Positions 1-64,000 of a stretch of DNA of 64,000 nt are shown piece by piece; the first letter of the stretch is position 1; each line of letters starts with the position of its first letter. This stretch comes from Macrostomum lignano (Eukaryota). The DNA lies in contig NIVC01001300.1 in the NCBI GenBank assembly GCA_002269645.1, forward strand, positions 1 through 64,000, in the 5' to 3' direction. The notes under the pieces are model-generated. The model was not told the origin of the DNA. It did not search any database and saw only the letters and a program-made list of their open reading frames with translations. The position numbers and the translations under genes are program-made.

Positions 1-3000
1 GCAGACTGGCGGTGCCGTGCGATGCTGATCATGTACATGATCCATCTGGTGAGATGTGAGTGCGTTTTGCCTCTCACAAAGAGCTCTTCGAACGCCTCGA
101 AGAGGATGTTATCGAAGGCGCCAAATGATGTCCAGGAAGATCCCCAGGCGAAGCCGCAACCAAGCACGGCCTTCTCAAGTTATCGAGCAGGACGTACAGC
201 GCGTTTCAGTGGAGCGACCCACCCGAAAAACGTGCTGTTCTCGCTGGTAGGCTTGTTCTTCAGCTCTACGGAGAGAAGGCGCCACAGCACCAGTCTCTCC
301 ATCAGCTTGACCGGGAGGAGGTCAGGCTGATCGGTCTTGAAGGATTGATAGATTGGTATTCCGGGCGGCCTGGCTTAGGGATAAAAATCACCTTTGGCCT
401 CGGTCCATGCCTGCGGAACATAACCAAGCACGCCCGAAAAGGCTGCAAAGTTTACGCAGGAAGCCTGGCATTAACCGCCTCTCTTAGAATGGCAGGTAGC
501 AATGCCGTCGGACCCTGGGGCTTTGAAAGGTTTGAAGGAGTTAGCCACTCTCACGATGCGGTCCTCGTGATAATAGAGGCAGCCAGCGCGTGACCTCCCT
601 CCGAGTGATCCGGAGTGGTCGGGCTAGCTGGCTCGTTGGGGAAAACGCAGTGAGCATTTCATCAAGCGTTTCCCCTGGGTTGTCCGTGGACGTACCGTTG
701 GTGCGTTTGACTGAGGAAAGCTTAGAAATTTTGTCCAGCGTAAGCGCTTTCGCAATTCTGGAGGTGGGGCGTGAGCCCTCTAGCTCCTCGGCAGTATTGT
801 CGCCATTTTTGAGCCTTTGCATTCCTAACCTGCCTTTTAAACTCATGGATTGCTTCATGATAGGCGTTTTGGTCCGCTGGGCTCTTAGTTTTAGTTGCTC
901 TGCGGTGGAGTCTCTTAGCTCTGCGACGGAGGCCAGATTAATGCCGGTGCTGCCCAGTGAGTATGGTGGGCGTTGATGTCGCTGGCAACCATAAGCTCGT
1001 AGTTTTTGGCACAGCAGAGCTCCACCAGCGTAGCGAGGGCTCTGGGACCGACCGCAGCATCGCCTGTAGGTAGACCGAGGCTATGAGGGTGGTCTTCCCA
1101 GGAAGGAGGTCCTCAGATTGGATGACGCAGATGTCCCTGTTAGACAGGTCCGATCTGAGCCACGCGCACTGACATGTTGACCGAAAAGATGCAAGCTCTG
1201 GGAGACTGGTTGGCCTCGTGAAGTTATGTATAAAAACAGTTGTAGCTGGCAGGGGCGTTTTGAGGCTTACCTCTAAGAGTCCAGGGTTCCTGACGAAGAT
1301 GAGCCCTGGCGTGTCGAGCTCGGCGTGACGCATAAGGTTGACCGAGGCTGCAACGCAGTGTTGCAGATTAATCTGCTAGCAATGGATTCCCTGGCTGCTG
1401 ATCATTATCATGCAGTTGGGTAATCTGTGAGCAGGTCATCCTCCTCCTTTTCAGGGGTGGTTGGCCCTCAGATCTCCATGGGAGTTTCAGCGTCCTCGGC
1501 AGTTAGGGTGGCTGCGGAGTCCTCCGCGGTATGAGCCGCAGCGTGGACGTTACCGTCGCCTCCCTACGTGCTTCGGTGCTTCACTGCCGTCCCTCTGCCT
1601 CGTCGGTCAGGTCGATGCGGGTGGTGCCAGCCTCCTGGTGAGTCGCAGACTCGAACAGTCGGTCGGCGCCTTCCGCCGACAGCCCGGCCTTCTGGCTGTT
1701 GGGGTGGAGCACGAGAAGCGCGGGCCTGGATCAGACCGGACCTCCGGGTGCTCCTGGCGGGTCTGCGATTGCGATATCCGGTTTTAGCAGCGCGAACTGC
1801 CTTACTGGGCTTGGGTCGGCCGTTTGCCTCAGCTTCTTTGCCGGAAGAGCCTGGGCCCCAGTTCCGGTTTCGGAAACCTCGCATGCTTGGCTTCATCAGC
1901 TTTCCGCTCCTTGCAACGGAGGATGGTCAGCTGAGTCAGACGAAGGTGGATTGTGGACTTAGGCGGCAGGCGCTTAGCCCAGTCGTCGGAGAGCCCAAGA
2001 ATCACCGTGGCCCCTTCTCCTTGCGGGAAGTGGCGTGGTGTATTATCCCATTGACCTCAAGGCCAGGATGCAGCTTTAGCAGGATTAGCCTAAGCTGATC
2101 CCCGGACTTAATGGCACTGCCGGCCGGGATCCGGACGCAAAAGCGCTGGGTCTTTTGTTGCTCGCCCTCGCTGGCGAAGACAAGCTTGCCGAGCTTCTTG
2201 GGCCTGTTCAACTTTGGCAGAAGCTCGCGTAGACTGCGGCTGCTCTCCTCCGAGTTGCACCAGATGAAGATGCAGCCGTCGTCTTGGTAGATTTGACCAC
2301 GCTCACGGGCGTAGTTGGTGGCGGCGGTTCCGAAGGCCCGGCCGCGCTGGTAGCAGGTTTACTGGGTGGCTCATCAGCGGGGGTTGTATCCTGGGGGGCA
2401 GGGGTTGCTGTGGCTCCTTTCGGCCCAACGGCAGCCTCGCCCTCCCTAGGTTCCCCCTCCGCCGGTGGCCGGCCCGCAGTATCCCGCAGTCGCCGTCGCC
2501 GCTCGTTGCGGCGTTGGTTGCGGGCACGTCGGGCCTCTGCTGAGGGCCCGGGTGCGCGTGCGGGCATGTCACCGGCCGAGCCGGTGGCAAGCCCATCTGC
2601 CCCCGGTGGGGCGGCGCTGGTGCTAGAGTCACCGGCCGGAGTTGCCGGGGCCCCGGCTTCAGCGGGAGTTTTATGTTTTAGAGGCGGAGCTGAAAGCGGG
2701 AAGGAGTGAGCTGAGTCACAAAGGAAAGAGGAAAGAAGAAAAAGGAAAAGGAAGGACCGCTAGCGACCGGACAACCCCCCGGCCTTCCAGCCCATCGGCA
2801 CAGTCAAACACCTTAGGCACGTTAAGCAGTACCACGGCCTGCAGGCTGGCGAGCCAGACCCGCATACCCAAGTTCGGCCGAAGCCACTAGATGCGTCGCC
2901 AGCGTCGGAGCCCAGTCAGTCCAGCAGCCCCAGGGTCTGCCTTGAACACACGCGGGACGAGTACCCCTGGGTCCTGGGTACCCCTACTACTTGCGAGACA

Positions 3001-3110
3001 GCGTGGGGGAGGGTCTGCGGCTGCCAGCGGCAAATAGAGGGTGCAGACCTCCCACCAGCCTTAACCTGCGGATAGATAGGGGATAGGGGCAGGCGTGAAG
3101 CATCGCAGAC
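1..3110 (-). mobile_element. Decayed non-LTR retrotransposon (LINE; R1/LOA-like), 5' part: 5' UTR, ORF1, APE endonuclease remnant, start of RT
   Basis: Minus-strand translation across frameshifts gives ORF1-like Ala/Pro/Arg-rich sequence (~2690-1790), endonuclease motifs TTLIASVY and MVASDINAHH (~1090-960), then FKPFKAPGSDGI, KVIFIPKPGRPEY, RPISLTS, KLMERLV, GRSTET and GIFLDI..GAFDN (~540-110). The element runs off the window start. Confidence 0.9.
100..545 (-). pseudogene. Reverse transcriptase N-terminal domains of the LINE, frameshifted
   Basis: Motifs KAPGSDG, FIPKPG, RPISLTS, QH.FR.GRSTET and FLDI.GAFD lie in shifting frames with stops. Confidence 0.88.
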
Positions 3111-3216
3111 CATAGCCCATAGGCCTGGTCTGTCTCATATTTCACAGGCGTGCTGAATACACCTTCGCATGCAATATATCCGCTATATTTACTTTAGTAA
3201 TGGCGATACGCGAGAT

Positions 3217-3797
3217 CAGGGGTGTCGACATGGATTTTTTGGTGGGGTAGGGGGGCACCAGGCACTCATTTTTGCGCCGCAGGCAGTCATTTTGGCGCCG
3301 CAGGCAGTCATTTTGGCGCCGCAGGCAGTCATTTTGGCGCCGCAGGCAGTCATTTTGGCGCCGCAGGCACACATTATAGCACCGCAGGCACTCATTTTAG
3401 CGCCGCAGGCATTTATTTTAGCGCCACAGGCACTCATCTTAGCGCCACAGGCACTCATCTTAGCACCGCAGGCACTCATTTTAGCGCCACAGGCACTCAT
3501 CTTAGCGCCACAGGCACTCATCTTAGCGCCGCAGCCACTCATTTTAGCGCCACAGGCATTCATCTTAGCACCACAGGCACTCATCTTAGCGCCGCAGCCA
3601 CTCATTTTAGCGCCGCAGCCACTCATTTTAGCGCCGCAGCCACTTTTTTTTGCCAGCCTGCCGCAAAATTATTGATTTCCATAACGGGTCACATGGTGGG
3701 GGGGGGGAGAAAGCATTGGCATGCCCCCCCAGATCTTTTACTGGGGGGTGGGTGGGGGACACATGTCCCCCCTGTCCCCCCATTGGCGACGCCCCTG
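3217..3797. mobile_element. Non-autonomous hAT-type DNA transposon (MITE) with internal minisatellite
   Basis: Imperfect TIRs CAGGGGTGTCGACA / TGGCGACGCCCCTG and an exact 8-bp direct repeat CGCGAGAT at 3209-3216 and 3798-3805. An 8-bp TSD with CAGGGG ends is typical of hAT elements. Confidence 0.88.
3262..3645. repeat. 21-bp minisatellite (GCGCCGCAGGCACTCATTTTA)n, ~18 copies
   Basis: Direct reading. The same unit occurs reverse-complemented at ~46720-46985. Confidence 0.95.
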
Positions 3798-4263
3798 CGC
3801 GAGATAGCAATTAAATTAAAAGCGTTCTAACAAATCTGCAACCAAGGAACGAATTATTCTGTATATAACAATTTCCTTATCCATGGCTATAATCAGAAGT
3901 TTCTACGAGTATTTTCAAAAAAATGTGGCTTCAATTAGTCCATCATTCGAGCGGTATTTTTAATAGAAAATGGATACTACACTACAGATGCTAGGCTATA
4001 ACTAGCTCAATATATAATGTGACTGAAATATTTCATGGACTTTTAATTTGCTTCAGCTGTCCCGATGTTATCTATGTAACAAAGCCGCAAGCTCAGGTAT
4101 GGGCATGAATTAGTCTAGGGCACCGATAAGATGCGGTTTGCACGGCTGGAACAGGACCGCCTGGCTTAACCAAGTAAAGAATTCGGTAGTAACCAGTAAA
4201 CAACTTGATCATTCTTGCCTTAGAAAATTGTTTAGCAGGCTGCATTAAAAACCGAAGAAGAAA

Positions 4264-7120
4264 ATGCGAGCCCGACTCCGCACGGTGACCGGTGCCGCTC
4301 AGGAGGTGGCTGGCATCACGAGAACCCACGGCTTGCTGCACATATTCCTGTCCAGAGGCACAGCTAGACGGCTCTTCTGGCTGCTTCTGTTCGTAGCTGC
4401 CCTGATCGGCTGCACCGTCCACCTGGCCAAGTTGGTGCAGAAGTTCACCGAGCACTCCGTTGAGTCGCAGCTGAAGCTGAAAAGCGAACAAGCCCAGTTT
4501 CCCGACGTCACAATCTGCAACTTCAAGCCCCTTTCTGCAAGCGTAGGTCCTAATATTCTTGGAAGCAAATACTTTCCGACTTTCTGGGCCAATTTCGTCA
4601 ACTGGTTCAAAGAGGACACCCCGAAGCGCCCGCAAGAATCGGATGAAAGCTATGAAAGCCGACTTGAGACGGTGTGCAAGAAGGTCCTAGACGTGATGTG
4701 GGTGTCGGACGACACCAGAGACATCTCCCACCTCGACGAGACCATGCTGCTGCGATGCCGCTACAACAACGAGCCATGCAGTCACAAAAACTTTTCGCTT
4801 GTCCAGACGAGCCGGTTCTGGAACTGCTACACGTTCCACCCGGACCCAAAGCAGTCGTCCAGTGGTTCTGGGGGCAGAGGAGCCAAGTTGGACATGGTTC
4901 TCTTCACCGATGGATACATTGGCTCTTCTAGTTTTACCTACCGTCCCGAATTTTCTAATATTATTTCAAAACTAGTATGTCTTGGTCGATTGGCTTTCAA
5001 TATGATAGCTATAAGCCGGCTGCTGAACAACAACCAACCTCAGTCGAATGGATTGCGAATTTTCTTTCACGAAGCAAAAAGCTACCCGTTGACTGGTACG
5101 TATTATTTAAAAAATAGATGTTTTGCCTAGTAAGGTTTTACTTTGCTTAGAGGGTTTATAATTGTCTTGATTTAGAACTGCAATACTTTCCAAATGCTCG
5201 AAAACTTCGAAGGTTCTATAAAAATGAACGATTCATCGAGCAAAAGATTCCAAATGCTCACTTTAGCTTTTATCGCTAAAACCTTTTACCCATGCTAAAC
5301 TGCAGACGCCGAGTTCGTAGACGTGGCCTCAGCCAGAAGCACCTCCATCAAACTCAGGCCGATCCACAACCGGCTCGTATCGACGCCGAGTCGCAGGTGT
5401 TCCGAGCCTCCTTTAGAAACCATCAACTACGTCAGATACTTCTCCAACGCCTCGACGAACGTTGTTAGCAAGGAGTACTTCAAATCCATTTCAGATTTTG
5501 TATTCGAGGCACAGCAGAGCATCCTGCAAAGCAACTGCGGCTGCTACTCGCACCTGCTTCCGTTCTCGGTGAACACGAGCGACCTGTGTTACTTCGCTCC
5601 ACCGCAGAATTGGATAACCCCATCAGATGCTGTGCTCAAAAGAATCAGCTGCCATGACCTCTGGTTTGAACACGCACAGAGGCGAGGTCAGGAGCTGGTG
5701 AAAGAGTTTCAGCACCGGATGCGGTGCGATTTTACGCAGCAACGGCCTTGGCAGCAGAGCCGCAGCTGGCCCCGTTAAGCGCTATTCAAGAGATCTCAGA
5801 AGAACTGATAGCGCCGCTGGTCAGACATGGAATGAAGTTCAGGCGGAGCAGGGATGGAAAAAAGCAGCACATGATAAAAAAATTTCTACTTTTTTCCAGA
5901 AAGGAACATGTATTGTTGCATCTTCTTGATCAGGACTACTGGAATTGCACGGCTTGGTTCAGTTATAATAGAACTATTGATAATACTAACACTTCCACAC
6001 TCAACGAGCTTTTGGAAGAATACCTCGAGTCAGCACCGTACTGCCTTCAGCGTCGCTTATTGTCCAAAAACCTGGCAGCAGTCAGCATCAACTTGCAGAG
6101 TCCTGCGGCGGACGCTTACGAAGAGAAGTACAAATACCACTGGACTGAGGCTCTGTCGGAGGTGAGAGCTGCATTTCTGTTGCAATATTCCCGCAGGCTG
6201 CAGGTGACCAGACCCGCCTAGACCCACTAATTTTCATGCGAATTTTAAAAACGGCCTTAGCCCCTCCGTCCCGCCCTGGTTCCCTTAGCGACACTGAGCT
6301 GCTCCTCTCTGCCAATTCTTTTACCTCGTAAAATGCTAGCTAGCCCCATTACAAAGCTGCTTACATGTAGAAAGTATGTTGAGCAAACTGAGCTGCGCGA
6401 GCCTCAGAGCCGATTGGGTCGCGAGTCCTCCCAGTAAGCTACCGTCTTCCCATGGGTTCTCACCCGCTCCAATTGGCATGAGCTACCGTCTTCCCATGGG
6501 TTCGCACCCGCTCCAACTGGCGTGAGCTACCATCTTCCCATGGGTTCGCACCCGCTCCAACTGGCGTGAGCTACCGTCTTCCAATGGGTTCTCACCCGCT
6601 CCAACTGGCATGAGCTACCGTCTTCCCATGGGTTCTCACCCGCTCCAACTGGCATGAGCTACCGTCTTCCCATGGGTTCTCACCCGCTCCAACTGGCATG
6701 AGCTACCGTCTTCCCATGGGTTCTCACCCGCTCCAACTGGCATGAGCTACCGTCTTCCCATGGGTTCTCACCCGCTCCAATTGGCATGAGCTACCATCGG
6801 GTGGCCATCCGCTTGCAGCTTACTCCTGAATGACTACGGAGTGACCGAACGCTTTGCAAGGTGCCGCCTCTTTGTCTCGGTGCTCAGTGCCCAGCTAACC
6901 AGTGCCCGAGCCCCACAGCAACACGGCAGCAGGAAGCTGCAGAGACCCCAAACCAGACATCTGCTCAAATCTACTCGAAATCCCGCAGATCGGTGGAGCT
7001 CTGGGACTTTGGCTCGGCATCAGCGTCGTGAGCACTTTCGAGCTGCTTGAGTTCATCTATATTCTGGTGCAGAGGTGCAGGAGAAACAATAGCGACTCGG
7101 ATAGCGAAGAAGAGTCCTGA
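4264..7120 (+). CDS. DEG/ENaC (degenerin/ASIC/amiloride-sensitive) channel subunit. Exons approx. 4264-5095, 5306-6161 (frame break near 5770, or an unresolved intron) and 6989-7120
   Basis: Pre-TM1 THG motif, TM1 (RRLFWLLLFVAALIG), FPDVTICN, CRYNNEPC, WNCYTF, GLRIFFH, CGC, and TM2 SEIGGALGLWLGISVVSTFE with GIS filter after splicing 6161 to 6989. GT/AG sites seen at 5096, 5305, 6162 and 6988. Confidence 0.92.
6425..6795. repeat. 44-bp intronic minisatellite (GAGCTACCGTCTTCCCATGGGTTCTCACCCGCTCCAACTGGCAT)n, ~8 copies
   Basis: Direct reading; lies in the last DEG/ENaC intron. Confidence 0.95.
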
Positions 7121-7819
7121 GTTCGAATCAGCAGCTAGCTCTCTGCATTGCGATTCTGATCGTTCACTAGCTTTATTTTCACCGGCTGGTTTCTGACTTT
7201 ACAGCGGCATTGCAAATGTCGTGCTGAGTTCGATGCCTTCAGCTCATCCTTGATTTCATTTCAGAAGCGAAGATTGATAGAGAACTTCAGACGCACCGCT
7301 TCATCACTGCTCAATCTGTGAGAAATTCGTACCGCTCTGTTGACTGTTTCTAGCAATTCTTGATGCTTAACGCGATAAATCTCTGTATTTTACTGTCACA
7401 GCATGAAAAATCCCTGTAACTTACTGTCACAGCATGATAAATCTCTGTAACTTACTGTAATTCACTGCGCGGGGCTGCAAAGTGCCGAAGGCCATTTTGC
7501 GGTACGCAGAAGTGACACAGATTTAATTTTTGTTCGAGTCCCGTCTCCAAAAAATCAGTTTCCAAAAACTCTCTCAGGTGGGCACTGATGCAGCGCTCAG
7601 CTCTTCTGTGTCTTTTCAATATGGGGTCTAGTTTTTTTTATATTAACAAGTGTGCAATAATTTTGACTTTTTTTATACCTCAAACTGCGAACCGATGTGT
7701 TGCAATCGCCAAAATACACCAACTCACTGCTAAATACTTTACTACATCCTTTGTTTTGAATATTAAAAAATTATACACAATTTTATTTTACAATTTTTAG
7801 ACAAACTGCAAAGACCTTC

Positions 7820-8275
7820 AATCCGCTGTGTCTGACCCTCAATCCGCTGTGTCTGACCCTCAATCCGCTGTGTCTGACTCCCAATCGGCTGTGTCTGACC
7901 CTCAACCCGCTGTGTCTGACTCCCAATCGGCTGTGTCTGACCCTCAATCCGCTGTGTCTGACTCCCAATCGGCTGTGTCTGACCCTCAACCCGCTGTGTC
8001 TGACTCCCAATCGGCTGTGTCTGACCCTCAACCGCTGTGTCTGACTCCCAATCGGCTGTGTCTGACCCTCAACCCGCTGTGTCTGACCCTCAACCCGCTG
8101 TGTCTGACTCCCAATCGGCTGTGTCTGACTCCCAATCGGCTGTGTCTGACCCTCAATCCGCTGTGTCTGACTCCAAATCGGCTGTGTCTGACCCTCAATC
8201 CGCTGTGTCTGACCCTCAATCCGCTGTGTCTGACTCCAAATCGGCTGTGTCTGACCCTCAATCCGCTGTGTCTGA
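7820..8275. repeat. 21-bp minisatellite (CTGTGTCTGACCCTCAATCCG)n
   Basis: Direct reading; it generates the spurious ORFs at 7783-8366. Confidence 0.95.
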
Positions 8276-8624
8276 CCTTCTATCCAGCAACAACACTTCG
8301 TGCTCACCAATGCTAGACCTTATCAATCTTCATCAATTTCCACTTAGGCAAAATGGAATTCCCTAATGGAAAATCTGGATGTTACAAATTTCACATCTTG
8401 AAATTGGTGAGTTGTTGAGAAATGAAATAAAAAAATGGCGAGTTCAAGTGTATAGTTTTCAATCAGTCAATCAATCACTAGTCAAGTGTTTGACAAAATC
8501 GGATCAAGAGCACTCAATCAGAGACTTCATGACGATTTCCAATTTTTTGCTAATGCTAAAAAACGTGAAATATAAGCGGTGGCAGGGGGCCGCTTTCCAA
8601 ACTGCAAATCTTCGCCGCATCGCG

Positions 8625-9662
8625 ATGGCCGAACCGCATCAGCAGATGCTGCTGTTCCTGCTTCTCGGGAGCCTGCTGCTTGTTCACGCTGAATGCCGCT
8701 CCGCCATAGCCAAATACGCTGTTGTCAGAGCTAGCCAGTGCCTGAACAAGTCAAAGTTGGTGTGGCAGATCAGCTCCGGGCGCTCCTCTTCAATGCTCGA
8801 CTGCTTCGTGTCGAGTCGGTCGTTCCGTCTCGGCAGCGTCGGCGTGGTGCAGCGGAACAAGCGAGACGCCTCGTGCGCGCTGTTCCGCTTCGGTGAGGTG
8901 TGCCGCCTGCTCAACATGACCTCCACGACACCGACTGCCGGAGTGGCCGCTGAGAGCACCTGCGAGACCGTGGTGGACTCGGAGTACGACGCGATCGCTG
9001 CGAACGAGCACTTCAGCGCTGTGTGGGTCAGAGACAGGGGACCGGCGCTGGAGAACCTGGTGTGCGGCTCCGAGGGACAGAGGAACCCCGTGAAGTCGCT
9101 CAATGTGACCTGGACGAGTGATGGCGCTCGCATGGACGGAGTCTCGTCTCGGCTGTGGGTGGACGACCCCACAGGTCTGGACTTCACGGCGTCCTACACC
9201 TGGGTGCTGCACCTGAAGAGAACTCCCGGAAGGCGGAGCTACATGTCATGGGGCACTTGTGACAGCGCTAGCAAAGAGGAAATTCAATTTTCTGAGAAGA
9301 ATGCACCTGCAAACCCGCTAAGTCTATGCTTAAAGTTCATTCCACCAGGAAAAATTGTCTCCGGATCTGTCCTGCCCGCCAACCCTGACCGATTCTTCAT
9401 GGTCGGTGTGGTCCGGGACACGGCCGCAGGCAGGATCAAATTCTTTGTCGATTCGGCTTTTCTGCGCGAGGAAACAAGTTTTGCTGCTCCAAATACGACT
9501 GCAAACATTGGGAAGAGTTTCTGCTTGAAGATCGGCTGGCAGACTGTTTCTTCAGGCCGGAGCCTGTTGCTCAACGGAATCATCCGGGCTGTCCCCGTGA
9601 CAAGTCGGATTCTGACTGAGGATCAGATCCGGATGCTTTTCCATGAGCAACTCGAATACTGA
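8625..9662 (+). CDS. Secreted 345-aa protein: signal peptide, Cys-containing N-terminal module, C-terminal LamG/concanavalin-A-like (pentraxin-like) domain; single coding exon
   Basis: Hydrophobic MLLFLLLGSLLLVHA follows Met 8625. The C-terminal part has LamG_3-like strands (DGARMDGVSSRL, FTASYTWVLHLK, FFMVGVVRDTAAGRIKFFVD, LKIGW, LNGIIRAV..TSRILTEDQI). Codon usage is GC-rich from 8625, unlike the AT-rich upstream part of the track ORF. Confidence 0.75.
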   Translation: MAEPHQQMLLFLLLGSLLLVHAECRSAIAKYAVVRASQCLNKSKLVWQISSGRSSSMLDCFVSSRSFRLGSVGVVQRNKRDASCALFRFGEVCRLLNMTSTTPTAGVAAESTCETVVDSEYDAIAANEHFSAVWVRDRGPALENLVCGSEGQRNPVKSLNVTWTSDGARMDGVSSRLWVDDPTGLDFTASYTWVLHLKRTPGRRSYMSWGTCDSASKEEIQFSEKNAPANPLSLCLKFIPPGKIVSGSVLPANPDRFFMVGVVRDTAAGRIKFFVDSAFLREETSFAAPNTTANIGKSFCLKIGWQTVSSGRSLLLNGIIRAVPVTSRILTEDQIRMLFHEQLEY

Positions 9663-10032
9663 GTAAGGCACGGACGACTCAAAGTGCGCCTAGAAGGCAC
9701 CTGTTGTCAATGTTTCAAATCATCTTGCTTGTCAATTGACCCGAGTTGATGCACATGAAAACTGATAGAAACAAAACATATTTCGCTTAATTATTCTTTA
9801 ATATAGCACATTGTCGTGTTTGTGGGATCAGAAAAACTCTCTATATGCTCTACTTCGCATACCTTTCGTAAAAAATGCAAAGAAGTACACTTGAAACTTG
9901 ACGCTTAACAAACTCCCTTCTTTAATGCACTCGATAGGTTTGCTTCACGCGAAATGACCATTATTGCTAATATATATGCATAACGATAAGATCTTAAGAT
10001 CGCCAATTCTCATTTTCATTCTCAGTGTAAAC

Positions 10033-10205
10033 TGCTGAGGCCGATTCTCATGCACCCGATGGGCTGCTGAGGCCGATTCTCATGCACCCGATGGGCTGCT
10101 GAGGCCGATTCTCATGCACCCGATGGGCTGCTGAGGCCGATTCTCATGCACCCGATGGGTTGCTGAGGCCGATTCTCATGCACCAGATGAGTTGCTGAGG
10201 CCAAT
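10033..10205. repeat. 32-bp minisatellite (GCTGAGGCCGATTCTCATGCACCCGATGGGCT)n, ~5 copies
   Basis: Direct reading. Confidence 0.93.
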
Positions 10206-10784
10206 TCAATCTGAAAATCTGAATCCGTATCAGCTCGACAGAAATGAGGGACATGTCCGTATAGCAGAGCATCCAGTGTCGAAGGATAGCCGTGAAACCG
10301 TCTCCGCCTGGCTTGGCGATGGTCTCGTGAGCCGTCCTCCCTGCAGATCAACAAGTGGCTCCCAGTCGAGGGCTTTCAGCATTTCAAGGAGCTGCTGCCC
10401 AGACTGGGTGTGGAGGGCCTGCTGGTCTTCAGGACTTGGGCCAACTTGGTCCAACCTAGGTCAGATTTGGTCAGCCGAAAGTGGCATCTCCTGGCTTTGG
10501 ATGATCAGAGCCGGCTTTCTCTTGGCCTCAGAGTCGGCAGATGAGGTGGCTTTCGATCTCTTCTGTGAGGTGATGCTACGGGCCTTTTTAGAGCTGTGGG
10601 GCGCGCTACCCTGTTGTCCAGCCTATTCAGCGCTGTAAATGTCCGGTTCTTAGAAGGGGTCGGCAAACTCTGGACCGCGGGCCACATGCGGTCTGCGAAG
10701 CCTCTCCATCCGGTCCTGGGGTCCTTTGAGACTTTACAATAGCCAACCGGCCTGCTCGAGGTGTGTGTCTTTTCTCAAATCTCT

Positions 10785-10960
10785 TCTCTCCTTTAGTTTC
10801 TCTACCCTCTCTCCTCTCTCACTTCTCTCCCCTCTCCTCCCTCCCCTCTCCCCTCTTTTCTCTCTCCTCTCTCTCCTCTCCTCTCTCCCCTCTTCCCTAT
10901 CTTCCTGTCTCCCCTGTTCTCTCTCCCCTCTCCTTTCCCCCCTCTTTTCTCTTTTTTATT
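10785..10960. repeat. CT-rich low-complexity tract
   Basis: Almost pure pyrimidines on the + strand. Confidence 0.9.
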
Positions 10961-10964
10961 AGAG

Positions 10965-11258
10965 GCAGGGGGGTTGTGTGCACCCTGGCGCACTTTAAGC
11001 GACATAGGCACACAAGCGCGCGGATACGTACGCAGGCACACACTCACACAGGAGTGCACAGCGGCCCTAACTTTATTTTATCGTTAGGCATGTACACTTC
11101 ACTGCGCCTTGGGGGGTTGGCTCTCAAGGCCGTTAATTGCACGAGCAGAGCCAAGCCGGGGTTCCAATTCAGCCCCAAATTAATGTGACTGCACTTGGAA
11201 TCGAGCCTGGGTCGCTGGCACACCAGAGCAGCTGCGCTACCGCTGGGCTACGGCCCCC
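10965..11258 (-). mobile_element. tRNA-derived SINE
   Basis: The minus strand starts GGGGGCCGTAGCCCAGCGGT (A box, 11250-11239), with B box GGCTCGATTCC (11207-11197), followed by a non-tRNA body. A diverged relative of the body lies at ~57925-58060. Confidence 0.8.
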
Positions 11259-11259
11259 C

Positions 11260-11462
11260 TCTCCCCCCTCTCTTCTCTCCTCTCTCCCCTATCTCCTCTC
11301 TCGCTTCTCTCCCCTCTCCTCTCTCCCCTCTCGTCTCTCCCCTCTCGTCTCTCGCCTCTCCTCTCTCGCCTCTCCTCCCTCCCCTCTCCCCTCTATCCCC
11401 TATCTCCCCTCTCCTTTCTCTTCTCTCCTCTCTCTCCTCTCCTCTCTCCCTTCTCCCTCCCC
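11260..11462. repeat. CT-rich low-complexity tract
   Basis: Almost pure pyrimidines on the + strand. Confidence 0.9.
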
Positions 11463-11690
11463 TATTGCTCATTGGAACGCATAGAAGCTTTCCAGACTTA
11501 AATTTTGCTTGCAATTCTTTATTTCATAGCTTCATAGCAATTCATAGCTTCGAAAGCGGTTTTTACGACCTAATCCTTTCCTAAGCCTTTAGTTTATGGT
11601 CAGCAAGTGCATGTGCAAACGCAATCTTGCTCTATAAAATCATATTTAACTGCATGGCCTCAGATCTCAGATCTGATTCTCAAAAGCATC

Positions 11691-11993
11691 ATGAGACTCA
11701 ATCTACTACAGCACTGCGTCTACCTCATTATGAACTTGTTCTCAGCAGCGATGTTACTGACGGCATGTCCTGTTGGTATCCAATCCCTGCTGCTGATTAG
11801 GCACAGCCTGCCTTCGGCCTGCGTAGGGATGATCATGGCCATCGTCGGCCTGATGATTGCGGTGTCCTGCAGGGCCACGGCTCGCATTGGCAAACGGCTC
11901 ATCATCTACATGCCGGACAGGTATCTGGGGGAGCAGCGGAAGCAGACGGAGACACCCAGCGGGCGAAGCAGCACGAACAGCGACTTGCAATGA
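11691..11993 (+). CDS. Putative small membrane protein (~100 aa, two hydrophobic helices); may be the last exon of a spliced gene
   Basis: GC-rich open frame in non-repeat DNA; hydrophobic segments VYLIMNLFSAAMLLTACPVGI and ACVGMIMAIVGLMIAVSC followed by a basic stop-transfer stretch. Confidence 0.45.
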   Translation: MRLNLLQHCVYLIMNLFSAAMLLTACPVGIQSLLLIRHSLPSACVGMIMAIVGLMIAVSCRATARIGKRLIIYMPDRYLGEQRKQTETPSGRSSTNSDLQ

Positions 11994-12059
11994 TAACTGT
12001 TCTATGTCTGTTTGCTTCCTACTAATTCGCTATGCCAGTACCTAGCAGATCTCAGGTAT

Positions 12060-14297
12060 TCTGCTCACTTCGCTTTCCACCTCTCTTTCCGCTGCTCACT
12101 CCGCTCTCTCCCTCCACTGTTGCTCACTCCGCTCTCTCCCTGTTGCTCACTCCGCTCTCTCCCTGTTGCTCACTCCGCTCTCCCTGTTGCTCACTCCGCT
12201 CTCTCCCTGCTGCTCACTCCGCTCTCTCCCTGCTGCTCACTCCGCTCTCTCCCTGTTGCTCACTCCGCTCTCCCTGTTGCTCACTCCGCTCTCTCCCTGT
12301 TGCTCACTCCGCTATCTCTCTCCCTGTTGCTCACTCCACTCTCCCTGTTGCTCACTCCGCTTTCCCTGTTGCTCACTCCGCTCTTCCTGTTGCTCACTCC
12401 GCTCTCCCTGTTGCTCACTCTGCGCTCTCCCTGTTGCTCACTCTGCGCTCTCCCTGTTGCTCACTCTGCGCTCTCCCTGTTGCTCACTACGCTCTCTCCC
12501 TGTTGCTCACTCCGCTCTCTCCCTGTTGCTCACTCCGCTCTTTCCCAGCTGTTGCTCACTCCGCTCTCCCCCTGCTGCTCACTCCACTCTCTCCCTGTTG
12601 CTCACTCCGCTCTCTCCATGCTGCTCCCTCCGCTCTCTCCCTGTTGCTCACTCCGCTCTCTCCCTGCTGCTCACTCCGCTCTCTCCCTGTTGCTCACTCC
12701 GCTCTCTCCCTGTTGCTCACTCCGCTCTCTCCCTGCTGCTCACTCCGCCCTCTCCCTGTTGCTCACTCCGCTCTCTCCCTGCTGCTCACTCCGCTCTCTC
12801 CCTGCTGCTCACTCCGCTCTCTCCCTGTTGCTCACTCCGCTCTCTCCCTGTGCTCACTCCGCTCTCTCCCTGTTGCTCACTCCGCTCTCTCCCTGCTGCT
12901 CACTCCGCTCTCCCTGCTGCTCACTCCGCTCTCTCCCTGTTGCTCACTCCGCTCTCCCTGTTGCTCACTCCGCTCTCTTCCTGTTGCTCACTCCGCTCTC
13001 TCCCTGTTGCTCACTCCGCTCTCTCCCTGCTGCTCACTCCGCTCTCTCCCTGCTGCTCACTCCGCTCTCCCTGCTGCTCACTCCGCTCTCTCCCTGTTGC
13101 TCACTCCGCCCTCTCCCTGTTGCTCACTCCGCTCTCTCCCTGTTGCTCACTCCGCTCTCTCCCTGTTGCTCACTCCGCTCTCTCCCTGTTGCTCACTCCG
13201 CTCTCTCCCTGCTGCTCACTCCGCTCTCCCTGCTGCTCACTCCGCTCTCTCCCTGTTGCTCACTCCGCTCTCCCTGTTGCTCACTCCGCTCTCCCTGTTG
13301 CTCACTCCGCTCTCCCCCTGTTGCTCACTCCGCTCTCTCCCTGTTGCTCACTCCGGTCTCCCTGTTGCTCACTCCGCTCTCTCCCTGTTGCTCACTCCGC
13401 TCTCTCCCTGTTGCTCACTCCACTCTCCCTGTTGCTCACTCCGCTTTCCCTCTTGCTCACTCCGCTCTCCCTGTTGCTCACTCCGCTCTCCCTGTTGCTC
13501 ACTCTGCGCTCTCCCTGTTGCTCACTCTGCGCTCTCCCTGTTGCTCACTCCGCTCTCTCCCTGTTGCTCACTCCGCTCTTTCCCAGCTGTTGCTCACTCC
13601 GCTCTCTCCCTGTTGCTCACTCCGCTCTTTCCCAGCTGTTGCTCACTCCGCTCTCCCCCTGCTGCTCACTCCGCTCTCTCCCTGTTGCTCACTCCGCTCT
13701 CTCCCTGCTGCTCCCTCCGCTCTCTCCCTGTTGCTCACTCCGCTCTCTCCCTGCTGCTCACTCCGCTCTCTCCCTGCTGCTCACTCCGCTCTCTCCCTGT
13801 TGCTCCCTCCGCTCTCTCCCTGTTCCTCACTCCGCTCTCTCCCTGCTGCTCACTCCGCCCTCTCCCTGTTGCTCACTCCGCTCTCTCCCTGCTGCTCACT
13901 CCGCTCTCTCCCTGCTGCTCACTCCGCTCTCCCTGCTGCTCACTCCGCTCTCTCCCTGTTGCTCACTCCGCTCTCTCCCTGCTGCTCACTCCGCTCTCTC
14001 CCTGTTGCTCACTCCGCTCTCCCTGTTGCTCACTCCGCTCTCTTCCTGTTGCTCACTCCGCTCTCTCCCTGTTGCTCACTCCGCTCTCTCCCTGCTGCTC
14101 ACTCCGCTCTCTCCCTGCTGCTCACTCCGCTCTTCCTGCTGCTCACTCCGCTCTCTCCCTGTTGCTCACTCCGCTCTCCCTGTTGCTCACTCCGCTCTCT
14201 TCCTGTTGCTCACTCCGCTCTCTCCCTGTTGCTCACTCCGCTCTCTCCCTGCTGCTCACTCCGCTCTCTCCCTGCTGCTCACTCCGCTCTCTCCCCT
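12060..14297. repeat. ~2.2-kb minisatellite of 21/23-bp units (CTGTTGCTCACTCCGCTCTCTCC)n
   Basis: Direct reading; all three + frames are open only because the unit lacks stops. Confidence 0.97.
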
Positions 14298-14784
14298 TGT
14301 GACACTTAGAAAACAAAGTTTGCTTTTCAAAGTTACAGTACTTTGTATAATTTTAATCTTTAACGATCAAACGTTTTTAAAGTGATCTGCTAGCTTGAGA
14401 AACCTGACCAGTTACAATTTTAATGTGAATATTCAAGGTGAATATTTAGTCCCAATGCTGATAAGACACTGCAGTACTCGTAGTTACAATGGCTGACCAC
14501 TCGCTCATGCAATTCTTTTTTAGGGTCAAAAATTGACCTTAGACGTTAGACTACGACGCAGTGCTCATGTATATGCACAGAGAACCTGATGACTGATATG
14601 CTCGCTTGACTGAGACAGTGAAAGTTTAGCATTTATAAGTTTCAGTCAGTTTAATGCCCGGTCGCGTCAATCGATTATAGCCACTGATTTGAAAGCAATT
14701 TCGAATATACATGTACATGTAAATTTGCGCACTACTCCACGTTTTTAACAGTTTTTAGCATCTTAGCTACTGAGGGTCTGCATG

Positions 14785-15628
14785 GGAGGCTGGCCCAGCA
14801 ACTGAGAATCTGGGAGGCTGGCCCAGCAACTGAGGATCTGGGAGGCTGGCCCAGCAACTGAGGATCTGGGAGGCTGGCCCAGCAGCTGATGAGGATCTGG
14901 GAGGCTGGCCCAGCAACTGAGGATCTGGGAGGCTGGCCCAGCAACTGAGAATCTGGGAGGCTGGCCCAGCAACTGAGGATCTGGGAGGCTGGCCCAGCAA
15001 CTGAGGATCTGGGAGGCTGATCCAGCAGCTAGCTGATAAGGATCTGGGAGGCTGGCCCAGTAACTGAGGATCTGGGAGGCTGGCCCAGCAACTGAGGATC
15101 TGGGAGGCTGGCCCAGTAACTGATGAGCATCTGGGAGGCTGGCCCAGCAACTTAGGATCTGGGAGGCTGGCCCAGCAACTGAGGATCTGGGAGGCTGGCC
15201 CAGCAACTGAGGATCTGAGAGGCTGGCCCAGCAACTGACGATCTGAGAGGATGGCCCAGCAACTGAGGATCTGGGAGGCTGGCCCAGCAGCTGAGGATCT
15301 GGGAGGCTGGCCCGGCAACTGGGGACTGAGGATCTGGGAGGTTGGCCCAGCAACCGATGATCTGGGAGGCTGGCCCAGCAACTGAGGATCTGGGAGGCTG
15401 GCTAAGCAACTGAGGCTCTGGGAGGCTGGCCCAGCAGCTGATGAGGATCTGCGAGGCTGGCCCAGCAACTGAGGATCTGGGGGCTGGCCCAGCAACTGAG
15501 GATCTGGGGGCTGGCCCAGCAACTGAGGATCTGGGAGGCTGGCCCAGCAACTGATGAGGATCTGCGAGGCTGGCCAAGCAACTGGGAATCTGGGAGGCTG
15601 GCCCAGCAACTGAGGATCTGGGAGGCTG
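14785..15628. repeat. 28-bp minisatellite (GCCCAGCAACTGAGGATCTGGGAGGCTG)n, ~30 copies
   Basis: Direct reading; reverse complement of the array in SCAMP intron 4. Confidence 0.96.
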
Positions 15629-16093
15629 GTGACCTAAACAATACAAATAAAACAAAGCAGTGAACCAAGGGGCACTATGGATAAATGAAGAGAACAATTT
15701 TATTAATTTTGACATAAAATTGAATCAGTTGGCGGGCCACAGCTTAGTGAGCTGTCATCGGGATAAGGGCTCAAACCGGATGTTTGATTAATAATAATCG
15801 GCATGAATAAAAACAACAAAGGTGGCTTAAATTAAAAGTACAAAAAGTGAGTTACACTATACTTACTGGTTATCAAAGTCGAAGGCTATTTGAAAGTATT
15901 TTTAAGAATCATGAAAAACAGGTGCATATAAGTTATATCGGGAGAGATGATGTCAATGAACTAGCGAAGATATAAAAAAATTACAAAAAAAGAGAAATTT
16001 CTGGAATAATAATTATTTTAGGTTACGATTCGCTCAACTTGCTCAATGTTTATTGAATCTGTCAGATTGTAAAGTGACAGCCTTTCTTTCAAT

Positions 16094-19207
<3,114 letters not shown>

Positions 19208-19590
19208 GATTTTAATAATTAACACAGATTAAAATACAGCAGCAGGGAATTTTTGCAACCACAAATACTAGAAAATAGACGAATAAACATAAAGTTAAAA
19301 TATGTATAGTAATTGCTTAAGCGCATAAAACAAAACTCGTAATAATTGTATGTATAAAATAGGTAAAATATAGAAATACGTAGGTGTTATAAATAAATTA
19401 AGTTATTTATTTTAAATAATTAGGTTATATCAGTTTAGACGAATTAAAACTATTGTTTGTCGATAAATTTAATATCTCATCTTTCAAGATTTTATATACG
19501 TTCTTTCACCCCAGTGAGTCATAAGTAAATATTTTTACTACAGATCTGACGACCTGTCTCTTATCAAATTTTTTTAGTTCATGAAACACT
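19208..19590. promoter_or_regulatory. AT-rich 383-bp interval between divergent CTSD and SCAMP start codons; putative bidirectional promoter
   Basis: ATGs at 19207 (-) and 19591 (+). Inferred from geometry only. Confidence 0.55.
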
Positions 19591-22500
19591 ATGAGTGACT
19601 TTGGAGATAATCCGTTTGGTGATCCTAAAGCTAGCCAGAGCGCGGATCCCTTCTCTGTAAGTTGTAAATTCAAAAAAGTCCAGAATTATTTATTGGCAAA
19701 ATGTATTTATTAGTACTTATAAAGCATATATTAATTTAGAAACCTTTTTATTCTACTAAAAAATAAAAAGCATGATACTTAATTTTTACTAAAGGAAAAG
19801 CAATACTTCATACTTTCCTACATCATAGATAACTCAGGTCATTTAGCAAATTTAGCAATTTAGCAAAAAATCATCTTTAGTAAATAGGAGAGCAGATTCT
19901 TTGTTATTATTGAATAGATATTTTTGTATCATAAAATTGTAGTAGTAGGTTAGGCCTATGCTATAGAGGTAGAAAGCAATTTCTTTATTCTAACCATATT
20001 GGTCTTGTATGAAGTAGAGTTGGATCAAACATGACATTAATTAACAATTAATTAGCCATAATTTGTAAAATGTATAAAAGAAATAATAGTAAAACTGTAA
20101 TATAACCTATTAAAAAGGTCATTTTTATTTCTATCCCCCCCAAATAATAGAGGCCTAAGGTCTTTTTTAAAACCTTAGGGCTTAGATCTTAAAAACTAAA
20201 AGTATACAAGATCCCTGACCGTCATGGTGATTGTGTCTTTGGTAATAGGCCTATATAAATAATTTTATATTTAATGTATTTCTACAAAAAATATATTATG
20301 AAAGATAAAAATATAAGTCCTTTTTTACTTTTGAGTATATCTTAGGCTATTGAGGTGTGATTTCAAATTGGTTTTGGATAGCTAGTACAACTTTTAATTT
20401 ATCATTCAGCTTTAGATACTAATATAATTTAAGAATATATATTTTGCATAAAAATAGTTTCGTTTAATGCAAGCATCCATTTTGTAAATCTAATGCCATG
20501 GTTGAAGTCTATGAAAAAAATATTATAGCTTAGAACTTGTTGCATACTTTATTACAACTTTTATGTCAACTGAAACATAGAAATTCTAGCATCCATTGAA
20601 AACTCTGTTATACTCAACATAGAAAGGACTTATAAAACACCTCTCATATAGGGATCTATAACATTAAATTGCAAACTTGGTAGAACTACATATAAAATAG
20701 AGAGTTAAAATTTTTAGCTCACATGCATTTCATCTTTGGCATATTTAAACTCATGCCTACTAAATCAGGACCCATCAGTGCAACAGGCAGCAAGAGGTTC
20801 TCAGGCAGCCGCCGTTCAAGACTTCAATCCATTTGAGAAAGGTCAGGAAAGATCCGCGGTTGCTGGGCCAGCTGTTCTCCCAGCAACTGGTGGAGGCCCA
20901 CAGCAGGCGGCCCCACCGCCTCCATACACGTCCTCTGCCCAGCAGCCCGCGCCATCCAAGATCAACACTGACGAACTGGAAAAGCGTCAGCGAGAACTCG
21001 ACGCCAAGGCCAGGGAATTGGAGAGGCGAGAAGAGGAGCAGCGGCAGAGGGAGCAGGATCTGTCTGCTGGCGGATGTGAGTGAGCTGTGCATCAACTGGG
21101 AAACTTTCAGATCCCAAATCACTCGGGACATTCAGATCCCAAATCATCACTCGGGACATTCAGATCCCAAATCACTCGGGAAATTCAGATCCCAAATCAC
21201 TCGGGACATTCAGATCCCAAATCACTCGGGATGTTCCGATCCCAAATCACTCGAGATATTCAAATCCCAAATCACTCGGGACATTCAGATCCCTAATCAC
21301 TCGGGATGAATTCAGATCCCAAATCATCACTCGGGACATTCAGATCCCAAATCACTCGGGACATTCAGATCCCAAATCATCACTCGGGACATTCAGATCC
21401 CAAAAACTTCACATCTGGATGTTCAGATCCCAAAACACTCGGGTCATGCAGATCCCTAAACACAAAAACAATATTTTATTTTTCAGTCCGAGCTAACAAC
21501 TGGCCGCCATTGCCTTCATTCTCTCCAATCGGGCCCTGCTTCTATCAGGACATCGATTTAGAAATACCACTGGAGTTTAGAAGGATTGTACAGTTGGCCT
21601 ACTACCTGTGGATGGCTCACGCCTCTGTGCTGCTCATTAACATAATTGGAGCGATTACTTATTTTATTGCGGTGAAGGAGAACAAAGCCAATGCTGGCAC
21701 AGTGTTTGGCGTATCGCTTATTGTGTTCGTCATCTTCACTCCAGCCTCCTTTGTGTGCTGGTTCCGCCCGCTGTACAGGGCCTTCAAGTGAGCGCTGACA
21801 CTGATACAGACAGAAAGTAGGACATACATTAGAGACTGGCAGACACAATTAGAGACAGGCAGACACAATTAGAGACAGGCAGACACAATTAGAGACAGGC
21901 AGACACAATTAGAGACAGGCAGACACAATTAAAGACAGGCAGACACAATTAGAGACAGGCAGACACAATTAGAGACAGGCAGACACAATTAGAGACAGGC
22001 AGACACAATTAGAGATAGTCAGACACAATTAGAGACAGGCAGACACAATTAGAGATAGTCAGACACAATTAGAGACAGGCAGACACAATTAGAGACAGGC
22101 AGACACAATTAGAGACAGGCAGACACAATTAGAGATAGTCAGACACAATTAGAGACAGGCAGACACAATTAGAGACAGGCAGACACAATTAGAGACAGGC
22201 GGACATAATTAGAGACTAGCAGACACAATTAAAGACAGGCAGACACAATTAGAGACAGGCAGACACAATTAAAGACAGGCAGACACAATTAATTAAAGAC
22301 AGGCGGACACAATTAGAGACAGGCAGACACTAAGCGAGACACACAAAAAACTAGAAGAGTTTTAACTATCTCTTCCAGAAGCGACAGCAGCTTCAATTTC
22401 TTCCTGTTCTTCCTGATGCTGTTTGTCCAATTCTCCATACTGACCATCCAATGCCTCGGCCTGGACTATCTGGGCTCCTGCGGCTGGATCAACGCCTTCG

Positions 22501-23284
22501 TCATGATGAAGGAGAGCACAGCTGTGGGCGTCCTGATGCTCATCATCGCCATCGCTTTCACCGCTTTGGCTGCGTTGGACCTTCTGCTGCTGGTTCAGGT
22601 GAGTCCTCAGTTGCTGGGCCAGCCTCCCAAATCCTCATCAGTTGCTGGGCCGGCCTTCCAGATCCTCAGTCGCTGTGCCAGCCTCCCAGATCCTCCGTTG
22701 CTGGGCCGGCCTTCCAGATCCTCAGTCGCTGTGCCAGCCTCCCAGATCCTCCGTTGCTGGGCCGGCCTTCCAGATCCTCAGTCGCTGTGCCAGCCTCCCA
22801 GATCCTCCGTTGCTGGGCCGGCCTTCCAGATCCTCAGTCGCTGGGCCAGCCTCCCAGATCCCCAGTTGCTGTGCCAGCCTCCCAGATCCTCCGTTGCTGG
22901 GCTAGCCTCCCATATCCTCAGTTGCTAGGCCGGCCTTCCAGATCCCCAGTTGCTGGGCCGGCCTCCCAGATCCTCAGTTGCTGGGCCAGCCTCCCAAATC
23001 CTCATCAGTTGCTGGGCCAGCCTCCCAGATCCTCAGTTGCTGGGCCAGCCTCCCATATCCTCAGTTGCTGTGCCAGCCTCCCAGATCCTCATCAGTTGCC
23101 GTGCCGCCCGCAGGTGCACCGCATTTACCGCAGCACAGGCGCCAGCTTTGCCAAAGCTCGCCAGGAGTTCAGCCAGGGCGTGCTGACCAACGAGGCAGTC
23201 AGGGGCGCCGCGGCAGATGCTGCAACAGCCACCGCCAGGTCTGCCTTCACGGGTGGGGGCAGCGGCAGCGGAGGTCGGTACTGA
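19591..23284 (+). CDS. SCAMP: Secretory carrier-associated membrane protein. Exons 19591-19656, 20769-21075, 21487-21787, 22379-22598 and 23114-23284
   Basis: N-terminal NPF/DPF motifs (DNPFGDP, DFNPF), coiled coil ELEKRQRELD, NNWPPLP, PCFYQDI, E-peptide CWFRPLYRAFKSDSSFNFF, four TM helices and HRIYRSTGASFAKARQEF. Splice phases are consistent. Confidence 0.96.
21100..21440. repeat. 25-bp intronic minisatellite (CAGATCCCAAATCACTCGGGACATT)n
   Basis: Fills SCAMP intron 2. Confidence 0.94.
21830..22328. repeat. 20-bp intronic minisatellite (ACACAATTAGAGACAGGCAG)n, ~25 copies
   Basis: Fills SCAMP intron 3. Confidence 0.95.
22603..23100. repeat. 28-bp intronic minisatellite (CAGCCTCCCAGATCCTCAGTTGCTGGGC)n and variants
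   Basis: Fills SCAMP intron 4 from donor to acceptor. Confidence 0.94.
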
Positions 23285-25004
23285 CTGGCTTCATGAGACC
23301 TGAACCTTGGCAGGAGCCCTGTTTTACAATTTCTGTGTCTCCGTCATCATCTCTTCTATCTATCGGTAGAAGCAGATCTTCAAAATGCCTTGACTTTTAT
23401 AAACTACAAAATTTATACAATATTCCGCTAATTAATTTAAAAAAATGTTCCTCTGTCTACTCAGACTAATGATCAGTAGAATATTTTAACTTTAATATTG
23501 GCTTCAGTATATATTGTTTTTTATTGTTAATGTTGTGTATAGTTGTTTTGCATGTCATACTACTGATCCTTTAAGTAGTATCATTGGTAAGAAATATTTA
23601 GGCACTATGAAAATTGTGATAATTGAATTATTAAAACATTACTGACATTCTATTCAATTCTTTTCTATACACTAACGATATTTTGGATAATTATTCCTGC
23701 AATGCACTGTTTGTACTACTTACTTTCCTGTCTGTATTTTTTCTATTTTATATTCATATTCTAATTAAATAATCATTTAATGTCAGTAGTACGAGTAGAC
23801 TGTGATTGCCATTTATTTTTAAATTGCTCATAGGTGGCTGACTTGGTTTGTAAATTCAGTACAGTTTGTAATGACATTAATGCTGTCTACTGCCAATATT
23901 TTGTTTAAATTAATGTTTATCAAGCCCTGCTAATGTGTTGTTGTTGTGGTATTTATTAATCTTCAATTTTTGTTTTTGCAATATATTATAGATTGAATCT
24001 TTACATTATTCTCATTTTGCGGACTTATTTTTACTCGTATATTTTTATAGTAACAATATGCAATGATGAAAATGATGTGACTACTTGCAATAGTATAATA
24101 TATTCATATACTCGTAGAATGATGAAACAGCGCCTAAGGCACCCAGTTAAATGATTTTGTGTTACAAATTTCGGTTTGAATAAAAGATTTTGAGAATCTA
24201 CCTAATCTTTTCTTTTAAATATCGTTTTTTTATTTGGCGCCCTCCTCACTGGCTTACGAGTCTCCAAGGAAATTCCATGGAAATTCCGTGACTAGTTCTC
24301 TGAAAAGAAGATGGCAATATTTATGAAAGTATAGCGTCAGGGCGATCAGTCAAAAGGGAGTGGGGTGCACAGACGGCAGATGTACTTGTCAAAACATTTA
24401 CCAGCTTATACATGAAGCATCCAGGAGGCGAGCTTTCAGGCTTGTTAATCATTGCCACCTAGTGTGCTAATGATTTCAGGTAATCATCATGGACATGGTA
24501 GCTAAGCAAAGGCTGCAATTGTTCCAGGTACAGGGATTTAAAGGGCATGAAATTCATCGCAATACGATGCATGTACTTTTCTCGACCGCGTGAAGGCCTA
24601 AGGTAAACCAAGGTTAGTGAAATTATGATTTTGGCAAGTTTTTGTGGTCATACAAGGAATACATGTACATGTAATTAATTGTTTGAAACGACTCCCTGAA
24701 TACTTGTGATGAGTTCATGGAACGCACTTCATTTGCTCTGACCTGGTGCTGCGTGGGAATATATCCCGTCAGAGGACACGGACTTGCAAGACGATCCGGT
24801 ACGTGGTATCAATTCCAGGATCGTGACTGCAGCAGACAACGTCAGGAGCGCAAGGCCTCTGCATGCGTAGGCAGAATGCAGTCAACAAGAGGCCGACCTG
24901 TTACAGCAAACCGACGTCGGTGTACGCTCCCAATTTCTATCAACGTCGCTGACAAATATGTACTTTTACATTACATCGACGGATAACGACGTAATTCTCG
25001 CATA

Positions 25005-25285
25005 CAATTGGTGAACAAAGAATTGGTGAACACAGCATCGGTGTGGTGCGCAGCCTATGCGTGTACAATGCATTTTCTCTTGCTCTCTAGCCAACGTGCT
25101 CAGCACCCAAATGTATTGCGTAACTCAAAGCTGCACGTCGGCAGCTGTGTGAATATATATCGCAAATATACGGCTCTTAGAGGCCAAGGTTCTTACCCGC
25201 CAAGCGGACTACGAACACTACAATCGGTCAACACAGAATTGGTGAACACAGCATTGGTGTAATAACGGAATGGTGAACACAGCAT
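25005..25285. repeat. Two short clusters of the CACAGCATTGGTGAA 15-bp repeat family
   Basis: AATTGGTGAACACAGCAT-type units at ~25005-25040 and ~25220-25285; same family as 34770-36085. Confidence 0.7.
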
Positions 25286-25876
25286 TTTAAGGCTTTCAAG
25301 CCTGCAGTCAACCTACAGTCCAATTCTAAATTTTAAATTCCAGATTTTAGGCCCTAAAATAGATTTCTACTAATTGTTATTTTATTCAGACCTTTATGAT
25401 AATTGCTGCTACGCGCGGTGCCAATTACTTATTGTTACAAAACCAAATTATTCTAAGAACAAAAGCTTCTTTTCAAGCTATAAGAAAAAATTAATACAAC
25501 AAACAAAGTGTTTAAGTAAAAAACTCAACTTAACTAACTGGCATGGCAACTAACTAACTGGCAGTTAAAACAATAAATGCGCATGCCATGCATGCAGTGC
25601 CAAAATGGCTCGGATAGTTCCATGTTGGATTTTTCGCTACATGTACAATGGCCTGTTACTATTTTTAGCCACGGCGTACGTTTGTTTAGTATCCGTGCTG
25701 GCTGCGCTGGCTTAGGAAGTTTCTCCCAGTTGACGACCATGGCTTTTTCACACCACGTAATGCCTATTTTTAATTGTACGTTTTCCCAATATAGTTCCGT
25801 ATTACATGTAGCTGACGGTGCATTGCAGGCTACAAATACAAATTTCGGGCGCCGATTACAAGCCTTTGCTTTCGAA

Positions 25877-28800
25877 ATGGCCATGGAAATGGAAGAGTTC
25901 TTCGAGGCCAGTAATCAGCCTCAAGGCTGCGGTGGGAACTCCGAACAGTTCCTCAGCAGGCTGAGCAGTCAGCTACGACCTTATTTGGATGCCGCGGATG
26001 CCCTGAAAGCAGACAAGAGCAGCAGTGCTGTGAATTACCCCAGCATCGTTGTGATCGGAGACCAGTCTGAGGGCAAGTCGACGGTGCTGGAGGCGATATC
26101 CGGGGTGGAGCTGCCTAAAGCCACCAGTCTGTGCACCAGGTGTCCCATCCAGCTGCGTCTGAGGGAAGGCGACGAGAAGATTGAGATCAGGTAAGACCAA
26201 GATGTTCTGCGTGTGTCAGTGCCGAGTCTAAATTAAAAAATTGCTGCATGTATATGATAACTCCAGTTACGGGCAAGGCAGCAGCCTTCATCCGAAGAAA
26301 ATTTCGCGTAACGACATTGCCCGCGAAATATCTATCGCCCAAGAGCACATTGTGTCATCTAGCGGGCTGGAGATCACTGACGAGACAATTTCTGTGCTCA
26401 TCCAGACGCCTGACGGGTTCAACCTAACTCTGATTGACCTGCCAGGCATTAACAGGTGATTTTAGAACCACCGGGTGATCTTCTGGACTTCGGATCTGTA
26501 TTTGATCTTGTATTTTTCCACATGTATTCTCAGCAACATCGAAAAGTCGCCATTACAGAAGATTTCATCTGTGTTTGCCACTTTTAGAGTTGCAGATAAA
26601 GTCACAGAACTTTCCCAGAATGCTCAATCAGCGATTTAATGAAATTAAACTGCGTAGAAATAGATATGCGTACAAACTACTAATCCGGTGAAGAAACATG
26701 AGTGATAAGCTGGCTTTCTACCCCCGTTTAACAACAACAATGCAACTCAGCTACGCCGCGGCAGACTTGAGTTGAGGAATGAAGTGGGGGAGCGGTGTGC
26801 GAGGGTTGGACGGATTAAAGCTGCCCCGATCAGTTTTCTCGTATCTTTTATTTCAGAATAGTCTAAGGGAAATTGCTCACTGGCGCATAGAGTGGCCACT
26901 TTTCAATGTTGCTGCGTATATTCTGTTCTATTTTTTGTAAGACCCTGATCAACCCAACTCAAATCAACTCAAGCCTACTCAACCACCCAATCCCACTTTA
27001 ACCAACACAACCCAACTCAACCCCTGTCAACCCAACTAAACTAAATCAATTAAATTCAGGTTCTAACTATAGCTAACCCTAATTTTTCAATATAAAAATA
27101 ACCCTACGTGTAAAAAAGCCCAACATGACAGAATTTGATAGATAATTTCCAGATGAGTTAAGATAAGCTGTCACTTTTACTCCGAAAGCTTGAAACGAAA
27201 ATACGGGTAAAATATTTGCAGGGACACGAGCGACATCGAAGAACAAACCGTGAAAATCATCGAGCGCTACATAAAAGCGAACAGACAATCATTACCGTGG
27301 TGTTCAAATGCACTACTGACGTTAAAGCAGTCAAGGCTTTCCAGCTCGCTAAGAAGTTCGACCCCGAGGGCAAGCGGACCATTGGTGTGATCAGTCACTG
27401 CGACACGCTGAGTGAGAACTGGGAGGAAGCGATTAGCAAGCTGGTGTCTTCACAATCAGGAGTCTTTATTCCTGTCGCTTGACGAGACTACATTTCAGGC
27501 GGGACTTCCGCAGAGGAGAATGTGCTGTCTCAGCGTGCAGAGCCTGAAACATTCAGTCCCGATTTCTCACGCCAATCCCTGTATTTGGAGCCAAATAGCT
27601 CCCGTTAGGACGAAAACCTGGCCATTAGCATTTTGGGATCTCTATGGGGAGAAATGGGATAAATGAAAGGAATAGGAATTTTAAACGAAATAAGTAATCA
27701 AAAGTGTTCCAGATCTTGACAAGTTGAGAAAGCATACAAAAGTTTTTGCGGGTGGAAACGCTAAAAGTACGAGTTATACAGCTGTACAGCTGTGCTCTCA
27801 AAACTTATTTCACAAAGAATTCTTTTTTGTATAGCGCTAAATGGGGTTTTGCCATGGACGAACTCTTTTAGAAAATTACACAATGGAAATAGAAACAACT
27901 TAAACCTTTGAAGCGATACGCTCGTAAGTTGCTTTTGTTACCTTCTCTTTTTAGCGAAAACGAACCGAACATCAAAACCAGCTGAATGACTTGCTCGAAG
28001 GAGAGCCGACAGAGGCGGCCGACTCCAGGAAAGTAGCCTGCGCTCGGCTCAAAAGATTTGCTCAAGAGTTTGAGGCGCAGGTGAAAGGAGAGCACAGAAC
28101 GGAGAAAAATTTTTATTTTCCGAATGTGAAAGAAACTTGGACGAATTCGAGCAATCCATTCGACAACTGACGGAGCCGAACGAGGACAATGATGAACGTG
28201 AGTTTTCTGTGGACGAGCTTCCATTGTTTTTTTCGCATCATCAATCACGCTATCTTCGATAAAATGAACATTTTGACAAATTACAACTGCAAATAACTTT
28301 GTTTCTTTAATCAGAAACATCAACTTAGTTTCTAAGGTTAACTGACCTGACTTACTCTCAAAGGTAATTCTTTATTGGTTATAGTATAACAGTTATACTG
28401 ATCGAGATTCAATTGGAGACCGTGCAACATTCCGACGTACTTGAATTCGATGGAAATCGCTGGTAAATTAGCATTTTTAAATTAAACCGGCGGATAACAC
28501 TGGCTAAAAGTCAGTGTAATGTACAAATACCCGTTTACCATGCCGCGACGTTGATACATGTTGTAGTCTTCGAATTCGTGTCAGCCGACGTCGCTGAGGT
28601 CACCGGAAGGAGGGTGAGGTTTGCGCTGATTAGAGTTGATGGTGAAGCGTGCAGCTGAGGAAAGAATTAATATTGAAAGACCAATTAGAAAGGTGTGAGA
28701 GGCAGAGTAAGAGATAAGAAGACCCGAATATCGAACCCCAGAAACCAAGAGTGGACGGACAGTAATCAGAGAGACGCGGACGAGAGCAGATGAGTTTAGG

Positions 28801-30473
28801 AGATGATTTCGAGAGTCGCGACAAACGGAAAAGGGCCGAAAAACGTCCAGCCGCAGGAGTGACATCGCAGGGTTTGTAGGACGTACATGTAAATACTCTG
28901 CGACTGGCTCCATGAAGATTTTCCAGAAGTGTTTTCTTGAGAAGCTAAACTTTTTTTGCTTTCTGTTTTGACAGAAACCTTTTGACAATTTTTTTTTCTG
29001 AGAAGGCCGTCATAGCGAGAAACAACCAAATCTTTAAACGCATTTAGCTCCAGTCATTGTCGATCTCTGGATGCAATTCAATGCATCTCCCTGTAATATT
29101 CGAGCACACATGAACAGCAGTGCACAACTGAGCTATTGTGTCTGCTCCCGCGCCAATTTACAGTGCTGAAGCAAGTCAAGGAGGAGTTCAAAGACCAGCG
29201 CGGTTGCGAGTTCAAACAGGTGGCCAATGTATTTCCGGTACTGCGCCGCATCGTAAAAAATCTGGTCAATGATAAATTCTGGCCATTGACAATGGGTGTA
29301 TTCGAGAAAATTTGCACCGCAGTGACTGACTACATGGATCAACTAGCCGACGTGAATTTTGGTAAATATCCGCCCTTCAGAGACTACATGAAGGAGAGGC
29401 TGACTAAAAAAACAACTACGATCAAGACGGATGCCCGCAAGTGGCTCGAAAATGTCTTGAAAATGGAGGCGACCTGCGTTCAGACCCGGAACCGACAGTT
29501 TAATCGAGTTGGGTGAGAGAGTTTTTACTACTTTCAACATTCAATTTTTAGCTTATTAATACATGTAAATGTCATTGGCATTGCCAAAATTTAACGAAAC
29601 TCTTTGTCAACGTGTGAATATTTTTACGGTAGAACAGAAGCATAAAACAGCTTATGTTATAAAATCCTATAGTACTTTGCATAGGCTTCAAATACTTGAA
29701 TTTGATCATTAATGGAAGGCATCAGGTGATCTGTTTTAAATTCAATAGTACGAACAGTCAGTACGAATTCTACAATCATGACGCTCTTGTGACTGTACAA
29801 TCGTACTACATTCTAACGTCTGTATCGTCGTGTAACCTGACTTAAATAGCCGTCTACTGTAACAAATAGACGGATATCACCGCATGACATAACATTTTTT
29901 GTTTAGCTTAAGTACACTTTGTATGTTATTTGGCCGTCGGTGTAATGTAAAATAGTGATTTTCCATTGCCTGCGATTTATTACTCTAGACAGTTGCCCTG
30001 AGAATTACGAACTTATACTCGTACTACAGCGCAAACCACATAATAAAACCTCTCGATCGTAGTCAAACTCCACCTGCACCGCGAGAAAGCTTCTCCAGTG
30101 AAGACCTCCCGGATCATGAAGAAGATGGAGAGCACAGCGCCGCTGATGACATTCCACAGTCGTTTAGACAGAGCATGGACGAAAATGAGCTATTAATCTA
30201 TGTACTTCTAACAAAGTACCTGCTCATTCTCGCTGATCAAACTGTTGACAATGTGGCCAAAACAATCCAGTACCAGTTAAGCTACAAGCTGGCGGAAGAG
30301 ATGGACTCGATTCACGCGCTCCTGCCCGAGTCCGACACTCTGCATGGGTTGATGAAAAATCCGGAAAAGAGGATAATCTACGCAAAGTCAGACAACAACT
30401 CAAGTTTTGGAGCAATCTGGATGACAAACTAACGCAGCAGACGTCCGAATACAAGAGGGAATCTCGAGCTTGA
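25877..30473 (+). CDS. Mx-like dynamin-superfamily GTPase, disrupted in this sequence (assembly errors or pseudogene). Exons approx. 25877-26190, 26267-26455, 27222-~27480, unresolved middle, 29164-29512 and 30063-30473
   Basis: [26 protein letters not shown] (G1), [10 protein letters not shown] (G2), LTLIDLPGI (G3), [27 protein letters not shown] (G4 region). Stalk [21 protein letters not shown]...LKME aligns by eye to Mx RGRELPGFVNY...[31 protein letters not shown]. Confidence 0.85.
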
Positions 30474-33429
30474 ACGGCATGACTGTATCCGGATGATGCC
30501 AGGCGCGTCGTCTCTCCCAAATTACAATCTCCGTAGTAACTTTAATTGCACGCATGTACATTGAATAATGTTGTCTTCACTAAATACTTGTTATAAATTT
30601 CCAATGATCACTAGAAGTACACTACATGTAGCTATGTTAAGATCTGATTGTTTAACGAATATTCCGGATAATTAAGTTGGCATAATATTCAAAGTACGCT
30701 CGTATATGTGGAGACAATTGAACCTAACGGAGCCAATTTAATACTCGTACTAGTCGATTTTACCAAAAAATACGTTCGTAAAAATGATATTGTAATATCA
30801 TTTGATATCTTAAAATCAGTCATTTCATATTCTAAAATATCGTATTTTCATATTATTAATAATATTATAGAGTGACAGATCAATTTTCATTTAAAACCAG
30901 ATGTTTTTATTGTTTATTTCCTTTACTGTTTTGCAGGTCTGTTTTAGTCTTTAGCTACATGTGATTGCTTTGATTTATTTAAGAAAATTTTATTAAAGAA
31001 AGAAAGAAAGAGTGTGCGGCGGCGAGCCCCCACTATACCAGTAGACTTACTAATTCCAGGGGTGTGGTCGAGTGACTTAACTTGATTTCGTGCTTCATAT
31101 TAACCTACCATTAAAGCGAGTGACCTTTTTATTGAGATTTCCTATCGAGCATGGACACAACTATACTAAATATAGCCCAGTAATCTTCTTAGTGCTTAAT
31201 TTAGACCTAATACATAAAGAATAAGAGCAAATAAACCATCGTCCCACCTTGAAGACGACCAGCGTCTTCATTCACTAGGTAGGTCTCTGGTAAGAAAAAT
31301 CCCTCTAGTCTCTGGCAGTAAAACCATTAGATCAGTTTTTAGAGCAGTCGCGTAACAAAGCATCCAACAAGTACGCAATCCTTCCCGAACACTAGAACGA
31401 TCTTGTTGGACTTTTGTTGTTCTCGGTTTGACTTTAGTAGGTTTTATACCCTACTGTTGTTGTACTTCTGATTTTGCCTTCAATTTTGTTTTAAGTTGCG
31501 AATTTTTTTTTTTTGTGTCTACCTAAACTTTCGTACGAGCGTATTTGAATTTTTGTGCCCCGTTAAATTTATCAAATTTTGCTGATTTATTTAAGCTATC
31601 GTAACCTCGGAAGCAATTTTTCGATTTTTTGGGACATTTTTAAAAAGGCTTACTGTGATTATTTGGTGTTTTTATCGTTTTAGCTGGACTTTAGTCACGC
31701 GTCAATAAAATCAGTTGATAGATTCGTCAGCAGATAAATAAAGAATTACCTAATTAATTATTGATACCTAAAGAATTACCAGATTAATAAAAGATATAGA
31801 TAATGCTATAGATATTGATTGTTCTGAATCAATTTCATTAGTCAATATTAATTAGAATAGTTATAGTTATAATAGTTAGAATCGTTAGGGGCTTTAAAAT
31901 AAGCCAAAAATAATTACGCTTTCAGAGCTAAATGTGCTAATTCATTTCTTAAAGCTTTCTAGTCGAAGATTATGCCCATAGCACGAAATGTCGTACCTGC
32001 TTAAATCGCAGCCGCTTCGGTATAAAACACAGCATATTCGAATTAGAAAATCTCATTCATTTCAGTAATAGGAATGATTTTAGCTCGTATTACTGCTGCA
32101 ATAGGGCTTAAATATTTTACTAATTTTCAATACGATACCATGATTACTTTATCACCATTTTTCTGTAATGAAACATTAAAATTTTGCTACTGCCTAATAT
32201 TAGTAATAAGTGTAGATTGGCTGGCCAATCACTGTTAGCGGGGCCGGGGGGGGGTGCTTGCCGTCGCCCCGTGTTTAGGGTGCAGACTCTGAGCAAGACG
32301 AGCCTTGCCATGCACAGCCTTCAGGACATTCGTAACTGAAAACGGAGAACGAATTGCTGTAAAGCAGATTCAGATTCAAACGTATCTGAAAACAGATTGT
32401 CGATATAAATATATATCGAATATTATATGTCCCGGTGCTCGTGGTAAAGTAATTCATTATCTTTCAAGACATTTTTTAATTTTAATTTTTGTTGTATGTT
32501 AAAACTAATTTCTGCAGGTGTCTCCATTTTTACACAGGGGTGTGTCTCGGGCGAGCCTTCTCATTCACAACCCCTCGAAGATTCTTGTAGAGTTTGCTGC
32601 AATGAGATGATGGCGTTTAAAAATCTGCCAGCTGAGCTTTAATTCATGATGGGAACTAGCTGAATACCAGACAAGAACACGAGAGCTGAAATATACTTGT
32701 ATCCGTAGAAATTTTTGAAGTCTGACAGAAACTGTGTTTTTGCTCTCATGATGCTAAACAAAAGGAGGTAATGGCGATGGATATGGGGCTGCTCGAAGAC
32801 CGCTGAAGCCGCCGATGATGAGCTGGCCTGACAGCTGCGGTAGCGGACTCGCACTGCTTAGCGATGCCGACCTGACTGAAGATGACACTGACAGCGACAG
32901 CGAGCGACCCGATATCGACACGGATATCTTCACGGAGACGAAGCTGCTTCGAAGTTAGCCGAAGATGGATATCCGTTATGATGTGAATCTTAGTGTCTTT
33001 AATCATGCGGCTAATAATTATACAAAATATATATGGTAAGGAACTGTCTAGAAAAATCATTGACGAACGACACAGAACTTTTGCATATGTCACTGTAATG
33101 CAATCAGTTAGTGAGCATGCGATTATCCATCCTCACATGGAACGATGTGATGCCAAAGTTTGCCTGTAAGCCACAAGTAATAAATCAGGAGAAGTGATCG
33201 GTCTGCATTCAAAGAAATTTTAAAGAGCACAAAGCGCAGGCCGCTAACAGTTCACTCAGACCAGGGAAAAAATTTTCACCTTGAGCTATCGTTGGAGCTG
33301 CATATTGAAAGCAGAATTCTAAGATTGTAGAAAGTATGATGTCGAACTTTTATGATTGAAATGTGGAGATATTTTACTCACAAAAGCACTTCAATCCTAC
33401 GCAGCATAGGGAATCTCAATCGTGACACA

Positions 33430-33625
33430 GCACAGGGAATTTTGTGATAGGGAGGGAGTGAGCGGGAGAGTGGGTGAGAGGGATAATGGGGGAGAGGGAG
33501 TGAGGGAGAGAGAGGGAGAGAGATGAGGAGAGAGATGAGGAGAGAGGGAGAGAGGGAGAGTGAGAGGGAGAGTGGGGAGAGGGAGACAGAGGGAGTGTGA
33601 GGGAGAGAGAGAAAGAAAAGATAAT
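33430..33625. repeat. GA-rich low-complexity tract
   Basis: Almost pure purines on the + strand. Confidence 0.88.
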
Positions 33626-34769
33626 GAAGGAACGCAGAGACACTGGAGCAATGGAATTGGGGACTCCACTCACAATTCAATGATCTCTATGAAGGGCACA
33701 CATGGGGAGTTCGGTTGAGTGCAAAACTCAGCGGCAAGAAGTATTTGCGAACTCGGACTAAAAAATGGCAGTACTGAATGACTCACTCACTCATCCCGCC
33801 AGCCAAGTGCAGCGACCCGCCAGCCATTGTCAGAGCAGTGGAATTTTACCGCTGGCAAGAGTGGGGCAGACAATGAAGCCCCACCTACTCTGCAGCTACC
33901 TGCTTGCGCCAGCCTGAGTTTGAGCTGAGCAAAAACTCCATAGCTATACGAGCTACAACTCAGTATAAGAATTGAAGTCCACACACTGGGCAGTATAGAC
34001 TCTGCTACGCTGTCTGCATTGGGAGGGTATAATTAGTTATCAGATAGCGACAGAGCCGCAATTCATGCAGTAGCAGTGACAGGCTTTGGAGACAAAAGCT
34101 GTCGAGCTCAGAGCTTCGTGCCGCAACTCGCCCCGACGCGACTGACTCAAGTAACAATACAAGTATGCGAGTATCTTTCACATGCATCGATGTTCTGTAA
34201 AAGACCACTAAGGAATAGCAAGCTTTCAGCAGCAGAAGTAGTGAGGTTTGAAAAGCACAAAATGCAGGCCGCGAACAGTTCGCTCAGACCAGAGGAAAGA
34301 ATTTGTCAGCTCGAGCTTTCGACATTTAAAACAAACAGCAAACAGAGACCAGCGATTGCATAAGTATGAAATCAAGAGCTTTTAAGATTAAAATTTGGTG
34401 ATATTTTACTTAAAAAAGCACTTCTAGGTCGTACACTGGGTGGTGCCAAAGTTAGTGGAGTCTTACAATGCTACACTTTTTAACAAAAGAATCAGAATGG
34501 AACGAATCAATTCTTGCAAGCAAAACGAGTCGGTAGTATGAATGAACCTGTATGATGGCAAGTCAATAGAAATGTTGGATAAAGTCAATGAAAATGAAAG
34601 GCAGTGACAATCACCCGGTGACAATTTCCGACTACCTCTCTCTCTACCTCTATCCCCACTTCTCTTATCCTTGTAATCCATATCTTGACTCGCCGCGTCA
34701 TCATTTTTTGCAGAAAAAAGGCCGCAAGGATAGAACGTAAAAGTATTTTAATTATCATTTTTTAAGCAC

Positions 34770-36085
34770 AAGCATTGGTGACCACAGCATTGGTGAACAC
34801 AGCATTGGTGAACACAGAATTGGTGAACACAGCATTGGTGAACACAGCATTGGTGAACACAGCATTGGTGAACACAGCATTGGTGAACACAGCATTGGTG
34901 ACCACAGCATTGGTGACCACAGCATTGGTCACCACAGCATTGGTGACCACAGCATTGGTGACCACAGCATTGGTGACACACAGAATTGGTGAACACAGCA
35001 TTGGTGACCACAGCATTGGTAAGCACAGCATTAGTGAACACAGCATTGGTAAACACAGCATTGGTAAACACAGCATTAGTGACCACAGCATTGGTGAACA
35101 CAGCATTGGTGACCACAGCATTGGTAAACACAGCATTGGTGACCACAGCATTGGTAAACACAGCATTGGTGACCACAGCATTGGTAAACACAGCATTAGT
35201 GAACACAGCATTGGTAAACACAGCATTGGTAAACACAGCATTAGTGAACACAGCATTGGTGACCACAGCATTGGTGACCACAGCATTGGTAAACACAGCA
35301 TTGGTGAACACAGCATTGGTGAACACAGCATTGGTGAACACAGCATTGGTGAACACAGCATTGGTGAACACAGCATTGGTGACCACAGCATTGGTCACCA
35401 CAGCATTGGTGACCACAGCATTGGTGACCACAGCATTGGTGACCACAGCATTGGTGAACACAGCATTGGTGAACACAGCATTGGTGACCACAGCATTAGT
35501 AAACACAGCATTAGTAAACACAGCATTAGTAAACACAGCATTAGTGAACACAGCATTGGTAAACACAGCAATAGTGAACACAGCATTAGTAAACACAGCA
35601 TTGGTGACCACAGCATTGGTGAACACAGCATTGGTAAACACAGCATTGGTGACCACAGCATTGGGTAAACACAGCATTAGTGAACACAGCATTGGTAAAC
35701 ACAGCATTAGTAAACACAGCATTAGTAAACACAGCATTAGTAAACACAGCATTGGTGACCACAGCATTAGTAAACACAGCATTAGTGAACACAGCATTGG
35801 TAAACACAGAATTAGTGAACACAGCATTAGTAAACACAGCATTAGTGAACACAGCATTAGTAAACACAGCATTGGTGACCACAGCATTGGTGAACACAGC
35901 ATTGGTGACCACAGCATTGGTGAACACAGCATTAGTGAACACAGCATTGGTAAACACAGCTTTAGTGAACACAGCATTAGTAAACACAGCATTGGTGACC
36001 ACAGCATTGGTGAACACAGCATTGGTGACCACAGCATTGGTGACCACAGCATTGGTGAACACAGCATTGGTAAACACAGCATTTG
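34770..36085. repeat. 15-bp minisatellite (CACAGCATTGGTGAA)n, ~85-90 copies
   Basis: Direct reading; ends ~50 bp upstream of the CCAAT box of orphan ORF A. Confidence 0.97.
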
Positions 36086-36137
36086 CAGGCTGCATGCGAT
36101 ATATTGCTTGGCCTCTGCGTATGGCTGTGCAGCCCAG

Positions 36138-36190
36138 CCAATGGGAGCAGACCTTGCCGAGGACAGAGTTAAGACAAGTTCATTATAAAA
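36138..36190 (+). promoter_or_regulatory. CCAAT box (36138-36142) and TATA box TATAAAA (36184-36190) of orphan ORF A
   Basis: Same motifs with identical 46-bp spacing in copy B. Confidence 0.7.
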
Positions 36191-36236
36191 AGAACAGCTT
36201 TGGGTGAGTGAAGAAGTTTAAAGAGGAGTTGCAAGC

Positions 36237-36569
36237 ATGTCAAATACTGTCGTAAACCAAAGTCTAAATGGAAGCTGTTCTGTTCCGCCTTTCGGGCGCG
36301 GCGGCGACCTGTGGAGTATATTCAGTAACGTTGCAATTTATTTATATAATTATTTGAGAGAAAATCCATATCTTATAAATACAGGAATTAATTTTATTCG
36401 TGAAGTTGCTGATAGATCGAGAGGAGGAAATATTGCTACAATTTTTACTGCCATCTTTAGTGTAGCGGGAGGTCATTTAATGAACTATTACACAGAAGAT
36501 CCCAGTAGGATATTTCAAACCATTGACAATATTACTCAATATATAGTAAATCGAAACTCGAATAATTAG
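36237..36569 (+). CDS. Intronless 110-aa orphan protein, copy A (predicted amphipathic helices, internal two-fold repeat)
   Basis: The paralogue at 47720-48046 keeps the frame despite many substitutions, including many synonymous ones. TATA box 53 nt upstream; AATAAA at 36583-36588. Confidence 0.8.
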   Translation: MSNTVVNQSLNGSCSVPPFGRGGDLWSIFSNVAIYLYNYLRENPYLINTGINFIREVADRSRGGNIATIFTAIFSVAGGHLMNYYTEDPSRIFQTIDNITQYIVNRNSNN

Positions 36570-37609
36570 TATATAAATTGCAAATAAACTGAAGCTACTT
36601 CAGTAGCTCCTCCCAATTTTTATTTTTTAAAATAATAATAATAATAAATAAATAAAATTAAAAAAGATAAAAAAACAAAAAAAACAAAAAAACTATTATT
36701 TTTATTTAAAAAAATAAATAATGCGGATCCGCAGACAGCAGCCTTCCCGTGGCGATCCGTGTGAGTAGCTTTCACAGTGACTGCCAAAGCAAAATGCCTG
36801 CAGGCGTCACTGCAAAGCGAAACCAATGGCTGTCTAACAAAACAATTGATGATAATTCCGGGTGGCTTAATTAATATGTAAAAATCAGTCTTTAAGCATA
36901 TGGTTATACAGTGTAAATATATGAAATAAGGTTCATGAACTAGATTGACTTTGCTTAACCAATTTTCACTAAACTTGCACCTATCAGCGTTCAAAATGCT
37001 GATATGCTGTTACAAACTATCATAGTATTTAATGTTAGACCCACCCATTTGCCTGCACTAAAACAGCCACACAGACCCAGCGTGCCCTCTCTGTGTTAAT
37101 TCATCAAACTAGCTAACTATGCAAACAAGCAAATAAGATGGGTGGGGCGGAAAAATATCACGCCACCAACCCAACACTGCCACTGCTTCTCCACTGCCGA
37201 GTTGAGTAAAGTTTGAGCTCAAACCTAAGAGAAGGACTTGTCTCAGTTCTTCGAAGTTTCTGTCTGCCGTGGCAGAGGGGTAGCAGGCGTGTAAGGTAGT
37301 TGGCGTGAGAGGCCATCAGAGACTACCTATGATAACCTGTTACAGTACCATTTTGTGGGATCATCAATAAATGTTTTTCCCGCAAAGTTACGACTCTTTA
37401 TTTGTTATTTGTTGTGTAGCTATGCAGACTGCTTAAAAATGTGCATTAATTTTTTAAGTAGTATGAAAGCTTATTACATACATGTAGCTTATACAGTACA
37501 TATTACTGGAAGTAGCGAAACCATTTTTTTCTCTTTCCTACTCGACACATTGCAAGTTATATTGGGAGAATCTGCTACTGCTAATCTGCTATTGAAGATG
37601 AAGCGAACT

Positions 37610-38560
37610 CCCTGATTTCCGATTTGCCACCTCCCTGATTTCCGATGTGCCACCTCCCTGATGTCCGATGTGCCACCTCCCTGATTTCCGATGTGCCACC
37701 TCCCTGATTTCCGATGTGCCACCTCCCTGATTTCCGATTTGCCCCCTCCCTGATTTCCGATGTGCCACCTCCCTGATGTCCGATGTGCCACCTCCCTGAT
37801 TTCCGATGTGCCACCTCCCTGATGTCCGATGTGCCACCTCCCTGATGTCCGATGTGCCACCTCCCTGATGTCCGATTTAATTGCCAGCTCCCTGATGTCC
37901 GATTTGTCACTTCCCTGATGTCCGATTTGTCACTTCCCTGATGTCCGATTTAATTGCCACCTCCTTGATGTCCGATTTAATTGCCACCTCCCTGATGTCC
38001 GATTTAATTGCCACCTCCCTGATGTCCGATTTAATTGCCACCTCCCTGATGTCCGATTTAATTGCCACCTCCCTGATGTCCGATTTAATTGCCACCTCCC
38101 TGATGTCCGATTTGCCACCTCCCTGATGTCCGATTTAATTGCCACCTCCCTGATGTCCGATTTAATTGCCACCTCCCTGATGTCCGATTTAATTGCCACC
38201 TCCCTGATGTCCGATTTAATTGCCACCTCCCTGATGTCCTATTTGCCACCTCCCTGATGTCCGATTTAATTGCCACCTCCTTGATGTCCGATTTAATTGC
38301 CACTTCCCTGATGTCCGATTTAATTGCCACTTCCTTGATGTCCGATTTAATTGCCACCTCCCTGATGTCCGATTTAATTGCCACCTCCTTGATGTCCGAT
38401 TTAATTGCCACCTCCCTGATGTCCGATTTAATTGCCACCTCCCTGATGTCCGATTTAATTGCCACCTCCTTGATGTCCGATTTAATTTCCACCTCCCTGA
38501 TGTCCGATTTGCCACCTCCCTGATGTCCGAATTGCCACCTCCCTGATGTCCGATTTGCCC
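37610..38560. repeat. 23/27-bp minisatellite (GCCACCTCCCTGATGTCCGATTT[AATT])n
   Basis: Direct reading; shorter counterpart at 50535-50810. Confidence 0.96.
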
Positions 38561-38959
38561 CCTCCCTGTGCTGCCTATCGCTGACACGCCTGCTGGCAAC
38601 AGATTCGGCTTTTGCGACCCTGGCCTCCAACTGGTGCACAGCTACTACTCCTCAGCGAAGGCTGGAAGCAGGACTGCGGGCTGCGACTGCCACGGGATGG
38701 CTGTGCTGAATCTCATAGGCTGCTACACATATGATCCACAGACCGTGCAGCACTGCGAGCTGTGCAGAGCAATGCGTGTAGGAGGTGCGGGTGTCATTTG
38801 TTAGATATAAATAGTAACTTGATTCATAGCTTAAGTTTTGCTGCGCATGTGTGCATTGCTCTACTTACAGTAGCATTCTTTGATTAAACCTTTACACAGC
38901 AACGTCACTCGGCCAGTTTTATTATTTTTTACTCGGTTTTATTATCTCAGCATCCGATC

Positions 38960-39330
38960 TAGTCGGGTATGGATCATTTACGAGTTTCTGGTTCTCAAGA
39001 GCAAACAGGTTGCACTCATTACTTTGAAATCCAGGGGAAACCTTCTTCATTGATTTCTCTAAGGGGGAGGCTGCTTTTGGTAAGATCCCTTTGTTTGAAA
39101 AAGTCTTTCTGAAAAAGTGTGCAATGAAATTCCAGCATACAGTTCCCAGATCATCAGTGTCAGGAGCTTGGGTTGGAATAAAATCGAGTCTCTTATTTAG
39201 CAGCTTCGTCTCAGGTTCAGAGAGTTGGAAGGTAAGAGGTGTAGATTTAAAATGTTGCCTTCCAGTTTGAGAGGGCTACAGTGGTCAGCTACTTTTAAGT
39301 TCTCAGCGAGGAAGTCGAAAGAGTCAAAAG
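38960..39330 (-). mobile_element. Degenerate Penelope-like element fragment (region N-terminal to the RT)
   Basis: The minus strand reads ILNL..(shift)..TFQLSEPETKLLNKRLDFIPT, resembling the NLS..LS..E..LL.KGL.F.PT motif that precedes Penelope RTs. No RT core follows. Confidence 0.5.
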
Positions 39331-40399
39331 AAACCGGCAAGCTGACCCCGTTCATTCGTCATGCAATATTCTACGAATCTTAAAAAAATCAACCAAGGAA
39401 GCAAGGCAACTGCCCTAAAACACGGCATAAAACCCCCCCCCCCGGCCCCACCCCCACGAGAAGGAGGGGTGCGTGTTGGCGAGGGGAGATGCAAACACAC
39501 GAGGGGGTGGGCAGCGTACACAAACGCCGGTCAGCGCCGTAGCGCAAATCAATCAGAAGCACCCAATTGGTTTAAAAATGGTAGAAGCAACAAGAGCAAC
39601 AGGTGAGGGCTTCCTCCTCAGCCGTACATTGAGTCAAGTTTTACAGCTGGCAAAAAGGGCGGAACTGTCTGATCTCAGAATAAGAATCGCCTCAAAGAGC
39701 GACTCGAGCCAGTGGTCCGTGCTAAGCAGCTCGTCCGGAAGAACCGGCACTGTTGACAGAGCGCAATGCTGGTTCCGCAGGGCAACAGACCTCAGTAGAA
39801 TTGGTAGGGCTGGCAGTGAGTATTGGTGAACTTCCGTGATAGCCTGGAGTTTAAGGCCACTAAAAAGCTTTAGGCAAAGGACCAGGTTCAGGCAGTCACG
39901 GGTACGGGTTGCTCAAAGATGCTGGGTAAGCTATCCGGATGTGACTTGTGGCGGTCCGGACCACTAGGGGTCTGGGGAATGTAGGTGACGCTTAGCGAGT
40001 GAAGCCGATATTCCAACCAGTGAAAGAAGCGGGATCAATTAACGCAAAATTATTTGAAGGCCCGCTTGTTTACGTATATTCGGCGATGCTCTCGCTATGA
40101 ATCTCTCAGCATCTCAGAATCTCTCATAACCTCAGAATCTGTCCTCATCTCATAATCTGTCCTCATCTCAGAATCTCTTAGCATCTCAGAATCTCTTAGC
40201 ATCTCAGAATCTCTCAGCACCTTATAAGCTCAACCCGATTAGAATTTTACACACTTAATTTTAAATTTTGCATAATAAGAGCTAAAATAATTTCTCAGAT
40301 TTTTTCGGTTTCAAATTCAAACAACAAGAAGCAACTTTATCTTTAATAAGTTCTTATAGTATTATAAAGTGGAGCCAGCTGGCTTAATCATGATCACAT

Positions 40400-41460
40400 G
40401 CAAGGCGAAAGCAGCAAGGGATTTCTGAACAGCACAATGGCGTGATTCTTGAACTTTCCGCTGCAATTTAAGTGCTCCACTGTGAGCACAACAACCGACT
40501 AATAATCTTTATCTTATCACAAAGCTTTCAACGATCGCACAGCTGCTCAAAATAGTCAACAGTTGAACTGCTGCTCACGCAGCTCTCTTGCCCAGTGTTG
40601 CTTTCGACCCTTGACGTCAGTGTCAGCTGATTCTTGGGGCTGCATTTGGCTAGCTGCTCTCCTCAAGTCAGCTCTTTGCGACTCTCTTATTGGGAAGAGC
40701 TTGCTCTGAGCTGCGTTGCTGCTTCGGTGTCTCAACTTATCTTGTTTTCTCCTGGGTCTGATTTTATGTGCGACCTGCGGCAATTTTTGTTTTTGTTTCG
40801 GTCTGTCCTTGCTGCGAATCTGAAGCTCTTGTTTGATCATCGTCTTCGTGAGACATCTCGCTTACACTCCAGTGTCCAGTTCGACATCTGCCTGCCTCGG
40901 TCAGGTGACTCCGACAGGTACGAGCTAACATGCTTAGCCAGGCCTTTGAAACAAAAGACTCCACTCCAAGACAGCCTCTGCAAGTCATGGATCTGATTTT
41001 CCATTCTAATAAAATCATGAAAACCAAGCACTCATGGCTAATGCATGGAAAATGTGCAGACAAGTTATCAGCTGAAGAAGTTTAACTTATAAAAAAGTCA
41101 AATGCACATGATTCGGCTTGGGGGCAGTCATATTGCTAATGCTTGGCATTTATTCCAATTCTGCAACATGATGAAGTGAAGTATTTGTGCTGTAATGCAT
41201 CCCAATTCAACTGTCAGGACTTTGCTTTCAGCCAATGCGTGTGCCCAGCCGACAAATCTGAGGACACGAACCCTGCCTCAGCTAATGAATGAACTCCAAT
41301 GTGCTTCAATACTTCTGTGGAAACCAATGCAAAACTCTTGTGCAATGATTGCCGCTCTCTGCTTCATCAGATCCAAGCTTAGCACAGTTTCCCCATTCAC
41401 CATCAGATTCTAGCTCAACACAGCTTCCCCATTCTCCATCAGAATTCAAACCTGAGGACC
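40400..41460. repeat. Duplicated block Y, copy 1 (homologous to 45560-46620)
   Basis: Shared CTGAACAGCACAATGG, TTCTTGAACTTTCCGCTGCA, GACGTCAGTGTCAGCTGATTCTTGGGGCTGCAT, GCCTGCCTCGGTCAGGTGACTCCGACAGGTA and CAGCTTCCCCATTCTCCATCAG. Confidence 0.88.
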
Positions 41461-41594
41461 TTCAACTTCGCAGGACATGGATTGCTTGCTTCCATGAATT
41501 TATAGCAACTTCATGACTTGTTCTAATATTTTCTATTCTCGCAGGAACATTTAATTGATTACTGCCTGGGTTCATTCCCTAAAGGTTCATCTGG

Positions 41595-42345
41595 ATCTGT
41601 GCTGTAGCTGTGTGTGCTGTAGCTGTGTGCTGTAGCTGTGTGCTGTAGCTGTGTGCTGTAGCTGTGTGCTGTAGCTGTGTGTGCTGTAGCTGTGTGCTGT
41701 AGCTGTTTGTGCTGTAGCTGTGTGTGCTGTAGCTGTGTGTGCTGTAGCTGTGTGCTGTAGCTGTGTGCTGTAGCTGTGTGCTGTAGCTGTGTGTGCTGTA
41801 GCTGTGTGCTGTAGCTGTTTGTGCTGTAGCTGTGTGTGCTGTAGCTGTGTGTGCTGTAGCTGTGTGCTGTAGCTGTGTGCTGTAGCTGTGTGCTGTAGCT
41901 GTGTGCTGTAGCTGTGTGCTGTAGCTGTGTGCTGTAGCTGTGTGTGCTGTAGCTGTGTGCTGTAGCTGTGTGCTGTAGCTGTGTGCTGTAGCTGTGTGCT
42001 GTAGCTGTGTGTGCTGTAGCTGTGTGCTGTAGCTGTGTGCTGTAGCTGTGTGCTGTAGCTGTGTGCTGTAGCTGTGTGTGCTGTAGCTGTGTGCTGTAGC
42101 TGTGTGCTGTAGCTGTGTGCTGTAGCTGTGTGCTGTAGCTGTGTGCTGTAGCTGTGTGCTGTAGCTGTGTGCTGTAGCTGTGTGCTGTAGCTGTGTGCTG
42201 TAGCTGTGTGCTGTAGCTGTGTGCTGTAGCTGTGTGCTGTAGCTGTGTGCTGTAGCTGTGTGCTGTAGCTGTGTGCTGTAGCTGTGTGCTGTAGCTGTGT
42301 GCTGTAGCTGTGTGTGCTGTAGCTGTGTGCTGTAGCTGTGTGTGA
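41595..42345. repeat. 13-bp minisatellite (GTGTGCTGTAGCT)n with 15-bp variants
   Basis: Direct reading. Confidence 0.97.
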
Positions 42346-42719
42346 CAAAGGAACTGAGAAAAAAGAAACTGAGTATCAAGGTACTTCAACAGTCTAGGTG
42401 CTAACAATAGCATTACACAGAACCAGTTTAGGGAGAATATGAAAATTGAAATAGATTTAATACGGAAATGGCTGTCTGGTGACATAAAGTTAGAAGTTTT
42501 CGGTGAAACTGTCAATAATTTATCAAGCACCAATCAACCAGTCGCCTGTATTCACCGAGGTGTTATTCACCTAAAAAACAACTAAATGGCCTCACACTCG
42601 CAGCAGATCATAAGCCTCATAATGCCCTTCAAACCAGAATGTGTACCAAACTGCTGAGAATTGTTACTTAACTTACTTAACGGTGAGTTTTTCTCTAGCA
42701 TTAGCTTTGGATTCTTCTC

Positions 42720-45475
42720 TGAGCACTCTCATTCAGCCCTACTCTGTGCACTCTCATTCAGCCCTACTCTGAGCACTCTCATTCAGCCCTACTCGGAGCA
42801 CTCCCATTCAGCCCTACTCTGAGCACTCTCATTCAGCCCTACTCTGAGCACTCCAATTCAGCCCTACTCTGAGCACTCTCATTCAGCCCTACTCTGAGCA
42901 CTCCCATTCAGCCCTACTCTGAGCACTCCCATTCAGCCCTACTCTGAGCACTTCCATTCAGCCCTACTCTGAGCACTCTCATTCAGCCCTACTCTGAGCA
43001 CTCTCATTCAGCCCTACTCTGAGCACTCCCATTCAGCCCTACTCTGAGCACTCTCATTCAGCCCTACTCTGAGCACTCCAATTCAGCCCTACTCTGAGCA
43101 CTCTCATTCAGCCCTACTCTGAGCACTCCCATTCAGCCCTACTCTGAGCACTCCCATTCAGCCCTACTCTGAGCACTCCAATTCAGCCCTACTCTGAGCA
43201 CTCCCATTCAGCCCTACTCTGAGCACTCTCATTCAGCCCTACTCTGAGCACTCCCATTCAGCCCTACTCTGAGCACTCTCAATCAGCCCTACTCTGAGCA
43301 CTCTCATTCAGCCCTACTCTGAGCATTCCAATTCAGCCCTACTCTGAGCACTCTCATTCAGCCCTACTCTGAGCACTCCCATTCAGCCCTACTCTGAGCA
43401 CTCCCATTCAGCCCTACTCTGAGCACTCCCATTCAGCCCTACTCTGAGCACTCCAATTCAGCCCTACTCTGAGCACTCCAATTCAGCCCTACTCTGAGCA
43501 CTCCAATTCAGCCCTACTCTGAGCACTCCCATTCAGCCCTACTCTGAGCACTCCCATTCAGCCCTACTCTGAGCACTCCCATTCAGCCCTACTCTGAGCA
43601 CTCCCATTCAGCCCTACTCTGAGCACTCCAATTCAGCCCTACTCTGAGCACTCCAATTCAGCCCTACTCTGAGCACTCCAATTCAGCCCTACTCTGAGCA
43701 CTCCCATTCAGCCCTACTCTGAGCACTCCAATTCAGCCCTACTCTGAGCACTCTCATTCAGCCCTACTCTGAGCACTCCCATTCAGCCCTACTCTGAGCA
43801 CTCCAATTCAGCCCTACTCTGAGCACTCTCATTCAGCCCTACTCTGAGCACTCCAATTCAGCCCTACTCTGAGCACTCTCAATCAGCCCTACTCTGAGCA
43901 CTCTCAATCAGCCCTACTCTGAGCACTCTCAATCAGCCCTACTCTGAGCACTCCCATTCAGCCCTACTCTGAGCACTCTCATTCAGCCAGCCCTACTCTG
44001 AGCACTCTCATTCAGCCCTACTCTGAGCACTCTCAATCAGCCCTACTCTGAGCACTCTCATTCAGCCCTACTCTGAGCACTCCCATTCAGCCCTACTCTG
44101 AGCACTCTCATTCAGCCCTACTCTGAGCACTCTCAATCAGCCCTACTCTGAGCACTCTCAATCAGCCCTACTCTGAGCACTCTCAATCAGCCCTACTCTG
44201 AGCACTCCCATTCAGCCCTACTCTGAGCACTCTCATTCAGCCAGCCCTACTCTGAGCACTCTCATTCAGCCCTACTCTGAGCACTCTCAATCAGCCCTAC
44301 TCTGAGCACTCTCATTCAGCCCTACTCTGAGCACTTCCATTCAGCCGTACTCTGAGCACTCTCATTCAGCCCTACTCTGAGCACTCCCATTCAGCCCTAC
44401 TCTGAGCACTCCCATTCAGCCCTACTCTGAGCACTCCCATTCAGCCCTACTCTGAGCACTCTCATTCAGCCCTACTCTGAGCACTCTCAATCAGCCCTAC
44501 TCTGAGCACTCTCAATCAGCCCTACTCTGAGCACTCCCATTCAGCCCTACTCTGAGCACTCCCATTCAGCCCTACTCTGAGCACTCCCATTCAGCCCTAC
44601 TCTGAGCACTCCCATTCAGCCCTACTCTGAGCACTCCCATTCAGCCCTACTCTGAGCACTCTCATTCAGCCCTACTCTGAGCACTCTCAATCAGCCCTAC
44701 TCTGAGCACTCTCAATCAGCCCTACTCTGAGCACTCCCATTCAGCCCTACTCTGAGCACTCCCATTCAGCCCTACTCTGAGCACTCTCATTCAGCCCTAC
44801 TCTGAGCACTCTCATTCAGCCCTACTCTGAGCACTCTCAATCAGCCCTACTCTGAGCACTCTCAATCAGCCCTACTCTGAGCACTCCCATTCAGCCCTAC
44901 TCTGAGCACTCTCATTCAGCCCTACTCTGAGCACTCTCATTCAGCCCTACTCTGAGCACTCTCAATCAGCCCTACTCTGAGCACTCTCAATCAGCCCTAC
45001 TCTGAGCACTCCCATTCAGCCCTACTCTGAGCACTCTCATTCAGCCCTACTCTGAGCACTCCCATTCAGCCCTACTCTGAGCACTCTCATTCAGCCCTAC
45101 TCTGAGCACTCCCATTCAGCCCTACTCTGAGCACTCTCAATCAGCCCTACTCTGAGCACTCCCATTCAGCCCTACTCTGAGCACTCTCAATCAGCCCTAC
45201 TCTGAGCACTCTCAATCAGTCCTACTCTGAGCACTCTCATTCAGCCCTACTCTGAGCACTCTCATTCAGCCCTACTCTGAGCACTCCCATTCAGCCCTAC
45301 TCTGAGCACTCTCAATCAGCCCTACTCTGAGCACTCCCATTCAGCCCTACTCTGAGCACTCTCATTCAGCCCTACTCTGAGCACTCCCATTCAGCCCTAC
45401 TCTGAGCACTCTCAATCAGCCCTACTCTGAGCACTCTCAATCAGCCCTACTCTGAGCACTCTCAATCAGCCCATC
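42720..45475. repeat. ~2.75-kb 25-bp satellite (CAGCCCTACTCTGAGCACTCTCATT)n, ~110 copies
   Basis: Direct reading; variation is confined mostly to the CTCTCATT/CTCCCATT/CTCCAATT/CTCTCAAT positions. Confidence 0.98.
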
Positions 45476-45559
45476 TCTGAGCCAACTCGAATGCAGCTCA
45501 CTTTAAAGCCGTGCTTCTTCAGCTACCAAATAATTTTACGAATGAAAAAATGCTGAACC

Positions 45560-46620
45560 ATAACCACATGCAAACACACACGTAGCGAAGGATTAGCTGA
45601 ACAGCACAATGGCTCGATTCTTGAACTTTCCGCTGCAGTCAAAGTGTTTCACTGTGAGCTCCACAACAGACTGACAATGTTTATCTTATCACAAAGCTTT
45701 CAAAATTCGCGCAGCTACTCAAGATAGTTCACAGTTGAACTGCTGCTCATGCAGCTCTCTTGCCCAGTGTTGCTTACGACTATTGACGTCAGTGTCAGCT
45801 GATTCTTGGGGCTGCATGACTGCTCTTCTCAGGTGAGCTCCCTTATCGGTCGACTCTCTTATCGGGAAGACCTTGCTTGATCTGAGCTCAGGTGCAGCTT
45901 CGGTGGCTCCACTTATCTTGTTTTTCTACAGTGTCTGCCTTGAGGTGCCACCTGTGGCACTTTTGCCCTTTTCGGTTTGTCCTTGCTGCGAATCTGAGCT
46001 TTTGTTTGGTAATCGTCTTCGGGAGACACCTCAAATGGCACCCCAGTGTCCAGTCTGACCTCCGCCTGCCTCGGTCAGGTGACTCCGACAGGTAGCATGC
46101 TCAGCCAGGCCTTTGACGCTAAGCCTTGATCCTACGCACCACCTGCTCATGGATTTGTTGCTCACCAGACTCTTTCCATAGCATTTCGAAAACCTTTTGC
46201 TTCTGCAAGCGAAATTCACTGGGAGTTTTTGACAAATCCAGCATTGCTTATTCTTGACATTTTTTGAAACTCTGCAACATGTTGAAGTGAAATATTTTCT
46301 GCTGCAAGACAGGACTTTGCTTCTAGCCTATGCAAGCGCCCAGTCAGCAAAGCTGAGGAAAACTCAGCTTCCCCATTCTCCATCAGATCCCAGCACAGCT
46401 TCTCCGTTCTCCATCAGATCCCAGCACAGCTTCCCCATTCTCCATCAGATCCCAGCACAGCTTCCCTATTCTCCATCAGATCCCAGCTCAGCTTCCCCAT
46501 TCTCCAGCAGATCCCAGCTTAGCTTTCCCATTCTCCATCAGATCCCAGCTCAGCTTCCCCATTCTCCATCAGATCCCAGCTCAGCTTCCCCATTCTCCAT
46601 CAGATTCCGAATTTCTGTCT
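45560..46620. repeat. Duplicated block Y, copy 2, ending in an expanded 31-bp minisatellite (46365-46600)
   Basis: Homology to 40400-41460. The unit CAGCTTCCCCATTCTCCATCAGATCCCAGCT is present ~2x in copy 1 and ~8x here. Confidence 0.88.
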
Positions 46621-46689
46621 TTTATCATCTCTGATCTCTGAAATGTTGCGATGCGGTTTTGAGTTGAGGAGCAGCAAATTTTCTTGGCA

Positions 46690-47102
46690 TCGCTAAAATC
46701 AGTGCCTCACTGAAGCGGCGACAAACTGAGTGCCTGCGGCGCTAAAATGAGTGCCTGCGGCGCTAAAATGAGTGCCTGCGGCGCTAAAATGAGTGCCTGC
46801 AGCGCCAAAATGAGTGCCTGCAGCGCTAAAATGAGTGCCTGCAGCGCTAAAATGAATGCCTGCGGCGCTAAAATGAGTGCCTGCGGCGCTAAAATGAGTG
46901 CCTGCGGCGCTAAAATGAGTGCCTGCAGCGCCAAAATGAGTGCCTGCGGCGCCAAAATGAGTGCCTGCGGCGCTAAATTGAGTGCTGACAACACCGATCC
47001 TGAAAATAATCGGTACATGATAATGTGCATTTTCCATGTAAAAAATCACACTCGATGGGGGGGGGGGCGTGCCCTGTGCCCCCCCCCCTAAATCCGCCAC
47101 TG
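46690..47102. mobile_element. Truncated MITE-like element with the 21-bp minisatellite and one CAGTGGCGGATTT-type terminus
   Basis: The array GAGTGCCTGCGGCGCTAAAAT is the reverse complement of the array in the 3217-3797 MITE. It ends in a G-run/C-run hairpin and AAATCCGCCACTG. No matching left TIR or TSD was found. Confidence 0.55.
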
Positions 47103-47434
47103 AACCTGCCCCCCCCCCAGTGTTTGAAATGTTCCTGCGCCCATGAGCAAAAACGGGTTGGAAGTGTGAATGAACCTGTATATGATGGCTAGGCAATAGA
47201 AATGTTGGATAAAGTCAATGAAAATGAAAGTCAGTGACAAGCAAACGGTGAGAAGTTCCGACTACCATGTACTCTCTCTACCTTTCTCCCCTACCTGTCC
47301 TACCTTTGGGATCCCATATCTGGACTCGCCGCATCATAAAGATATTTTGATTTTAATTTTTGTCAATAAATTAAAATTAATTTTGTAATAAATACTTGTA
47401 AGGCAATCTAATTACACGTTTTTATTTTTAGGCA

Positions 47435-47545
47435 CCAGCATTGGTGAATACAGCATTGGTGAGCACAGCATTGGTGAACACAGCCATTGGTGAACACAGC
47501 ATTGGTGACGACAGCATTGGGTAAACACAGCATTGATAAACATAG
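47435..47545. repeat. 15-bp CACAGCATTGGTGAA array, ~6 copies
   Basis: Same position relative to the promoter as the long array in copy A. Confidence 0.9.
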
Positions 47546-47623
47546 AATTTGCGCTAGTGCTGATAAGGCTGCTGTATGCGATACATTTATTGCTTGGCCT
47601 CTGCGTGTGTCTGTGCAGCCCAG

Positions 47624-47676
47624 CCAATGGGAGAAGACCTTGCCGAGGACAGAGATAAGCGAAGTTCATTATAAAA
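47624..47676 (+). promoter_or_regulatory. CCAAT (47624-47628) and TATAAAA (47670-47676) of orphan ORF B
   Basis: Conserved sequence and spacing with copy A. Confidence 0.7.
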
Positions 47677-47719
47677 CTAGCTTTGGGCGAGTGCAGAAGT
47701 AATTAGAGGATCGGCAAAC

Positions 47720-48046
47720 ATGTCTAACACTACTGTCGAAAACCAAAGTCGTAACGGAAGCTTTTTTGTTACGCCTTCTGGGCTCGACGGCGACATGTGG
47801 AGCATCTTAAGTAACGTTGCAACTTATTTGTTTAATTTTTTGAGAGAAAATCCAAATCTTATAATTACAGGAATTGATATTATTCGTGAAATTGCTGATA
47901 GGTTGAGAGGGAAAAATTTTACGACGATTTTTACTGCTATCTTTCAGGTAGCAAGAAATCGTTTATTGAACTATTACAGAGAAGATCCTAGTAGGATATT
48001 TCAAACCATTGATTATATTATTGAATATTTTAACTCTGATAATTAG
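47720..48046 (+). CDS. Intronless 108-aa orphan protein, copy B
   Basis: Roughly two-thirds identical to copy A; AATAAA at 48060-48065. Confidence 0.8.
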   Translation: MSNTTVENQSRNGSFFVTPSGLDGDMWSILSNVATYLFNFLRENPNLIITGIDIIREIADRLRGKNFTTIFTAIFQVARNRLLNYYREDPSRIFQTIDYIIEYFNSDN

Positions 48047-48279
48047 TAAATAAGTTGCTAATAAACTTAAGGTACTTCAGTAGTTCCTCTCGTTTTTTTT
48101 CTTTAAAAAAAAACGCGGATCCACAGACAGCAGCCTTCCCGTGGCGATCCGTGTGAGTAGCTTTCACAGTGACTGGCCATGGCAACCGCCAAAGCGTCAC
48201 TGCAAAGCGAAACCAATGGCTGTCTAACAGAACAATTGATGATAATTCCGGGTGGCTTAATTAATGTGCAAAAAACTGT

Positions 48280-49085
48280 TGTCACGTTATTTTATGTTGG
48301 CCGTGACCCTTAAAAGGGCCGTTTTAGTCCCAAAATAAGTTGAAGTCAACTTAGGCGAAGTGGATGGTGTAGCGGAGCACTTGGCGATAAAGGCAGGAAC
48401 TGCCGTAGTTGTCTTTATTGTTAATATCAGTATCAAGTTTGGTTGTTACTGGCAATAAACAGACTATAGCTTTCTGGGCACTGGCGGCTGCAACAATGGG
48501 TTGAATATAATTTGGATATGAAGTCAAGTGGCAGGCGAATGACACAATGGCGACGTGACGTGAGCAGTGGCTATGAGCACAGTGAAGGCAGTGAAACGTA
48601 GTGGCGAGTTTGGCGTCGGTCGTGGCGTGAGACAGTCAAGTAAGTGTGTGAGCAGGCTGGCCCAGGCAGAGGGGCCGTGGTGAGAAACAAGGAGGCTCGA
48701 GGCAGCCAGACAAACAGATAAGACAGCTAAGAGGCAGCAGGGAAGAAAACCAAGAGAGCGAGAGGAGAGTGGAGTGCCCGCCGCCAGGCGGGGGGGTTTA
48801 ATAAAAGAGCGCAGAGGGGGGTAGCGCGAGCACGAGTGATTTCATTGGCTGGCGAGAGAACTTAAAATTATCGATCGTGCCAATTTGATACGGTCGCGAG
48901 AGAGGATAGCAAAATATACAGTGAATTAGAAATTGCCACAAAATCGTTGGGCACTACTACAAGTAAACGTCGCAATAAACAAATGGAAAAGTTTAGTTGA
49001 AACGGTGAAACTGAAGGGTTGAAACTATAGAGAAACAGCAGTCCAACGGCCCTTTTCGGGACCACCTTAAACTGACAACGTCACA
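48280..49085. mobile_element. Solo LTR, Ty3/Gypsy-like (806 bp)
   Basis: Begins TGTCACGTT and ends AACGTCACA (TG...CA inverted ends), flanked by a 4-bp TSD CTGT (48276-48279, 49086-49089). Absent at the homologous site in copy A (~36890). Confidence 0.85.
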
Positions 49086-49432
49086 CTGTCTTTCAGCATA
49101 TGGTTATACAGTGTAGAAAATGAAATAAGCTTCATTGTGCTTAGATCGAAGCGATAAAACAAGGCTCTCCTCTTTTCTCGACCGGCGGGTAAAAAGCATG
49201 AGTATATGGAAAATATGCCTCGGCAGCTAATTAGTAGCTAAAAACAGGAAATTTTGCAATCCAGCCAAACCAGCCCTACACTAAAGGGCAGATAATAAAG
49301 CTGAGGTTCGAAGGCCAAGCCAGCAGCCTGCGAACGCGTGACACGTGTCACGTGACACAGACTCTCAGCAATGCTTTGGGGGGGAGGGTGAGGGTGATAT
49401 GGTTGCCTAACAACGGGACAGATAAAACTATT

Positions 49433-50060
49433 CGGGCAATTCACTCGCGGGCAATTCACTCGCGGGCAATTCACTCGCGGGCAATTCACTCGCGGGCAAT
49501 TCACTCGCGGGCAATTCACTCGCGGGCAATTCACTCGCGGGCAATTCACTCGCGGGCAATTCACTCGCGGGCAATTCACTCGCGGGCAATTCACTCGCGG
49601 GCAATTCACTCGCGGGCAATTCACTCGCGGGCAATTCACTCGCGGGCAATTCACTCGCGGGCAATTCACTCGCGGGCAATTCACTCGCGGGCAATTCACT
49701 CGCGGGCAATTCACTCGCGGGCAATTCACTCGCGGGCAATTCACTCGCGGGCAATTCACTCGCGGGCAATTCACTCGCGGGCAATTCACTCGCGGGCAAT
49801 TCACTCGCGGGCAATTCACTCGCGGGCAATTCACTCGCGGGCAATTCACTCGCGGGCAATTCACTCGCGGGCAATTCACTCGCGGGCAATTCACTCGCGG
49901 GCAATTCACTCGCGGGCAATTCACTCGCGGGCAATTCACTCGCGGGCAATTCACTCGCGGGCAATTCACTCGCGGGCAATTCACTCGCGGGCAATTCACT
50001 CGCGGGCAATTCACTCGCGGGCAATTCACTCGCGGGCAATTCACTCGCGGGCAATTCACA
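49433..50060. repeat. Perfect 15-bp tandem array (GGGCAATTCACTCGC)n, ~41 copies
   Basis: No variant unit seen. Confidence 0.98.
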
Positions 50061-50534
50061 TGGACCCGATTCGGAGATGTGAGCCTCACACTCAATAATA
50101 GGGCCCTCAGAGGCCAGTGTGTTAGAAATTCTTTCTGGCTTGTGAGCATAATATAGCAGGAATAAAAACTGTTATAATCAGAGACTACCGATAATAAGCG
50201 ACCTGTTACACAGCTACCATTTTGTTGGATCATCAAAATGTTTTTACCCGCGAAGTTACGACTCGTGGCTATTGAGAATTTACAGAACTTTTTATTTGGA
50301 AAGTATTTATGTAGCTAAGCACATATAAGACTGCTTAAAAATGGGCATTAATTTTTTTGTGTTTTGAAAGCTTATTACATAGTTTATACCGTACATATTA
50401 CTGGAAGTAGCAATGCCATTTTTTCGCTTCCTTTCTCGACACATTGCGAGTTATATTGGCAGATCGAATCTGCTAACGCTAATCTGCTATTGAAGACGAA
50501 TCGAACTCCGAATATCCTCAAATGAATATCCTCC

Positions 50535-50810
50535 TCCGATTTGCCACCTCCCTGATGTCCGATTTGCCACCTCCCTGATGTCCGATTTGCCACCTCCCTG
50601 ATGTCCGATTTGCCACCTCCTTGATGTCCGATTTAATTGCCACCTCCCTGATGTCCGATTTAATTGCCACCTCCCTGATGTCCGATTTTCCACCTCCCTG
50701 ATGTCCGATTTTCCACCTCCCTGATGTCCGATTTGCCACCTCCCTGATGTCCGATTTGCCACCTCCCTGATGTCCGATTTTCCACCTCCCTGATGTCCGA
50801 TTTGCCACTA
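50535..50810. repeat. 23/27-bp minisatellite, copy B counterpart of 37610-38560
   Basis: Direct reading. Confidence 0.95.
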
Positions 50811-51696
50811 TCCTAGAGTTCAGTAAATGTATAGTTCACAGAGAAATTATATCAATGCAAGCCAACAGTTTTAAGGCCAAATTATGCTAAATTTTATTCG
50901 TTCTGGGCGTCAGTCACAATTTTGGCAGTTTGGTGTGTGACTTTGAATTTAGCGAGTGGGTCCGTGGCGATTTAGGTCATAAATATTATTTACACTAATT
51001 GATAATATCGGCCAAAATCAAATTCAAACAAAATAACTCACTGCAAAAATGTCAGACACATGTACATGTAGATACACATATAGATTTGGTTTATATTTAA
51101 ATAGAATCTAAACTACATGTAGATAAACAAAATAGTATAGGGCTATATTGCTTGACACTTATTGCTGTATCAGTTGGTCAAAGAGAATTGGCTTCTGCTG
51201 CAGGGCAGCGCTGTACATTGCTGGCGAAATTAATGTACATAGTCACTACGGCAGCTCTCTTACCCTGCGATTAACTTTGAAACCACCAGCAATTTCATAT
51301 AAGCTATTTACTGCAAAAATTCCAACTGAAATTCACCAGCAGAAAATATCTTGATATTGAAGATTTCGCAGTATAGCATAATTGAAGGTAAGTTAAAAAA
51401 GTAATGAAATTTTTGCTGTAACGTATAATTTTAATGTTATTTGTACTTCAAAAAGTCAATGGTATCGTAATATAAGAACGATATACTATATAAGATATAT
51501 ATAATATTTCCCACAATTTCCCCTGTCTATGGCAAAAGAGTACATTCGTGCAAACGTCACTCAAATATTAAAATAAATTTGGCGATTTTAAATGGAAATT
51601 TTAGTACTCGTAATTATACATGTAGCTGTCATTAAAACAAACGTTTATTAAAATCCGCAACAACCCTCATATGCATACACAGAGAGAGCCGACGCA

Positions 51697-54023
51697 ATGA
51701 GACTTATCGCTTGTCTAGTCCTAGCCTTGGCCAGCTCGCTATCAATCACCGAAGCTGTCACTCCCATAGTGCTATGGCACGGCATGGGTGACAGCTGCTG
51801 CAACCCGCTGTCTCTGGGCGCCATCCAGCGCATGCTAGAGAAGCAGCTGCCTGGGGTGTACGTCTACTCGGTGCAGATCGGCAACAACATGGTTGAAGAC
51901 ATCGAGAACGGGTTCCTGTCCAACGCCAACAAGCAGGTGGAACAGGTGTGCCAGACAATCAGAGCCAATCCCAAACTGAAGGGCGGCTACAACTCCATCG
52001 GTTTCTCGCAGGGAGCTCAGTTTCTGCGCGCCCTGGTGCAGCGCTGCCCCAATCCGCCAATGCGCAACTTGGTGTCCATCGGCGGCCAGCACCAGGGTGT
52101 GTACGGTTTCCCCAGGTGTCCGGGCACCAATGTAACGCTGTGCAACTATGTCCGCGAGCTGCTCAATCTGGGAGCTTACGTGAGCTTCGTACAGAACAAG
52201 TGAGCTCAGACCTCAGATTCTATTTTATGGGGTGTCATTTAATTGGACAAGGCCCCAGTTTATTAGCGAGGCCCCAGTTCATTAGCGAGGCCCCAGTTCA
52301 TTAGCGAGGCCCCAGTTCATTAGCGAGGCCCCAGTTCATTAGCGAGGCCCCAGTTCATTAGCGAGGCCCCAGTTCATTAGCGAGGCCCCAGTTCATTAGC
52401 GAGGCCCCAGTTCATTAGCGAGGCCCCAGTTCATTAGCGAGGCCCCAGTTCATCAGATGAGGCGCCAGATCATTGGCTGAGGTGCCAGTTGATTAGATGA
52501 GGCATTAATTCTTTTGATGAAGCGCCAGTTCAATGAATTCGGCGCCAGTTCATTGGATGAGGCGCCAGTTGATTGGAAGAGGCGCCAGTTCATTGGAAGA
52601 GGCGCCAGTTCATTGGAAGAGGCGCCAGTTGATTAGATGGGGCGCCAGTTCATTGTATTTGGCGCCAAATCATTGGCTGAGGCGCCAGTTGATTGAAGAG
52701 GCGCCAGTTCATTGTATTTGGCGCCAGATCATTGGCTGAGGCGCCAGTTGATTGGATGAGGCGCCAATTCGTTGAATAAGTTCTGCACTGTATGAAGAAT
52801 CACGATATCAATGCACAAGGGATTTGCCTGCCTATAAACTATAACATAATTAATCATATTCAAATCCACTCCAGCCTCATCCAAGCCCAATACTGGCACG
52901 ATCCATTAAACGAAGAGGAATATAAGCAGAAATCAATTTTCATCGCCGACATCAACAATGAATTGGTATGACATATCAATGTGTACTTTTCTACACAGAC
53001 AACAAAAGTACATTTTACTTCAATTTGATTTAAAACTTCAGACTGTAAACCGGACTTACGCGGCCAATCTGCAAACCCTGAAAAATCTGGTGCTGGTGAA
53101 GTTCCTCAGCGACAGCATGGTGCAGCCGCGGGAGAGCGAGTGGTTCGGGTTCTATCAGCCTGGCCAGGACAAGATGGTGCTGCCATTGCGAAATACCACT
53201 CTGTACACTCAGGTGAGGGACTTGTTATTTAAGTACGTGTATTGTTTATGGTAATTTAAACTGATTAAAGATTTGAATTGCTCCCTCTGATTTTGTAGTG
53301 AACTGAAGCTCATGGAGTGACTGGATTTGGGAGTGAACTGACGTAGCTCATGGAGTGACTGGATTTGGGAGTGAACTGAAGCTCATGGAGTGACTGGATT
53401 TGGGAGTGAACTGAAGCTCATGGAGTGACTGGATTTGGGAGTGAACTGAAGCTCATGGAGTGACTGGATTTGGGAGTGAACTGAAGCTCATGGAGTGACT
53501 GGATTTGGGAGTGAACTGAAGCTCATGGAGTGACTGGATTTGGGAGTGAACTGAAGCTCATGGAGTGACTGGATTTGGGAGTGAACTGAAGCTCATGGAG
53601 TGACTGGATTTGGGAGTGAACTGAAGCTCATGGAGTGACTTGATTTTGTAGTGAACTGAAGCTCATGGAGTGACTGGATTTGGGAGTGAACTGAAGCTCA
53701 TGAAGTGACTGGATTTGGGAGTGAACTGAAGCTCATGGAGTGACTGGATTTGGGAGTGAACTGAAGCTATGGAGTGACTTGATTTTACTTGATAGCTAGC
53801 TACATGAACTTTATTGGACACAAAACAAAGGAAAGGTTGAAGTAGAATATGGTGCAATACATAAAAATGAATAAAATATTTTGCAAATTATCAGGATCGT
53901 CTGGGTCTGAAAGCGATGGATGCTGCCGGCAAGCTGAAGTTCCTGGCCTGCGAGGGCGACCACCTGCAGTTTACGGACACCTGGTTTACTCAGAACATCG
54001 TCAAGCCATACCTCTCCAACTGA
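51697..54023 (+). CDS. PPT1: Palmitoyl-protein thioesterase 1. Exons 51697-52199, 52875-52965, 53042-53212 and 53895-54023
   Basis: Signal peptide; [14 protein letters not shown]; nucleophile GFSQG; [13 protein letters not shown]; QAQYWHDP; catalytic Asp in KFLSDSMV; ESEWFGFY; DRLGLK; catalytic His in EGDHLQF. Splice phases are consistent and the frame is intact. Confidence 0.97.
52250..52775. repeat. 19-20-bp intronic minisatellite (GAGGCCCCAGTTCATTAGC)n grading into a diverged GAGGCGCCAGTT variant
   Basis: PPT1 intron 1. Confidence 0.93.
53295..53785. repeat. 35-bp intronic minisatellite (GTGAACTGAAGCTCATGGAGTGACTGGATTTGGGA)n, ~14 copies
   Basis: PPT1 intron 3. Confidence 0.95.
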
Positions 54024-54714
54024 AGGCAAACAAGAAACTATATTTAAAAAAACTTATTTACGCCAATAAGACTTCAGAATTGGTAACTTCAGTACGAGCT
54101 TCAGGTGATTTGATTCCTTGAGTAATCGATAGTTAATAGTTTTTCGAATCTTTTCCTAGTACAAAAAGTTGAACTTTTCATTCAGTAATGACCGAATTTT
54201 TTTATCTATGGAGCTGCTGCATGCTTTATACAGTTTCAGCTTTCAGGCGGGAAATTTATATTTTTACTAATAAAGAATAAAATCCCTGAAGACCCTACTA
54301 AGAGTAACATTTTCGATAACACTGTAGGTAGAAACAATAAGCAGGAAATTTAAATATGGTTTTATTCAATATATTCGTTATTTAGATAATCCTTTGGAAA
54401 ATTACGCAAATCTGTTTGTTGAATCCTGATTTTGAAATTGTGTAAACTAACAGTATACTAATTGAATTAAAATTTAATTTAAATGTTTCGTAATGCAAAT
54501 TCGACCTTAGAACTGAGTCCGAATTTCGACAGGAAACAACGGTGACAACCATTTGTCAAACATAGCCAGTAGGACTCAAGTCTGAGTCTGAAGGCGCTCG
54601 CCAAAAAAGGAATCTAAAGGCTTTTTTACATGTAGATTTGACACAGATGCTGCTGCTGTATAGGACCATACATTTAAGTGAAATTAACGTTTTCGCACAC
54701 CCGAAAGTGATAAA

Positions 54715-55495
54715 AAAATGCCGCACACTGGGAGTGACACAAATGATGCCGCACACCGGAAGTGACACAAATGATGCCGCACACCGGAAGTGACACAAGT
54801 GATGCCGCACACCGGGAGTGACACAAATGATGCCACACACCGGAAGTGACACAAGTGATGCCGCACACCGGAAGTGACACAAGTGATGCCGCACACCGGA
54901 AGTGACACAAGTGATGCCGCACACCGGAAGTGACACAAGTGATGCCGCACACCGGAAGTGACACAAATGATGCCGCACACCGGAAGTGACACAAGTGATG
55001 CCACACACCGGAAGTGACACAAATGATGCCGCACACCGGAAGTGACACAAATGATGCCGCACACCGGAAGTGACACAAATGACGCCGCACATCGGAAGTG
55101 ACACAAATGATGCCGCACACCGGAAGTGACACAAGTGATGCCGCACACCGGAAGTGACACAAATAATGACGCACACCGGAAGTGACACAAATGATGCCGC
55201 ACACCGGAAGTGACACAAATGATGCCGCACACCGGAAGTGACACAAGTGATGCCACACACCGGAAGTGACACAAATGATGCCGCACACCGGAAGTGACAC
55301 AAATGATGCCGCACACCGGAAGTGACACAAATGACGCCGCACATCGGAAGTGACACAAATGATGCCGCACACCGGAAGTGACACAAGTGATGCCGCACAC
55401 CGGAAGTGATAAAAAATGCCGCACACTGGGAGTGACACAAGTGATGCCGCACACCGGAAGTGACACAAGTGATGCCGCACACCGGAAGTGACACG
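54715..55495. repeat. 28-bp minisatellite (GATGCCGCACACCGGAAGTGACACAAAT)n, ~28 copies
   Basis: Direct reading. Confidence 0.96.
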
Positions 55496-55884
55496 CCGAT
55501 AGGATCCCTAGGGTCAAAATGAAAATTACAGACAAAAATACTAAATGTAAGCCAAAAAGATCAACATATAAATTGCGCTGTGCACAGAGCTACATGTAAT
55601 CGTGTTATTCAACAAGTTTATTGTAAAACTATCAGTCAATTGCGCTGACGCGTCATACACATAGCGAGTGCCAGATAAGCTTACGAATTTTAAATAATGA
55701 TTGCGCTTATTATTACGTTTATAAATATGTTAGTGAATATGATAAAACATGAAAAATACAGCTTTAATAAGTTTCATGGTACTAAAAAAGCATGCAGATA
55801 TGAAAATAACGTACGGTATAGTTCTATGGTTGAATCAGATAGAGAATGAGTGCTATGACGGGTTTAGAACCCAACGGGGATTCC

Positions 55885-56882
55885 CCCAACAAGGGGGAAT
55901 CAGGATCTGATAGGGAATTTCGGGCAGATTATGAACCCCACATCCACAACCCCAACAAGGGGGAATCAGGATCTGATAGGGAATTTCGGGCAGATCATGA
56001 ACCCCACATCCACAACCCCACATGGGGGAATCAGGATCTGATAGGGAATTTCGGGCAGATCATGAACCCCACATCCACAACCCCACATGGGGGAATCAGG
56101 ATCTGATAGGGAATTTCGGGCAGATTATGAACCCCACATCCACAACCCCCATGGGGGAATCAGGATCTGATAGGGAATTTCGGGCAGATCATGAACCCCA
56201 CATCCACAACCCCACATGGGGGAATCAGGATCTGATAGGGAATTTCGGGCAGATTATGAACCCCACATCCACAACCCCACATGGGGGAATCAGGATCTGA
56301 TAGGGAATTTCGGGCAGATCATGAACCCCACATCCACAACCCCACATGGGGGAATCAGGATCTGATAGGGAATTTCGGGAAGATCATGAACCCCACATCC
56401 ACAACCCCAACAAGGGGGAATCAGGATCTGATAGGGAATTTCGGGCAGATCATGAACCCCACATCCACAACCCGACATGGGGGAATCAGGATCTGATAGG
56501 GAATTTCGGGCAGATCATGAACCCCACATCCACAACCCCACATGGGGGAATCAGGATCTGATAGGGAATTTCGGGCAGATCATGAACCCCACATCCACAA
56601 CCCCCATGGGGGAATCAGGATCTGATAGGGAATTTCGGGCAGATCATGAACCCCACATCCACAACCCCACATGGGGGAATCAGGATCTGATAGGGAATTT
56701 TGGGCAGATCATGATTCCCACATGGGGGAATCAGGATCCGATAGGGAATTTCGGGCAGATCATGAACCCCACATGGGGGAATCAGGATCCGATAGGGAAT
56801 TTCGGGGAGTATCATGAGGGGAATCGGGATCCGATAGGGAATTTCGGGGAGTATCATGAGGGGAATCGGGATCCGATAGGGA
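55885..56882. repeat. 65/66-bp minisatellite (GGGGAATCAGGATCTGATAGGGAATTTCGGGCAGATCATGAACCCCACATCCACAACCCCACATG)n, ~15 copies decaying at the 3' end
   Basis: Direct reading. Confidence 0.95.
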
Positions 56883-57149
56883 CTTAAGTGAGCAATATGA
56901 ACGCTAATAGCTATCTATTGAAATTTTATCGCTAGAGGTTAAAAATACTTTTTAAAAATATTATTTGCAAGATTATTGACATTTTTATACACAAAACTTG
57001 AAGCAGCATGAGAGCCAGCCCCGAAATCTAACTATGCTAAATTTACACGTGAATGAACATCGAATTGATAGAAACCTATCTATGAAAACGCACAGAACCT
57101 GAGATTAGCCAGAGAAGATGGGAGATACAAAAAATTCAATTCCCCAGCA

Positions 57150-57869
57150 TCATGCCACAGCCCCATCATCGCATCTGTGCCCGTCTGAGTCCATTCGGTG
57201 CAGCAGAGTTCGCTCCATTCGATGCCTCATCCGACGGAATCTACGAATTTCCATCGCCAGAGCGACAGTTAACAAACAAGCAGTTACCATGGCAACGGAT
57301 AGAGAGGCTAGCAGACAAGCTCGAGACCAGATTAGCGGCGCTTCAATGCTACTACTACTGGCGATGCGGCTAGACTGAGTAGTATAGTTAGCACCGGAAG
57401 CGATCTCATTTAGCAGGGGTGGGTCACCGCACGCAGCTTCCTGGCTGACTGATGAAGCCAAACTGTGACGCAGCAGGATGATCCCGGTTGCTAAGCAACC
57501 CGGAGGGCAGGCCAACCCTAGCAACAGGCTAGCAACTAGACAAGGCGGTACTTTAACAGCAGTACTTGCTATATGGAGTTTTCTTCTTGACAAGTTCACC
57601 ATGGCAACCAAGCTGGCAACAACAAGCAGCAGTCCTGTGACCAAGCCAACAGCTACCAGACTGTCGTCAGAGGAGCCGCCTCCTAAACTGTGAATTAGCA
57701 ACTGGCATCCGGCTATAATGAAGCCACATAGAAGCTGGACAGGACAGGCTAGGTAGAATATAAGACACTTGATTGATTTACAAGAGTTTCCAATGCGACC
57801 TGCAGAGCCGCTTTCGATAATTGGTGGCATATCGGAAAGATCATGAATTAAAGTATTTTCAAGGCTCAT
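57150..57869 (-). CDS. Putative multi-pass (~4 TM) membrane protein, 239 aa from Met 57869
   Basis: Long non-repetitive ORF with four hydrophobic segments, each followed by polar or basic stretches. No family recognised. Confidence 0.6.
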   Translation of the reverse strand: MSLENTLIHDLSDMPPIIESGSAGRIGNSCKSIKCLIFYLACPVQLLCGFIIAGCQLLIHSLGGGSSDDSLVAVGLVTGLLLVVASLVAMVNLSRRKLHIASTAVKVPPCLVASLLLGLACPPGCLATGIILLRHSLASSVSQEAACGDPPLLNEIASGANYTTQSSRIASSSSIEAPLIWSRACLLASLSVAMVTACLLTVALAMEIRRFRRMRHRMERTLLHRMDSDGHRCDDGAVA

Positions 57870-57924
57870 TACTGCCCATTCCGCCGACTCACCTGAGCAG
57901 GCACACACAGCAAGTACAGCCGCC

Positions 57925-58060
57925 CTATAACTTTATTTATCGGTAGCCTTGGTGCCTGGCCCTTAAGGGCGTTAATTGCACGAACAGACCCCAGCCGAGA
58001 TTTCAATATAGCCCGAAATTAATGCAAATGCACTTGAAATAAGAGCGCAAGCTCAGCCGC
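57925..58060 (-). mobile_element. Diverged, headless copy of the SINE at 10965-11258
   Basis: Shares GCCCT..AACTTTATTT.ATCG, GTTAATTGCACGA.CAGA, AAATTAATG and TGCACTTG with 11060-11200. Confidence 0.6.
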
Positions 58061-58064
58061 AGCT

Positions 58065-58296
58065 ATTGCGCGGCGCATCTGAAGGCTGCGTACGGCTGTT
58101 CAGTCCAAGGACTGGGGGTCGCCACACACCCTCAATTACCTCAGCTAATGCTGGCACCCATTTTACAGCTGATTGAACCGAAGCAATGCAGAGTTAAGTA
58201 ATCTTGCTCAAGGATACAAATTGTTCCAGTGGGATAGGGAATCGAACCCCCAACCTTCAAGTCGAGAATCGGACGCTCCAACCACTAGGCTACAAC
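58065..58296 (-). mobile_element. tRNA-derived SINE with CORE-like central domain
   Basis: A box TAGCCTAGTGG (58292-58282), B box GGTTCGATTCC (58248-58238), then TGTATCCTTGAGCAAGATTACTTAAC...CAGCTGTAAAATGGG, resembling the MIR CORE TGTGACCTTGGGCAAGT.ACTTAAC...CATCTGTAAAATGGG. Confidence 0.78.
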
Positions 58297-58429
58297 CCCA
58301 AAAAATAGCAATAAAACAACCGAGTCAAAATCTGCAAGTTAAAAATAGGAAAAAATGCCGTTTTATTTCAATCATTACTCGATCGCAGTTATCAAAGCTT
58401 TACTGTCAATTGCCAAACAAAGACCAGTG

Positions 58430-59029
58430 TTACTTAGCGGAACCAGTAGTGGACACAAGGATTTCTCTGAGACTCTGATTGAACCGCTTAAAGTCGAGCT
58501 CTCTAGCCAGAGCCAGCTGTTTCTGTTGTCGCTTATCTTTAGCCTGAGACGCTTCGGCTTGTTTATCGATCGCTTTATTACCTCGGCCACCTTTAATTAG
58601 ACCGGCCGACTTGTAGGTCGCGAGTTCGCGCTCCAATTCCACTGTAGCTTGTTGAAGCAAAGTGCGATATTTTTTCAATCGAAGTTTAGCCGATTGTTTT
58701 TCGGCTGAGTTGGCCTCTGCAGCGGCGGCTGACTCAACAAGCCGATCGGTTCGAGACTTGACCAGCTTCTTTCGCAGGGTCAGCTCTCGCTTAGCCAGTT
58801 CGCGTCGTTTCTCTGCCCTGCGCCTGCGAGCGACTCCGATGTTGCTGCTTCTAATAGCAGTTGTGTTAGCGGAAGATTTCTTTACGCTAGACTTTGACGC
58901 CTCCGTGTCCTCAGCGTCGCTCCATCCGTCATCCTGACAACTGGCTTCTTTGCTGTTGGCGCTACTAAAAGCTGTTAGGGCTTTTCGCAGCAAAGCGGAA
59001 CCAGCTGATTTCTGCGGTTGTTGAGACAT
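58430..59029 (-). CDS. RPS19BP1: Basic coiled-coil protein, probable AROS/RPS19BP1 (active regulator of SIRT1) homologue, 199 aa
   Basis: N-terminal SALLRKAL and C-terminal RGNKAIDK...LDFKRF match the AROS hallmark motifs (SAALLRRGL; RGRKACDR...EDFQKF). Single exon, Lys/Arg-rich. Confidence 0.6.
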   Translation of the reverse strand: MSQQPQKSAGSALLRKALTAFSSANSKEASCQDDGWSDAEDTEASKSSVKKSSANTTAIRSSNIGVARRRRAEKRRELAKRELTLRKKLVKSRTDRLVESAAAAEANSAEKQSAKLRLKKYRTLLQQATVELERELATYKSAGLIKGGRGNKAIDKQAEASQAKDKRQQKQLALARELDFKRFNQSLREILVSTTGSAK

Positions 59030-60671
59030 GAATTTTTATACGATCAAAAAGGTCAAGCACCCTTTAAGACATTCGATTCTTCACGTCTATGAAGCGTAGC
59101 TAGCCTATATAAGTCACTGAGACTTATTAGTTAAAAGATTCTACAAGGGCCATCTGCTTGGGATAGTGATCGTTTGCGTATAGCTTTTCAGCTTAAAGAG
59201 CAACATTTAGTGCTTCACATGACCTTCTCGCTGTCTACTGCTAGGCCATCGATGAGCTGCCTGGGAAGTTGGCGACGGTGATCGTCCTCAAGGGATTAAT
59301 ATTTTGCATAAAAATGCGTCTCAGCTTGAAACTGACTGTAAGAATAAATCCTTGCGGCCATAGACAAGTTTTTTCTCGGGTAGTATTCAGGTCGAAATTG
59401 CAGTACACTTTATTGGACCTCGTCACTTAATAATGAGCTAGAACTCAGCAACGGAATGACCCAGACCCAGAGAAGACACGGCAGCGGAGGTGCATCGAAA
59501 GCTATACCATTCCCGGTGGTTTGCCCAATTATTGAAGAAGGGTGACGAATCAATGAAAAACAAAAGGCGCTCTAGTCTCCCCCCTGAGCTCGATCTTCAG
59601 CAGCTGAAACTGCTCATAAAAAACTCAGCCAAATTTCACGACTAGTGAAACTGCTGAGCACTTCAAGGTCTCAGTCATGATCATTGACTGCGGCCTTCAT
59701 CAAATCAGAACCACCCGAATGACGTGACGTTCAAAGATCTTTCTTACAATCTTTTCCTAGAAATCTTAACGATTGAAACTAAGAAAAAGTTTAAATAAAA
59801 AAAGAACAATAGTTTTGATAAGTTAGCAAACACCACTTTACTGAGTATATATTTCATTAATACCAATTAATCACCTCACAGTAGTTGACAGTTTTATAAA
59901 ACCGTATAAATTATTCGTTGTGACCATCTATACCTACTACAGGAATGGAAAATGGTAAATAAAGCTGAAATTAACAAAATATAGTTTTTGCTGGTCGAAG
60001 TAGGTCACATTTATATGCGACACGACCACTGTAAAATAAAAGGCATGGATTAAAACTATGAATGCCAATTATGGTTCTGCATATGATATTCAGGAGTGTT
60101 TCAACAGTTGCTCCGACACAGATAGAAAGACAAAATGCTGAATAAGTTGTGAATTTATGAATTTGTGAATTCGAATCGGGTGATAGTGCTGATTAAAACA
60201 AGAAATTAAATGAAATGAAAATAGAAAAATCACAGATACAAAATTTATCAGAAAATTACTGAAATTAAAAAACACATGGAATTGCTGATATAATTGTGAC
60301 ACTTTTGCTTTGCACTAATGTAAGCTTTTTCCCGTTGCAAAATATGACATATGATATTACTACACGTACGCTTGTACAATGCTTTGTTTTAAATATATCA
60401 AATATATTTAGCTTGTAATCCAGTAAGTTCATTTTGTAATCAATTATAAAACAATCAGATAAAAATCTATTTGATAGATGTTAACTACTTATGAATAGAT
60501 TCTTACGGTAATTGATAATAGAAAACAATTCATTAAAACAAAAATAATATACAATATATGACCCAGGCAAAGTATCAAATGGCACGAATGGACCCGTTAG
60601 TAACAAAGCAAAGCCAGATGTCTTCAAGATTTTCAATTATTTTCAGCTAGGAGGATTGCGACAGATCATTC

Positions 60672-60994
60672 TCAGCCCAATTTGTCCAGACTGTCTGGTG
60701 CAGAGAAGTACCTGTCATCGTTGGCACTATTAGCACAACCAGCCTGTGCTGAGACTTTACCTTCTTGAGTGCTACAGCTGAAATAGAAAAAAAAGAATTG
60801 TTATTTTGCGATTTTTTTACCACAGTAAAACTTAAAAAAAAACAGCATGGCATAGACAAAATGATTATGTTTAAACGTTTTTGCAATGTTAAAAAAATTA
60901 CCTTGGCTGGAGTTTGACTTCAGTTTTGTTCTTCAACTTCTTTCGTAACTGATTTCCATGACAAGTTGTCATTTCATCATCGTACATGCGGAAC
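60672..60994 (-). CDS. Probable last two coding exons (60994-60902, 60777-60672) of an unidentified minus-strand gene
   Basis: CTCCAG|G acceptor, AG|GTAATT donor and TTTCAG|C acceptor. Phases join to FRMYDDEMTTCHGNQLRKKLKNKTEVKLQPSCSTQEGKVSAQAGCANSANDDRYFSAPDSLDKLG*. Confidence 0.4.
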
Positions 60995-61034
60995 CTGGAG
61001 GGTAATTAAGTTAAGCAATAACTAGTGTGCATCG

Positions 61035-61235
61035 GACACAACCCACCTGCATCTCAGACACAACCCACCTGTATCCCACAGACACAACCCACCTGTATCC
61101 CACAGACACAACCCACCTGTATCCCACAGACACAACCCACCTGTATCCCACAGACACAACCCACCTGTATCCCACAGACAGACACAACCCACCTGTATCC
61201 CACAGACACAACCCACCTGTATCCCACAGACACAA
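61035..61235. repeat. 24-bp minisatellite (CACAGACACAACCCACCTGTATCC)n
   Basis: Direct reading. Confidence 0.94.
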
Positions 61236-61744
61236 CTACTATATGAACCCGTAAGGCTTGATTTTGGAGGTGAGGTGGGTGTCAACCCTCCTCGCCTCTC
61301 ATTGGCTGGCGCCCCGATCACTAGGTGATCGATACCCGTATCGATATCGGCGCTCGGCGCGCGCGCGCGCCGCAGGCGCCAAGCGCCGCAGGCGCACCCT
61401 CCCGATATTAGATCCCAATAAATCAATCAGATCCCAAATCAATCAGATCCCAAGCGCACCCTCCAGAGCAGCAGGCGTCCATGCCGCAGGCGCCCCTCCC
61501 CGCCGCACGCGCCCTCCCCCGACATGTATGCCGCAGGCGCCCTCCCCGCCTCAGGCGCCCCTCCCGATATGTATGCGCACTCTCCCTATATGTACACCGA
61601 TATGTATGCAGCAGGCGCCCCGAGTGTACACTCTCCCGATATGTGTGTACACCGATATGTAGTCATCGATACGGGCCTCTTCCCCTCTCTCACCTACATC
61701 TCAACTAGCGAAATCGAACCCAGGTCGCGCCCATACTAGGACAC

Positions 61745-62190
61745 TACACGGTTGTGGGGTATAGGGAGCGAGAAGTTTCAACCCTAACGCTGACGCAGCC
61801 CTGTACAATGAGCGTGTACGGGCAGAAAGGGGGGGGTGGACAGAGAGACGGCCACTAGGTTATTATACTGTTGAAGCATAGAGAGCGAGAAGTTTCAACC
61901 CTAACGCTGACGCAGCCCTGTACAATGAGCGTGTACGAGCAGAAAGGGGGGGGGTGGACAGAGAGACGGCCACTAGGTTATTATACTGTTGAAGCATAGA
62001 GAGCGAGAAGTTTTAACCCTGATGCTGACGCAGCCCTGTACAGTGAGAGTGTACGGGCAGAGAGGGGTGGGTGGACAGAGAACCAGCCACTAGGTTGTTA
62101 TACTGTTGAAGCATAGGGAGCGAGAAGTTTTAACCCCGATGCTGACGCAGCCCTGTACACTGAGCGTGTACGGGCAGAGGGTGGGTGGAA
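61745..62190. repeat. ~117-bp tandem repeat, ~3.7 copies
   Basis: GCGAGAAGTTT recurs at 61768, 61885, 62003 and 62120. Confidence 0.92.
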
Positions 62191-64000
62191 AGAGATGTGA
62201 ACAACACAGCCTGCTACAGGAGCCGGATAGAGAGGCGCATGCTAGGACAGAGAGGTAGTGTGAGTCACACACACCCCACAGAGAAAGCCATACAGAGGAT
62301 AGAGAGCTCCCTCCCCAGTTGCAGGGGACAGAGAGGCAGGCAGGGTATGCAGGGGCATGCGAACCGTCAAGGGGCCACGCGAGGATAGAGTGGAGGAGCA
62401 GAGATGTGTTTGGACAGAGAGCCAGCCACGTGTGCGTAGTGTGAGGGAACAGAAACATATCGAGCAGGAGGGAGATGGGGAGCAAACGCGCAGGGTAAGG
62501 GAGCCACACAGGGCGGTACAGTGAGACACGGGCAGGGGTGGAGCCGTGCGTGGACAGAGCTGAACGGCACGGTCAGCTGCAGGAATAGGATGATAGAGAG
62601 GCGCGGAGGGGGACAGAGAGCAGTGTGCAGGGGTAGGCAGCCACGCAGGCTGGGGAACAGAGAGGCGCGTGTCAGCCAGTTGCAGCCCGGGACAGAGAAG
62701 TATGAAGGGGGGCCTGGGACAGAGTTGCGAGCAAGGCACAGAGAGAGGTAGGGTCTGGTAGCTATGTATAGACAGGGACCCACGCGAGGGCAGGACAGGG
62801 GAGTAGACATGCAAGGGCAGAGAGGTGTGCGCGGAGGGAGACAGAGAGCAGTGTGTAGGGGTAGGTAACAGCAAACTTTAGTAGAGGCGCGCGCGGGGAC
62901 GGAGAAACCAGTCTGAGCGTACAGAGACGTTACAGAGAGGTACACAAACAGAGAATACTAAAAAGCACATGTGTAGGGACAGAGACGTGAGGGAGAATCC
63001 ACCAAAACACGCTATGTATTATCAAAAGTTGGTTTTAGTGCCGCATATTTAATAGTGGGTAGTATAATAGTATGTACATAGTAGGTATAATAGTAGTAAT
63101 AATAGTAAGCATATTAGCCCAAAAGGTAGGCTAAAACTGCTAAACAGTGTACACATCCTCATCATCCCACAAGCCCCCTCTCCCGCCAGACTCACTCTTC
63201 CAGACCCTCCTGTATTGCTGTATGTAAGGAAAATATAGTGTAAAAATTCAGATGTTAACCTCTAGACCGCTGAAATCAGGGCACACTAGAGGGGTTTCGA
63301 GGGTCTGCAAGCTCTATGTAAGCTGCTCGAGGAGGTTCCAGGGGTGTCGGGAGGGTTTCCATTATGATTTTGAAAAAAAACTGGAGGCTTAAATACAACG
63401 TTTTATTCAAAAGCAGGTTATTTTAATGAAATAGCCAACACAACCATCGTCGAGAGTAGATTTTTATAAGAAACTAGGTATTACAGCAAAATAAACCTTC
63501 AAACCATATAAAATTGAATAAAAAGCAGACATAATAAATGGCAAGTATTTTAATAGAAAAGTAAGCGAATTAGTCACCCGGGGTGTACATCCGGCAGGGT
63601 GGGCGTCCAGCGAGTGTACATCTGACAGGATGGGTGTTCAGCAAGTGTACATCTGACAAGGTGGGCGTTCAGCAAGTGTACCTTCAGCGTCGAGTAGGTG
63701 TACACCCGTCAGTGGGGAACTCCGCCCCTCCCACCAATGTCGTGTGCATGCGGTTAGTCAGTATAGTGGTGGGGTAGACGGTGCAGGAAGGAAACCCAGA
63801 TGCTGACGCTGCCCTGTACAGCGAGCAACCAGCCCTCCTGTAGCAGGAGGGGGACAGAGAGTGCGTGGAGGCAGTAGGAGATAGAGGACGCTACCCGGCA
63901 TGTCGCAGCACGCGGCGCGGGACAGAGAGGCAGTGTGTAAGTCACCCCGCGGAGGGACAGAGAGCTGCCCTGGCAGGAGGCGCGGGACAGAGAGGCGGTG
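62190..64000. repeat. Complex degenerate purine-rich repeat region (recurring GGACAGAGAG, GATGCTGACGC.GCCCTGTACA)
   Basis: Fragments of the 117-bp unit recur at ~63795-63830; no coherent ORF. Confidence 0.55.

What the first reader, a model, noticed from the sequence alone, without database searches (positions are those of the whole stretch)
34515..50810. Duplicated ~4-kb cassette encoding an AT-rich intronless orphan protein with a complete expression unit
Two collinear copies each have a VNTR, CCAAT, a 46-bp spacer, TATAAAA, a 108-110 codon ORF and AATAAA. The ORFs differ by many synonymous changes and only frame-preserving length changes, while flanks have frameshifting indels, consistent with purifying selection. 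About a quarter of codons end in G/C (manual count, copy A), unlike the GC3-rich host genes here, hinting at foreign (viral, TE-borne or horizontal) origin or a specialised tissue. I recognise no homologue. The cassette lies ~6 kb from the Mx-like gene. It is a candidate for an undescribed effector family or a gene-carrying mobile unit; function is unknown.
Basis: partly seen in the sequence, partly recalled or inferred. Interest (0 to 1): 0.8.

Follow-up and report, generated by a model that had tools for sequence, protein, structure and literature searches.

The report
Duplicated small orphan gene pair
Two diverged neighbouring copies of a short, intron-free gene, with promoter and poly(A) signals, encode a 12-kDa helical protein that matches nothing known; it is most likely a fast-evolving, lineage-restricted host gene, not a viral or mobile insert.

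Summary
Two collinear copies lie at 34519-38568 (A) and 47146-50813 (B). Each has a 15-mer minisatellite, CCAAT, TATAAA 46 bp later, an ATG about 50 bp further on, an ORF of 110 or 108 codons, AATAAA 14 nt after the stop, and a second shared minisatellite.

The ORFs are 69% identical in protein and 83% in DNA. Both ORF length differences keep the frame (3 and 9 nt); 16 of 19 flank indels do not. dN/dS is 0.39-0.56. GC3 is 0.26/0.30, against 0.46-0.73 in neighbouring host exons.

The ORF has diverged more than its flanks (18.1% against 11.9%). The best-kept parts are the 86-bp promoter core (93%) and a non-coding block 3' of the gene (91-92%). Constraint on the protein is therefore weak.

No homologue was found in 1.84 billion protein representatives, Pfam, PDB, viral, metagenome or prokaryote collections. 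No terminal repeats, target-site duplications or transposon or viral domains were seen.

Best reading: a pair of taxonomically restricted, rapidly evolving genes made by local segmental duplication in a minisatellite-rich spacer between an Mx-like gene and PPT1. They encode a cytosolic four-helix protein of unknown function. Foreign or mobile origin is unsupported. Expression and genome-wide copy number could not be tested.

The parts
34519..34701 (.). Copy A, left shared non-coding block. Homology with copy B starts here.
   Evidence: 86.9% identity without gaps
34771..36083 (.). Copy A, 15-mer minisatellite, 87 copies. Each unit holds an inverted CCAAT (ATTGG).
36104..36189 (+). Copy A core promoter block, with CCAAT at 36138-36142 and TATAAA at 36184-36189.
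   Evidence: 93% identical to copy B with no gaps
36237..36569 (+). ORF A, 110 codons plus stop.
36583..36588 (+). Copy A AATAAA, 14 nt after the stop codon. A T-rich and then an A-rich tract follow, to about 36710.
36711..36884 (.). Copy A conserved non-coding block 3' of the gene.
   Evidence: 91-92% identity; the two 2-nt indels rule out a shared reading frame; no RNA-structure signal
37315..37611 (.). Copy A right shared non-coding blocks (37315-37396 and 37426-37611).
37624..38568 (.). Copy A 27-mer minisatellite, about 37 copies. Its end is the right border of the duplication.
47146..47337 (.). Copy B, left shared block.
47436..47549 (.). Copy B, same 15-mer minisatellite, 6.5 copies.
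47590..47675 (+). Copy B core promoter block, with CCAAT at 47624-47628 and TATAAA at 47670-47675.
47720..48046 (+). ORF B, 108 codons plus stop.
48060..48065 (+). Copy B AATAAA, 14 nt after the stop codon.
48105..48274 (.). Copy B conserved non-coding block 3' of the gene.
48275..50176 (.). B-specific insert with no counterpart in A. It includes a 15-mer array at 49433-50059 (41.8 copies, 100% identical).
50177..50509 (.). Copy B right shared blocks (50177-50264 and 50328-50509).
50535..50813 (.). Copy B 23-mer minisatellite, the same family as the 27-mer in A. It marks the right border, about 0.9 kb upstream of the PPT1 start codon.

Best explanation
The two cassettes are paralogues. A local segmental duplication made them inside a minisatellite-rich spacer between an Mx-like gene and PPT1.

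Each carries one small, intron-free RNA polymerase II gene of a taxonomically restricted (orphan) family.

Inferred working, not shown:
- A CCAAT box and a TATA box 46 bp downstream set a transcription start roughly 25-35 nt after the TATA box.
- The 5' UTR is about 20 nt and holds no upstream ATG.
- Translation starts at the first ATG, which has A at -3.
- Cleavage falls shortly after the AATAAA that lies 14 nt past the stop, giving an mRNA of about 0.4 kb.

The product is a 12.3-12.6 kDa protein, rich in Asn and Ile. It has a disordered N-terminal stretch of about 22 residues and then four helices. It has no signal peptide and no membrane span, so it is probably intracellular and soluble.

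The protein evolves fast under weak constraint, while the promoter core is well kept. A TATA promoter, no intron and a short message fit a gene whose expression is restricted or inducible. Its biochemical role cannot be read from the sequence.
For: **Shown: the duplication and its signals.**
- Collinear duplication and its borders.
- Signals at identical spacing in both copies, with the promoter core 93% identical.
- No ATG between the TATA box and the ORF.

**Shown: coding constraint.**
- Only one of six frames is open in both copies.
- A 110-codon open frame has probability 1.7e-4 per start in DNA of this composition.
- After 58 random substitutions the frame stays open in only 10-20% of simulations.
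- Both ORF indels are multiples of three, against 3 of 19 in the flanks.
- dN/dS is 0.39-0.56 by four methods.
- Fisher p=0.007, and 2.9% of neutral simulations are as low.
- Runs of identical residues carry only silent differences.

**Shown: the protein.**
- Four helices at the same positions in two independent AlphaFold runs: H25-42/44-60/66-84/90-108 and H24-43/45-62/65-85/91-106.
- The highest 19-residue hydropathy is 1.28 in A and 0.78 in B.

**Shown: orphan status.**

**From the literature.** Orphan genes are typically short, have few exons, have high nonsynonymous rates and have variable GC (review PMC10299390).
Against: - No expression data could be consulted.
- The ORF is not better conserved than its flanks. 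It has diverged more: 18.1% against 11.9%. dN (about 0.165) roughly equals the flank divergence, so constraint on the protein may be very weak or recently lost.
- AlphaFold confidence is low (pLDDT 44.8 and 60.0).
- Orphan status is weakened because the libraries lack the source genome and its close relatives. The PPT1 exon finds nothing above 65% identity, and four proteins of the window are not on record.
- With only two sequences, selection cannot be separated from gene conversion in the flanks.
Confidence: 0.55

Rival explanations
1. A decaying or never-functional ORF. The reading frame belongs to a gene that has lost its function, or is a proto-gene that is barely or never expressed. It has stayed open in both copies largely by luck since the duplication.
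For: - The ORF diverges faster than its flanks.
- dN is about equal to flank divergence.
- Differences are nearly even across codon positions, 18/18/22.
- The frame survives 58 random substitutions in 10-20% of simulations, so survival alone is weak evidence.
- No homologue was found, and structure confidence is low.
Against: - The joint chance is small for an ancestral 110-codon frame in 34% GC DNA, no stop since then, two in-frame indels, and pN/pS in the lowest 3% of neutral simulations.
- The promoter core is the best-conserved part, and the signals are placed exactly as a gene needs them.
Confidence: 0.2
2. A processed retrocopy of an unsampled, intron-containing parent gene. It was later duplicated together with a promoter acquired at the landing site.
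For: - The gene has no intron.
- An A-rich tract follows the 3' end in copy A (about 36620-36710), and a run of nine A's follows in copy B.
- The coding region is AT-rich compared with host exons.
Against: - The A-rich tract starts only after a T-rich stretch about 30 nt past AATAAA. It is mostly absent from B.
- No flanking direct repeats were seen.
- A well-conserved CCAAT/TATA promoter sits just upstream, which a retrocopy would not bring with it.
- No parent-like protein exists in the libraries.
Confidence: 0.1
3. Foreign origin. The ORF was captured from a virus, a bacterium or a transposon (cargo of a mobile unit) and placed under a host-type promoter.
For: - GC3 is 0.26-0.30 against 0.46-0.73 in host exons of the window.
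- The amino-acid make-up is of the AT-rich type.
- There are two copies.
Against: - No relative in IMG/VR contigs, BFVD structures, PHROGs, prokaryote genomes, metagenomes or 1.84 billion protein representatives.
- No terminal inverted or long direct repeats. No TSD. No transposon or viral domains in the spacer ORFs tested.
- The ORF's composition is close to that of the local spacer.
- The copies sit 11.5 kb apart within a mosaic of other local duplications. This fits segmental duplication.
Confidence: 0.08
4. The ORF is one exon of a larger spliced gene, and the apparent promoter block is an upstream exon or a regulatory element of that gene.
For: - The conserved block upstream of the ORF is open in one frame in both copies. 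In copy A it ends at a donor-like GTGAGT.
- A second conserved block lies 3' of the ORF.
Against: - The donor-like site is not kept in copy B.
- The open frame upstream is simply the stop-free minisatellite running on.
- The ORF has its own first ATG and stop, and AATAAA follows 14 nt later, in both copies.
- The 3' block has frameshifting indels.
Confidence: 0.05

Closest known systems
Taxonomically restricted (orphan) genes, including young tandem duplicates
   Same: - It is short and has no intron.
- It has no detectable homologue.
- Its nonsynonymous rate is high.
- Its composition differs from older host genes.
- It is locally duplicated.
These are the features listed for orphan genes in PMC10299390. 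Origin by divergence versus de novo emergence is discussed in PMC7028367 (abstract only).
   Different: - Whether it is truly restricted to one lineage is unknown, because the source genome and its close relatives are not in the libraries.
- Its promoter looks mature (CCAAT plus TATA, 93% conserved), unlike the weak signals often described for proto-genes.
Small intron-free, TATA-driven inducible host genes (a general class; from my own knowledge, not tested here)
   Same: - It is a compact single-exon unit.
- It has a CCAAT box and a TATA box, very short UTRs and a canonical poly(A) signal.
- It lies beside an Mx-like gene.
   Different: - No sequence or fold relation to any such family was found.
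- I noticed no known stimulus-response element when reading the promoter alignment, but I ran no motif search for one.
- Induction was not tested.
Gene-carrying transposons and endogenous viral elements
   Same: - There are two copies.
- The coding composition is unlike that of host exons.
- The product has no known relatives.
   Different: - No terminal repeats, no TSD, and no transposition or viral genes.
- The borders lie in or beside minisatellites.
- The copies are neighbours inside a patchwork of other local duplications.
Pfam PF11085 (YqhR, a bacterial membrane protein), the only family hit returned
   Same: Both ORFs give a weak match over the same part of the profile (E 0.049 and 4.5e-4).
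   Different: - The scores of 14 and 20.6 bits are below the 27-bit cut-off.
- No membrane span is predicted.
- The profile search of 1.84 billion proteins found no such relatives.

Membership tests
Taxonomically restricted (orphan) protein-coding gene | No detectable homologue outside a narrow lineage | tested here: met
   - 0 hits at E<=1e-3 in 1.84 billion representatives with a two-sequence profile.
- No hit in the word-indexed search, Pfam, PDB, NCBIfam or PHROGs.
- No hit in viral, metagenome or prokaryote DNA.
- Caveat: close relatives of the source organism are absent from the libraries.
Taxonomically restricted (orphan) protein-coding gene | The sequence evolves as coding DNA | tested here: met
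   - dN/dS is 0.39-0.56.
- pN/pS falls in the lowest 2.9% of neutral simulations.
- ORF indels are in frame; 16 of 19 flank indels are not.
- Only one frame is open in both copies.
- The signal is weak: the ORF diverges faster than its flanks.
Taxonomically restricted (orphan) protein-coding gene | Transcribed and translated | not testable with these tools
   No transcriptome, ribosome-profiling or proteome data are reachable. Only sequence signals were checked (CCAAT, TATA, A at -3, AATAAA).
Transposable element or gene-carrying mobile unit | Terminal inverted or long terminal direct repeats at the ends of the unit | tested here: not met
   - No inverted repeat of 25 bp or more in 30400-51700.
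- The masked self-comparison shows only the collinear A/B and X/X' blocks.
Transposable element or gene-carrying mobile unit | Target-site duplications at sharp shared ends | tested here: inconclusive
   The left border is sharp to within a few bases (34519 / 47146) with no repeat beside it. The right border is the end of a minisatellite, so a short TSD could not be recognised there.
Transposable element or gene-carrying mobile unit | Encodes or lies beside a transposase, reverse transcriptase or integrase | tested here: not met
   No Pfam match at E<=0.01 for the spacer ORFs tested: ten from the >=90-aa list, plus 38925-39275.
Transposable element or gene-carrying mobile unit | Many dispersed copies in the genome | not testable with these tools
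   Only the 64-kb window is available. It holds two copies, 11.5 kb apart.
Endogenous viral element | Sequence or fold similarity to a viral protein, or viral genes nearby | tested here: not met
   - IMG/VR scan: none confirmed.
- BFVD Foldseek: best E 0.65, on a low-confidence model.
- PHROGs: none.
- No viral domains in the spacer.
Processed retrogene | No intron, a 3' poly(A) remnant, flanking direct repeats and an intron-bearing parent gene | tested here: inconclusive
   - No intron: met.
- The A-rich tract is present in A, but B has only a run of nine A's, and the tract does not start at the expected cleavage site.
- No flanking repeats.
- A parent gene cannot be searched for.
Bcl-2 family (a lead from memory and from noise-level fold hits) | Match to the family's sequence profile or fold | tested here: not met
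   - No Bcl-2 Pfam hit even at E<=10.
- BFL1, Bcl-2 and BAK appear only at Foldseek E 5-10 with TM 0.2-0.3, and not at all with the second model.
Pfam PF11085 YqhR | Score at or above the curated gathering cut-off (27 bits) | tested here: not met
   14.0 and 20.6 bits.

The most novel reading that the evidence does not exclude
The two ORFs are founding members of an undescribed, fast-evolving family of small intracellular helical proteins. The family would have expanded by local duplication beside an Mx-like antiviral GTPase gene. It would either act as a lineage-specific immune or reproductive effector, or have been taken long ago from an AT-rich foreign source that is no longer recognisable.
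Probability: 0.12. Interest if true: 0.6.

Novelty: new member of a known kind. Interest (0 to 1): 0.3.

Why it matters
If the genes are expressed, they add a protein family with no known relatives and a possibly new small helical fold.

They would also be a clean example of how minisatellite-rich spacers breed and duplicate young genes. The promoter is conserved more strictly than the protein it drives.

The position beside an Mx-like gene makes an immune role worth checking in expression data, but nothing here shows such a role.

For annotation, the practical point is that homology-based gene finders would miss both ORFs.

Tried and rejected
**Homology searches, all negative**
- Word-indexed search of 5.8 billion proteins.
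- Exhaustive HMMER profile search.
- Pfam, NCBIfam and PHROGs.
- PDB by sequence and by profile.
- IMG/VR, JGI metagenome and GTDB genome scans.
- Peptide strings in the full text of papers.

**Structure**
- Two AlphaFold runs had low confidence.
- Three Foldseek searches found nothing below E 0.65.

**Source genome**
- Exact-protein look-ups for both ORFs and for two long host ORFs found nothing on record.
- The PPT1 exon found nothing closer than 61-65% identity, in a coral and in fishes.
- The Mx-like exon found nothing in the word-indexed search. That spent the last such search and shows how insensitive the tool is.
- As a result, genome-wide copy number, orthologues and the organism's identity could not be obtained.

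**RNA genes**
- No Rfam family or tRNA anywhere in the window.
- The conserved 3' block shows no significant fold (z -1.05 and -1.82) and no compensatory changes.

**Ideas rejected**
- Mobile element: no inverted repeats, no TSD and no TE domains.
- A translated minisatellite: the long ORFs across the 15-mer array are open in every frame only because the unit lacks stops.
- A membrane protein of the YqhR type: below cut-off and no hydrophobic span.
- A Bcl-2-like protein: noise only.
- False duplication of haplotypes in the assembly: 12-18% divergence and different inserts argue for true paralogues.

Full report
**1. Setting**

The window is animal nuclear DNA. About 30% of it (19,242 of 64,000 nt) is minisatellite. 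Recognisable host genes are:
- an ASC/ENaC-type channel, 4249-6218 (+) (Pfam ASC, E 3.4e-30);
- a cathepsin-D-like aspartic protease, about 16793-19021 (-), and a SCAMP, about 20718-23466 (+) (read by eye from the translations);
- a dynamin-superfamily gene, about 25577-30429 (+), with Dynamin_N and Dynamin_M. Its first exon matches human Mx1/Mx2 best in the PDB (E 3.5e-15, against 7e-10 for other dynamins);
- PPT1 from about 51697 (+).

The finding lies in the 21-kb spacer between the Mx-like gene and PPT1. The organism could not be named. The PPT1 exon finds nothing above 65% identity, and no protein of the window is on record.

**2. The observation**

BLASTN of the region against itself, with and without tandem-repeat masking, shows two collinear direct copies. 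Copy A is 34519-38568 and copy B is 47146-50813. From left to right each has:
- a shared 183-192 bp block;
- a 15-mer minisatellite (87 copies in A, 6.5 in B);
- a block of about 540 bp that holds the ORF;
- a 170-bp block;
- two further short blocks;
- a 27/23-mer minisatellite, at whose end the homology stops.

Between the 170-bp block and the right-hand blocks, A has 430 bp and B has 1.9 kb of unrelated DNA. Alignable unique DNA is therefore only about 1.3 kb of each 'about 4-kb cassette'.

- CCAAT at 36138 / 47624;
- TATAAA at 36184 / 47670, 46 bp start to start in both copies;
- the first ATG after the TATA box at 36237 / 47720, with A at -3;
- ORFs of 110 and 108 codons;
- AATAAA 14 nt after the stop.

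Only this one of six frames is open in both copies.

**3. Is it coding?**

The proteins are 69% identical. The DNA differs at 58 of 321 aligned ORF sites, about 20 synonymous and about 38 nonsynonymous.

- dN/dS is 0.44 (NG86), 0.56 (LWL85), 0.39 (YN00) and 0.42 (ML).
- The Fisher test of synonymous against nonsynonymous sites gives p=0.007.
- I simulated 58 substitutions drawn from the observed spectrum. The frame stays open in 10.5% of runs. Among those, the median pN/pS is 0.81, and only 2.9% reach the observed 0.50.
- The two ORF length differences are 3 and 9 nt. Of 19 indels in the flanks, only 3 are multiples of three.
- A 110-codon open frame in DNA of this composition has probability 1.7e-4 per start.

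Together these make a chance ORF unlikely.

The constraint is nevertheless weak.
- Differences are almost even over codon positions, 18/18/22.
- The ORF has diverged more than the non-coding flanks: 18.1% against 11.9%, p=0.009. Against the flanks without their two best-kept blocks it is 18.1% against 13.7%, p=0.10.
- The best-conserved parts are the 86-bp promoter core (93%) and a non-coding block 3' of the gene (91-92%).

This is a fast-evolving coding sequence behind a well-kept promoter. Alternatively, the flanks may have been homogenised by gene conversion. Two sequences cannot separate these readings.

**4. Composition**

GC3 is 0.26 (A) and 0.30 (B), against 0.46-0.73 in sixteen host exon ORFs of the window. 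The contrast is real. However, the non-repeat spacer around the cassettes is 39-42% GC, and the ORF's own 3' flank is 25%. The ORF (33-35% GC) resembles its local surroundings more than it points to an outside source.

**5. The product**

The protein is 12.3-12.6 kDa, with pI 6.5 (A) and 5.0 (B). It is rich in Asn and Ile. It has no hydrophobic span (highest 19-residue Kyte-Doolittle mean 1.28), and by eye it has no signal peptide.

Two AlphaFold runs agree on a disordered N-terminus followed by four helices. The two-sequence alignment gave pLDDT 44.8 and copy B alone gave 60.0, so confidence is low. Foldseek against PDB and BFVD returns nothing below E 0.65. The best matches are designed helical bundles.

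**6. Relatives**

None were found. The exhaustive profile search is the weighty negative. The word-indexed search is insensitive, as its failure on the Mx-like exon shows.

**7. Mobile or foreign?**

- No inverted repeat of 25 bp or more lies in 30400-51700.
- No repeat flanks the left borders, and the right borders lie in minisatellites.
- No transposon or viral domain occurs in the spacer ORFs tested.
- A second pair of duplicated non-coding blocks, X (40413-41447) and X' (45584-46607), is 82% identical with frameshifting indels. It lies between the cassettes.
- The order is A, X, arrays, X', B. This is not a simple tandem array. It points to repeated local rearrangement in a repeat-rich spacer, not to transposition.
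- Divergence of 12-18% and different inserts exclude an assembly artefact from two haplotypes.

**8. Verdict**

- The most likely reading (0.55) is a pair of taxonomically restricted, rapidly evolving host genes, each with a working-looking compact expression unit, that encode a small intracellular helical protein.
- Rivals are a non-functional or decaying ORF (0.2), a retrocopy of an unsampled parent gene (0.1), foreign or mobile origin (0.08), and an exon of a larger gene (0.05).
- The features match what reviews list for orphan genes: short, few exons, high nonsynonymous rate (PMC10299390).
- The mechanism beyond transcription and translation is inferred, not shown. Function is open, and nearness to the Mx-like gene is only a prompt for expression checks.
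- Interest is modest. The pair is a tidy orphan-gene candidate that annotation pipelines would miss, but nothing in it is outside known kinds.

Noticed in passing
whole window, e.g. 12093-14297, 21106-23091, 42717-45482, 49433-50059: About 30% of the window is minisatellite. The three SCAMP introns and a cathepsin-D-like intron consist almost wholly of such arrays. One 2.2-kb array has extreme strand skew. One array has 110 copies of a 25-mer. Another has 41.8 copies of a 15-mer at 100% identity.
   Followed up: partly
window 34771-36083 and 47436-47549: Every unit of the 15-mer array just upstream of both promoters holds an inverted CCAAT (ATTGG). Copy A has 87 units and copy B has 6.5. The two genes therefore differ greatly in promoter-proximal repeat length.
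   Followed up: no
window 36711-36884 and 48105-48274: A non-coding block 3' of each ORF is 91-92% identical, better kept than the ORF. It has a CCAAT and an imperfect hairpin whose loop differs between the copies. It shows no significant RNA fold, no compensatory changes and no Rfam match.
   Followed up: partly
window 40413-41447 and 45584-46607: A second duplicated non-coding module (X and X', 82% identical, with frameshifting indels and a conserved TGACGTCA) lies between the two cassettes. The resulting order, A, X, arrays, X', B, does not fit a single tandem duplication.
   Followed up: partly
window 8379-9662 (+): A long single-exon ORF (427 aa). It holds an internal Met followed by a hydrophobic, signal-peptide-like stretch. 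It has no Pfam match and is not on record in the assembly collection.
   Followed up: partly
window 57150-57932 (-) and 58430-59035 (-): Two long ORFs (about 252 and 199 aa) without any Pfam match. They may be exons of one unannotated gene.
   Followed up: no
window 51652-52200 (+): Host genes are intron-poor. One PPT1 exon covers about 135 residues that align end to end with PPT1 proteins. The nearest hits are only 61-65% identical (a coral and fishes), so the source lineage is poorly sampled.
   Followed up: partly
window 50813-51697: The right border of copy B lies only about 0.9 kb upstream of the PPT1 start codon. The cassette's terminal minisatellite may therefore adjoin the PPT1 promoter region.
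   Followed up: no
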